This document shows, piece after piece, positions 1 to 64,000 of a stretch of DNA of 64,000 nucleotides. The stretch comes from Kofleriaceae bacterium (GTDB lineage Bacteria; Myxococcota_A; Polyangia; Haliangiales; Haliangiaceae). The position numbers and the translations under genes are program-made. Every line of letters starts with the position of its first letter. The first letter of the stretch is position 1. Location of the stretch: the NCBI GenBank assembly GCA_964203225.1, contig CAXNMK010000002.1, positions 737,664 to 801,663 of the forward strand, in the 5' to 3' direction. The notes under the pieces were generated by a model. That model worked only from the letters and a program-made list of their open reading frames with translations. It searched no databases and was not told the DNA's origin.

Positions 1-1133
<1,133 letters not shown>

Positions 1134-1257
1134 CATGCCTGACATGCCTGACATGCCTGACCTGCGCGACCTGCGCGACCTGCGCGACCTGCGCGACCTG
1201 CGCGACCTGCGCGACCTGCGTGACCTGCCTGACGTGCGTGACGTGCGGGAGAGCGCC
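1134..1257. repeat. Intergenic 9-bp tandem repeat array (cctgacatg x3, then cgcgacctg x~6, then degenerate copies)
   Basis: Direct reading of perfect 9-mer tandem copies between the gspE stop and the gspF start. Confidence 0.9.
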
Positions 1258-1260
1258 TAG

Positions 1261-2517
1261 ATGCCGATGTACGCGTTCAAGGGGGTGTCGCCCAGCGGCA
1301 AGCCCGTCAACGGCGTGCGCGACGCGGAGTCGCCCAAGCTGCTGCGGCAGCTGCTGCGCAAGGACGGCGTGCTCGTCACGGGCTTCGAGCTGTCGCGCGG
1401 TGGCAAGGCGGCCAAGGCGGCCAACGCCCAGAAGGGTGGCCTGTCGAAGGACGTCGACCTCGGCGGCCTGTTCGGCGGCGTCGGGAAGGACGAGATCGCG
1501 TCGTTCACGCGCCAGCTGTCCACGCTCCTGCGCAGCGGCATCCCGCTCGCGGAGTCGCTCGGCGCGCTCGTCGAGCAGGTCACCAACGTCCGGTTCAAGG
1601 CGCCGCTCGCGGAGGTCCGCACCGCGGTCAACGAGGGCCTCGCCCTCGCCGACGCCCTCGGCAAGCACCCGAAGCTGTTCGACGAGCTGTTCGTGTCGAT
1701 GGTCCGCGCGGGTGAGGTCGCCGGCAACCTGGACGAGGTGCTGACCCGCCTCGCGGACTTCCTCGAGAGCTCGCAGAAGCTCAAGAGCAAGGTCCAGAGC
1801 GCGATGATCTATCCGCTCGTGATGGTCGTCGTCGGCGCCGGCATCATGGGCGTGCTGATGGTCAAGGTGATCCCGGAGATCACCTCGATGTTCACGCAGC
1901 AGGGGCGCGCGCTGCCGTGGAACACGCGCCTGCTGATCTGGTCGTCGTCGTTCATCGGCGGCAACTTCCTGTGGATCCTGATCGGCCTGGTCGCGGCGAT
2001 CTTCCTGTTCCTCAAGTGGAGCCGATCCACCGACGGTCGCCCGGTATGGAACCGGTTCGTGCTCAAGCTGCCGGTGCTCGGCGAGCTCGTCCGCACGATC
2101 AACGTCGGCCGGTTCGCCCGCACGCTCGGCACGATGCTGCAGTCCGGCGTGCCGATGCTGCGCTCGCTCGACACCGCCAAGCAGATCATGGGCAACATCA
2201 TCCTCCAGCGCGCCATCGAGGAGGCGAAGAAGGCCGTCACCGAGGGTGAGTCGCTCGCGCTCACGCTCAAGAAGTCCGGCCAGTTCCCCGCGACGATGGT
2301 CCACATGGTGGCCGTCGGCGAGCGGGCTGGCGCGCTGGAGCAGATGCTCGAGCGCGTCGCCACCACCTACGAGGCCGAGGTCGATACCAAGCTCGGCCGA
2401 TTCACCGCGCTCCTCGAGCCGCTGATGCTCGTCATCATGGGCGGCGCTGTCGCGTTCATCGTGTTCTCGATCCTCCAACCGATCATGGACCTCGGCCAGA
2501 TTTCTGGGCCCCGGTAG
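1261..2517 (+). CDS. gspF: Type II secretion inner-membrane platform protein GspF
   Basis: 418 aa. GspF/PilC-like duplicated domain architecture with hydrophobic segments. Lies immediately downstream of gspE. Confidence 0.85.
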   Translation: MPMYAFKGVSPSGKPVNGVRDAESPKLLRQLLRKDGVLVTGFELSRGGKAAKAANAQKGGLSKDVDLGGLFGGVGKDEIASFTRQLSTLLRSGIPLAESLGALVEQVTNVRFKAPLAEVRTAVNEGLALADALGKHPKLFDELFVSMVRAGEVAGNLDEVLTRLADFLESSQKLKSKVQSAMIYPLVMVVVGAGIMGVLMVKVIPEITSMFTQQGRALPWNTRLLIWSSSFIGGNFLWILIGLVAAIFLFLKWSRSTDGRPVWNRFVLKLPVLGELVRTINVGRFARTLGTMLQSGVPMLRSLDTAKQIMGNIILQRAIEEAKKAVTEGESLALTLKKSGQFPATMVHMVAVGERAGALEQMLERVATTYEAEVDTKLGRFTALLEPLMLVIMGGAVAFIVFSILQPIMDLGQISGPR

Positions 2518-2544
2518 CTACCGCGTCAGACAAGGAGATCCCAC

Positions 2545-2994
2545 ATGACCACCCGCACGTTCACGCCCTCCCTCCGCCGCTCCGCAGGCCAAGCTCAGTG
2601 GCGCATCCGCCGCTCTGGCCAGCGCGGCATGACGCTCCTCGAGATCATGATCGTGCTCGCGATCCTCGCGCTCGTGATGGGCCTCGTCGTCGGCCCGCGC
2701 GTGATGAAGATGTTCGGCGATTCCAAGGTCGATCTCGCGAAGATGACCGCCCAGAAGTACGCGTACGAGGCCTACACGCAGTGGAGCATGGCCAACCGCG
2801 ACAAGCAGTGCCCCGAGAAGCTCGAGGACCTCAACGAGTACACCAACCGCAAGGACGCCAAGGATCCGTGGGGCGGCACGTTCAAGATGCTGTGCGGCCA
2901 GAACCTCCCGGCGGGCGCCAAGGGCCTCGCGGTGATGTCGGCCGGCGAGGACCAGAAGGAAGGCACGGCCGACGACATCAAGTCGTGGGAGTGA
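2545..2994 (+). CDS. gspG: Major pseudopilin GspG (prepilin-type N-terminal cleavage/methylation domain)
   Basis: QRG|MTLLEIMIVLAILALV prepilin motif followed by a hydrophobic helix. ~150 aa. Confidence 0.8.
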   Translation: MTTRTFTPSLRRSAGQAQWRIRRSGQRGMTLLEIMIVLAILALVMGLVVGPRVMKMFGDSKVDLAKMTAQKYAYEAYTQWSMANRDKQCPEKLEDLNEYTNRKDAKDPWGGTFKMLCGQNLPAGAKGLAVMSAGEDQKEGTADDIKSWE

Positions 2995-3007
2995 CCTGAG
3001 CACCTCC

Positions 3008-3799
3008 ATGCCCACACGCACCCCCCATCGTCGGCCCCCTCAGCGGGGCATGACCATCCTCGAGATCATGATCGTCCTGGCGATCCTCGGGGCGGGGATG
3101 GTGCTCGTCAGCTCGGGGTTCCGCATGATCACCAAGGCCGACCTCGTGGAGAACGCCTCCGAGCTGACGGCGGTGCTGCAGCGCACCTCGCAGCTTGCGA
3201 TCGAGAACGGCGAGATGCACCGGGTGGTGTTCGATCTCGACAAGCAGGTCTACGGCGTCGAGGTGTGCCAGGGCCAGACCGCGATCGTGCGCAACGAGAA
3301 GCTCGAGCGCGACCCCGAGATGGTCAAGCGCGCCCTCGAGCGCGGCAAGCAGCGGCTGGCCACGCTCCCCGCGGACGCGTTCGCGGCCGGCGATCCCGAC
3401 GAGGCGATGCGCCGGACCGTCGCGCTCGCGGGGCATCACATCGCGGACCGGACGTGCGTGCCCGTTAGGGACGCCGTCAGCGGTGACTCCCGCGGCAAGG
3501 GCTGGATGCGCGGCCTGTACGCGAGCAAGGGCATCAAGTTCAAGGAGATCTGGGTCCAGCACCGCGACGAGGGCATCACCAAGGAGCAGGTCGCGATCTA
3601 CTTCTTCCCGATGGGCTCCGCGGAGAAGGCCGTGATCGAGCTGACCGATGGCAGCGAGGTGTTCACCGTGCTGGTCCACGGCCTGACCGGGCGCGTCCAG
3701 CTCAAGGACGGCTCGCTGCGGAACGTCGACGACCACATGCTGCGCAACGCGCTGGGCGACAAGGATGCCCAGCGCGATGGCGAGGAGGGCGCGCGATGA
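3008..3799 (+). CDS. gspH: Minor pseudopilin (GspH-like)
   Basis: RG|MTILEIMIVLAILGAG prepilin-type N-terminus. Position in the gsp operon. Confidence 0.6.
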   Translation: MPTRTPHRRPPQRGMTILEIMIVLAILGAGMVLVSSGFRMITKADLVENASELTAVLQRTSQLAIENGEMHRVVFDLDKQVYGVEVCQGQTAIVRNEKLERDPEMVKRALERGKQRLATLPADAFAAGDPDEAMRRTVALAGHHIADRTCVPVRDAVSGDSRGKGWMRGLYASKGIKFKEIWVQHRDEGITKEQVAIYFFPMGSAEKAVIELTDGSEVFTVLVHGLTGRVQLKDGSLRNVDDHMLRNALGDKDAQRDGEEGAR

Positions 3800-4629
3800 C
3801 GCTTCGCACCGCCACGCGCGGCCGCGGGTTCACGCTGCTCGAGGTCATGATCGGGCTCGCGCTGCTCGGGCTCGCGCTGACCGTGCTCCTCAAGAGCGCG
3901 GCCAACAGCATCTTCAGCGCGCAGCAGGCCCAGATGATGGGCGTCGTCACCGAGCTCGCGCGCGGCAAGATGTACGACATCGAGGAGATGCTCCAGAAGG
4001 ACGGCTTCACCGAGAGCAGCCAGTCCAAGGACTGCCCCGATCGCGGCGCGTCGCTCGACGGCGGCGAGACGTTCGAGGACGAGGGCTGGCCCAAGGTCCG
4101 CTACGGCTACTGCGTCGAGCAGGTCGAGCTGCCGGGCTGGGAGACGCTCCAGGCGATGGCCAAGGGGCAGGCCGGGGCGGGCTCGGGCTCGGGCGCGGGT
4201 TCGGGCGTCGGATCCGGATCGGGATCCGGCTCCGACGTCCCGTCGGGCGGGTTCCAGGACAGCGCGCTCGGCGGGATGCTGTCGATGATGGGCGGCGGGC
4301 TGGGCGGGGATGCCGGCGGTGGCGACGTCGAGGGCTCGATGGGCGCCTCGTTCATCCAGGGCCAGTACCAGATGGTGTCCGACGTGCTGAAGGCGTCGAT
4401 CCGCAAGGTCACGCTGCACGTCGCGTGGGAGGTGCTGGGGTCCAAGCGCGAGATCCGCGTGGTCGCCTACTTCACCGACGCCGCGTCGATGGACAAGGTG
4501 CTGAGCGGTCTGGGCTCGCAGGAGCCCGCGAGCGGTGGCAGCGGCACGGGCACCGGCAGCGGCACCACCGGCGGCGGCACCACCGGCGGGCGCACCGGCG
4601 GCACGGGCCGCGGAGGCAAGTCCGAGTGA
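3796..4629 (+). CDS. gspI: Minor pseudopilin (GspI-like) with Gly/Ser-rich insert
   Basis: RG|FTLLEVMIGLALLGLA prepilin motif. Start overlaps the upstream stop, indicating operon coupling. Confidence 0.55.
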   Translation: MTLRTATRGRGFTLLEVMIGLALLGLALTVLLKSAANSIFSAQQAQMMGVVTELARGKMYDIEEMLQKDGFTESSQSKDCPDRGASLDGGETFEDEGWPKVRYGYCVEQVELPGWETLQAMAKGQAGAGSGSGAGSGVGSGSGSGSDVPSGGFQDSALGGMLSMMGGGLGGDAGGGDVEGSMGASFIQGQYQMVSDVLKASIRKVTLHVAWEVLGSKREIRVVAYFTDAASMDKVLSGLGSQEPASGGSGTGTGSGTTGGGTTGGRTGGTGRGGKSE

Positions 4630-5306
4630 GCCGCCCCCGCCAGGCCGGCCTGACCCTGATCGAGATCATGATCGCCAGCGCGGTGATGGTGATCATGATG
4701 GCGCTCGCGTGGCGCACGATCTCCAACACGTCGGATGCGCGCCGCACCTACGAGGCGTTCGAGCAGCGCAACCACGAGCTGCGGATGGCGATGGCGCGCG
4801 TCGTCGCGGACTTCGAGCACGCGTACCTGTCCAAGAACGAGGACGGCTCGCAGTCGCACCCGCGCACGATGTTCATCGCCAAGTCGGGCACCAGGCTGCC
4901 CGAGCTGCGGTTCTCCACGCTCGGCCACCGCGTGCTGTGGGCGGACGCCAACGAGTCCGAGCAGACGGTGGTCCAGTACACCTCGCGCAACAACCCGGAC
5001 ATCCCGGGCCAGACCGACTGGGTCCGGCGCGAGCAGCGGCGGCTGTCCAACCTGCCTCCCGAGGAGGAGCCCGCCGAGAGCGACGTGCTGCTGACCAGGG
5101 TCGACAAGGTCGAGCTCCAGTACTTCAACTGGCGCACCGTCGACTGGCAGGACACCTGGGACACCACCCAGAGCGACGGCCAGAAGGGCTGGCTGCCCAG
5201 CCGCGTGCGGATCACCGTCACGGTCAAGGACCCCGGCGGCAAGGACTACAAGCTCACCACCCAGGCGCGGATCCTGCTCCAGGAACCGCTGAACTTCGTC
5301 CAATGA
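4626..5306 (+). CDS. gspJ: Minor pseudopilin (GspJ-like)
   Basis: GTG start overlapping the upstream stop. QAG|LTLIEIMIASAVMVIMM prepilin motif. Lies in the C-terminal frame of ORF 3765..5306. Confidence 0.55.
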   Translation: MSRPRQAGLTLIEIMIASAVMVIMMALAWRTISNTSDARRTYEAFEQRNHELRMAMARVVADFEHAYLSKNEDGSQSHPRTMFIAKSGTRLPELRFSTLGHRVLWADANESEQTVVQYTSRNNPDIPGQTDWVRREQRRLSNLPPEEEPAESDVLLTRVDKVELQYFNWRTVDWQDTWDTTQSDGQKGWLPSRVRITVTVKDPGGKDYKLTTQARILLQEPLNFVQ

Positions 5307-6730
5307 AGCCCGTCATGCCCCTCCGGCCCCTCCGGCCCCTCCGGCCCCTCCGGCCCCTCCGGTATCTCTGGACGTTCCTGACCACCGAGCGCGCGCTGCC
5401 CGGGGCGCGGCCGCGCGCGCGGGGCGGGGCGATCCGGCGGCTCCGCGCGCGGGCGCAGCGGGGCATCGCGCTCGTCACCGTGCTGATCGCGATCGCGATG
5501 ACGCTCGTGATCTCGAACGAGTTCGGCACCACGACCAACGTCGACCTGATCGCCGCCGCGAACTACCAGGACCAGATGCGGTCGCACTTTCTCGCGCGCT
5601 CGGCGGCCAACCTGTCCGAGCTCGTGATCCGGCTGCAGCAGCGCCTCGACAACCTCGCCCAGACCATCGGGCCGGTGCAGATCACCGACTTCGCCGACCA
5701 GGTGCTGCTCGCGTTCTGCGGCAGCAGCGAGGAGGTCCAGGCCGCGGTCGGGTTCGACCCGAGCAGCGCCAAGGGCCTCGGCGCCGAAATCGGGACGTGC
5801 GGGATCGTCGGCCAGATCACCACCGAGGACGACAAGATCAACGTCAACTGCGCCAACGGCAACGACGCCACGGCGGCCACGCTCAAGAGCGCGCTCGATG
5901 CGCTCGTGTTCTTCCAGGCGTACGATCCGGTGTTCGAGGACGCGGACGCCGAGGGCTACCGCCGCGACCGCGCCACGCTGATCGCGTCGATCGTCGATTA
6001 CATCGACAGCAACAGCCTGCGCGTGCGCGACCGTGGCACCACCGAGGACTACGGCTACGAGAACCTCAAGGACGACTACCGGCCGAAGAACAACTACCTG
6101 GATTCGATCGGCGAGATCAAGCTCGCGCGCGGCGTCGACGACCGGTTCTGGAGCCTGTTCGGCAGCGCGTTCACGATCTATGGCGGCTGCAAGACCAACC
6201 TGTCGGCGCTGTCGAACAGCCAGCTGATCGCCGCCATCCTCTACCTCGCCGCGAAGAACCCGAACGATCCGGTGCTGCAGAACCCGCAGCGGCTGTTCGC
6301 GCTCGCGGGCCTGGTGGCGCGGGCCAAGCAGTTCGGCATGACGTTCAGCAGCCACGACGACTTCATCGAGTTCGTGAAGGACCCGGGCGCGTCGATCGGC
6401 GCGCTCGCGTCGCAAGGCTCCACGCTCCAGGGCAGCGCCGCGAACTCGGCGATGTCGCAGGGGATCCCCGAGCTGTCCGGAGGGCAGAAGCTCGGCATGG
6501 AGCTCGACAAGACCAAGCTCCAGCAGATGACCACGACGGGCCCGCGCCGGACCTACCGGGTGCAGGCGTGGGGCGAGATCGAGCGCAAGCAGAAGAACGC
6601 GGACGGCTCGCCGGTCTATCCGGCGATCCGCTCGACGATCAACGGGGTGTGGGACACGAAGGTCGTCCTGCAGAACGCCCGTAAACCTCCCGCGCCCAAG
6701 GGGGCGTGGGTGTTCCTGAGGGAAGACTAG
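5303..6730 (+). CDS. gspK: Minor pseudopilin GspK-like
   Basis: ATGA start/stop overlap. N-terminal PLR x4 repeat, then GIALVTVLIAIAMTLVIS hydrophobic segment typical of GspK. ~476 aa. Confidence 0.55.
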   Translation: MKPVMPLRPLRPLRPLRPLRYLWTFLTTERALPGARPRARGGAIRRLRARAQRGIALVTVLIAIAMTLVISNEFGTTTNVDLIAAANYQDQMRSHFLARSAANLSELVIRLQQRLDNLAQTIGPVQITDFADQVLLAFCGSSEEVQAAVGFDPSSAKGLGAEIGTCGIVGQITTEDDKINVNCANGNDATAATLKSALDALVFFQAYDPVFEDADAEGYRRDRATLIASIVDYIDSNSLRVRDRGTTEDYGYENLKDDYRPKNNYLDSIGEIKLARGVDDRFWSLFGSAFTIYGGCKTNLSALSNSQLIAAILYLAAKNPNDPVLQNPQRLFALAGLVARAKQFGMTFSSHDDFIEFVKDPGASIGALASQGSTLQGSAANSAMSQGIPELSGGQKLGMELDKTKLQQMTTTGPRRTYRVQAWGEIERKQKNADGSPVYPAIRSTINGVWDTKVVLQNARKPPAPKGAWVFLRED

Positions 6731-6734
6731 AACC

Positions 6735-8405
6735 ATGTCGAGTCGCGTGTTCGCGGTCGATCTCGGTGCGTGGAGCGTCAAGCTGGCCGTCGCCAGCCCC
6801 GGCATCCGTGGCGCCATGCTGCTCAACGTCGTCGAGCGTCTCGTCCCGCCCGGCGAGGCGCCCGCCGAGGTCCGCGCCAAGGCGGTCCTCGCGCAGCTCG
6901 TCACCGAGCTCAAGCTCCGGGACGACACCGGCTACCTCGGGGTGTACGGCGACCAGGTGTTCACCCAGGTGCTCGAGTTCGGGTTCAAGAACCTGCGCCG
7001 CGCCGAGCTCGACCGCGCCGTGGGTGGTGAGCTCGAGGGGGTGGTCCCGGTCGACCTCGAGGACATGGTCTACACGTTCGAGCCGCTGCCCCAGCCGGCC
7101 GAGGCGGCCGCCGCCGCGACCACCGCGCCGGTGCTCGCGCACGGGCGCGTCGCCCCTCCCACCGAGGGCATGCGCGTGCTGACGTACGCGATGCGCAAGG
7201 ATCGCGCGGAGCACCTGATCGAGGTCGGTGCCGATTGCGGGTTCTCCCCGCGCGGCGTCCTCGCCTGTGGTGGCGCGGCCATCCGGCTGGTGGCCCACAC
7301 GCCGTCGTTGACGCGCGCGCGCACCGAGGGTGCGGTCGCGGTGATCGACATCGGCCACGATCGCACCGACGTCATCGTGGTCGCCGACAACAAGGCGGTG
7401 TTCAGCCGCAGCATCGCGCGCGCGGGCAAGCACGTCACCGAGGCGATCGCGAGCTGGCGCAAGATCCCGTTCGCGGACGCCGAGTACGCCAAGCACGTCG
7501 ACGGCTTCATCGCCTCGGCCGCCGAGCCCGCCTCGTCGGAGGCGTGGGCGCGGATCCACGATGTCACGAGCAAGGTGCTGCAGCCGTTCGCGCGCGACCT
7601 GCGCCAGACGCTCGCGGCGTGTCGCGCCAAGACGGGCTTTGGCGCGCTCGCGGCGGTGGTCGTCGGCGGCGGGGCCCGGCTGCGCGGCATGAGCTCGTTC
7701 CTCACCGAGTCGCTCGGCATCCCGGCCTGGCGCCTCACCGGTGACGACGTGCTCGCGCTCGCGGGCCCCAGGCTCGGGGCCGACGTCGGCAACCTGCCGA
7801 TCGACAGCGCCGCGATGACCGTCGGCATGGCGTACGACTGCGCGGGCGGTCGCCCGCTGTTCGATCTGCGTTCCGGCGCGCTCGCGGTGCGCATGGACCT
7901 GTCGTTCCTGCGCGCGAAGGCGGTGCCGCTGGGCGCCGCGGTGATCGCGATCTCGGCGTTCGCGGCGGTCAGCGCGTACGCGGACCTCTACCGCCTGCGC
8001 AAGGCGGAGACCACGCTATCGGCCCGGATCGCCACCGAGTCCGCCGCGCACTTCAAGGGCCAGGCGAAGACCGCCGACGAGATCCTCCGCGAGACCGCCG
8101 GGGCCGCGGGCGGCTCGGTGTCACCGCTGCCGCGGGCCACCGCCTACGACCTGCTCCTCGAGATCAGCGAGAAGGTCCCGGCCCGGGACAAGATCACGCT
8201 CGACATCGAGCAGCTCCAGATCGACGACCAGAAGATCGACATCCAGGGCACGACCAAGACCAGCGATGGCATCGACCTGATGGTCGGCGAGCTCAAGAAG
8301 ATCGAGTGCTTCAAGGATGTCAGTCGCGGGCCGACGGACACCACCGCCGACGGGCTGAAGAAGTTCAAGCTGACCATCACCGGTCAGTGCATGCAGGGCA
8401 TGTGA
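6735..8405 (+). CDS. gspL: T2SS assembly protein GspL-like (actin-like ATPase fold cytoplasmic domain)
   Basis: N-terminal MSSRVFAVDLGAWSVKLAV sugar-kinase/actin-like fold as in GspL/PilM, with a later TM segment. Operon position. Confidence 0.55.
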   Translation: MSSRVFAVDLGAWSVKLAVASPGIRGAMLLNVVERLVPPGEAPAEVRAKAVLAQLVTELKLRDDTGYLGVYGDQVFTQVLEFGFKNLRRAELDRAVGGELEGVVPVDLEDMVYTFEPLPQPAEAAAAATTAPVLAHGRVAPPTEGMRVLTYAMRKDRAEHLIEVGADCGFSPRGVLACGGAAIRLVAHTPSLTRARTEGAVAVIDIGHDRTDVIVVADNKAVFSRSIARAGKHVTEAIASWRKIPFADAEYAKHVDGFIASAAEPASSEAWARIHDVTSKVLQPFARDLRQTLAACRAKTGFGALAAVVVGGGARLRGMSSFLTESLGIPAWRLTGDDVLALAGPRLGADVGNLPIDSAAMTVGMAYDCAGGRPLFDLRSGALAVRMDLSFLRAKAVPLGAAVIAISAFAAVSAYADLYRLRKAETTLSARIATESAAHFKGQAKTADEILRETAGAAGGSVSPLPRATAYDLLLEISEKVPARDKITLDIEQLQIDDQKIDIQGTTKTSDGIDLMVGELKKIECFKDVSRGPTDTTADGLKKFKLTITGQCMQGM

Positions 8406-8412
8406 GGCTGTC

Positions 8413-9006
8413 ATGACCATCGCCGAACGAGCACGTGACTTCTGGGACCGGATCTCGCCGCGCGAGCGCCGGCTCGTCGTGATCGCCGCGATCGCGGTGC
8501 CGCTGACGGTGGCCCTGTGGCTCGGCCTCGCGATCCAGGATGGCCTCGCCGCCAAGGAGAAGCGCGTCGAGAAGATGCGCAAGGCCCTGGTCGTGCTCGC
8601 CGATCTGCAGGCGCGCGGCCCGGCCACCCCGACCGACGACGTCGTCGCGACCATGGGTGTCGAGCCGATCAGCCTCGACACCTACCTGACCAACGCGGCC
8701 ACCAAGGCCGGCTTCACCCTGCGCGGCACGACGCCGCGCAACCCGGTCACCAAGAACGGGTTCGTCACCAACTCGGTGTCGTGCCAGGTGTCCGACCTCT
8801 CGATCGGGGAGCTCAAGGCGTTCCTCCAGGAGATCGAGTCCGGATCGAAGGTCGTGGTGGTGTCGCGGCTCGACGTGCGCCGCGACTTCAAAGCCAAGGA
8901 CAAGCTCGACGCCACGCTCGAGGTGTCGACGTACTCGAAGGAGCCCCCGACGAAGGCCGACGCGCCCGCCGGTGAGGCTGCCGGCTCGGCGGAGAAGGGC
9001 TCCTGA
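8413..9006 (+). CDS. gspM: T2SS protein GspM-like small bitopic membrane protein
   Basis: 197 aa with a single N-terminal TM helix (VVIAAIAVPLTVALWLGLAI). Sits between the gspL-like and gspN-like genes. Confidence 0.5.
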   Translation: MTIAERARDFWDRISPRERRLVVIAAIAVPLTVALWLGLAIQDGLAAKEKRVEKMRKALVVLADLQARGPATPTDDVVATMGVEPISLDTYLTNAATKAGFTLRGTTPRNPVTKNGFVTNSVSCQVSDLSIGELKAFLQEIESGSKVVVVSRLDVRRDFKAKDKLDATLEVSTYSKEPPTKADAPAGEAAGSAEKGS

Positions 9007-9008
9007 TC

Positions 9009-10284
9009 ATGGCGATCGCACTCCCACGCAAGGTCCTCACGTACGTCGGCCTGACGCTGCTCGCGCTGGTCACGTTCGTGTTCGCGCTCCAGCTCACGTT
9101 CCCGTACGGGCGCGTGAAGACCAAGATCATCGAGGCGCTGGCGTCGAAGTACGACGTGACGATCGGCAGCGTCGACCGCGGCCTCGTCCCGGGTCGGATG
9201 TACTTCAACGCGGTCACGCTGCGCTCGATCCCGTCGTCCGCCGCCGAGGTGCCGACCCTGTTCTTCATCGAGCGCCTCGAGATCGACCTCGGCCTGCTCG
9301 CGCTGCTGCGCGGCGCCGCGGAGGTCAACATCGACGCCAAGATCGGCCCCGGTCGCCTCGCGGGCGCGATCACGATCTCGAAGTCGAGCACCGTCATCGA
9401 CCTGACGGGATCGAGCCTGCCGGCGGCGTCGCTGCCGATGAAGGACGCGATCGGGCTGCCGATGTCGGGCAAGCTCGACTTCGCGGTCGACCTCACGCTG
9501 CCGAACGAGCGCAGCAAGACCGGCCGCACCTCGCAGAACTGGCAGAAGGCGACGGGCGCGATGCGGTTTGGGTGCCCGACGGGCTGCACGTTCGGTGACG
9601 GCAAGACCAAGCTCAAGCCCAAGCTCAAGAACGCCCGCAGCGCGGCGTTCGCGGGCGACGGCGTGGAGTTCGGCAAGATCAACGTCGACTCCCTGCTCGC
9701 GAAGGCCACCATCACGGGCGGTCAGCTCGAGCTGACGACGTTCGAGACCACGTCGCAGGACGGCGAGCTCCACGTGGACTTCGCGGCGACCCTGGCGCCG
9801 TCGTTCAGCGACTCGATGGTCGCGGGCTGCCTGCGGTTCAAGGGCAGCGAGAGCCTCCAGCAGCGCGAGCCGCGGACCGCCGCGGCGCTGTCGACCACGG
9901 GCGCGCAGCTCGGCCCCGACAACCTGTTCCACATCCGCCTCGACGGGAAGTTCAAGGACATGAAGCGGCTCGCGCAGTTCTGCGGGCCGGCGATCAAGAG
10001 CGCGGGCGCCGAGGACCTGAGCGGGACCCCGTCGCGCCCGAACCTGACCGTGGAGCCACCCGAGCTCCCGGCCGCGGGCTCCGCCGCGGTCACGCCGCCG
10101 CCGCCGCCGCCGGCCCCACGCCGGAGCCGCCGCGCGCGGCGCCCGCCGATGCGGCGCCTGCCGTCGATCCCGCGACCGGCGCGGTCGCGCGCCCGCACAC
10201 GCCGTCCCGCCCGGCGAGCCGCTCGCACCCGAGCACGCGGGCAGCGCCGCCGCCGAGCAGCCCGCCACGCCACCGGCGCCCTGA
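9009..10284 (+). CDS. gspN: T2SS protein GspN-like. The C-terminus is uncertain (Pro/Ala-rich low complexity with a possible frameshift near 10085-10110)
   Basis: N-terminal TM helix, then a ~330-aa domain resembling GspN. The called frame then becomes Arg-rich nonsense and reads through the opposite-strand moaDE gene. Alternative frames give plausible Pro/Ala-rich tails ending near 10284. Confidence 0.45.
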
Positions 10285-10337
10285 GCGATCACAACGCAGG
10301 CGCGACCGGGGGGGGGCCGGGGGGACCCTTCGGTGGC

Positions 10338-10997
10338 TCAGGGTCCGAGCCCGACCCACTCGCTGCCGTCGTCGCCGAACTCCTTCTTCCAGATCGGCAC
10401 TCGCTCCTTGAGGCGATCGATCATCGCGCGGCACGCGGTGAACGCCTCGGCGCGGTGCGGGGCGGCCGCGGCGATCACCACCGCGAGATCGCCGATCGCG
10501 AGCGTGCCGGTGCGGTGCTCCACCGCGAGGCGCACGCCGGGCAACTCGGCCTCGATCTCCTCGCACAGGCGGGTCATCTCGCGGACCGCCATCGAGCCGT
10601 AGGCCTCGTAGTGGAGGCGCTCGACGGTGACCCCGCGGCTGGTGCGCCGCACCATCCCCGTGAACGTCACGATCCCGCCCATGCCCGGCCCCCCCACGGC
10701 GGCGACGCAGCGGTCGAGCGACAGCGGCGTCTCGAGGAGCTGGACGTGCCGCGCGTCCGCGCCGCCGGCGACCGGCGGGATCAGCGCGAGCTCGTCTCCG
10801 TCGACGAGCGGGTGGTCGTCACCGGTGAAGTCCTGGTTGACCGCGCACCGGAACCGCCCGCGCAGGGCGGCGATCGCGGGGTGGCGCGCCGCGAGCGTGG
10901 CGACCGCATCCGCGACGATCGCGCTGGGCGGCAGCTCGAGCACCTCGCCGTCGGTGGCCAGGCGCTCGCGCAGCACGGCGAAGTAGAGGACGGAGAT
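10338..10997 (-). CDS. moaDE: Fused molybdopterin synthase MoaD (sulfur carrier, ..PPVAGG) - MoaE (catalytic subunit)
   Basis: N-terminal ~80 aa is ThiS/MoaD-like and ends in GG. It is in frame with a MoaE-like region (HYEAYGSMAVREMTRLCEEI...KERVPIWKKEF). No stop lies between them. Confidence 0.75.
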   Translation of the reverse strand: MSVLYFAVLRERLATDGEVLELPPSAIVADAVATLAARHPAIAALRGRFRCAVNQDFTGDDHPLVDGDELALIPPVAGGADARHVQLLETPLSLDRCVAAVGGPGMGGIVTFTGMVRRTSRGVTVERLHYEAYGSMAVREMTRLCEEIEAELPGVRLAVEHRTGTLAIGDLAVVIAAAAPHRAEAFTACRAMIDRLKERVPIWKKEFGDDGSEWVGLGP

Positions 10998-11024
10998 CCG
11001 CATCACCGCGGTGTCGTACCACCG

Positions 11025-21207: not shown

Positions 21208-22971
21208 ATGCTCATGCGACCGTCCGCAGACATCCGCGCTCCTGGCATCTACCAGAGCTTTGACTCGGTGGCTCCGCCGCCGCTGTCGATCTCCAATACC
21301 CGCATCGCGGGGTTCGTCGGCGTGACCCAGAAGGGTCCGATGAACGAGGCGACGCGGCTCCAGAACTGGGACGAGTTCATCGAGATCTTCGGCTACACCG
21401 ACGACTCGTACACGTCGAACGCGGTGTACGGGTTCTTCAAGAACGGCGGCAGCGACTGCTGGGTGGTGCGGATCGCTCACACCGCCCCGCAGGGGGAGCT
21501 GCCCGGCATGGAGCACGCCTCTCTCGCCGAACACGTCCAGGTCGATGGCTGGAGCAAGGCGTCGCTCCGCATCTGCGCGCTCAACGAAGGCGCGTGGGGC
21601 AACTCGATCTGGTTCCGGTGCGCGCACGCGCCGGGTGCCCAGGCGCTGCTGACCCGCGATCTCGACATCGGCTCCGGAGAGGCGCACGTCAACTCGACGC
21701 GCGGCTTCGAGGTCGGCTCCCTGGTCCGGGTCTATGACCGCGAGAACTCCGACTACATCGTCATCACCGAGATCGCGGACAAGCTGGTCAAGTGGGCGTC
21801 CGCGACTCCGGTCAACCGCCGACATCGCGCTGCGGCGCCGACCCACCTCGAGGTCCTGACGTTCGAACTCCACGTCGCCCTCAAGGATCGCCGGGAGGTG
21901 TTCAAGGACCTCCAGATGCACCCGTCGTCGCGCAACTACGCGCCGCGGGTGGTCTCGCAGCGGTCCCGCCTGGTGCGCCTCGAGGATCTCCAGACCAAGT
22001 CGCCCGTCCCGCACAACCTCCCCGGCGTGATGCCGTTGACCCGGCTTGGCGGCGGGCGCGACGGCATCGAGCACCTGGCCCCCGAGGACTTCATCGGCCT
22101 CGATCTCGGGCCGGGGGAGCGCACGGGCCTGCTGGCGCTCGCCGCGCTCGAGGAGGTGTCCACGCTCGCGGTGCCGGACGCGATGAAGATCTACGAGCGC
22201 GAGCCCGGTCCCCTTGGCGAGCTCAAGGCCCAGCGGCTGCAGGACCAGCTGATCTCGATCTGCGAGAACCAGAAGGATCGGTTCGCGATCCTCGACATCC
22301 CGCAGAGCAAGGACATCGAGTGGGTCCGGCGCTGGCGCCGCCGCACCGACTCGTCGTACTGCGCCTACTACTGGCCGTGGCTGCGGGCCGTGGGGCACGA
22401 CGAGCAGATCCGCAACGTCCCGCCGTCCGGCTACCTGGCCGGGCTGTATGCCCAGCGGGACCTGGAAGGGGTGCACCACGCCCCTGCCAACCTGCCCATC
22501 GAGGGTGTGGAGGATGTCGCCCTTCGGATCACCGAGGACCACATCGGCCTCCTGAACAGCGAGGCCGTGAACACGTTCCGGATCCAGCGTGGTGTCCGGC
22601 CGTGGGGGGCGCGCACGGCGTCCTCGGATCCACAGTGGCGATACGTGCCAATCCGCAGGCTTTTCATCATGTTACGGCGCTCGCTCGAGGCCGGGTTCGC
22701 GTGGGTCTCGTTCGAGCCCAACAATCCCCGGACCTGGGATCTTGTCAAGGACCGGACCGATACCTTCCTGGCGGATCTCCTCGCGCGGGGAATGCTCGCC
22801 GGAGGGAATGCCGAACAGGCGTTCTTCGTAAGATGCGATGCGGAGAACAATCACCCCGAGCAGGTGGATAGCGGCCTCCTGATTTGCGACATCGGGGTGG
22901 CACCGGTCGCGCCCGCTGAATTCATCATGATCTCGCTCGTTCAGACGATGACTGGTCCCAGCACTCCTTAA
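21208..22971 (+). CDS. Contractile tail sheath protein (Afp3/4-like long paralog), 587 aa
   Basis: N-terminal APGIYQSFD... and a C-terminal WGARTASSDPQWRYVPIRRLFIM...AFFVRCDAENN block homologous to the 18055 sheath. Confidence 0.85.
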   Translation: MLMRPSADIRAPGIYQSFDSVAPPPLSISNTRIAGFVGVTQKGPMNEATRLQNWDEFIEIFGYTDDSYTSNAVYGFFKNGGSDCWVVRIAHTAPQGELPGMEHASLAEHVQVDGWSKASLRICALNEGAWGNSIWFRCAHAPGAQALLTRDLDIGSGEAHVNSTRGFEVGSLVRVYDRENSDYIVITEIADKLVKWASATPVNRRHRAAAPTHLEVLTFELHVALKDRREVFKDLQMHPSSRNYAPRVVSQRSRLVRLEDLQTKSPVPHNLPGVMPLTRLGGGRDGIEHLAPEDFIGLDLGPGERTGLLALAALEEVSTLAVPDAMKIYEREPGPLGELKAQRLQDQLISICENQKDRFAILDIPQSKDIEWVRRWRRRTDSSYCAYYWPWLRAVGHDEQIRNVPPSGYLAGLYAQRDLEGVHHAPANLPIEGVEDVALRITEDHIGLLNSEAVNTFRIQRGVRPWGARTASSDPQWRYVPIRRLFIMLRRSLEAGFAWVSFEPNNPRTWDLVKDRTDTFLADLLARGMLAGGNAEQAFFVRCDAENNHPEQVDSGLLICDIGVAPVAPAEFIMISLVQTMTGPSTP

Positions 22972-22980
22972 GGAGCCCTC

Positions 22981-23433
22981 ATGGCACCCAAGCCCGGCAC
23001 CCGCAAAGATCCGCTCCCCGTATTCTGCTTCCATGTCGAGCTCAACCTCGACGGCGGTGCGCCCGAAGCCGCGTTCTTCAAGAGCGTCAGCGGGCTCAAG
23101 ATGGAGACCGAGGTTATCTCCGTCCCCGAGGGTGGGACCAACCACACGACGTACCAGCTGGTCGGCAAGACCAAGTGGTCCAACATCGTGCTCAAGCAGG
23201 GCTTCACCGGCTCGTCCGCGCTGCTCAAGTGGCGCCAGGACTGGCTGAGCGGCAAGCGGACCCGTGTCAACGGCCAGATCATCCAGCTCAACACCGCGCT
23301 GCAGAAGGTGACGAGCTGGAAGTTCTTCGAGGGCTGGCCCGTGAAGTGGGAGATCTCCGAGTTCGACGCGAGCAAGAGCGAGCTGTCGATCGAGACGCTC
23401 GAGATCGCGCACGAGTGCCTCGAGCAGGCGTAG
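22981..23433 (+). CDS. Tail tube protein (Afp1/5-like), 150 aa
   Basis: LPVFCFHVELNLDGGAPEAAFFKSVSGLKMETEVISVPEGGTNHTTYQLVGKTKWSNIVLKQGF matches the tube-protein (gp19/Hcp-fold) family. Confidence 0.8.
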   Translation: MAPKPGTRKDPLPVFCFHVELNLDGGAPEAAFFKSVSGLKMETEVISVPEGGTNHTTYQLVGKTKWSNIVLKQGFTGSSALLKWRQDWLSGKRTRVNGQIIQLNTALQKVTSWKFFEGWPVKWEISEFDASKSELSIETLEIAHECLEQA

Positions 23434-23448
23434 CGGCAGCCAGGATCC

Positions 23449-26400
23449 ATGACCACCATCAACGAACCCCGCGCGCTCTCGGCGGCCCTGTCCGGGCCGA
23501 CGTTTCACACCCGTGGCGCCGATCGGGCGATGCACGTCGCCAACCGTCACGTCGAGCGCTGGGCGCCCGAGACGGGTGCCTCGCGCGTGCGCTCGATGAG
23601 CTCGCTCGGCTTCGTTGATCGCCTGGTCGCACCCTGGATCGAGACGGCGCAGCGCTCCGCATCGATGCGGCTGTTCCAGCAGTACACCCGCACCGGCGCC
23701 GGCGAGCGCGAGGGCGGGGCGGTGTCGTGGGTGTTCCCGCGCCCCTGGTACCAGGACGAGCTGGACTGGATGACCGCCGCTCGGCAGGTCCAGACCACCA
23801 CTCAGGAGGAGCAGGGCCCGGCGCCGAGCCTCCTCACCACGCGCGGGACCTACGTCCCGCCTGCGACCGCGTCGACGTCGATCATGCCGGCGGCGCTCTA
23901 CGAGTACGTGGCGCCGTCGTTGTCGATTGCTACGCCGGCCGCGCAGGACCGGATCTCCGGCGTGGGCCACGGTGGCTCCTACGCCGACGCCTACTCTCCG
24001 CTGGTCTCACTCGCCGCGGTTCAGGCCGCGCACGTGATGTCCCGCACCGTCGGCGCGTTCGCCGGCCGTACCGGTGATCCCGGCGCGTCGCGCATGGCGC
24101 CCGCGCTGCGCAGCGTCCTCGCCACGATGCTCGCGCGCGCAGCCCGTGGCCCCGACGCCCCCGAGCCCACCCGCGCCGCGCGGTTCGCGCCCGAGTTGAG
24201 TACTCCTCCAGCGCCGCGCGCCGATCGTGAGACCCCTGACGCGGTCGAGGCCCATGGGGCCGCCGAGGCGAGCGAGCCGGCGAGCCCGTCCGCACAGCTC
24301 GCGGACCAGTACGCCGAGCAGCGCGCCCAGATCGTCGAGCTCGAGCGGCTTGCGCGCCGGACCGCCGCCTCAACGCTGTCGACCAGTGCACCCGAGGCGT
24401 CGTTGGTTGCGCCCGACGCTCGCACCGCCGAGGTGTCCGCCGCGCGGACCGCCGAGGCTCACACCGCGGAGGCTCGTGTTGCTGCCGCCGTGACCGCGGA
24501 TGCCCGGACCACCGAAGAGCGCGCGATCGAGCGCGCCGAGACCCGTGTCCGCGAGCGCACCGAGGTCGAGCAGCGCGAGCGCACCGAGGAGCGCGTCCGC
24601 GCCGTCGACGCGCAGCGCCGCGTGGTCCAGCAGGTCCAGGCCGAGCAGGTCGAGAGCAGCCGCGCGGACGGCCTTCGCGGTAAGGTCCGACTGCACGAGC
24701 AGGCGCGCGCCGCCGCCGCCACCCATGCCCGCTCGCTCGGTGATGTGCCGTCGAGTGCAGCACGTCCGAGCGAGGCGCCTGTCGAGCGCGTGGCCGAGAT
24801 GCGGGCGCCGGCCGAGGTTGCGGCTGCGATCGCCGCGCTGCCGCCCCAGCTCCAGAGCTTCCTGGGCCAGCGCCCGGGGCGAGCGATGGAGGCGATTTCC
24901 GAGCTCCAGGACGTGCTCCGCACCGCCGAGTTGCTTGCCCGCAACTCCGCGTCAGGCGGCACCATGGAGGTCACCCGCGGTCCGCGCATGATGATGCCGG
25001 CCGGCCTCGGTGGCCTGGTCGCCGCCGTCGATCGCGCGCCCCTGCTCGCGCCCGCGCAGGTCCCATTCGCGCAGGCGGCCCCGTCGGCGCAGGCGCCGAT
25101 GGCGCTGACCGCCGCTCCGTCGCGCCGCGACGTGCGCGCGCCTGCGCTGCCCTGGCTCGCCGCGCCGCGCACGAGCGCGCGCGAGCGCCCTGCAGGCCAC
25201 CAGCACGGCGCAGCCCGCCGCGCTGACTCACGTCGCGTGGGCCGATCGCTGGCTCGCCCGGTTCGCCGGTGCGAGCCCGCAGTCCCTCGACGTTCTGCAG
25301 GCGTCTGCGTCAGCCTCGCCGCACGTCCGCATGCAGGCGCTCGCCGCGGCGGCCCCCGGTGAAGTGTTCGTTGCGCCGGTGTTCGACAGCGAGACCGTCC
25401 GGGGCTCGGACCGGGCCCCCGCACGCGACCTGACCGCGTTCACCGGTACGAGCGACGGCCCGATCTCGATGCCGGCGCAGTCCCGCGCGCCGACCTCGGC
25501 AACGACCGTCGCTCCGGCATCGCAGCCAGGTGCGCCGCTTGTCGAGCGCTACGCGGACGACGCCGAGACCCCGGATGACGTGTTCCTGCAGATCGCGGCG
25601 GCCGCCGCGACGCGCCGGACGGCGCCCGCTCGGGGCTTCGCGTCGAGCTCGACGCCCACCTCGACTTCGTTCGCCCCCGACGCCTCGACGGGGTCCCGGG
25701 TTGCCGCGATGGCGGAGCCGTCGCGCGCCACGGTCGCGGACATGGTCGCCCATGGGGCGCCGAGCGCGCCGGGTGCGGGGCTGTCCGCCCAGCTCGCGTC
25801 GTCGCCGTTCGCCGGCGCGCTGCGCCACGTCCTGCCGCTGCCCGCCGCCCCGAGCTTCGACATCCGTGCTCTGTTCGCGGATGGGCTGTCCTCGACCTAC
25901 CTCGCCGGCCTGCTCGCGCCGGCGTCGCACGAGTTCGAGATCGCCAGTTCGGTCACGCCGGCGTTCACCACGCAGGTTCAGGCGCGTGAGCTCGCGGTGA
26001 CCCGCGAGCCCGCCGCGTGGGAAGCGACGTACGTCACCCCTGACCTGCGCGACGTCGATGCTTCCGAGGTCGGTGCGGCCCCGCGGTTTGACGCTGACGC
26101 GGTCGTTGCTGCCGAGATGGCCGCGGTCGCCCAGATCGAGGCGCTGACCAGCTTCGCCACCACCTCCGCGAGTTCGCAGGCCACCTCCACGACCTCACAG
26201 GCCACCGCCGTGGGTTCGCAGGCCACCCCCGGTGAAGGCCCGGGGACGCGCACCGAGACGCTGCTCGCCGCCAGCCCTGAGCTCCGCGCGCTGATCGAGG
26301 CCACGGCGCCGCTGACCACGCTGCGCTCGGCGCTGCTGTCTTGGACCGCGGAGGTCGATGCCGCCGGCGCCCCGATCGCAGGCTCGGCGTCTTCGCCCGT

Positions 26401-28264
26401 GATGGAGGGAACCCGCAGGAGCCCCGTCACGTCGGGCACCGCGCGCGCGATGATCGATGCGATGGCGCTGCCGATGCTCACCGAGACTCCCGACGACAAC
26501 GAGGGCGCCTCCGCGTGGACCTCCCCCGGCATGGTCGGCGGACGCGCACACGCGTGGTCGGTCGCCCAGGAGCGCTCGGCCTCGGATCTGTCTCTCGACT
26601 TCGTGACCCCCGAGATGGTGCTTGCGGCACGCGTCTATGGGCTGGGTCCGGCCGAGGCGGCGCAGGCCGCTCGGCTCGCGCTCGCGGGCCCCGGTCAACT
26701 CACGGCGATGGCCGGCGCCGTCGACCGCACCTTCGTGCAGGCGATGGCCATCGAGGCCGAGCGTCGCCGCGCGGCTGACGAGCCGGCGCGCGGAGAGTTC
26801 GCGGCGTCGTCCACGGTCAACGGCGAGGCGCGGGCGGTGCGCGGCTCCTCCCTCGGGGCGTCGATGCCAGCCGCCTCGCCGCCCGCCATGGCGTTCGGAG
26901 CGGTCGGCGAGCCGCTCGCGAGCGGGCCTCTCGCGACGGCGTACCCGCTGTCGACCGGCGAGCTGGTGGCCACCGTGGCCCGCCCGGCGCTGGGCACGTC
27001 GTCCTTCGGTGTCGCGCGGCGCGCACCGCGCGGCGCGTTCCTGTGGCCCTCGGCCACGATCGCGGCGCTCGGGATGCGCGCGGCGAGCCCGGAGGGCGAG
27101 CAGTCGATGTCGGTCGCGGCGCTCGAGCTCCTGGCGGCCCAAGCGGTCGCCGAGATCGGGACGTTCGCGGCCCTCGGCGAGCACGAGCGGGGCGACTTGG
27201 GCGACGAGGACCGTGCATGGGCAGGCGCCTCGGGTGCCTCCAGCGCCGCGTCCTCGAGCCCGTTCGCGTCTGCTGCGAGCGGCACCGGCGACCTCGCGTC
27301 AGGCATCGCCGCGATGTCATCGCTGGTTGGCGGACCGTCCGGCTCCGTGGCCGGGCGTGACGCAGCGGGCGCCGAGCCCGCAGAGGCTGACGTCCTCGGC
27401 GCAGTCGCGGCCCTGGTGCCGTCCGCGCGTCGCGCACGCTTCGAGGCGATGTACGTCGCCCTCAGCGAGTCGCCGTCTGGCCGCGCGTGGTCTCCGGCCG
27501 CGCGCGCCGCGCGTGCGCTCGCGCTCGCGGGTCGCGGTGACGACGCCCCGACGTCGGCGTACGCACGTGCCGCAGCCGCCTGGGACGTGATGCCGGTTGT
27601 CTACGCCGCGGATGGCCGCCCCCTGGACGGCGGCCTCACCGACGACACGTCCGCCGTCGGTGCGAGCCGCGGCTATGCGAGCAGCGCTCGCGGCCCCAAT
27701 GGCGCGTCTGGCGGTCGAGGTGCACGCGCCGGCGCGTCCGCGCGCGAGGTCGTCGGACCCACGGTCGCGTCCGAGACTCGCCCCGGCCTGGCGGGCCTGT
27801 CGGCCCGAGCCGGCGAGGCGCTCGGCTCGTACGTCAGCCCGGTTGCCGCGGAGGCCTCGCGCCCCGCCGCGCGGGCCGACGCAGAGCCGTCCGTCTATCA
27901 GCGCGCGCCGAGCGCCGCGCAGGAGCTCGTCCGCACCGGGCGGCCGTCCGGTCGCCACGGTGGCGGCGAGGCCGAGATCCCGGCGTGGTTCGAGAAGGCC
28001 GCGCGCAAGATGCTCGACGAGCGCAGCGGCGCGTCGGACGGCATCTCGCTCGCCGAGCTGACACTCGTGTCCGCGGCTCCGGCCTCGCAGGTCGCGGCTT
28101 CGTCGGTGACGGCAGCACCGGCACCGTCGGCCACGCCGGCCGCCGCCACGAAGCCAGGCGATGAACAGGAAGTCGATGTCGACAAGCTCGCCGACGAGAT
28201 CTTCCGTCAGATCATGGTCATGATGGACAGCGCACGCGCACGAAACGGGGAGCCGTACCTATGA
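23449..28264 (+). CDS. Afp14-like Ala-rich tape-measure/tail-length-determination protein, encoded in two frames
   Basis: Very Ala-rich with an internal charged coiled-coil segment (TEERAIERAETRVRERTEVEQRERTEERVRAVDAQRR). ORFs 23449..25362 and 25331..28264 overlap. The first becomes Arg-rich nonsense after ~25175, while the second frame is protein-like from ~25180. This suggests one ~1600-aa product with a frame change, or two genes. Confidence 0.5.
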
Positions 28265-28788
28265 TCCAGAAGCAACCGACCCAGAAGGTGACCCTCGGCA
28301 GCCTCGACACGCCGTCGCTCACGGTCACGGCGCAGTACAATCCTGCTGAACTCTCGGTCGCGCTGAAAGCAGACTGGAAGGCTCCGGCGGGAGCCACCCA
28401 GGCCGGAGCGCAGCAAGGCGGCGCGGGCGCCAGTGGCGGTGGCGACGACGAAATGGCCCTGGAGTTCACCGGGATTGCGCCGCGAGACGTTTCGATCGCC
28501 TTGTTGTTCGATGGCGTCGAGGGGGTGGGCAAGCGCGGCGTCGACGTCTCGAGCCAGGTTGCCATGCTCGAGTTGCTGGCCAGCCCACGTGATCCCAAGG
28601 GGACCACGGAGGACAAGCGTCGCCCGCATCACTGCGTCTTGATCTGGCCCAACACGCTCAAGCTCCAGTGCGTGATTCAGAGCGTGACGACGAACTACCA
28701 GATGTTCGATCACACGGGTAAACCGCTGCGGGCCACGTGCACGGTTGTCCTCAAGGAGACCAAGAAGGTCTCCCGGACGCAGGAGTAG
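28261..28788 (+). CDS. Tube-fold baseplate-proximal protein (Afp5/Pvc5-like tube initiator candidate)
   Basis: 175 aa. TVTAQYNPAELSV and EFTGIAPRDVSIALLFDG motifs as in gp19-fold tube-family proteins. ATGA overlap with the upstream gene. Confidence 0.5.
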   Translation: MIQKQPTQKVTLGSLDTPSLTVTAQYNPAELSVALKADWKAPAGATQAGAQQGGAGASGGGDDEMALEFTGIAPRDVSIALLFDGVEGVGKRGVDVSSQVAMLELLASPRDPKGTTEDKRRPHHCVLIWPNTLKLQCVIQSVTTNYQMFDHTGKPLRATCTVVLKETKKVSRTQE

Positions 28789-28796
28789 GGGGAGCG

Positions 28797-29855
28797 ATGC
28801 CTGCTTCAGCTCCCAACTTCGACGTCGTCGTCAAAGGCGCCGAGATCACGGACGGCCACATCGTCTCGTTCGTGATCGAACGCGACATCAACCAGCCCGA
28901 CATGGCCGCGATCGTGGTGGACAACCAGGACGACGCCTACTCGACAACGTGGTCGATCGGTGACCCGATCGAGATCAAGGTCGGCGACGACAAGAAGCAG
29001 ATCTTCAAGGGCCAGATCATTGGCTTCGAGGGCGTGTACAGCGGCGGTAAGAAGACGACGCTCCTGCTGCGAGCGATGAACGGCATGCATCGGATGCTGC
29101 GCAAGCGGAAATCGATGACGTACACGGACAAGAAGGACAAGGACATCCTGTCCGCGATCTGCAGCGACAACGGGCTGACCCTCGACTACAGCGGCCCCAG
29201 CATCATGTACAAGCACGTCTATCAGCACAATCAGACCGATCTCGAGTTCCTGCGCGCGCGCGCGGCTCGGATCGGCTGTCATGTGTGGTGCGTCGACACG
29301 ACCGTCTATGTGAAAGAGCCGACCTTCGACAAGATGGGCACGCTCGAGCTCAGCGTCGACGAAGGTGGCCTGCTGCGCACGTTCATGCCCCGGATCTCGT
29401 CGGCGAGCGTGGTCAAGAAGGTCACGGTCAAGGGCTGGGATCCCGAGAAGAAGGAGCTGATCGTCGGGCAACAGGCGTCGTTGCCGACCAAGCTCGGCTC
29501 GACGACCGCGGTCGCTGCCAGCGGCGATCTCGCACCCGAGGAGACCTTCACGGTCGATCACCCGATCTGGTCGGTGGAAGAGGCGAAGGCCCTCGCCAAG
29601 GCGCGGGTCCGCGAGCTCAACTTGACCTTCATGACCGCCGAGGCGGAGTGCGGCGGCAACTCCGACGCGGACCTCGGTGAGGTGATCAAGGTGACGGCGA
29701 ACAAGAAGAACAGCGCCGATCCCTTCAACGGCAAGTACTACGTCGTCGGCATCACGCACCGGCAGTCTCAGTCCAAGTCCAAGGCGAGCGGCGCGGCCAA
29801 CGAAGGCGGCTACATCACCACCTACCGGCTCGCGCGCGACGCGCAGAAGGCGTAA
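28797..29855 (+). CDS. Baseplate hub protein, phage late control gene D (gpD)/gp27-like
   Basis: C-terminal FNGKYYVVGITHRQ motif characteristic of gpD/VgrG-hub family proteins. ~350 aa. Confidence 0.7.
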   Translation: MPASAPNFDVVVKGAEITDGHIVSFVIERDINQPDMAAIVVDNQDDAYSTTWSIGDPIEIKVGDDKKQIFKGQIIGFEGVYSGGKKTTLLLRAMNGMHRMLRKRKSMTYTDKKDKDILSAICSDNGLTLDYSGPSIMYKHVYQHNQTDLEFLRARAARIGCHVWCVDTTVYVKEPTFDKMGTLELSVDEGGLLRTFMPRISSASVVKKVTVKGWDPEKKELIVGQQASLPTKLGSTTAVAASGDLAPEETFTVDHPIWSVEEAKALAKARVRELNLTFMTAEAECGGNSDADLGEVIKVTANKKNSADPFNGKYYVVGITHRQSQSKSKASGAANEGGYITTYRLARDAQKA

Positions 29856-29860
29856 CCCGC

Positions 29861-30583
29861 GTGCGCGCCGGCGGGCCCCGCATCCCCACGCTCGACAAGG
29901 TGCAGTACGGACTGCACTACGCGATCGTGTCACAGAACAAGGACCCCGAGAACCTGGACCGGATCAAGGTCCGGTTCCCGTGGCTCGAGCAGGGCGACAA
30001 GGACGAGTCGTACTGGGCCCAGCTGCTGACTCCGATGGAGGGGAAGAAGTTCGGCTGGTACGTGCTGCCGGACGTCGACGATGTCGTGGTGGTGATGTTC
30101 ATCGCCGGTGACGTCGCCCAGCCGGTGATCGTCGGTGGTGTGTGGAGCACCCCCGACTACTCGCCGGAGCCGAACGAGGACGGGAAGAACAACTTCCGCG
30201 GCTACCGGAGCCGCACCGGCAACCGGATGATCTTCGACGACAGCAGCAAGCCGAAGTTCGTCCTCGTCGACAAGTCCTGCAAGAACATGCTCGGCATCGG
30301 CAACATGCCGAAGGATGGCGCCGGGCCAAACGTCGTCGCGATCTACAAGCCCCCGATGTCTGGCGCCGAAGGCGTCTCGATCTCGTCGATGGAGGGCAAG
30401 TTCGAGCTGACCTGCAAGGACGGCAAGCTGACCGTGCAGGCCGGAAAGAACATCAAGATCAACGCGAAGACGACGATCGACGTGAAGGCTGGCACCGACA
30501 TCACGCTCGAGGGGAGCTCGGCAGCGAAGGCTACCTCGAGCTCCCCGTCGCATTACGACGCCCCCAAGATCATGATCGGATAA
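29861..30583 (+). CDS. Spike protein, gpV/gp5 N-terminal OB-fold family (Afp8-like), paralog 1
   Basis: GLHYAIVSQNKDPENLDRIKVRFPWLEQ...YWAQLLTPMEGKKFGWYVLPDVDDVVVVMFIAGDVAQPVIVGGVWS is the conserved gpV/VgrG OB-domain block. Confidence 0.75.
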   Translation: MRAGGPRIPTLDKVQYGLHYAIVSQNKDPENLDRIKVRFPWLEQGDKDESYWAQLLTPMEGKKFGWYVLPDVDDVVVVMFIAGDVAQPVIVGGVWSTPDYSPEPNEDGKNNFRGYRSRTGNRMIFDDSSKPKFVLVDKSCKNMLGIGNMPKDGAGPNVVAIYKPPMSGAEGVSISSMEGKFELTCKDGKLTVQAGKNIKINAKTTIDVKAGTDITLEGSSAAKATSSSPSHYDAPKIMIG

Positions 30584-30587
30584 CCGC

Positions 30588-40952: not shown

Positions 40953-41801
40953 GTGTTCCTCAAGTATCTCGACTTCGTCTTTGCGCCGTTCCGCGCCCTC
41001 CAGAACAAGTGGCTCGGCGTCAAGAACATCAAGGGCAACATCCAGGTCGACATCAACCGCGCGAAGTCCCTCGGGCAGCGCGGGAAGAACTTCGCGGGCG
41101 AGGTCAACCAGTTCAACGCCAAGGCGCAGGGGCAGCCGGGTGCGCAGCCGCAGGGCGCGCCCGCCCAGCCGCAGGGCTACCCACAGCCAGGTCAACAGGG
41201 AGCGCATATGCAGCAGCCACCGCAACCCGGGATGCCCGGGATGCCACCCGGGATGCCCGGCATGCCGGGCGCGCAGGGCGCCCCGCCCGCACCGGGCGCG
41301 CCCAGTCCGAACCCGCCGCTGCGCGTCAGCGGAGCGTGGTTCTGGAAGAAGAAGTTCTGCACGCAGTGTCAGCAGCAGCTCGACGCATCGTGGGACGCCT
41401 GTCCGTACTGCGCACAGATCGCGCAACAGGCGGCGGCCGCGCCCGCGAAGCTGCAGGCCCTCAAGACCCAGGCGTTTGTGATCGACGCCAGCGGCGGGCC
41501 GAGCGGCGTGCAGCTGTGCGGCTGGCTGGTGGCGCTGCAGGGACCGCAGAAGGGGGAGCTGTTCTCGCTGCAACCCACCACGATCATCGGGACCGATGCG
41601 AAGGCGACGGTCGTGCTGCAGGACAAGTTCATGTCGAGCAAGCACGCCGAGGTCAAGGCCGAGAACGGGATCTGGGTCCTCAAGGACAGCGGTTCGACCA
41701 ACGGCACCTACGTCAACAACAAGCGCGTCGAGCGCCACGAACTGGTCGACAACGACTTCGTGAAGTTCGGCAGCTTCATGCTCAAGTTCAAGTCTCTATG
41801 A
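40953..41801 (+). CDS. FHA-domain protein with internal zinc ribbon and Pro/Gln-rich linker (FHA-1)
   Basis: CTQCQQQLDASWDACPYC zinc ribbon. C-terminal FHA (GTDAKATVVLQDKFMSSKHAEV...GSTNGTYVNNKRV...LVDNDFVKFG). Confidence 0.75.
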   Translation: MFLKYLDFVFAPFRALQNKWLGVKNIKGNIQVDINRAKSLGQRGKNFAGEVNQFNAKAQGQPGAQPQGAPAQPQGYPQPGQQGAHMQQPPQPGMPGMPPGMPGMPGAQGAPPAPGAPSPNPPLRVSGAWFWKKKFCTQCQQQLDASWDACPYCAQIAQQAAAAPAKLQALKTQAFVIDASGGPSGVQLCGWLVALQGPQKGELFSLQPTTIIGTDAKATVVLQDKFMSSKHAEVKAENGIWVLKDSGSTNGTYVNNKRVERHELVDNDFVKFGSFMLKFKSL

Positions 41802-43330
41802 CCAGCTGGAACCTCATCGCTCGTCGCGCGAACGTCGCGCTGGTCGCGCTGTTCTCGATGTTCCTCGGGGTGTTCGGACCGGGCCTCGCGGCCGCCGAAG
41901 GCGTCGAGGTACTTCTCTCCGTGAAGGATCCGGAGCCAGGCAGCAAGCAGGCCAACGACGCCCCGCAGATCGAGGCCACCGTGATCGGCGCGGCCAAGGT
42001 GCCCGTCGAGAAGTTCATCCTGACCGACCCGAGCGCCAAGCCGCCGGTCATGCTCAAGGCGACCTCGCTGCGCCCGTTCACCTCCGGCGGCGAGACCATC
42101 GCCATCGCGCTGGTGTTCAACGGCCAGGAGATCTGGATCGGTAACGACGACCTCGAGGCAGAGGACAGCCCGGCTCGTTACCTGGGCATCCTCAAGAGCC
42201 TCAAGACCGCGCTCCAGGAGGTTCCGTTCGCCACCGCCGGCCCGGAGGGCAGCAAGGGCATCCTGATCTCGTACGCGGACAAACCCGAGATCAAGGTCCC
42301 GATGGGGCCGCTCGGCGCTATCACCGCCGAGTCCCTCGGCACCCAAAAGGACTACCAAAAGAAGATCGGAACCGTGATGGTCGAGGGTATTTCGTTCGCC
42401 CTCGGCGAGCTCAGCGCGGTGACGGCGTCCCGCAAGGCGCTGATCGTCGTGTGCGACGGCAACGACTCGAGTCCCGACACCGCCAAGGCCAAGCTTCTCG
42501 ACCTCAAGAAGCAGGCGGCGAGCGACAAGGTCCAGACGTTCGCGATCATCTACAAGGGCCAGTTGTCCGACCCGGCGAACTTGGTCACGACGATGATCCC
42601 AAACGCGACGACGGTGACCAACGCCGAGGGCATCGCCGCCGCGATCACGTCGATCCTCAAGCGCATGGATGACCGCGTCTACCTGACGTTCCCGGGCTAC
42701 GACGCCAAGCAGAAGGCGGGCTTCAACTGGGACGGCAAGGCGCACGACCTCGTCCTCAAGGTCGACAAGGATGAGATCGAAACCGAGCCGCTCATGCTGA
42801 GGGCCTGGAGCCCGGTGAAGAAGAGTGGCTTCCCGTGGGGCATCCTGATCGGCGTCCTCGTGTTCCTGCTGCTGCTGATCATCATCGGCGTCAAGGTGTT
42901 CGGCAAGAAGGAGGAGCCGGAGCCGATGCCCATGCAGATGCCGATGATGCCGATGGGCGCGCCCGAGCCGCCCAGGCCTGCGGGCCCGGTCAAGACCGTC
43001 ATGATCAGCCTCAATGGCGGTGACGACGGGTTCCCGATCGTCGGGTGGCTCGTGCCGCTCAATGGTCCGGCCGCCTACCAGACCTATCGCCTGCGTTCGG
43101 GTGGCACCAAGATCGGCACCCAGCAGCCCGCGGACATCGTGATCAACGACGGCTTCATGAGCACCGAGCACTGCATGATCCAGTGCTCGCCGAACGGGTT
43201 CATGCTGGTGGACAACGGGTCGACCAACGGGTGCTACGTCAACGATGGCAAGGTCACCAAGTACGACCTCGTCGACAACGACGTGATCACGCTCGGCAAG
43301 ACAAACCTCAAGTTCAAGTCCATCAACTGA
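41801..43330 (+). CDS. Membrane-anchored FHA-domain protein with a periplasmic vWA-like domain (FHA-2)
   Basis: Signal/TM at the N-terminus, a vWA-like segment (ALIVVCDGNDSS), a TM helix (GILIGVLVFLLLLIIIGV) and a cytoplasmic C-terminal FHA (IGTQQPADIVINDGFMSTEHCMI...GSTNGCYVNDGKV). Confidence 0.7.
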   Translation, partial: TSWNLIARRANVALVALFSMFLGVFGPGLAAAEGVEVLLSVKDPEPGSKQANDAPQIEATVIGAAKVPVEKFILTDPSAKPPVMLKATSLRPFTSGGETIAIALVFNGQEIWIGNDDLEAEDSPARYLGILKSLKTALQEVPFATAGPEGSKGILISYADKPEIKVPMGPLGAITAESLGTQKDYQKKIGTVMVEGISFALGELSAVTASRKALIVVCDGNDSSPDTAKAKLLDLKKQAASDKVQTFAIIYKGQLSDPANLVTTMIPNATTVTNAEGIAAAITSILKRMDDRVYLTFPGYDAKQKAGFNWDGKAHDLVLKVDKDEIETEPLMLRAWSPVKKSGFPWGILIGVLVFLLLLIIIGVKVFGKKEEPEPMPMQMPMMPMGAPEPPRPAGPVKTVMISLNGGDDGFPIVGWLVPLNGPAAYQTYRLRSGGTKIGTQQPADIVINDGFMSTEHCMIQCSPNGFMLVDNGSTNGCYVNDGKVTKYDLVDNDVITLGKTNLKFKSIN

Positions 43331-43340
43331 ACCGTTTGCC

Positions 43341-43802
43341 GTGACCACCGAAGTCTTGATCGCCGTCATCGTGGGCGGCGCGGTCGTGTTGCTCGTGGTG
43401 ATCGGCCTCATCGCGAAGAAGAACGCCGGGCCGAAGGACCAGCGCGCGTGCGGTGGGTGCCGGCGCGTGATGCTGCCGGTGTGGACCAAGTGCCTGTTCT
43501 GCGGCTGGGCTCCCGGCGCTCGCCTCGAGTTCATCCTCGGGCCGATGGCCAACCAGACGCTCCAGCTGTCCGCCGAGGTCACGACGATGGGCTCGGTCGC
43601 CGGAAACACGGTCGTCCTCGCCGATCCCGCAGTGTCCCGGAAGCACGCGGGCATCCGCAAGATCGACGGCGCCTTCGAACTGGCCGATCTCGGCTCGACC
43701 AACGGCGTCTATGTCAACGGCCACAAGGTCCCGAAGAAGACGCTCGACGCCGGCGACATCATCCGCGTTGGCAACACCGAAGCCGTGTTCAAGCGCGACT
43801 GA
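43341..43802 (+). CDS. Membrane-anchored zinc-ribbon FHA-domain protein (FHA-3)
   Basis: N-terminal TM helix, CGGC...CLFC zinc ribbon, and an FHA domain (SRKHAGIRKIDGAFELADLGSTNGVYVNGHKV). Confidence 0.75.
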   Translation: MTTEVLIAVIVGGAVVLLVVIGLIAKKNAGPKDQRACGGCRRVMLPVWTKCLFCGWAPGARLEFILGPMANQTLQLSAEVTTMGSVAGNTVVLADPAVSRKHAGIRKIDGAFELADLGSTNGVYVNGHKVPKKTLDAGDIIRVGNTEAVFKRD

Positions 43803-43899
43803 GCAGCGAAGGCAGCAGCAAGGCAGGCGGATCGTACGAACAGGCGCGCCGCGACCAGTTCGTACGACCACGAGCGACGCGCCGCGCAGCGGCGGTGGA

Positions 43900-44075
43900 C
43901 GGCGCTCACCGCGCGGTGAAGGAGTGCCGCGCAGCGGCCGACTGAGAGGCCCAGGGTGAGCCGCGCAGCGGCCCGGTCGGCCAACGACGAGCGACGCCCG
44001 GACGCCGCGCAGCGGCCGCGGACCGCTCTCGCTCCGCTCGAAGGAGTGCCGCGCAGCGACCGACTGAAACACCGT
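43900..44075. repeat. Intergenic direct repeats (~27 bp GAAGGAGTGCCGCGCAGCGRCCGACTGA x2, plus GCCGCGCAGCGGC motif x5)
   Basis: Read directly from the sequence between the FHA-3 stop and the FHA-4 start (43803-44393). Confidence 0.7.
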
Positions 44076-44393
44076 CCGCGTTCTCGCCGGGCGGTGGGGC
44101 TGGTCGTCTCCGCGTGTTGCATCGCGCGTCGGGCGCTCTCAGGGCGTACTCGGCATCGACGGACCGGGCCGACGCCCCGGCGGCTCCACCACGGTGGGCG
44201 GCGCCCCGGCGGACCGTCCCGAACGACGCTGGTCGGGCGGCGGTCCGGTGGGTCCGGCGGTCCGGTGGTCCGGTGCCTGTGCCCGTGTCTGCGTGGGCTG
44301 CGGCCGCGCCGTCGAGCGGGGCTGCGGCCGTGCGTCGGGGGCTCCCGGGTCTGGCGCCCGCGCCGGCCGCCCGGTACGATAAGGAACACCTGA

Positions 44394-47080
<2,687 letters not shown>

Positions 47081-47101
47081 GGACGCGAGAGCAGGAGATC
47101 G

Positions 47102-48715
<1,614 letters not shown>

Positions 48716-48735
48716 AGGTACACTGACCAGAACCC

Positions 48736-49127
<392 letters not shown>

Positions 49128-49143
<16 letters not shown>

Positions 49144-49358
49144 GGAAGCAGGACATCGAGATCGTGATCAACGCCAAGGGCGAGGTCACCTACGAGGTCA
49201 AGGGCGTCAAGGGCGGGAGCTGCCTCGCCGAGACCGAGTTCCTGCTCGCCGCGCTGGGCGGGGACGGCTCCGTCCTCGAGCAGCAGAAGACCGGCGAGTT
49301 CTATGAACAATCAGAAGGTTACGTTTCGACCTGGGCCGGGGAAGCCAAGGACGAGTAA
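49128..49358 (+). CDS. DUF2997-like small protein
   Basis: QDIEIVINAKGEVTYEVKGVKGGSCLAETEFLLAALG resembles DUF2997, which is usually found next to DUF1257. Confidence 0.4.
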
Positions 49359-49367
49359 CCCCGTAGG

Positions 49368-50027
49368 ATGACTGCCGTGTCGACCGATCAAGAGCAGACC
49401 GACCTCCTCCCGGGGGCCGAAGGCGCCTCCACCGAACCTGCGGCGGAAGGGCTGACGGACGAGCTTGCTCGAAAGTACGACCCGGAGCGCCTGCTCAAGA
49501 TGGTCTCGCGGCGTGCCGGCAAGGGCACGACGCTCGACCACGACATCCGCGCCAAGTACGAGAAGCGGTTCGGCGTGGACCTCGGGCACGTCCGGATCTA
49601 CACGGGCGAGTTCGCCGAGGAGTTCAACCGCCAGCGCAGCGCGTACGCGGTGACGATCGGCTCGACGGGCATGATCCTCATGGGCGGGTCGCCCAACAAG
49701 TCGATGGGCACGAACGCCGGCCAGGCGCTGCTCGCCCACGAGCTGACGCACGTCGCCCAGGCCAAGCGCGGCCTGCACCGCGCCGCCCACGAGGGCGCGA
49801 TGCCCCTGGCGACCGAGAGCCACGAGGCCGAGGCCGAGGCCGTCGAGGCCGACGTCGCCCGTGGTGGCGACGGCGCGGCAAGCGCTGAGCCCGGCGGCGC
49901 CGCGAGCAAACTCGCCAAGGATGCCAAGGACGCGCTGCACGAACAGATCAAGCAGCGGGTCCTCGACATGGCCGCCGATGCCGCGCGCGCGTTCTACTGG
50001 CGCAACGGCGTCGATCGCCGCCCCTGA
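49368..50027 (+). CDS. DUF4157-like HExxH protein (domain that typically heads eCIS cargo/toxin proteins)
   Basis: LDHDIRAKYEKRFGVDLGHVRIYTG...AYAVTIGSTGMIL...AHELTHVAQ matches the DUF4157 pattern with its HExxH. Confidence 0.55.
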   Translation: MTAVSTDQEQTDLLPGAEGASTEPAAEGLTDELARKYDPERLLKMVSRRAGKGTTLDHDIRAKYEKRFGVDLGHVRIYTGEFAEEFNRQRSAYAVTIGSTGMILMGGSPNKSMGTNAGQALLAHELTHVAQAKRGLHRAAHEGAMPLATESHEAEAEAVEADVARGGDGAASAEPGGAASKLAKDAKDALHEQIKQRVLDMAADAARAFYWRNGVDRRP

Positions 50028-50176
50028 GAGGTGGACGCAACCTCGTCCGGGGGGCCGACGCGGCTTGCCGCGTGGGCGAGGGGCGAGCCCACGTGGACTC
50101 GAACGGGCCCCACGGGGGCGCGCATCCGGCCACCGAGCTTTGAGCCCGCGGTGATTCCTGCGGTATCCTGTCCCTG

Positions 50177-50857
50177 ATGAGTTCTCCTGAGGCCGACGCT
50201 GGTGTCGTCCAGTCCCGCGTTCAGCTCGAGAGGCTGGTCGCCGATGACGAACTGGCCGGTCGCACGATCGCCGGGTTCGCGGCGCCCTCGGTGCTGCTCC
50301 GGGGGCTCGACCTCGACGGGGTGACGCTGGATCGCCTCGACCTGCGCGGCGCCGACGGCGACGAGACCCGCCTCGAGCGCGCGGAGCTCAAGCTGAGCGA
50401 TCTCCGCACCTCGCAGTGGAAGGGCGCGCTGTGGAACCGCGTCAAGGCCAAGGACTGCGACATGACCGAGCTCGACTTCAGCGGCGCGCAGCTGCTCCGG
50501 TGCGAGTTCGGGCCGGTGCGGATGGCGCGCGTGCGCTTCCACCGCGCGCGGATCCAGGGCACGACGTTCAAGGAGTCGGAGCTGTACTCGGCCGACTTCG
50601 CCGGCGCCGTGCTGCTCAAGGTCGTGTTCGAGGGCTACGAGCACGCCACCGTGTCGCTGTCGCGCACGGACTGGACGGGTGCATCGCTGTTCGACGTCGA
50701 CTTCAAGCGCGCGAACATGTACGGCGCGAACCTGCGCGGTGCGGTGTTCGTCCGCTGCGACCTGCGCGGGGTCAGCCTGTGCAGTGCTGATCTCACCGGC
50801 GCGCGCCTCGTCGGCTGCGACACCACCGGCGCCGACCTCGACGGAGCCACGTTCTAG
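50177..50857 (+). CDS. Pentapeptide-repeat protein (candidate eCIS payload/accessory)
   Basis: Tandem A(D/N)LxG-type pentapeptide repeats throughout (ANLRGAVFVRCDLRGVSLCSADLTGARLVGCDTTGADLDGATF). Confidence 0.7.
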   Translation: MSSPEADAGVVQSRVQLERLVADDELAGRTIAGFAAPSVLLRGLDLDGVTLDRLDLRGADGDETRLERAELKLSDLRTSQWKGALWNRVKAKDCDMTELDFSGAQLLRCEFGPVRMARVRFHRARIQGTTFKESELYSADFAGAVLLKVVFEGYEHATVSLSRTDWTGASLFDVDFKRANMYGANLRGAVFVRCDLRGVSLCSADLTGARLVGCDTTGADLDGATF

Positions 50858-50877
50858 GACCTCGTAGGAGCCCGCCC

Positions 50878-51498
50878 ATGCCGCCCCGCCCCGATCTCCG
50901 TGACATCGCTTCGAACGTCCGCGAGGCGTTCGCCGATGCTGACCGCGACACCCTGCTCGACGTCCTGACCTTCGTGGTCAAGGAGTATGTCGTCGAGGGG
51001 CCGCCGCCGATGATGATCCACCAGGCCGAGACGCTCTCGGACCTCAAGGGCATGTCGTTCGCCCAGCTGATCGCCGCGATGCAGACGCGCTTCGATCACG
51101 CCGAGCTGGCGATGTTTGTCGTCGATGGCGAGCAGGTCAGCGTGCGCGTCGGCGGTGTCGTCCAGCCGCTGCTGCCCAGCCGGCAGCCGATCGCCGAGCC
51201 CCCGCGGCAGGCGCCAGGGGTCCGCGTTGTCGAGACCACGCTGGCCCAGCAGCGCCCCGCTGCGCCCGCGCCGGTCGCCGCCGTCCCCGCGCCGCGGCCC
51301 GCTGCCCCGGCGTCGGCGCCGTCGGCACAGCCGCCCACGCGGGGCCTGTCCCTGCGCGGGCGGCCCACGGGGGAGGGTGGGGATGCACCGCCGCTTGCCG
51401 CGCCGCCGCCCGCGGCCGCCGCGCCGCCGCCGCCGGACCGCCCCGAGGGTGGGGGCGACGATGCCTCCGCGCGGTTCAGCCTGCTGGAGCTCGACTGA
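50878..51498 (+). CDS. Hypothetical protein with a Pro/Ala-rich C-terminal half
   Basis: ORF with a protein-like N-terminus. No domain recognised. Confidence 0.3.
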   Translation: MPPRPDLRDIASNVREAFADADRDTLLDVLTFVVKEYVVEGPPPMMIHQAETLSDLKGMSFAQLIAAMQTRFDHAELAMFVVDGEQVSVRVGGVVQPLLPSRQPIAEPPRQAPGVRVVETTLAQQRPAAPAPVAAVPAPRPAAPASAPSAQPPTRGLSLRGRPTGEGGDAPPLAAPPPAAAAPPPPDRPEGGGDDASARFSLLELD

Positions 51499-51941
51499 TG
51501 AGCTCTGTCGCACGGCGCTACTACGAGCGCGGCCGGCAATCGCTCGACACCGGCGATGTGGAGTCGGCGCAAGAGGCCCTGCGCGCCGCGCTCGACCTCG
51601 CGCCGCAGTTCGGCAACGCCCGGGTGGCGTACGCCGTGGCGCTCGCGCGCGCCGGGGACTGTCCACGCGCGGCCGCCGTCCTGCGTGCGGGCCTCGGGCG
51701 CGCGTCGTCGCCGATCTCCGCCGCCGCGATGTACGCCACGCTCGGCGACGTCCTCACCCTTGGCGGTGACTTTTTCGGGGCCGAGGATGCGTTCATGCAG
51801 GCGGCCGCCACGCCCGGCTTCGAGGTGCGAGCCGCCGCGGGCCTCGCGCGCACGTACGCCAAGCTCGGGCGCCACGCGGACATGGCCAGGCAGCTCAAGC
51901 TCGCCGCGGCCGCGTCGTTGCGAGGCCCCACGACGCCCTAG
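51498..51941 (+). CDS. TPR-repeat protein
   Basis: ARRYYERGRQSLDTGDVESAQEALRAALDLAPQFGNARVAYAVALARAGDCPRAAAVL shows tetratricopeptide-like repeats. ATGA coupled to the upstream ORF. Confidence 0.5.
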   Translation: MSSVARRYYERGRQSLDTGDVESAQEALRAALDLAPQFGNARVAYAVALARAGDCPRAAAVLRAGLGRASSPISAAAMYATLGDVLTLGGDFFGAEDAFMQAAATPGFEVRAAAGLARTYAKLGRHADMARQLKLAAAASLRGPTTP

Positions 51942-52041
51942 TCCCGACGATCGCGCGCGCAGTTCCACGGGGCTCCGCCCCGCCCGCCGCGTCCAGCCGC
52001 GCAGGGTTTCCACCCCGGATTCGAGACGGGTTCACCGTCTC

Positions 52042-52854
52042 TCAGTAGCGCTGCATCTGGTGCGGGTAGCCCTGCGGCGGCACCCACAGTGGATCGACGA
52101 ACGTCTGCGTCAGCACGACGGTGATGTTGTCCGTGCCGCCGTTGTTGTTGGCGGCGCGGATCAGGTTCTCGGCGACCACCTCGATCGAGTCGCCCGACGT
52201 CATGATCTCGCGGATCATCCAGTCGTCGACGAGATCGGACAGGCCGTCACAGCACAGCAGGAACACGTCGTTGTGTTCGGGGACGAACGTGTTGTGCTCG
52301 ATCTCGACGTTCGCATCGAGGCCGACGGCCCGGATGATCACGTTCGAAGTCGCGGGGCCGAGCGTGCCGACCAGGTCAGGACGGTCCTGGTACAGGTTGC
52401 GGAGCGAGTGGTCGCGCGTCAGCTGGCGCAGCTGGCCCTGGCGAAGCAGGTACGCGCGCGAGTCGCCGCAGTGGCAGATGTGGACGAGGCCCTCCTCGAA
52501 CCGGAAGCCGACCGCGGTGGTGCCCATCCCGTGGCAGCTGTGGTCCATCTGAGCGCGCTGGAACACCGCCATGTTGGCGGCCTTCATCGCGGTGGTCAGG
52601 GGATCCTGACCCGGCGGGGACGGCGGATCGCTGGTCTTGAGCGCGTGGACGATGGTCCGGATCGCAATGTCGGAGGCGACCTGACCCGACGCATGGCCTC
52701 CCATGCCGTCGCAGACGACGTACACGCCGAGGAAGTCGTCGTAGTACATCGCATCCTCGTTCTGCGTGCGCTGGGCGCCGACGTCGGTGCGGCCCACCGC
52801 GCGCAGGAGGAACCTCTCGACGGGAACCGGGCGGCCGACGCTGTCGTAGCTCAC
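52042..52854 (-). CDS. PP2C-family Ser/Thr protein phosphatase
   Basis: GRTDVGAQRTQNEDAMY...VVCDGMGGHASGQVAS...TTAVGFRFEEGLVHICHCGDSRAYLL...DNITVVL are canonical PP2C motifs. Confidence 0.85.
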   Translation of the reverse strand: MSYDSVGRPVPVERFLLRAVGRTDVGAQRTQNEDAMYYDDFLGVYVVCDGMGGHASGQVASDIAIRTIVHALKTSDPPSPPGQDPLTTAMKAANMAVFQRAQMDHSCHGMGTTAVGFRFEEGLVHICHCGDSRAYLLRQGQLRQLTRDHSLRNLYQDRPDLVGTLGPATSNVIIRAVGLDANVEIEHNTFVPEHNDVFLLCCDGLSDLVDDWMIREIMTSGDSIEVVAENLIRAANNNGGTDNITVVLTQTFVDPLWVPPQGYPHQMQRY

Positions 52855-52942
52855 AGCGCTTCCTCAGGACAGACGGTCATCATCGGATCTACGCCTCGCG
52901 CGTGGTGCAGCTTCCCCACCGTGTGGGTGTTCGTGGGACGAA

Positions 52943-53638
52943 TCATTCGGTCACCCGTCGGTTCGGGAGCGTGGCTCGCTTGGGGATGTCGATCCAGGGG
53001 GCGCGCAGCTCGGCGCGCAGCTCGGCGATCACCGCCCGCACCGCGTGGCCGGGGGTGTCCTCGAGAGGCGGCAGCTTCCAGCTGGTCCGGATCGCGGTGC
53101 GGACCTCGGCCACCGCGTCGATCCGGTCCTCCTCGGCGGGATCGACCATCTCGAACGTCTTCTCGAACTCGAGGTCGGGGCGGTGGAGGTCTCGCAGCAG
53201 CGCCTGCGGGGTGGTCTCGGCGAGCTGGTCCTCGATGTCCTGTGGGCGCTCGACCTCGCGGGGCTCCGCGACCGCCATCAGGTTGCCGATCATCGCGAGG
53301 TCGATCATCGGCATGGTCGGGTCGAGACGCAGCGTGATCGCCTCGCGGAACATCAGCAGGTCGTCCGGGGGCTCGATGCGGCGACGGTGCGCCTCGAGGA
53401 GCGCCGGATCGACCGCGGCGATCGCGCGCTGCCGGCGCTCGCGGACCTCCGCGATGTCGGGATCCTCGGTCGAGCCCGGGGCCTCCCCGGCCTCGACCTG
53501 ATCGAACGAGGGCAGCCCGAACCACTTCTCGAGCTCCGCCTTCGTCGCCGCGTCGACGAGCTCCTCGAGCGGCTGTTCGAGGGAGCGCTCGAGCAGCTGC
53601 TTGACGGTCGGGTCGCGCTTGTCGTCGTCGGTCGACAT
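52943..53638 (-). CDS. Hypothetical acidic protein (co-directional with the kinase)
   Basis: 231-aa ORF. No domain recognised. Confidence 0.3.
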   Translation of the reverse strand: MSTDDDKRDPTVKQLLERSLEQPLEELVDAATKAELEKWFGLPSFDQVEAGEAPGSTEDPDIAEVRERRQRAIAAVDPALLEAHRRRIEPPDDLLMFREAITLRLDPTMPMIDLAMIGNLMAVAEPREVERPQDIEDQLAETTPQALLRDLHRPDLEFEKTFEMVDPAEEDRIDAVAEVRTAIRTSWKLPPLEDTPGHAVRAVIAELRAELRAPWIDIPKRATLPNRRVTE

Positions 53639-53657
53639 GGCCTTGGGGCTCGAGGTG

Positions 53658-55280
53658 TCAGAGCAGCTGCAGGTAGGCGACGTACGCGCCCGCGCCCGAG
53701 GCGATGCCGATCAGCAGCGAGACCACCCAGAACAGCGGCGTGGCCCCGTGCGAGGTGGTACCCTCCACCACCGGCTGGAGCGCGCTGCCCGTGCGCGCGA
53801 CCGACACCACGCCCTCGCTGGGCTGCAGCATGATGGTCTTGTTGGGGTTGCCACCACCCGGCGGCTGCATGCCCGGCGGCTGCATCATCCCCGGCGGCTG
53901 CATGCCGGGCTGCATCATGCCCGGCGGCTGCATGCCCTGGCCCGGGATCTGGGGCGCCATTCCGGCGACGATCGTCTTCTGGTTCGAGCCCGACGGCTGG
54001 GATCCCCCCCCCCCCGGGGGCTGGAACCCGCCCTGCGGCGGCATCCCGCCCGGGGGCTGGAACCCGCCCTGCGGCGGCATCCCGCCCGGGGGCTGGAACC
54101 CGCCCTGCGGCTGCATCCCGCCCGGGGGCTGGAACCCGCCCTGCGGCGGCATCCCGCCCGGGGGCTGGAACCCGCCCTGCGGCGGCATCCCGCCGGGGCC
54201 CTGCGGTTGCATCGACCCACCCGGCGCGAATGGGCTCATGCCGGCGATCATGGTCTTCTGCTGGGCAGAGGCGGCCACGTAACCGCCCTGCGGCGGGGGC
54301 TGCTGTTGCGGCTGTGGCTGCATGTGCTGCCCGTGGCCGGCGTAGGGCGCCTGCGGGACAAGGCCCGGCGGCAGCTGCCCCGGCCCGGCGACGACGGTCT
54401 TCGGGACACCACCGCCACCGATCGCCACGCCACCACCCGCGAGCTCGGCGAACACCTGCTGGCAGTGCTGCATCATCTCGCCGGCGGACTGGTAGCGCCG
54501 CGCCGCGTCCTTCTCGAGCGCGCGCCGGACCACCTGCTGCACCGAGTATGGGATCGAGTCCGCCATCGGCGGGATCTCACGCTTGAGGTGCATCTGGATC
54601 ACCGTCATCGGGTTCTCGTCGTTGAACGGCACGTTGCCGGTCAGCATCTCGTACGCGAGGATGCCGAGGGCGTAGAGGTCCGAGCGGGCGTCGAGCTGCC
54701 CGCCGCGGCCCTGTTCGGGCGACATGTACTGCGGGGTCCCGAACACCACGCCCGCCTGCGTCTTCATGCGGTCACCCTCGAGCAGCTTCGCGACCGAGAA
54801 GTCGAGCAGCTTCACGAAGTCCGGCGAGCCCGCCATGTTCAGCAGGAACACGTTGTCGGGCTTGATGTCGCGGTGGATGATCCCGATCGAGTGGGCCTCG
54901 GCGAGCGAGGCGCAGCACTGGATCATGATCTTCATCACGCGGTTTGGCGTGAGCGGGCCCTTGGCCACGGCATCGCGGAGCGAGATGCCGTCGAGGAACT
55001 CCATCGTCATGAACAGGCGACCCTCGGTCGTCTGTCCGAAGTCGAACATCCGGATCGTGTTCGGGTGCTGCAGGCGCGAGCACGCCTTCGCCTCGTTGTA
55101 GAACCGCTGGACCCAGTTCGGATCCGCCGCCATCTGGGCGTTGAGGATCTTCACCGCGATCACGCGGTCGATCGAGATCTGGCGGGCCTTGTAGACCACG
55201 CCCATGCCACCTTCACCGACGCGGACCTGGATCTCGTACCGGTTGTCGATGACCTGGCCGACGAGAGGATCGTGGGTCAT
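53658..55280 (-). CDS. Hanks-type Ser/Thr protein kinase with C-terminal PQG-rich repeats and a TM anchor
   Basis: Start MTHDPLVGQVIDNRYEI. Kinase motifs GEGGMGVVYKA, VAVK, HRDIKPDN, DFS, GTPQYMSPE. C-terminal (GGFQPPGGMPPQ)x5 repeats and a terminal hydrophobic helix. The upstream ORF extension to 56084 was rejected. Confidence 0.85.
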   Translation of the reverse strand: MTHDPLVGQVIDNRYEIQVRVGEGGMGVVYKARQISIDRVIAVKILNAQMAADPNWVQRFYNEAKACSRLQHPNTIRMFDFGQTTEGRLFMTMEFLDGISLRDAVAKGPLTPNRVMKIMIQCCASLAEAHSIGIIHRDIKPDNVFLLNMAGSPDFVKLLDFSVAKLLEGDRMKTQAGVVFGTPQYMSPEQGRGGQLDARSDLYALGILAYEMLTGNVPFNDENPMTVIQMHLKREIPPMADSIPYSVQQVVRRALEKDAARRYQSAGEMMQHCQQVFAELAGGGVAIGGGGVPKTVVAGPGQLPPGLVPQAPYAGHGQHMQPQPQQQPPPQGGYVAASAQQKTMIAGMSPFAPGGSMQPQGPGGMPPQGGFQPPGGMPPQGGFQPPGGMQPQGGFQPPGGMPPQGGFQPPGGMPPQGGFQPPGGGGSQPSGSNQKTIVAGMAPQIPGQGMQPPGMMQPGMQPPGMMQPPGMQPPGGGNPNKTIMLQPSEGVVSVARTGSALQPVVEGTTSHGATPLFWVVSLLIGIASGAGAYVAYLQLL

Positions 55281-56338
55281 TTGGGGCTGAGCTTCACGCG
55301 GTCGTTGGCCTTGATCTGATCCGTCGTCAGACGGACCTTTCCAATCGTGGTGTTCTTGTCGACGCGCACCACCTGCACGTCTCCACCGGGCAGCGCGACA
55401 TCGCTGTCCCCGCGCAGGACGTAGACGCGCCAGCCCTTCGCGATCCCGGAGTTGGTGCCGGCGCCGATCGTGATGACGACCTCGCCGCCCTGGACTTCGT
55501 TCTTGAGCACGCGGGCGGTCACCGGATCGGCGGTGGCGTCGTCGCAGTTCGGGTTCAGCGGGTCCGGCGCCTTGAGGTCGCACTTGGGCCACAGCGTCTT
55601 CTTGCATGACTTGATGCGGCGGTCGGGCGGGTTCGGGCACGGCATGCTCGCCTGGCACGATGGGATGTCCGCCGACGGCGGCGTCGGGCACTTGTCCTTG
55701 CACGGCGGCCATCCGGCCGGTGCGCCGAACTCCGGGCAGACCGATACGCACGACGGGTTCTTCGGGTCGAACGGCTCGCACGGCAGGATCGGATCCGGCA
55801 CCGCCGCGAGCTTCGGCGGATCCGGCACCTCGAGCTTCAGCGGGTCGAACAGCGCGGTGGCCGACTGCTCCTGGAACTCGACGGACAGCTTGTACTTGCC
55901 TGCGTCGCCGCGGCCGACCGCGTAGACGCGGATGAAGTACTTGCCCTTCGCGTTGTCGAGCGTGGCGAGCTTGGTGCGCCCCTTCGAGCGCTTCTTGCTC
56001 GTCTTCTTCGAGCTGGTGATGGGCGTGTTCCACTCGTCGAACACGTCGAAGGCGAGCTGCAGGCCCGGCCGCGGCGGCGTCCACTGAAGCTTGACCTCGA
56101 GCTTGCCCTTCTTGTTCTCGGGCAACTCGAGGAGCCTCCAGTCGATGCGGTCGCCACCTGGATAGGTGACGATCCCGGTGGCCTTCGCTTCGCCGTTCTC
56201 CAGCGTGAGCGGCCGCGCACCTTTGACCTTGCCGTCGTTACCGGTCGCCTTGTCCTGCGCCACGTTGTGGGCGCACGACACGACGACCAGGAAGAGCGCC
56301 AGGGCACAGCCCCAGCGGCCCACCGATTTCCCGAGCAT
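55277..56338 (-). CDS. Secreted/lipoprotein, Cys-rich C-terminal region. Paralog of 56509..57408
   Basis: Signal peptide with lipobox-like LVVVSC. Shares GD..W..DL...GELE(I/V)KL and C-terminal G.V.I..G...G...GW.G...G blocks with the next gene. ATGA overlap with the kinase start. Confidence 0.5.
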   Translation of the reverse strand: MLGKSVGRWGCALALFLVVVSCAHNVAQDKATGNDGKVKGARPLTLENGEAKATGIVTYPGGDRIDWRLLELPENKKGKLEVKLQWTPPRPGLQLAFDVFDEWNTPITSSKKTSKKRSKGRTKLATLDNAKGKYFIRVYAVGRGDAGKYKLSVEFQEQSATALFDPLKLEVPDPPKLAAVPDPILPCEPFDPKNPSCVSVCPEFGAPAGWPPCKDKCPTPPSADIPSCQASMPCPNPPDRRIKSCKKTLWPKCDLKAPDPLNPNCDDATADPVTARVLKNEVQGGEVVITIGAGTNSGIAKGWRVYVLRGDSDVALPGGDVQVVRVDKNTTIGKVRLTTDQIKANDRVKLSPK

Positions 56339-56508
56339 GAATCGAGTGTTACTGAATCCCTCGGGCCGTGCAAGCGAGCCGGTGGAAAGTCGACCCGGGA
56401 TCCCCGGCTGGCGGGCCGGTTCGGGCCTGGTGGGGGGGGACCGTGCCGCACCCGCCGGGAGGCCCGGTGGGGCACCGCCGCGGGCTGGCCGCCACCAGTC
56501 GACGCAGG

Positions 56509-57408
56509 TCAGGGCGAGACGGTGACGCTGCCGCCGCCGGCCTTGATCTGGTCAGGCGTTGCGGGGACGACGGCGGTGCAGGTGCGCGGGCCGCACGAGG
56601 CGATCGAGAACGAGCTCGACACGCCCGAGATCTTGCCCTTCCAGCCCGGGGCGACCCCCTGGTCGGAGCCGAGCGCGATGGTGACCTGGGTGCCGCCGCC
56701 GGTCACCGAGACGTTGATGATGCGGCCGCTCTTCGCGGAGCTGGCGACCGCGGGCGGGGGCGTCGGCTCCCTCGGCGGGCGCGCGCCGCGCGGCTGCTTC
56801 TTGATGGTGACGACCGCGGTCTGGGGCGGCTTGTACTTGGCCGGGGTGTCGTCGCTCAGCGGGACCTGTGCGAGCGTCGGGATGAACGCCACCTGCGCGG
56901 GAAAGTCGCTCTTGACCTCGGCGGGCGCGGTCGCGCGGAACGACATCCGCATGTCGTATTCGGCGGAGTCGAGGCGGCTCTGGAGGTAGAGGTGGATCAG
57001 ATAGCGGCCCGGCGCGAGGTCGTAGAGCGTGCGGGTCTTGTTGAGCTCCCCGACGTCCTCCTCCTCGAGGTCCGCCTTGCTGATGACGCGGTTGCCCGGG
57101 TCGAGGATCTCCATCGCGAGATCGAAGTCCTCGTTGGTCGCGTCGCCGGGCGGCGTGACCTCGAGCTTGATCTCGAGCTCGCCGGTCTGCCCGAGATCGA
57201 CCGCGTACCACTTGGCTCGCTTGAACTCGCGGTAGGACAGATCGCCGAGGGCCTTGGTCTCGCCCTTGTCGTTGAAGGCGAGGACCTTGGGCTTCTTCCA
57301 CGGCTTGACCTTCTCGGTCTTGTAGCCGCTGTGGATCGGGATGTTCGTGCCGCCACAGGCGGTCAGGGCACTCGCGCCAAGGATGGTCGCGATGACAACA
57401 CGTCGCAT
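56509..57408 (-). CDS. Lipoprotein, paralog of 55277..56338
   Basis: Signal peptide plus lipobox LTAC. Conserved blocks shared with the neighbouring gene. Confidence 0.5.
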   Translation of the reverse strand: MRRVVIATILGASALTACGGTNIPIHSGYKTEKVKPWKKPKVLAFNDKGETKALGDLSYREFKRAKWYAVDLGQTGELEIKLEVTPPGDATNEDFDLAMEILDPGNRVISKADLEEEDVGELNKTRTLYDLAPGRYLIHLYLQSRLDSAEYDMRMSFRATAPAEVKSDFPAQVAFIPTLAQVPLSDDTPAKYKPPQTAVVTIKKQPRGARPPREPTPPPAVASSAKSGRIINVSVTGGGTQVTIALGSDQGVAPGWKGKISGVSSSFSIASCGPRTCTAVVPATPDQIKAGGGSVTVSP

Positions 57409-57464
57409 GGCCGAGACACTAGCACGGGCTCGACACCCCCTGCCCGTGGTGTATACGCCCGCAT

Positions 57465-57806
57465 ATGCACCGCCTGCTCCTCGTCGCCGTGGTCGGCGCC
57501 GCGGTGATCGCCTGCAGCAAACCCGCCGGCGGCTCCACCGACGGGGCGGCGGTGTTCGGCTCGGTGTGCGCGGCCTGCCATGGCCCGACCGGGAAGCCGG
57601 ACGCCACGATGGTCGCCCGGCTCGGCGTCAAGGACCTCACGGACCCGGCGCTCCGGCCGACGCTGACGGCCGCCCACGTCGAGGCCCAGGTCCGGCACGG
57701 CTCCGCGAACAAGCTGATGCCCGCCCTCGAGGGCGCGCTCACCGACGCCCAGATCAAGGCGGTCGCGGCGCACGTGGCGAGCCCGGCGTTCGCGCCCGTG
57801 CGCTGA
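57465..57806 (+). CDS. Class I c-type cytochrome (single CxxCH)
   Basis: Signal peptide. Heme-binding CAACHG. Distal Met (KLMPAL). Confidence 0.7.
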   Translation: MHRLLLVAVVGAAVIACSKPAGGSTDGAAVFGSVCAACHGPTGKPDATMVARLGVKDLTDPALRPTLTAAHVEAQVRHGSANKLMPALEGALTDAQIKAVAAHVASPAFAPVR

Positions 57807-57809
57807 CCC

Positions 57810-58921
57810 CTAGGCCGCGAGGACGAGCGCGATCTCGGCGCAGACGTCGGCATCATCGTCCACGTGCGCCGCGAGTTCGGCGCGTGCGCCGAGCTGCCCG
57901 AGCGCCCACGCGGCGTGCTGCCGGACCAGCGGGGCGCGATCCCCGAGCATCGCGATCAGGGCGGGGACGGCCTCCGGCGCGCCGCTGTTGCCGAGCGCGA
58001 TCGCGATGTTGCGCCGCAGGACATCCCGTGGGATCCGGCGCAGCGCAGTCCCGCGGACCAGCTGCCGGAGCTGGTTCGAGCCCTTGGCGGCGAGCGCGAT
58101 CAGGTCTGGTAGCGCGTGCTCGAGCGAGCGCGGCGTGAGCAGCGGCTCGGGCGGCTCGCCGGCGCCCGCGTTGAACGGGCACACCTCCTGGCACACGTCG
58201 CAGCCGAACACCCACGTGCCGATCGCGGCGCGCAGGTCGCGCGGGATCACGCCGTGGTGCTCGATCGTCAGGTACGAGATGCAGCGCCGGGCGTCGAGGA
58301 CGTAGGCGTCGACGAACGCGCCGGTGGGGCAGGCGTCGAGGCACGCGCGGCAGCTCCCGCAGCGCGGCCGGGGCGGCTCGGCCGGCGCGGTCGGCGCCAG
58401 CTCGACGTCGACGAGAAGCTCGCCGAGCACGACGTAGCTGCCGGCGCCCGGCGCGATCAGGAGCGTGTTCTTCGCGACGAACCCGAGGCCGCCGCGCTCG
58501 GCCCACTCGCGCTCGAGCAGCGGCGCGGAGTCCACGCACGGGCGGCTCGCGACCGGGCGGCCGAGCGCGGCGGCGAGCCGATCGGCGAGCAGGGCCAGGC
58601 GATCGCGCATCACGAGGTGATAGTCCTCGCCGCGCGCGTAGCGGGCGATCTTGCCCCGGACCAGCCGATCGGGCGGCACGGGCTCGGCGCGGTCGTAGAT
58701 GAGTGCGACGACGATCAGCGTGCGCGCACTCGCCAGCAGCGCCCGCAGATCGGCGCGCGCGCCGGTGTGCGCGGGCGCGGCGAGGTAGGCCATGTCGCCG
58801 GCGAACCCACGCGCGAGCCAGCTGACGTAGAGGTCGTGGCGCCGGGGCGCCTCGATCGGCACGAGCGCGGCGCGCGCGAAGCCGAGTTCGCGGGCGATCG
58901 CGATCGCGTCCGCGGTCACGC
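57810..58921 (-). CDS. queG: Epoxyqueuosine reductase QueG
   Basis: Two 4Fe-4S ferredoxin motifs (CGSCRACLDACPTGA; CDVCQEVCPFN) and a C-terminal HEAT-like region (VRQHAAWALGQLG). The long ORF upstream of ~58921 was rejected. Confidence 0.7.
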
Positions 58922-60196
58922 GTCGGCCGCGTCCTCGCGGGCGGTCCGCTCGGCCGCGTACTCGGCGGCCTCGGCGCTGCCCTCGCGATCGTCGTCGGCG
59001 GGCTCGCCCGCGAACTGGATCGCGTCGTACGGCACGGTGCAGTCGCGCTCGCGGGGCTGCGGGTACTCGACGCTGGCGCCGCGGTACGTCTTCACGATCA
59101 CGCGCTCGGCATCGAGGTGCTCGAGGTAGCTCGGGACCAGTGGCACCTTGCCGCCGCCGCCCGGCGAGTCGAGGACCAGCATCGGCACCGCCATGCTGTT
59201 CATCCAGCCGCGCAGGCCCTGGTACAGCTCCATCGCGGTCTCGACGGGGGTGCGCAGGTGATCGGTGCCGACCACGGTGTCGCCCTGGAACAGGTAGTAC
59301 GGCCGGATCCGGCTCCGCACCAGGCCGCGCATCAGCGCGCGCAGGCTCGGCACCGACGAGTTGATGCCGCGCAGCAGCACGGTCTGGTTGCCGACCGGGA
59401 TGCCCCCGTCGACGAGGCGCTCGCAGCCCGCGCGCGCCTCCGGCGTCAGCTCCTTGATATGGTTGAAGTGCGTGTTGATGAACAGCGGGTGGTGCTGCCG
59501 CAGCATCGCGACCATCTCGGCGTCGATCCGCATCGGGCAGACCACCGGCAGGCGCGTGCCGATCCGGATGGTCTCGACGTGTGGGATCGCGCGCAAACGG
59601 CCGAGCAGGTACCCGAGCCGGCGCGTGGACAGCAGCAGTGGATCGCCCCCCGAGAGCAAGACGTCGCGGATCCGGCGCGTGCGCGCGATGTACTCGAGGC
59701 CTGCCTCGAGTTCGGTCGTGGTCGGTGGCTCGTCGCCTCCGACGAGGCGGCGCCGGTTGCAGTGCCGGCAGTAGATGCCACACCGATCGACGACGAGGAA
59801 CAGCACCCGGTCGGGGTACTTGTGGATCACCGACGGTGCGGGGTTGTGGGTGTCCTCGCCCAGCGGATCGCGCAGCTCCTCGGGGCGAATGTCGGCCTCG
59901 GCCGGGTGCGGGATCGCCTGGAGCCGGATCGGGCAGCTGCCGTGCGCCGGATCCATCAGGCTCGCGTAGTAGGGCGTGATGCCGACGCGGAACAGCCGCG
60001 ACGACGCGGCGAGGCCCGCCTGCTCGGTGGGCGTCAGGTCGAGGACGCGCGCGAGGTCATCCGCGGACGTCAGCATGTGGCCGAGCTGCCAGCGCCAGTC
60101 GTTCCACTTCGCCTCGGTGACGTCCGATCGGCGGACGCCTCCGGGCGGCGGAAGACGGGGAGCGGGTGGCGCTGTTACGACCGGGAGGCGGACCAC
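58916..60196 (-). CDS. kamA: Lysine 2,3-aminomutase family radical SAM protein (KamA/EpmB-like)
   Basis: WNDWRWQLGHML N-terminal KamA signature. Radical SAM CGIYCRHCNRR. PLP-binding region. Confidence 0.8.
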   Translation of the reverse strand: MVRLPVVTAPPAPRLPPPGGVRRSDVTEAKWNDWRWQLGHMLTSADDLARVLDLTPTEQAGLAASSRLFRVGITPYYASLMDPAHGSCPIRLQAIPHPAEADIRPEELRDPLGEDTHNPAPSVIHKYPDRVLFLVVDRCGIYCRHCNRRRLVGGDEPPTTTELEAGLEYIARTRRIRDVLLSGGDPLLLSTRRLGYLLGRLRAIPHVETIRIGTRLPVVCPMRIDAEMVAMLRQHHPLFINTHFNHIKELTPEARAGCERLVDGGIPVGNQTVLLRGINSSVPSLRALMRGLVRSRIRPYYLFQGDTVVGTDHLRTPVETAMELYQGLRGWMNSMAVPMLVLDSPGGGGKVPLVPSYLEHLDAERVIVKTYRGASVEYPQPRERDCTVPYDAIQFAGEPADDDREGSAEAAEYAAERTAREDAADA

Positions 60197-60605
60197 GTCG
60201 CGTACATAGCACGTGCTCGCTCGAGCACGGGGATGAGCCCCTCGGTCAGCGGCAGGGCCACCAGGTCATCGGGGGCGACCCACCGCGCGGCGCGGGCATC
60301 GTCGCCGGCGACCGGTGTGGGCGGGCCGCCGATCACGCGCGCGAGGTAGTCCAGGATGACGTAGTGGAAGTCGCCGGAGAGCCGCTCCACCACGCAGGCC
60401 AGGTCGCCGACCTCGACGACGAGGCCGGTCTCCTCGCGGACCTCGCGCGCCACCGCCTGGACGAGCGTCTCGGCGTGCTCGAGCTTGCCGCCGGGGACGC
60501 TCCACAGCCCCACGCCGGGCGGTCGGCCGCGCTCGATCAGGAGCACGCGTCCGGCGGCGTCGAACACGATCGCCGCGACGGCGACCACCGGTGGCATCAG
60601 CTGCG
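60175..60605 (-). CDS. NUDIX hydrolase
   Basis: Nudix box GKLEHAETLVQAVAREVREETGL. The longer ORF upstream is the tandem repeat read in a different frame (RRQGPEAD repeats) and was rejected as an N-terminal extension. Confidence 0.65.
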
Positions 60606-61560
60606 GCTCCGCGGCCGGGCGGCGGTCGGCTTCGGGGTGTTCGCGGCGGTCGGCTTCGGGGCCCTGGCGGCGGTCGGCTTCGGGGCCCTGGCGGCGGTCG
60701 GCTTCGGGGCCCTGGCGGCGGTCGGCTTCGGGGCCCTGGCGGCGGTCGGCTTCGGGGCCCTGGCGGCGGTCGGCTTCGGGGCCCTGGCGGCGGTCGGCTT
60801 CGGGGCCCTGGCGGCGGTCGGCTTCGGGGCCCTGGCGGCGGTCGGCTTCGGGGCCCTGGCGGCGGTCGGCTTCGGGGCCCTGGCGGCGGTTGCCGTGGGG
60901 CGCCTGGTGGTTGAGGTGGCCGTGGCCGCCTTGGCGGCGCCGAGCTGGACTTGGCCCGCGCTCGGGCAGCGCGGCGCGAGCAGGCAGTGCTCGCAGGCGG
61001 GAGCCTTCGCCATGCACACCCGGCGCCCGTGCCAGATCAGCCGGTGGGCGAACATCGTCCACGCCTCGCGCGGCAGCAGGCGCATCAGGTCCTGCTCGAT
61101 GTCGACCGGATCGGTGTGCGTGGTCAGGCCGAGTCGCGCGGACAGGCGCGTGACGTGGGTATCGACGACGACGCCGACGTTCTTGCCGAGTGCGGAGCCG
61201 AGGACGACGTTCGCGGTCTTGCGCGCGACGCCGGGGAGCGCGACCAGTGCCTCCATGGTCTCGGGGATGCGTCCGCCGTGGCGCTCGACGACCGCGCGCG
61301 CCATGCCGACCAGGTGGCGCGCCTTCGACCGATAGAACCCGGACTTGAAGATCAGCGGCTCGAGCTCCTCGGTCGAGGCGCGCGCGAGGTGCGTGGTATC
61401 CGGGTAGCGCGCGAACAGCGCCGGCGTGATCGTGTTGATCATCTTGTCAGTCGACTGCGCGGCGAGGATGGTCGCCACCAGCAGCTGGTACGGGTCCTGG
61501 TGGTCGAGTTCGACGACCGCGTCGGGCCAGCACTCGGCGAGGAGCTCGGCGATCGCGGCG
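60597..61560 (-). CDS. nth: Endonuclease III (Nth) with C-terminal (ARAPKPTA)x10 histone-H1-like tail. Start codon uncertain
   Basis: HhH-GPD motif LPGVARKTANVVL. FeS cluster CMAKAPACEHCLLAPRC. The homology (PEATAAIAELLAECWPDAVVELDHQDPYQLLVATILAAQSTD) extends in frame upstream of the track's GTG at 61478, with no canonical start found. Confidence 0.75.
60621..60902. repeat. 24-bp perfect tandem repeat (GCGGCGGTCGGCTTCGGGGCCCTG) x ~11
   Basis: Read directly. It encodes the ARAPKPTA repeats of the Nth C-terminus on the minus strand. Confidence 0.9.
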
Positions 61561-61639
61561 GTGGCCTCTGGCGTGGCGTTGACACAGGCGTGCGCGCGCG
61601 CGCGCGACCTGCGGTGTGCTATTCCCCGAGCGTCCTCCC

Positions 61640-62602
61640 ATGCGAACGCACCGTATCACCGACGCCTCCACGCGTGTCCTGGCGTGGGCGTTCACGCTCG
61701 GGCTGCTCCTGCTGGGCGGCGCGTGCAAGAACAAGCGGGAGATCCGCGCGTCGAAGTCCTCGCTCTACGATGCGGACTTTGCCGAGGTGTTCAGCGCGGC
61801 GCTCGCCGCGACGCGTGGCCTGTACACGAACGTCGAGGACTACCCGAGCAAGGGCGCGATCAAGACGGCGTGGCACCAGGTGTCGTACGCCTCGAACCAG
61901 GACGACCTGTCGAACCAGCGGATCGTCGCGCAGGGACAGGGCATGCCCACGGCCGGCCAGCAGGGCGGCGCCGCGACCGCGGCCGGCATGCCGACGCGGC
62001 TGGCCTACAAGCGGTACTTCGTGCGGTTCGACGTCAGCGTGATCGGCGGCCGGCCGTGGCGCGTCAAGGTCTCCGGCCACGCCGCCGAGTGGGACCCGGG
62101 CAACGCGATGCCGACGGAGCTGCGCGGCATGGCGAAGCCGCCGTGGCTCGATGGGCGCGCCGAGTCCCTGCAGCTCGCGATCTACAAGCGGATCAAGAAG
62201 TACGCGGTCCCGATGAAGGAGGAGGTCGCGGTCGCGGCCGCGCCGGACCTCGAGCGCACGGATCCGGCGTCGTTCGTCGGCGTGCCGGCGCCGGCGGCCA
62301 CGCAGCTCGCGGCGATCAAGGACGCGCTCGCCCGACGCGATCACGCGGTGCTGCGCCAGCTCCTCGCCGAGGACGTGCTGTGGAGCCTCGGTGGAGGCAC
62401 CGGGGCCGACACCGCGATGGCGATGTGGCAGGCGGATCCCGAGTCGCTCGATGCGATGGCGCGGGTGATCGGCGGTGGCTGCGCGAGCGCCGACGCCAAG
62501 GTCGCGTGCCCGGCGGGCGCGCCCGTGCGCGGGCGCTGGCAGCTGGTGCTCGAGCCCCGCGGGCCGCGCTGGATCATCACCTCGTTCGTGCGCGCCGAGT
62601 AG
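61640..62602 (+). CDS. Hypothetical lipoprotein
   Basis: MRTHRITDASTRVLAWAFTLGLLLLGGAC is a signal peptide with lipobox. ~320 aa with no domain recognised. Confidence 0.45.
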   Translation: MRTHRITDASTRVLAWAFTLGLLLLGGACKNKREIRASKSSLYDADFAEVFSAALAATRGLYTNVEDYPSKGAIKTAWHQVSYASNQDDLSNQRIVAQGQGMPTAGQQGGAATAAGMPTRLAYKRYFVRFDVSVIGGRPWRVKVSGHAAEWDPGNAMPTELRGMAKPPWLDGRAESLQLAIYKRIKKYAVPMKEEVAVAAAPDLERTDPASFVGVPAPAATQLAAIKDALARRDHAVLRQLLAEDVLWSLGGGTGADTAMAMWQADPESLDAMARVIGGGCASADAKVACPAGAPVRGRWQLVLEPRGPRWIITSFVRAE

Positions 62603-63844
62603 TCAGCGGCGCTCGAGGACGATCAGGCAGTTCGAGTCGGGCAGCGGCACCGGCTGGTCGCGCTCGTCGGTCAGCTCGATCTTGCCGGCGAGGCTGGCCG
62701 GGTACCCGGGCTGCAGGTAGCTCCGCAGCGGGTTGTCCACCACGCGGCAGGCGCGCTCGCCGCCGCACCACGCGACCAGCTGGGCGACGTACGCGTCGTA
62801 CGGCAGCACGCCGTACAGCTCGCGCACCTCGTACGGGAAGCTCGCTGGTCCCCACGTGTACGTGTAGAGGAACTCCATGGCGTCGGGGCTGGTCATCTCG
62901 ACGCGACCGTCGGGGAGCGCGGTGTACGTGATGGGCCGCCCTTCGAACTGCGCGCAGTAGAGGTCGAGCGTGGTCCGGGCATCCGGGGCGATCAGGCGGA
63001 TCCGGCGGGTGCCCGCCGGCGGCATCACGCCGTCGCGGATGATGATGCGCCCGCCCGGCCGGAGCACGTCCCAGGCCGCGCGCACCACGCGCTCGACGGA
63101 CGCGAGCTGGAACCGGGGCTCCGTGTACGAGTAGACCTCGTGGAGGATCGAGCAGAACACGATGGTGTCGGCGGCCGGAACCAGGCGGGGCAGCTCCTCG
63201 GCGCTCCCGAGCACCACGCGCCAGTGGTTGCCGCCCGCGCGGGCGCGCGCCGCGAGCGCGGCGATCACCTCGCGCGACAGATCGACGCCGATCACGTCGC
63301 TGTCGGGGTAGCGGGCCTCGATCAGGTCGAGCACCACGCCGCCGCCGGGACCGATCTCGACGACCGTGCCGGGCCGCACGAAGTCCAGCATGCGCTGCTT
63401 GTCGGAGCGCGCCGCGTTCATGGTCTCGAGGTAGTTGGCCTCGTTGGCGACGCGATCGAACTCGTCCTTGCGCAGGCCGTAGAGGTCGCACAGCGCCTTG
63501 AGCATCGTGTGGTACGCGACCTGCGAGCGAGTCTCGTACAGGCCGAGCAGCGTGACCAGCGCGGCGCTCTCCTCGGTGTCCACGTAGTCGAGGACGATGG
63601 CGTCCGGGTCGGTGGGGTGCGCGAGCCGACCCGTCAGCGCGCCGAGCGGGCCCAGGCTCGCGCTGCCGGTGAGCAGCGTGCGGATCGGCATCGTGGCGAG
63701 GGCGGCCTCGACGAGACGCAGCCGGTAGCGGACGGCGGCGGTGGTGCCATGGAGCCGCGCCACGAGCGGTCGCAGCTGCGCATGCCACGGGCGCGAGGTA
63801 TCGACGCCGCTGGTGCGCGCCGCGCCGACGACGGCCGCGAGCAC
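62603..63844 (-). CDS. Class I SAM-dependent methyltransferase
   Basis: VVEIGPGGGVVLDL glycine-rich SAM-binding motif and IVFCSILHEV post-II motif. Confidence 0.55.
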   Translation of the reverse strand: MLAAVVGAARTSGVDTSRPWHAQLRPLVARLHGTTAAVRYRLRLVEAALATMPIRTLLTGSASLGPLGALTGRLAHPTDPDAIVLDYVDTEESAALVTLLGLYETRSQVAYHTMLKALCDLYGLRKDEFDRVANEANYLETMNAARSDKQRMLDFVRPGTVVEIGPGGGVVLDLIEARYPDSDVIGVDLSREVIAALAARARAGGNHWRVVLGSAEELPRLVPAADTIVFCSILHEVYSYTEPRFQLASVERVVRAAWDVLRPGGRIIIRDGVMPPAGTRRIRLIAPDARTTLDLYCAQFEGRPITYTALPDGRVEMTSPDAMEFLYTYTWGPASFPYEVRELYGVLPYDAYVAQLVAWCGGERACRVVDNPLRSYLQPGYPASLAGKIELTDERDQPVPLPDSNCLIVLERR

Positions 63845-64000
63845 GCCGAGCTGCGCGCCGGGTGACAGCCCGCTGGTCGCGGCCTCGCAGTACCAGAGCT
63901 GGCAGGTGGCGAGCGCGGGGGCGAGCGCCGCGAGCTCGGTGTCGCCGAGTGCGGCGACCGCGGTGTCGACGCTGGCGGGCGGCTCGCCGGCGCGCTGACG

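What the first reader, a model, noticed from the sequence alone, without database searches (positions are those of the whole stretch)
40953..55280. T6SS-like threonine-phosphorylation module (4x FHA + Hanks kinase + PP2C phosphatase) embedded in an eCIS operon
Four consecutive FHA-domain genes sit inside the eCIS operon, between the fibre-position gene and the Afp15-like ATPase. A PP2C phosphatase and a transmembrane Ser/Thr kinase lie immediately downstream on the opposite strand. In T6SS, PpkA/PppA/Fha perform post-translational control of assembly. An analogous phospho-switch wired into an Afp/PVC-type system is not a standard eCIS component, to my knowledge. It would imply signal-dependent assembly or firing.
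Basis: inference. Interest (0 to 1): 0.9.

Follow-up and report, generated by a model that had tools for sequence, protein, structure and literature searches.

The report
Phospho-signalling module attached to a myxobacterial injection system
A phage-tail-like injection system of soil myxobacteria (Haliangiales) always carries four extra phosphothreonine-reader (FHA) proteins, two of them membrane-anchored, and usually sits beside a kinase/phosphatase operon; this suggests, but does not prove, that the machine is switched or docked by protein phosphorylation.

Summary
Pfam confirms four consecutive FHA genes (40953-47080), an AAA ATPase, and a convergent PP2C, unknown gene and Hanks kinase (52042-55280). 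The 64-kb window has no other FHA, kinase or PP2C.

The four FHA genes are a fixed part of this eCIS lineage. All 14 Haliangiales loci that reach the region keep fibre-FHA1-FHA2-FHA3-FHA4-ATPase. The M. xanthus eCIS (same gene order) and Afp have none.

- The FHA genes start a second transcription unit, with a conserved extended -10-like motif.
- FHA2 is a periplasmic vWA-TM-FHA protein and FHA3 is TM-zinc ribbon-FHA.
- Only FHA4 keeps the phosphothreonine-binding Arg.
- The ATPase belongs to an AAA-DUF1257-DUF2997 module and resembles Afp15 only over one AAA domain (24% identity).
- The kinase is tail-anchored with no sensor domain. It lies in a five-gene operon with two lipoproteins.

Kinase linkage stays circumstantial. 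The operon is adjacent in 11 of 13 genome loci, but the housekeeping flank beyond it is equally syntenic. FHA enrichment in eCIS loci already appears in a Geller 2021 supplementary table, unanalysed.

Verdict: a new variant of a known kind. The T6SS-like phospho-switch reading is partly supported.

The parts
16943..40826 (+). eCIS structural genes: Pvc16_N cap, sheath x2, tube x2, two unknown large genes, CIS_tube, GPD hub, two Phage_base_V spikes, gp25, Baseplate_J, PASTA+Tail_P2_I, 511-aa fibre-position gene
   Evidence: Pfam; GC3 gene calls
40859..40884 (+). Terminator-like hairpin (10-bp stem followed by a T run) just after the fibre-position gene stop
   Evidence: Seen in the window only; not conserved in orthologous loci.
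40900..40908 (+). Extended -10-like promoter motif TGGTAGGAT, 45 nt upstream of the FHA1 start
   Evidence: TGnTAnnnT lies 20-45 nt upstream of the conserved FHA1 start in 12 related loci; L002 has the degenerate GGTAAACT. The motif occurs only 6 times in the window on both strands.
40953..41801 (+). FHA1: cytoplasmic protein with a P/Q-rich linker, a CxxC...CxxC zinc ribbon and a C-terminal FHA domain in which Arg is replaced by Thr
41798..43330 (+). FHA2: signal/TM segment, periplasmic vWA-fold domain, TM segment, cytoplasmic FHA domain in which Arg is replaced by Thr
   Evidence: Pfam. TM segments 13-31 and 349-367. AF2 model with pLDDT 80-93 over residues 35-335 matches vWA structures such as BatB, vWF A3 and ArnB. 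Some homologues carry PF00092 or PF13519.
43341..43802 (+). FHA3: N-terminal TM anchor, zinc ribbon and FHA domain in which Arg is replaced by Ser
43803..44392 (.). 590-nt window-specific intergenic insert with five copies of GCCGCGCAGCGRC spaced 34-45 nt apart
   Evidence: 0.2 copies expected by chance; no similarity in orthologous loci
44393..47080 (+). FHA4: N-terminal canonical FHA domain (GR, SxxH and NG all present), a P/G-rich region of about 300 aa, and a coiled coil of about 500 aa
   Evidence: aligns with GarA/OdhI FHA domains
47102..48715 (+). AAA ATPase in the Afp15 position, with a distinct N-terminal domain
   Evidence: Only 24% identity to Afp15, confined to the D2 AAA domain. 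84-99% identical across more than 120 Kofleriaceae-type homologues.
48736..49143 (+). DUF1257 protein
49128..49358 (+). DUF2997 small protein
   Evidence: E 1.1e-11; the same gene is called in L082, L083 and L087-L090
49368..50027 (+). eCIS_core/DUF4157 protein
50177..51941 (+). Pentapeptide-repeat protein (50177-50857), unknown 206-aa protein (50878-51498) and TPR protein (51498-51941); the end of the + strand unit
   Evidence: syntenic in all related loci
52042..52854 (-). PP2C phosphatase, last gene of the convergent operon; DGMGG and GGxDN motifs conserved
52943..53638 (-). Unknown acidic 231-aa protein between kinase and phosphatase; family with 718 hits, of which the best 120 all look Kofleriaceae-like
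   Evidence: the AF2 model is poor (pLDDT 65, pTM 0.2)
53658..55280 (-). Hanks Ser/Thr kinase: kinase domain, P/Q/G-rich region and C-terminal tail anchor; HRDIKPDN present, and DFS in place of DFG
55277..56338 (-). Lipoprotein (lipobox VVSC) with a Cys-rich middle region; its stop overlaps the kinase start
56509..57408 (-). Lipoprotein (lipobox LTAC), paralogous N-terminal domain, weak sub-threshold PPC match; first gene of the kinase operon
57416..57424 (-). Extended -10-like motif TGCTAGTGT, 7 nt upstream of the first ATG of the kinase operon (leaderless-type arrangement)
   Evidence: A TG-type motif is at this position in L007, L009, L012, L014 and L015; L011 has GGCTATAGT and L017 has none.

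Best explanation
This is a Haliangiales-specific variant of an extracellular contractile injection system. Its second transcription unit starts at FHA1, directly after the baseplate and fibre genes, and encodes a four-protein FHA scaffold:
- FHA1: cytoplasmic zinc ribbon plus FHA
- FHA2: periplasmic vWA, TM segment, cytoplasmic FHA
- FHA3: TM anchor, zinc ribbon, FHA
- FHA4: FHA, disordered region, long coiled coil

The scaffold genes lie in the same unit as the system's only AAA ATPase (an AAA-DUF1257-DUF2997 set) and DUF4157, pentapeptide and TPR genes.

Most likely mechanism (inferred): FHA2 and FHA3 place FHA domains on the cytoplasmic face of the inner membrane. FHA4 is the only protein with a complete phosphothreonine pocket. 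It reads phosphothreonine marks written by the tail-anchored Hanks kinase and erased by the PP2C of the convergent neighbouring operon, whose two lipoproteins are candidate envelope-side inputs. Phosphorylation would then gate where and when the ATPase-dependent step happens, whether that is particle assembly, cargo loading or membrane docking. This is analogous to PpkA/PppA/Fha1 in T6SS but built from unrelated family members.

Shown: domain content, topology predictions, lineage-wide synteny of the FHA genes, conserved catalytic motifs and conserved promoter-like motifs.

Inferred: kinase-FHA pairing, the substrates, and the step that is controlled.
For: Genes and domains:
- Domain calls.
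- All 14 Haliangiales loci covering the region have at least four FHA ORFs in the same order between the fibre gene and the ATPase, at ATPase identity from 92% down to 68%.
- No other AAA ATPase was found in the eCIS cluster, so this unit supplies a core eCIS function.
- FHA2 topology and vWA fold; FHA3 and kinase membrane anchors.
- FHA4 keeps GR, SxxH and NG in all orthologues.
- Kinase HRD motif (DFG or DFS) and PP2C metal-binding motifs are conserved.

Kinase operon placement:
- The operon unk14-unk13-STK-unk11-PP2C ends 100 bp from the end of the FHA unit.
- It is adjacent in 11 of 13 genome loci and in 7 of 7 further contigs.
- It holds the only kinase and the only PP2C in the 64-kb window.

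Independent associations:
- The variable slot between the two units repeatedly holds extra Hanks kinases, and once an FHA-sigma54 activator.
- The Roseiflexus eCIS has an FHA+Tail_P2_I fusion followed by two Pkinase+FHA genes, and FHA is enriched in eCIS loci (35 occurrences, odds ratio 5.6, FDR 5e-13, 4 phyla; Geller 2021 supplements).
- Precedent: the T6SS Fha/PpkA pathway (PMC3953482, abstract seen).
Against: - FHA1, FHA2 and FHA3 lack the phosphate-contacting Arg. They carry GT, GT/GS/GN/GK and GS respectively, conserved across the order; only L017's FHA1 has GR. Three of the four may therefore bind without phosphate.
- The kinase operon's adjacency is confounded by backbone synteny. Cytochrome c, QueG, LAM-like radical SAM, NUDIX and HhH-GPD genes follow it in the same order in all 7 contigs examined, and cytochrome c follows it in L011, L012 and L015.
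- L010 and L013 keep the eCIS and the four FHA genes but have no kinase or PP2C within about 7 kb downstream.
- PP2C is not enriched in eCIS loci in Geller's table (odds ratio 1.7, FDR 0.82).
- Myxobacteria encode very many Hanks kinases (background knowledge), so any kinase could serve these FHA proteins.
- There is no direct evidence for phosphorylation, substrates or effect.
Confidence: 0.45

Rival explanations
1. The FHA proteins form a phospho-independent structural anchor. They act like the FHA domains of T3SS YscD/PrgH or the FHA-TM protein GltG of the myxobacterial gliding machine. FHA2 and FHA3 (membrane) and FHA4 (coiled-coil tether) would hold or organise the particle or its ATPase at the inner membrane. 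The kinase/PP2C operon would be an unrelated chromosomal neighbour.
For: - Conserved loss of the pThr-binding Arg in three of four FHA domains.
- All four pass the Yop-YscD_cpl gathering threshold.
- Domain-level NCBIfam matches to GltG.
- Two TM anchors and a coiled coil of about 500 aa.
- The backbone flank is as syntenic as the kinase operon.
- L010 and L013 lack the operon nearby.
Against: - FHA4 keeps every canonical pThr-binding residue in all orthologues.
- SxxH and S/T-N-G are kept even in FHA1-3.
- The only kinase and PP2C in 64 kb lie 100 bp from the operon end.
- Extra kinases and an FHA-sigma54 activator recur in the slot between the units.
- The Roseiflexus eCIS couples Pkinase and FHA directly.
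Confidence: 0.3
2. The block FHA1-4 plus AAA-DUF1257-DUF2997 is a separate phospho-regulated ATPase module with a cellular role of its own. It would merely be inherited next to the eCIS structural genes and would not be a working part of the injection system.
For: - The block has its own conserved promoter-like motif, and a terminator-like hairpin follows the fibre gene in the window.
- The closest ATPase relatives outside Haliangiales (up to 54% identity) sit in housekeeping contexts without any eCIS gene, and 13 of the 62 have a detectable DUF1257 gene.
- The ATPase resembles Afp15 only over one AAA domain.
- DUF1257 occurs once in Geller's eCIS set.
- L055 has an FHA ORF beside such an ATPase, and L039 has a kinase about 2.4 kb downstream of one.
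Against: - The block is flanked on both sides by eCIS-specific genes (fibre and baseplate upstream, eCIS_core/DUF4157 downstream) in all loci.
- The cluster has no other AAA ATPase, although AAA is a core eCIS gene.
- The intergenic gap to the fibre gene is only 30-70 nt in some loci.
- The stand-alone ATPase loci lack FHA genes (61 of 62).
Confidence: 0.15
3. The module is an ArnA/ArnB-like regulator. Zinc-ribbon-FHA proteins (FHA1, FHA3) and a vWA protein (FHA2) would form a phosphorylation-controlled complex that mainly sets expression of the eCIS genes, as ArnA/ArnB do for the archaellum.
For: - The architectures match: zinc ribbon plus FHA, and a vWA fold.
- PDB hits to ArnA (5a8i, 8s05_C) and ArnB (8s05, 5a8j).
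- A kinase and a phosphatase are nearby.
- One related genome has an FHA-sigma54 activator in the adjacent slot.
Against: - The vWA domain is predicted to be periplasmic and fused through a TM segment to its own FHA domain.
- No DNA-binding domain was detected in any of the four proteins.
- ArnA and ArnB are soluble cytoplasmic proteins (background knowledge).
Confidence: 0.1

Closest known systems
T6SS threonine phosphorylation pathway (PpkA kinase, PppA PP2C phosphatase, Fha1/TagH; Fha-TssL in Agrobacterium, PMC3953482)
   Same: A Hanks kinase, a PP2C and FHA protein(s) are encoded with a contractile injection machine. A vWA domain faces the periplasm. Lipoproteins lie in the kinase operon, comparable to TagQ/TagR (background knowledge). 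An FHA protein lies next to an AAA+ ATPase.
   Different: The FHA proteins are not TagH family members: FHA1-3 score 26-36 bits against a cut-off of 120, and FHA4 is not matched by that model. The vWA domain is on an FHA protein rather than on the kinase. The kinase has no extracytoplasmic domain. There are four FHA proteins, three without the pThr-contacting Arg. The machine is an eCIS (Pvc16 cap, DUF4157), not a T6SS. No functional data exist.
Roseiflexus sp. RS-1 eCIS (RoseRS_1666-1670) and the FHA 'shell' domain of eCIS loci in Geller et al. 2021, Supplementary Data
   Same: FHA and Hanks kinase genes lie directly next to eCIS baseplate genes. FHA is statistically enriched in eCIS loci of 4 phyla.
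   Different: In Roseiflexus the FHA domain is fused to the Tail_P2_I baseplate protein and to the kinases themselves. Here there are four separate FHA proteins, two of them membrane-anchored, and a separate kinase operon. Neither case has been analysed or tested; the main text of that paper never mentions FHA.
Canonical eCIS: Afp (pADAP), PVC, and the M. xanthus eCIS MXAN_4491-4514
   Same: The structural gene set matches. Against M. xanthus the order also matches: pentapeptide, cap, sheath, tube, sheath, tube ... gp25, Baseplate_J, Tail_P2_I, several unknowns, AAA.
   Different: None of them has FHA, Pkinase or PP2C domains listed. Afp15 is a 696-aa two-AAA protein that is only 24% identical over one domain. 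They have no DUF1257 or DUF2997 genes.
Archaeal ArnA (zinc finger + FHA) / ArnB (vWA) with the ArnC/D kinases
   Same: A zinc-ribbon-FHA protein is paired with a vWA protein under kinase/phosphatase control.
   Different: Here the vWA domain is periplasmic and fused to a TM segment and an FHA domain. The context is an injection system rather than archaellum regulation.
FHA domains as structural parts of envelope machines: T3SS YscD/PrgH, and myxobacterial GltG of the Agl-Glt gliding complex
   Same: These are bitopic inner-membrane proteins with a cytoplasmic FHA domain. Matches to the Yop-YscD_cpl and GltG models are at domain level.
   Different: Similarity is at domain level only, far below the family cut-offs for GltG. 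FHA4 retains a full pThr pocket, unlike YscD-type domains (background knowledge).

Membership tests
T6SS threonine phosphorylation pathway (PpkA/PppA/Fha1) | FHA protein of the TagH/Fha1 family (TIGR03354) | tested here: not met
   FHA1-3 score 31.2, 26.4 and 36.0 bits against a cut-off of 120.25, on the FHA domain only. FHA4 is not matched by this model.
T6SS threonine phosphorylation pathway (PpkA/PppA/Fha1) | Transmembrane Hanks kinase with a periplasmic vWA domain (PpkA architecture) | tested here: not met
   The kinase has a kinase domain, a P/Q/G-rich region and a C-terminal anchor at residues 512-530 of 540, with no extracytoplasmic domain. The vWA fold is on FHA2.
T6SS threonine phosphorylation pathway (PpkA/PppA/Fha1) | PP2C phosphatase partner encoded with the kinase | tested here: met
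   PF00481 and PF13672 pass their cut-offs. The Stp1-type NCBIfam model gives 210 bits, just under its cut-off of 230. DGMGG and GGxDN motifs are conserved.
T6SS threonine phosphorylation pathway (PpkA/PppA/Fha1) | Encoded in and acting on a T6SS (cell-envelope-anchored, TssJLM-type) | tested here: not met
   The cluster carries eCIS hallmarks (Pvc16_N cap, eCIS_core/DUF4157, Tail_P2_I) and no T6SS family was reported by Pfam.
T6SS threonine phosphorylation pathway (PpkA/PppA/Fha1) | Phosphorylation-dependent assembly or firing | not testable with these tools
   Needs genetics, phosphoproteomics and imaging.
Extracellular contractile injection system (Afp/PVC superfamily) | Core genes: sheath, gp19 tube, gp25, Baseplate_J, spike/hub, DUF4255/Pvc16 cap, AAA ATPase, DUF4157 | tested here: met
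   All found by Pfam above the gathering thresholds. The core list is from Geller 2021 Supplementary Data 10.
Extracellular contractile injection system (Afp/PVC superfamily) | ATPase orthologous to Afp15/Pvc15 | tested here: inconclusive
   24% identity over 196 residues of the Afp15 D2 domain, E 2e-9, with unrelated N-terminal regions. The nearest relatives outside Haliangiales are not in eCIS loci. The gene is in the Afp15 position and is the only AAA gene in the cluster.
Extracellular contractile injection system (Afp/PVC superfamily) | Particles are released and act from outside the cell | not testable with these tools
   No lysis cassette was noticed, but none was searched for systematically. 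Two membrane-anchored FHA proteins leave a cell-attached mode open.
FHA domain (PF00498), phosphothreonine reader | Domain match above the gathering threshold | tested here: met
   56-65 bits against a cut-off of 20.7 for all four proteins.
FHA domain (PF00498), phosphothreonine reader | Canonical pThr-binding residues (Gly-Arg, Ser-x-x-His, Asn-Gly) | tested here: inconclusive
   FHA4 has all of them in every orthologue, and its alignment to GarA confirms the register. FHA1-3 have Arg replaced by Thr, Ser, Asn or Lys but keep SxxH and S/T-N-G. The register for FHA1-3 was set by motif inspection, not by a structure.
Hanks-type Ser/Thr kinase | Catalytic motifs: Gly loop, VAIK Lys, HRD, DFG, APE | tested here: met
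   GEGGMG, AVK, HRDIKPDN, DFS (DFG in most orthologues) and SPE are present; Pkinase gives 163 bits.
ArnA/ArnB-type FHA-vWA regulatory pair | Zinc-ribbon+FHA protein together with a cytoplasmic vWA protein | tested here: inconclusive
   Zinc-ribbon+FHA is present in FHA1 and FHA3: CxxC...CxxC by eye, and a DZR match of 19 bits below its cut-off. A vWA fold is present, but it is predicted to be periplasmic and is fused to a TM segment and an FHA domain.

The most novel reading that the evidence does not exclude
This machine may not be an 'extracellular' system at all. It could be an eCIS-derived apparatus that docks at the producer's inner membrane through the vWA-TM-FHA and TM-FHA proteins and the FHA4 coiled-coil tether. 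A Hanks kinase/PP2C pair responding to envelope signals would then arm or fire it. That would be a T6SS-like, phospho-gated mode of action that evolved independently in Myxococcota.
Probability: 0.2. Interest if true: 0.85.

Novelty: new variant of a known kind. Interest (0 to 1): 0.62.

Why it matters
Very little is known about how eCIS particles are assembled, loaded, released or restrained in the producer cell. The open-access surveys and reviews checked here do not mention phosphorylation or FHA in their main text.

This lineage fixes four FHA proteins, two of them in the membrane, in the same unit as its ATPase, and it sits by a kinase/phosphatase operon. That gives a concrete, genetically testable handle on post-translational control or membrane docking of an eCIS. 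The ATPase is 84-99% identical across more than 120 Kofleriaceae-type homologues, which points to a vertically inherited, physiologically important machine in a predatory bacterial group. If the switch is real it would also matter for engineering controllable eCIS delivery tools.

Tried and rejected
1. The 62 ATPase-based loci outside Haliangiales could not serve as 'other eCIS lineages'. They contain no eCIS genes at all: phmmer with 11 window structural proteins found nothing, and Pfam on 105 ORFs of 7 loci returned housekeeping families. The comparators used instead were Afp and the published M. xanthus, PVC and Nostoc tables.

2. The structure of the unknown protein between kinase and PP2C gave a poor model (pLDDT 65, pTM 0.2). 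No fold search was run on it.

3. The terminator-like hairpin after the fibre gene was considered as proof of a separate operon. It is not conserved in orthologous loci, so only the promoter-like motif is relied on.

4. PADLOC gave only generic kinase, AAA and coiled-coil hits, so an anti-phage defence reading was dropped.

5. Rfam found nothing in the window at gathering thresholds.

6. Seven contigs found through homologues of the unknown protein were sampled for an exception, meaning a kinase operon without the eCIS. None was found, but every contig also kept the backbone flank. The test therefore could not discriminate.

7. Literature searches for eCIS with FHA, kinase or threonine phosphorylation returned only T6SS papers or unrelated work.

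Full report
**1. What is in the sequence.**
The window is about 70% G+C, so genes were called by third-position GC bias and then checked with Pfam.

From 16943 to 40826 on the + strand lies a complete eCIS structural set. It comprises Pvc16_N cap, sheath, gp19 tube, sheath, tube, two large unknown genes, CIS_tube, GPD hub, two Phage_base_V spikes, gp25, Baseplate_J, a Tail_P2_I protein with an N-terminal PASTA domain, and a 511-aa gene without Pfam match in the fibre position.

After that come four FHA genes:
- FHA1, 40953-41801
- FHA2, 41798-43330
- FHA3, 43341-43802
- FHA4, 44393-47080

They are followed by:
- an AAA ATPase, 47102-48715
- DUF1257, 48736-49143
- DUF2997, 49128-49358
- eCIS_core/DUF4157, 49368-50027
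- a pentapeptide-repeat protein, an unknown protein and a TPR protein, ending at 51941

A five-gene operon converges on this unit from the - strand, leaving a 100-bp gap. It reads lipoprotein (56509-57408), lipoprotein (55277-56338), Hanks kinase (53658-55280), unknown acidic protein (52943-53638) and PP2C (52042-52854). The kinase start overlaps the preceding stop.

HMMs built from the orthologues detect no other FHA, kinase or PP2C in the 64 kb.

**2. Anatomy of the proteins.**
- FHA1 is cytoplasmic, with a P/Q-rich linker, a CxxC...CxxC zinc ribbon and a C-terminal FHA domain.
- FHA2 has an N-terminal signal/TM segment (residues 13-31), a domain of about 300 residues, a second TM segment (349-367) and a C-terminal FHA domain.
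 - An AlphaFold2 model built on 40 homologues reaches pLDDT 80-93 over residues 35-335.
 - That region matches vWA structures such as BatB, vWF A3 and ArnB in Foldseek (E down to 5e-8).
 - Several homologues carry PF00092 or PF13519.
 - No DxSxS MIDAS motif is visible by eye.
- FHA3 is a TM anchor (6-24), a zinc ribbon and an FHA domain.
- FHA4 is an N-terminal FHA domain, a P/G-rich region of about 300 residues and a coiled coil of about 500 residues.
- The kinase has all catalytic motifs, with DFS in place of DFG here and DFG in most orthologues. A P/Q/G-rich region follows the kinase domain, and a hydrophobic segment lies 10 residues from the C-terminus, so the kinase is tail-anchored and has no sensor domain.
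- The PP2C keeps its DGMGG and GGxDN motifs.
- The two upstream genes of the kinase operon have lipoboxes and related N-terminal domains. One gives a weak, sub-threshold PPC match.

**3. Phosphothreonine pocket.**
Aligning the FHA cores of all orthologues gives a clear split.
- FHA4 always has Gly-Arg, Ser-x-x-His and Asn-Gly. Its register against GarA/OdhI is confirmed.
- FHA1 has Gly-Thr, with Gly-Arg only in L017.
- FHA2 has Gly-Thr, Gly-Ser, Gly-Asn or Gly-Lys.
- FHA3 always has Gly-Ser.
- Ser-x-x-His and Ser/Thr-Asn-Gly are kept in all four.

From established FHA biochemistry (my knowledge), that Arg contacts the phosphate. Only FHA4 is therefore a confident phosphothreonine reader. The other three may bind weakly or without phosphate.

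**4. Comparative genomics.**
The ATPase has more than 120 homologues at 84-99% identity, named Kofleriaceae, Haliangiales or Myxococcota where named at all. A species-dereplicated genome scan returned 80 loci.

In the 18 loci with ATPase identity of 68% or more (L001-L017 and L035), tblastn and HMM searches show one conserved order: Baseplate_J, Tail_P2_I, fibre, FHA1, FHA2, FHA3, FHA4, ATPase, DUF1257, eCIS_core, pentapeptide, unknown, TPR.
- All 14 loci that reach upstream have at least four FHA ORFs.
- L007, L015 and L017 have a fifth, a paralogue of FHA2.

Comparators lack the module:
- The M. xanthus eCIS has the same gene order but no FHA, Pkinase or PP2C domain (Geller 2021 supplementary table).
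- The Afp cluster on pADAP has none either.

The FHA module is therefore a lineage-defining accessory of the Haliangiales eCIS.

**5. Is it 'inside the operon'?**
- A 10-bp-stem hairpin followed by a T run sits after the fibre gene stop (40859-40884), but it is not conserved in orthologous loci.
- What is conserved is a TGnTAnnnT element, an extended -10 type motif, 20-45 nt upstream of the conserved FHA1 start. It is present in 12 related loci, in otherwise diverged spacers; L002 carries the degenerate GGTAAACT.
- The motif occurs only six times on both strands of the whole window.
- One of the other five copies lies 7 nt upstream of the first ATG of the kinase operon (57416-57424, - strand). 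A TG-type motif is at that position in L007, L009, L012, L014 and L015; L011 has GGCTATAGT and L017 has none. This suggests a leaderless transcript.

The FHA genes therefore probably open a second transcription unit that also contains the ATPase and the DUF4157, pentapeptide and TPR genes. This is inference from motifs and has not been shown.

**6. The ATPase.**
- It matches Afp15 only over the D2 AAA domain (24% identity, E 2e-9).
- Its nearest relatives outside Haliangiales (42-54% identity, many phyla including archaea, and plasmids) lie among housekeeping genes. No eCIS gene is detectable there, and 13 of the 62 loci have a detectable DUF1257 gene.
- DUF1257 occurs once in Geller's eCIS set of 22,287 domain hits.
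- This lineage therefore uses, in the Afp15 position, an AAA-DUF1257-DUF2997 module that is otherwise stand-alone. It is the only AAA gene in the cluster.
- Of the 62 stand-alone loci, only one has an FHA ORF beside the ATPase (L055), and one has a kinase about 2.4 kb away (L039).

**7. Is the kinase/PP2C operon linked to the eCIS?**
- It is adjacent and convergent in 11 of the 13 genome loci that extend far enough, and in seven further contigs reached through homologues of the unknown protein.
- In those contigs the genes beyond it are conserved in the same order: cytochrome c, QueG, a LAM-like radical-SAM enzyme, NUDIX and HhH-GPD. The window shows part of this flank (cytochrome c, QueG and the LAM-like radical-SAM gene). 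Cytochrome c also follows the operon in L011, L012 and L015.
- Adjacency could therefore be simple vertical synteny of a stable chromosomal region.
- L010 and L013 keep the eCIS and the four FHA genes but have other DNA downstream.

In favour of a functional tie:
- This is the only kinase and the only PP2C in 64 kb, and it lies next to the only four FHA genes.
- The variable slot between the two units, which is 100 bp here and 1-5 kb in the genome loci that carry an insert (about 6 kb in L087), repeatedly contains additional Hanks kinases (L002, L087, L088, L089) and once an FHA-sigma54 activator (L087).
- Independently, the Roseiflexus eCIS has an FHA+Tail_P2_I fusion followed by two Pkinase+FHA genes.

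I put the probability that this kinase/PP2C pair acts on the FHA module at roughly one half.

**8. Literature.**
- The two large eCIS surveys, a tail-fibre catalogue, a 2023 review and a 2024 toxin study do not mention FHA or phosphorylation in their main text.
- Geller 2021 Supplementary Data 10 does list PF00498 FHA as enriched in eCIS loci: 35 occurrences, odds ratio 5.6, FDR 4.6e-13, 4 phyla, classed 'Regulatory, Shell'.
- In the same table PP2C_2 is not enriched.
- Full-text searches combining eCIS with FHA, kinase or threonine phosphorylation returned only T6SS papers or unrelated work.

The association is therefore recorded but unanalysed, and no mechanism has been proposed or tested in the library searched.

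**9. Interpretation.**
Best explanation (confidence 0.45): an inner-membrane FHA scaffold, encoded in the same unit as the system's ATPase, is read mainly through FHA4. It is controlled by the neighbouring tail-anchored kinase and PP2C, and it gates assembly, loading or docking.

It works like the T6SS PpkA/PppA/Fha pathway but is not a member of it. FHA1-3 fall far below the TagH model cut-off and FHA4 is not matched by that model. The vWA domain sits on an FHA protein, not on the kinase.

Rivals:
- a phospho-independent membrane anchor with an unrelated neighbouring kinase (0.30)
- an independent FHA-ATPase module merely inherited beside the eCIS (0.15)
- an ArnA/ArnB-like expression regulator (0.10)

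**10. Verdict.**
This is a new variant of a known kind: an eCIS with a fixed, partly membrane-embedded FHA module, an unusual ATPase set, and a plausibly cognate kinase/phosphatase operon. It is worth experimental follow-up, but the phospho-switch itself remains an inference.

Noticed in passing
window 43803-44392: The FHA3-FHA4 spacer is 590 nt here, against roughly 30-230 nt in related loci. It has no similarity to those loci. It carries five copies of GCCGCGCAGCGRC spaced 34-45 nt apart within a duplicated unit of about 122 nt (0.2 copies expected by chance). It could be a regulator-binding array or a small repeat-element insertion.
   Followed up: partly
window 30588-34246: The second Phage_base_V spike gene continues into a very G+C-rich array (33-nt unit, about 33 copies, plus 84- and 168-nt repeats). 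The array encodes GGGAGGGSGTG-type glycine repeats. The apparent reading frame flips several times, which points to repeat-length errors in assembly or to real frameshifts.
   Followed up: partly
window 38389-39294: The Tail_P2_I baseplate protein carries an N-terminal PASTA domain (E 1.9e-9), a module otherwise typical of PknB-type kinases and penicillin-binding proteins. tblastn coverage indicates it is kept in orthologues. It may indicate peptidoglycan recognition by the baseplate.
   Followed up: partly
window 47102-49358; loci L018-L080: The AAA ATPase, DUF1257 and DUF2997 genes form a module whose closest relatives (42-54% identity; bacteria, archaea, plasmids) stand alone among housekeeping genes with no eCIS genes nearby. 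The ATPase shares only one AAA domain with Afp15 (24% identity).
   Followed up: yes
window 57416-57424 (- strand), and L007, L009, L012, L014, L015: An extended -10-like motif sits 6-7 nt upstream of the first ATG of the kinase operon (17 nt in L007). This suggests a leaderless mRNA. The same motif type precedes FHA1.
   Followed up: partly
between TPR and PP2C: window 51942-52041; L002, L003, L005, L012, L035, L081, L087-L090: The gap between the eCIS unit and the kinase operon is a variable slot. It is 100 bp here and 1-5 kb in the genome loci that carry an insert (about 6 kb in L087). It often holds a recurring pair of unknown genes of about 320 and 365 aa. Extra Hanks kinases occur in it (L002, L087, L088, L089), and L087 also has an FHA-sigma54 activator. 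L017 has a paralogue of the fibre-position gene there.
   Followed up: partly
window 55277-57408 (- strand): The two lipoproteins of the kinase operon share a related N-terminal domain; one gives a weak, sub-threshold PPC match. The 353-aa protein has a Cys- and Pro-rich middle region. No family match was found.
   Followed up: partly
L007, L015, L017: These related loci carry a fifth FHA gene, a paralogue of FHA2, between FHA3 and FHA4. In L017 it overlaps the FHA3 region.
   Followed up: no
(ATPase homologues): The ATPase is unusually conserved, at 84-99% identity over more than 120 clusters. The whole region, including its housekeeping flanks, is syntenic across Kofleriaceae. This eCIS therefore behaves as a stable, vertically inherited chromosomal locus rather than a mobile island.
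   Followed up: partly

Follow-up and report, generated by a model that had tools for sequence, protein, structure and literature searches.

A cassette of four FHA genes (FHA-1 to FHA-4), two of which encode predicted inner-membrane proteins (FHA-2 and FHA-3), is embedded in the gene cluster of a phage-tail-like contractile injection system (CIS) of a Kofleriaceae bacterium; of about 80 Kofleriaceae/Haliangiales loci, nearly all have retained it in this position. We give roughly even odds (about 0.5) to the reading that FHA-2 and FHA-3 belong to a module at the membrane that senses phospho-threonine, provides docking and is dedicated to a Streptomyces-type CIS. The clustering of membrane FHA proteins, a kinase and a phosphatase with the CIS suggests that phosphorylation controls how the device is coupled to the membrane. 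Few solutions have been described to the problem of how CIS other than those of type VI secretion (T6SS) meet the membrane and time their firing: tail fibres, the tCIS baseplate extension, Streptomyces CisA and a haloarchaeal protein with six transmembrane (TM) helices, none of them with phosphorylation. FHA domains, Ser/Thr kinases and PP2C phosphatases go unmentioned in two global eCIS surveys and one recent review, and the literature we searched contained no case of phosphorylation-controlled CIS-membrane coupling outside T6SS. The cluster described here, with four FHA genes, one kinase gene and one phosphatase gene as the candidate control set, is a conserved, genetically compact candidate system by which a non-T6SS CIS could be controlled post-translationally in about 80 species. 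If the reading holds, Kofleriaceae would provide a further mode of CIS-membrane coupling, and the kinase/phosphatase/FHA logic of T6SS would have arisen more than once.

The CIS cluster and its FHA cassette

The window analysed comprises 64,000 nt (Kofleriaceae bacterium, GCA_964203225.1, contig CAXNMK010000002.1, positions 737,664 to 801,663 of the forward strand), and coordinates below refer to it. A single cluster holds genes for sheath, tube, spike, gp25, Baseplate_J, gpI, a Cis15 AAA ATPase and Cis16, and its structural genes find their matches in phage/eCIS families (Pvc16_N, CIS_tube, Baseplate_J, Tail_P2_I and CIS13). The nearest solved relative of the sheath is the cytoplasmic Streptomyces CIS (8bky, E 4e-88), with the membrane-bound haloarchaeal CIS in third place (9ezm, E 6e-70), and Cis11 (Baseplate_J, 1012 aa; 35348..38386, + strand) is closest to the Streptomyces CIS baseplate (9gtp, E 1.6e-79). 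Judged by these matches, the closest solved relatives are cell-bound types, not released systems. Cis11 is followed by the baseplate protein Cis12 (Tail_P2_I; 38389..39294, +), which has an N-terminal PASTA domain, and by a Cis13-like protein of 511 aa without a TM segment (39291..40826, +), whose resemblance to the CIS13 family is confined to its N-terminal ~150 aa. At 79% mean identity across species, the Cis13-like protein shows an unusual invariance for a receptor-binding fibre. This protein and the eCIS_core/DUF4157 effector-associated genes, which are also present, are compatible with a released particle as well. Scans of the cluster proteins turned up neither a Tss membrane-complex (TssJLM-like) gene nor an outer-membrane or periplasm-spanning component. 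Apart from FHA-2, FHA-3 and the kinase described below, the cluster has no predicted membrane protein. A lysis cassette was not detected among the ORFs scanned, which is weak negative evidence.

The four FHA genes are flanked by cis13-like and by the gene for a Cis15-type AAA+ ATPase (537 aa; 47102..48715, +), which lies directly 3' of FHA-4. The FHA-1 stop and FHA-2 start overlap by 4 nt (ATGA), and a gap of 10 nt separates FHA-2 from FHA-3. Across the related loci, which represent species-level genomes, gene order and position are kept down to 42% FHA-2 identity. FHA-1, FHA-2 and FHA-3 were neighbours (69/69 and 76/77 loci). Of 60 informative loci, 56 have cis13-like upstream, and the AAA ATPase follows downstream in 48 of 49. 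Four automatic misses in this comparison came down to three ORF-boundary artefacts and one real exception, a paralogous vWA-TM-FHA locus away from any CIS (L068). The cassette order survives insertions elsewhere in the cluster (L003, L048 and L052) and recurs in a distant relative (L085) in which the periplasmic part of FHA-2 is merely 27% identical. With a mean identity of 56% across species, FHA-2 evolves faster than the structural proteins (79–87%), and fastest in its periplasmic module; FHA-3 (77%) and FHA-2's own FHA domain (79%) equal baseplate proteins in conservation. Because the vWA-TM-FHA arrangement occurs at the non-CIS locus L068, and the periplasmic module also in non-CIS kinases (L086), the FHA-2-type family is not intrinsically a CIS part.

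Between cis13-like and FHA-1 lie a terminator-like hairpin (10-bp stem and T-run; 40859..40894, +), which is not general among related loci, and an extended -10-like motif, TGGTAGGAT (40900..40908, +), 45 nt upstream of FHA-1. The motif is conserved at the same position in related loci, and TGnTA[AG]nnT matches nowhere else in the window. On the strength of this motif, the FHA cassette appears to have its own promoter and to form a separate transcription unit.

Predicted architecture of the FHA proteins, kinase and phosphatase

FHA-2 (510 aa; 41798..43330, +), which starts at the ATG at 41798 and not at 41801, has two hydrophobic segments (residues ~11-33 and 343-372). The first belongs to a signal peptide of cleavable form (residues 1-33; 41798-41896) with RR, a 14-residue h-region and an A31-A32-A33/E34 site, and an A-x-A-[ED] site is recurrent in 50 homologues. 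There follow a periplasmic part composed of a beta-sandwich, a degenerate-MIDAS vWA domain and a C-terminal beta module (residues 35-340; 41900-42817), a TM helix (343-368; 42824-42901), a disordered Pro/Met-rich linker (369-420) and a cytoplasmic FHA domain (421-507; 43058-43318), the last matching Pfam FHA (PF00498) over residues 437-500 at 59.8 bits against a cut-off of 20.7. FHA-3 (153 aa; 43341..43802, +) combines an N-terminal TM anchor (residues ~5-27, the segment lying within residues 1-29 and followed by KK), a four-Cys zinc ribbon (C37/C40/C51/C54; 43449-43502) and an FHA domain (63-151; 63.4 bits against the same cut-off), and C37xxC40...C51xxC54 is invariant or nearly so in 80 sequences. 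Homologues numbered 472 for FHA-2 and 1507 for FHA-3, and the features of both proteins are far beyond chance. The earlier note had read from the letters a signal segment, a second TM helix and a cytoplasmic FHA domain in FHA-2, and a TM helix, ribbon and FHA domain in FHA-3; all of these are borne out, and both proteins are predicted to be inner-membrane, with their FHA domains on the cytoplasmic side, and not soluble.

The vWA-like periplasmic domain it had proposed for FHA-2 also stands, as a fold with a degenerate metal site. The FHA-2 of the window has no Pfam VWA match at E<=0.01; some homologues carry one (PF00092 or PF13519; for example P0243, 28.4 bits against a cut-off of 23.8). An AlphaFold2 model of FHA-2 reaches pLDDT 85-95 over residues 40-340, and its 50 best Foldseek matches in the PDB are vWA/integrin-I domains or vWA-containing chains (probability 1.00, TM-score on target up to 0.69, the top ones at 0.6-0.69). 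According to this model, the periplasmic part has a Rossmann-like alpha/beta vWA fold. The DxSxS of the MIDAS site is absent: strand beta-1 (residues 101-108) leads into N108-G109-Q110-E111-I112, which is conserved in the family, with G109, W113, G115 and N116 invariant, and the beta-4 Asp (D220-G-x-D223) is the only MIDAS residue left. One protein (P0348) carries the periplasmic module in direct fusion with a Hanks kinase.

The other two FHA proteins are soluble. FHA-1 (282 aa, no TM; 40953..41801, +) consists of a conserved N-terminal ~50 aa, a P/Q/G/M-rich disordered region, a CxxC...CxxC ribbon, the invariant motif K171-T172-Q-A and an FHA domain (65.2 bits, PF00498 cut-off 20.7), and FHA-4 (895 aa; 44393..47080, +) of an N-terminal canonical FHA domain (56.1 bits, cut-off 20.7), a Pro/Gly-rich disordered region of ~300 aa and a long coiled coil. 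K171-T172 is invariant in 52 FHA-1 sequences, as is K399-T400, in the FHA-2 linker, in 50. Profile scans found no DNA-binding domain in any of the four FHA proteins, and matches to Pfam Yop-YscD_cpl, an FHA-clan domain, were nearly as strong as those to FHA. Phosphothreonine-binding residues were checked by alignment to GarA and by family alignments. FHA-4 alone keeps the full set (GR, SRxH as SRRH, and NGT), invariant in 36 sequences. In FHA-1, FHA-2 and FHA-3 the Arg of the GR motif gives way to Thr or Ser, with the Ser, His and Asn retained: FHA-1 has IGT in place of IGR, FHA-2 has STEH and an IGT whose T441 is invariant in 50 sequences, and FHA-3 has [IM]GS (79 of 80) and SRKH. Classical pThr reading by the membrane proteins FHA-2 and FHA-3 themselves is therefore doubtful, since the Arg replaced is the one that binds phosphate.

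On the convergent strand, 9-12 kb downstream, lie genes for a PP2C Ser/Thr phosphatase (270 aa; 52042..52854, −; 52.7 bits), a conserved acidic protein (231 aa; 52943..53638, −) and a Hanks-type Ser/Thr kinase (540 aa; 53658..55280, −; Pkinase 163 bits). All three recur downstream in at least 15 loci whose sequence extends that far, and the PP2C is 78-89% identical in related loci. The kinase has an N-terminal kinase domain, a P/Q/G-rich disordered region and a TM helix at its extreme C terminus, and is predicted to be tail-anchored without a periplasmic domain.

Likeness to known systems

The threonine phosphorylation pathway (TPP) of T6SS (the kinase PpkA/TagE, the PP2C phosphatase PppA/TagG and Fha1/TagH) shares with this cluster a membrane Hanks kinase, a PP2C and one or more FHA proteins with long disordered regions, here encoded with the injection machinery in an arrangement conserved in related loci. 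In both, a periplasmic vWA domain is the likely sensor (PMC3224232, PMC13584744). PpkA has an extracellular vWA sensor domain, and the fusion of the periplasmic module to a Hanks kinase in P0348 therefore matches it (PMC3224232). In T6SS, Fha proteins that pair an FHA domain with a disordered region nucleate assembly (bioRxiv 10.1101/2023.12.21.572528; PMC13584744), and nucleation at the membrane by an FHA protein has been proposed (bioRxiv 10.1101/2023.12.21.572528). Here, however, the vWA module is on an FHA protein and not on the kinase, four FHA proteins are present, of which two are membrane-anchored and three lack the GR arginine, and the machine is eCIS/CIS-Sc-like (Cis11, 12, 13-like, 15 and 16), with TssJLM not found. 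The FHA proteins were rejected as TagH/Fha1 equivalogs (TIGR03354, 26-36 bits against a cut-off of 120).

The genes for bitopic FHA-2 and for FHA-3 lie next to the baseplate genes of a CIS-Sc-type cluster, on the 3' side of cis11, cis12 and cis13-like. In Streptomyces coelicolor, whose CIS is the closest solved relative, the gene for the bitopic membrane adaptor CisA (Sco4242) occupies the corresponding place, just 3' of the genes for the baseplate (PMC10066040, PMC12237407). CisA, which has a disordered cytoplasmic part and a folded extracytoplasmic domain proposed to be a sensor, is needed for membrane recruitment and firing of CIS-Sc and is absent from the purified particle (PMC12237407, PMC10066040). 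Compared by CisA's published description, the two proteins have opposite orientations (N-in/C-out for CisA, signal-peptide type I for FHA-2) and different extracytoplasmic domains, solute-binding-like in CisA and vWA in FHA-2 (PMC12237407). CisA also has no FHA domain and no reported kinase or phosphatase, and the host here is a diderm myxobacterium. The cluster of the haloarchaeal T6SS-like CIS, too, encodes a membrane protein that has a cytoplasmic domain, the putative anchor Hbor_38620, which correlates with a membrane-bound mode of action (PMC11566945), and in Streptomyces and haloarchaea alike cluster-encoded membrane proteins accompany membrane binding (PMC12237407, PMC11566945). Hbor_38620 differs in having six TM helices and a cytoplasmic domain of ~150 residues, with no FHA, vWA, kinase or phosphatase reported.

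In the Agl-Glt gliding system of Myxococcus xanthus, the cytoplasmic domain of GltG is an FHA domain and that of GltJ is of zinc-ribbon type. Like FHA-2, GltG and GltJ are bitopic inner-membrane proteins with disordered linkers and a periplasmic domain, but they are N-in, their periplasmic domain is TonB-C-like and they belong to a different machine. GltG and GltJ physically connect a cytoplasmic scaffold with a periplasmic complex (PMC11761067). Matches to the NCBIfam GltG model were weak and confined to the FHA domain (25-49 bits against a cut-off of 650). Sulfolobus ArnA and ArnB are soluble cytoplasmic proteins that regulate archaellum expression. They contain the same building blocks, zinc finger and FHA in ArnA and vWA in ArnB; ArnA is among the sequence matches of FHA-4, and the best fold match to FHA-2 is ArnB as part of the ArnAB complex (8s05_B), albeit with poor global superposition (TM 0.33, rmsd 13.6). 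The vWA domain here is predicted to be periplasmic, across the membrane from the zinc ribbons.

A proposed membrane checkpoint and its alternatives

The sensing and docking module would comprise FHA-2, FHA-3, soluble FHA-1, FHA-4 as a scaffold, the tail-anchored Hanks kinase and the PP2C. An envelope ligand or partner would bind the MIDAS-less periplasmic vWA module of FHA-2 and alter its clustering or exposure on the cytoplasmic side. The kinase, itself without a sensor domain, would phosphorylate Thr sites, for which FHA-1 and FHA-2 offer candidates in the invariant K-T-x-x-hydrophobic motifs that shortly precede their FHA domains, and the canonical FHA domain of FHA-4 would read them. The resulting membrane hub may then recruit or license the CIS baseplate, leading to assembly or firing at the inner membrane, and PP2C would reset it. 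Such a module would act as checkpoint and docking site, akin to T6SS PpkA/PppA/Fha in logic and to Streptomyces CisA in role. A more specific version, a 'split PpkA', seems to us possible rather than probable: a Thr-phosphorylation switch would recruit and license a cytoplasmic, Streptomyces-type CIS at the inner membrane of a Gram-negative, predator-like lineage, with the periplasmic vWA on an FHA protein as sensor and the membrane-anchored, Arg-less FHA domains as dock, in a convergent reinvention of T6SS TPP logic on an unrelated CIS lineage. The earlier note had cast FHA-2 and FHA-3 as anchors of the contractile particle; that proposal holds for predicted membrane location and tight CIS linkage, and falls short on contact with the particle, which we infer, and on a route through the envelope.

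Alternatively, the cassette, kinase and phosphatase might only time the production, loading or release of an ordinary eCIS that never docks on the producer membrane, acting for example on transcription, on the Cis15 ATPase or on producer-cell lysis. The promoter-like motif specific to the cassette and the kinase/PP2C pair fit this explanation, as do the sharing of the periplasmic module with non-CIS kinases and loci and the presence of Cis13-like, Cis16 (Pvc16_N), Cis15 and eCIS_core, typical of eCIS-type clusters; ArnA and ArnB, moreover, are a known phospho-regulated pair. We nevertheless consider it unlikely: a set of four FHA proteins, including two with membrane anchors, that sits between the baseplate genes and cis15 across the species exceeds what a generic regulator would need, the closest characterised relatives are not released systems, and the missing DNA-binding domain and, weakly, the missing lysis cassette point the same way.

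Less likely still is a static anchor, in which FHA-2, possibly as an oligomeric ring formed through its periplasmic vWA, and FHA-3 would make a permanent inner-membrane platform, their non-canonical FHA domains docking the baseplate without phosphorylation, like SctD/YscD or TssL/M, in a T6SS-like cell-bound injector. The bitopic layout of FHA-2, the strength of the Yop-YscD_cpl matches, the baseplate-like conservation of FHA-3 and of the FHA-2 FHA domain, the invariance of the Cis13-like protein and the membrane-bound haloarchaeal system among the nearest solved CIS are all in line with such a platform. So is the loss of the GR arginine, which fits non-phospho docking; FHA-like domains of SctD, too, are without pThr-binding residues. 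As a T3SS inner-ring SctD/YscD, FHA-2 was rejected, with TIGR02500 at 14.8 bits against a cut-off of 86 and a vWA fold in the periplasmic part, and the cluster proteins scanned included no outer-membrane, periplasm-spanning or TssJLM-like components. The periplasmic module, moreover, is the fastest-evolving part. We favour sensing and regulation over a static anchor because the conserved kinase and PP2C speak for a step that is dynamic and depends on phosphorylation and because the non-CIS paralogous locus L068 exists; signalling is further favoured because FHA-1, FHA-2 and FHA-3 lack the phosphate-binding Arg, because another protein (P0348) has the periplasmic module joined to a kinase and because the cassette appears to be transcribed from its own promoter.

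That these are passenger genes, an unrelated Myxococcota signalling operon lying inside the cluster by descent and without CIS function, is highly improbable: Myxococcota are rich in genes for FHA proteins, kinases and PP2Cs (PMC8460266), so part of their linkage could be lineage background, and the paralogous pair at L068 lies away from any CIS, but the order and position kept in about 80 genomes and in L085, the cassette intact despite insertions elsewhere in the cluster and the tight FHA-1/FHA-2/FHA-3 junctions all speak against such a passenger role.

Domain architecture of the FHA cassette

The two proteins that an earlier note had proposed as inner-membrane anchors of an envelope-tethered contractile injection system (CIS), FHA-2 and FHA-3, belong to a cassette of four FHA-domain genes (FHA-1 to FHA-4), more than that note had seen. 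FHA-2 lies on the plus strand, and its start moves by 3 nt from the coordinate in the note, to an ATG at 41798; it ends at 43330 and overlaps the stop of FHA-1 by 4 nt. Its hydropathy profile contains hydrophobic segments at residues ~11–33 and 343–372. The first is built like a Sec signal peptide (RR, short h-region, AAA/E), with an A-x-A-[ED] site that recurs among 50 FHA-2 homologues in a segment otherwise 25% conserved, and KVFGKKEE comes right behind the second helix. The predicted topology that fits these features is type I, with a cytoplasmic C terminus.

Pfam placed an FHA domain at residues 437–500 but found no vWA domain in the window protein, and a sequence search against the PDB matched only the FHA part. 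As a vWA assignment from sequence alone was unsuccessful, a structure model was required. An AlphaFold2 model built with 50 homologues reached a pLDDT of 85–95 across residues 40–340 and contained a small beta-sandwich, an alpha/beta domain and C-terminal beta strands. Its leading Foldseek matches in the PDB were all vWA/integrin I folds (probability 1.00, target TM-score 0.6–0.69), the first being ArnB in the ArnAB complex, and several FHA-2 homologues gave weak or passing Pfam VWA matches. A conserved N-G-Q-E-[VI]-W-I-G-N stands where the MIDAS DxSxS would be, making this module a vWA variant without the metal site. Within the family, conservation was 79% in the FHA domain and 53–64% in the periplasmic parts. 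Hydropathy, Pfam and AlphaFold2/Foldseek agree on the order read earlier: signal segment, periplasmic vWA-like domain, second transmembrane helix and cytoplasmic FHA domain.

FHA-3 (43341–43802, 153 aa) has a hydrophobic N terminus within residues 1–29 followed by KK, four cysteines (C37xxC40...C51xxC54) that vary little or not at all among 80 sequences, and a Pfam FHA domain. The proposed arrangement of an N-terminal transmembrane segment, a CxxC..CxxC ribbon and an FHA domain is borne out by hydropathy, family alignment and Pfam together. FHA-1 (40953–41801) is conserved in its N-terminal segment and also contains a P/Q/G/M-rich region, a four-Cys ribbon and an FHA domain; tested as an amphipathic anchor, its N-terminal helix had a hydrophobic moment of 0.43 and a mean hydrophobicity of 0.26. 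FHA-4 (44393–47080) begins with its FHA domain, followed by a Pro/Gly-rich region of ~300 residues and a long coiled coil. The gap between FHA-3 and FHA-4 (43803–44392) measures 590 nt in the window versus about 40–90 nt in the related loci L001, L003 and L004. It holds an imperfect tandem duplication of roughly 120 nt (units at about 43842–43945 and 43959–44067), in which GAAGGAGTGCCGCGCAGCG[GA]CCGACTGA occurs twice and nowhere else in the window.

We aligned the four FHA domains to GarA and to their family alignments and checked the phosphothreonine site. Only FHA-4 has the full binding set (G-R, S-R-x-H, N-G-T), which is invariant in 36 sequences. At the G-R position, FHA-1 and FHA-2 read I-G-T and FHA-3 reads [IM]-G-S, so that the phosphate-contacting arginine is absent throughout these three families. 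These analyses establish the predicted topology and folds, and they show that every FHA domain family here except that of FHA-4 has lost the GR arginine. In both FHA-1 and FHA-2, an invariant K-T-x-x-hydrophobic motif precedes the FHA domain by about 12–40 residues, within a disordered stretch: KTQAF in FHA-1 (K171-T172, residues 171–175, 41463–41477; 52 of 52 sequences) and KTVM[IFL] in FHA-2 (K399-T400, residues 399–403, 42992–43006; 50 of 50). These motifs are candidate kinase targets, as phospho-acceptors, or candidate FHA-docking sites. NCBIfam matched the FHA proteins to FhaB/FipA, OdhI, GltG, TagH and SctD at the level of the FHA domain, all far under the cut-off, and they were accordingly given no equivalog membership.

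Long low-complexity regions rich in Pro, Gly, Met and Gln occur in the cytoplasmic parts of the cassette proteins and of a nearby kinase (FHA-1, 41100–41300; FHA-2 linker, 42902–43057; FHA-4, 44700–45600; kinase, 53700–54400). They share similar short repeats such as PGM, GGPPGM and GGFQPP, which may stem from a common property, for instance co-condensation, or simply from the lineage's composition.

Linkage, partner genes and relatives

Homologues of FHA-2 numbered 472 in a 90%-clustered database, with source names denoting Kofleriaceae, Deltaproteobacteria or Myxococcota MAG proteins. When one genome per species was scanned, 89 relatives emerged, from which 80 loci were retained, almost all from Kofleriaceae, Haliangiales or Myxococcales MAGs. 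The relatives found are uncultured MAGs without exception, which slows experimental tests. A cis13-like gene lies upstream of the cassette in 56 of the 60 loci with at least 3 kb of upstream sequence, those seemingly without it having an insertion between cis13-like and FHA-1 or a short contig, and an AAA ATPase lies downstream in 48 of 49 (at least 6.5 kb required). FHA-1 adjoins FHA-2 in 69 of 69 loci. FHA-3 is adjacent in 76 of 77; the automatic count was 73 of 77, with three of its four misses being ORF-boundary artefacts. Gene calls and Pfam labels gave the same gene order on four metagenome contigs, on one of which the FHA-2-type protein is just 27% identical in its periplasmic part. Mean identities to the window proteins were 87% for the AAA ATPase, 86% for DUF1257, 81% for Cis12, 79% for both Cis11 and the Cis13-like protein, 77% for FHA-3, 61% for FHA-4, 60% for FHA-1 and 56% for FHA-2.

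Downstream of the CIS cluster, the minus strand encodes a PP2C phosphatase (52042–52854), a conserved acidic protein of 231 aa and a Hanks-type Ser/Thr kinase (540 aa, real start at 55280). In the kinase, a P/Q/G-rich disordered region separates the kinase domain from a transmembrane helix at the very C terminus. At least 15 sufficiently long loci also have, on the opposite strand, the phosphatase (78–89% identity), the 231-aa protein and the kinase's C-terminal anchor. FHA-2, FHA-3 and the kinase are the sole predicted membrane proteins of the cluster.

An extended -10-like motif, TGnTA[AG]nnT (9 nt), lies at 40900–40908, 45 nt upstream of FHA-1; it reads TGGTAGGAT in the window and occurs there once in 64 kb. 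Across 1.24 Mb of related loci, 45 of 61 occurrences fell within 200 nt upstream of FHA-1, against a background rate of 0.007 per 150 nt, and a few of the others stood upstream of FHA-4 or of the pentapeptide gene. A terminator-like hairpin precedes the motif in the window, between cis13-like and FHA-1. Together, the placement of the motif and the hairpin suggest that the cassette is probably a transcription unit of its own inside the cluster. As a general feature the terminator was rejected, a hairpin with a T-run being found in only 10 of 57 related loci.

An exhaustive HMMER search with FHA-2 residues 35–342, using representatives at 50% clustering, found 426 relatives of the periplasmic module, 122 of them with E <= 1e-30. 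The retrieved sequences included short forms of ~340–355 aa (signal peptide, module and transmembrane helix), common and almost tail-less in the cytoplasm, with no cytoplasmic domain; proteins of ~500 aa with module, transmembrane helix and FHA domain; and very large multi-domain proteins. In a fourth architecture, that of P0348, an N-terminal Hanks kinase domain is followed by a transmembrane helix, the FHA-2-type beta-sandwich/vWA module and a second transmembrane helix. [quoted passage not shown] The P0348 locus (L086:10001–12109) is not a CIS cluster. As the window kinase has no periplasmic domain, FHA-2 may supply its sensor in trans.

The one clear exception to the CIS linkage of FHA-2-type genes is a second, non-CIS locus within one Kofleriaceae genome (L068:8390–15794). 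It contains a tandem pair of vWA-TM-FHA paralogues (500 and 479 aa) along with an FG-GAP/cadherin-like protein and a double-AAA protein of 1011 aa; CIS genes are absent, and a Ser/Thr kinase lies ~4 kb away.

Proposed membrane coupling of the injection system

The closest solved sheaths by sequence are those of the cytoplasmic Streptomyces CIS (8bky and 8bl4, E 4e-88 and 8e-87; PMC10066040), followed by the haloarchaeal T6SS-like CIS (9ezm, E 6e-70; PMC11566945), with far lower scores against PVC, AFP, tCIS and AlgoCIS. Cis11 matched the baseplate of the Streptomyces coelicolor system at 1.6e-79 (9gtp), and Cis12 matched chain E of the same structure. Streptomyces encodes a bitopic membrane protein, CisA, directly downstream of its baseplate genes; CisA is required for contraction in situ and has been proposed as both adaptor and sensor (PMC12237407). 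In the window cluster, the matching place is taken by FHA-2 and FHA-3. In haloarchaea, a membrane-bound mode correlates with a cluster-encoded membrane protein (PMC11566945). Within Myxococcota, a precedent is GltG of M. xanthus, a bitopic FHA protein joining a cytoplasmic scaffold to a periplasmic complex (PMC11761067).

We propose, as the most likely reading, that the cassette is a membrane-localised module for phosphothreonine sensing and docking, a function to which we assign a probability of about 0.5. In such a module, the periplasmic part of FHA-2 would perceive an envelope cue, and the tail-anchored kinase and PP2C would set the phosphorylation state of the cassette proteins. FHA-4, as the sole canonical reader with a disordered and coiled-coil scaffold, would build a hub at FHA-2 and FHA-3, and this hub would recruit or license the baseplate. 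The scheme takes its logic from the T6SS threonine phosphorylation pathway (PMC13584744), a system in which Fha condensates have been described (bioRxiv 10.1101/2023.12.21.572528), and combines it with the role proposed for CisA. The envelope-tethered device suggested earlier is partly supported: the membrane location, the linkage and the phylogenetic affinity to cell-bound CIS fit it, and tethering itself stays a proposal.

The FHA cassette, kinase and phosphatase might serve signalling alone, without tethering; we regard this as rather unlikely. A static, SctD-like anchor would share the predicted membrane topology, and we consider it unlikely. A regulated and probably transient coupling of the CIS to the membrane is indicated instead by the kinase/phosphatase pair, by relatives of the module that are fused to a kinase, and by the putative promoter of the cassette. 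L068 shows that FHA-2-type genes can stand apart from a CIS, but cassette, kinase and phosphatase are near-obligately linked to this CIS lineage, and it is highly improbable that the FHA genes are unrelated passengers.

Injection systems with accessory membrane and regulatory proteins are already known as a kind, and we regard the window cluster as a variant of it. That status rests on the literature: searches of full texts that paired FHA or kinase with non-T6SS CIS yielded T6SS papers only, and FHA, Ser/Thr kinases and PP2C go unmentioned in two global eCIS surveys, a review and a tail-fibre catalogue.

Gene content of the cluster and its surroundings

The CIS cluster occupies ~16.9 to ~50 kb of the plus strand in a window of ~70% G+C. 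It runs from Pvc16_N/Cis16 through two sheath genes, two gp19-type tube genes, DUF6760, two large proteins without Pfam matches, CIS_tube, gpD and two spike genes (Phage_base_V) to gp25, Baseplate_J/Cis11 (1012 aa), Tail_P2_I/Cis12 and the 511-aa Cis13-like protein. The four FHA genes and a Cis15-type AAA ATPase come next, followed by DUF1257, DUF2997, an eCIS_core (DUF4157) protein and a pentapeptide-repeat protein. The small genes after Cis15 (48727–51498, with DUF2997 at 49143–49355) also include a 206-aa protein without Pfam matches, and the eCIS_core protein has a weak metallopeptidase-like match. This tail is kept in nearly all related loci, and its genes are probably related to effectors or their loading; in loci other than the window, a small TPR protein comes after it. 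A reading of the region as a defence system was rejected, as PADLOC returned generic matches only (PD-T4-6 for the kinase, IetA for the AAA ATPase and LmuB for the coiled coil).

The Cis13-like protein (39291–40826) resembles the CIS13 family only in its first ~150 residues. Among 120 listed homologues it is 79–96% identical with a fixed length of 509–513 aa, as conserved as Cis11. Such invariance is unexpected for a receptor-binding fibre and differs from reported ones (PMC12923769). Its AlphaFold2 model was unusable (mean pLDDT 50, from an alignment 80–96% identical), and a sequence search of the PDB gave no match.

Cis12 (38389–39294) carries an N-terminal PASTA domain at residues 12–73 (37.7 bits, cut-off 23.2), which L001, L003 and L004 share and the distant L085 lacks. 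Elsewhere, PASTA domains typically occur in PknB-type kinases and in PBPs that bind peptidoglycan fragments. The two spike genes, both with Phage_base_V OB domains, lie at 29861–30583 and 30588–34246. The second is split over two overlapping frames (30588–33338 and 31643–34246) in a region of ~79% G+C; its homologues are single proteins of 1200–1254 aa in L001 and L003, and 764 + 203 aa in L004. The split may result from a frameshift or an assembly error, or it may be real variation.

Upstream of the cluster, 36–11471 contains genes resembling those of a T2SS or type IV pilus (T2SSE ATPase, T2SSF, an N-methyl pseudopilin, a PilM-like protein and T2SSM), together with an 820-aa ORF combining a weak AsmA-like N terminus with a 6-O-methylguanine-methyltransferase DNA-binding domain. 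A minus-strand aspartyl-tRNA synthetase-like gene stands between this set and the CIS cluster.
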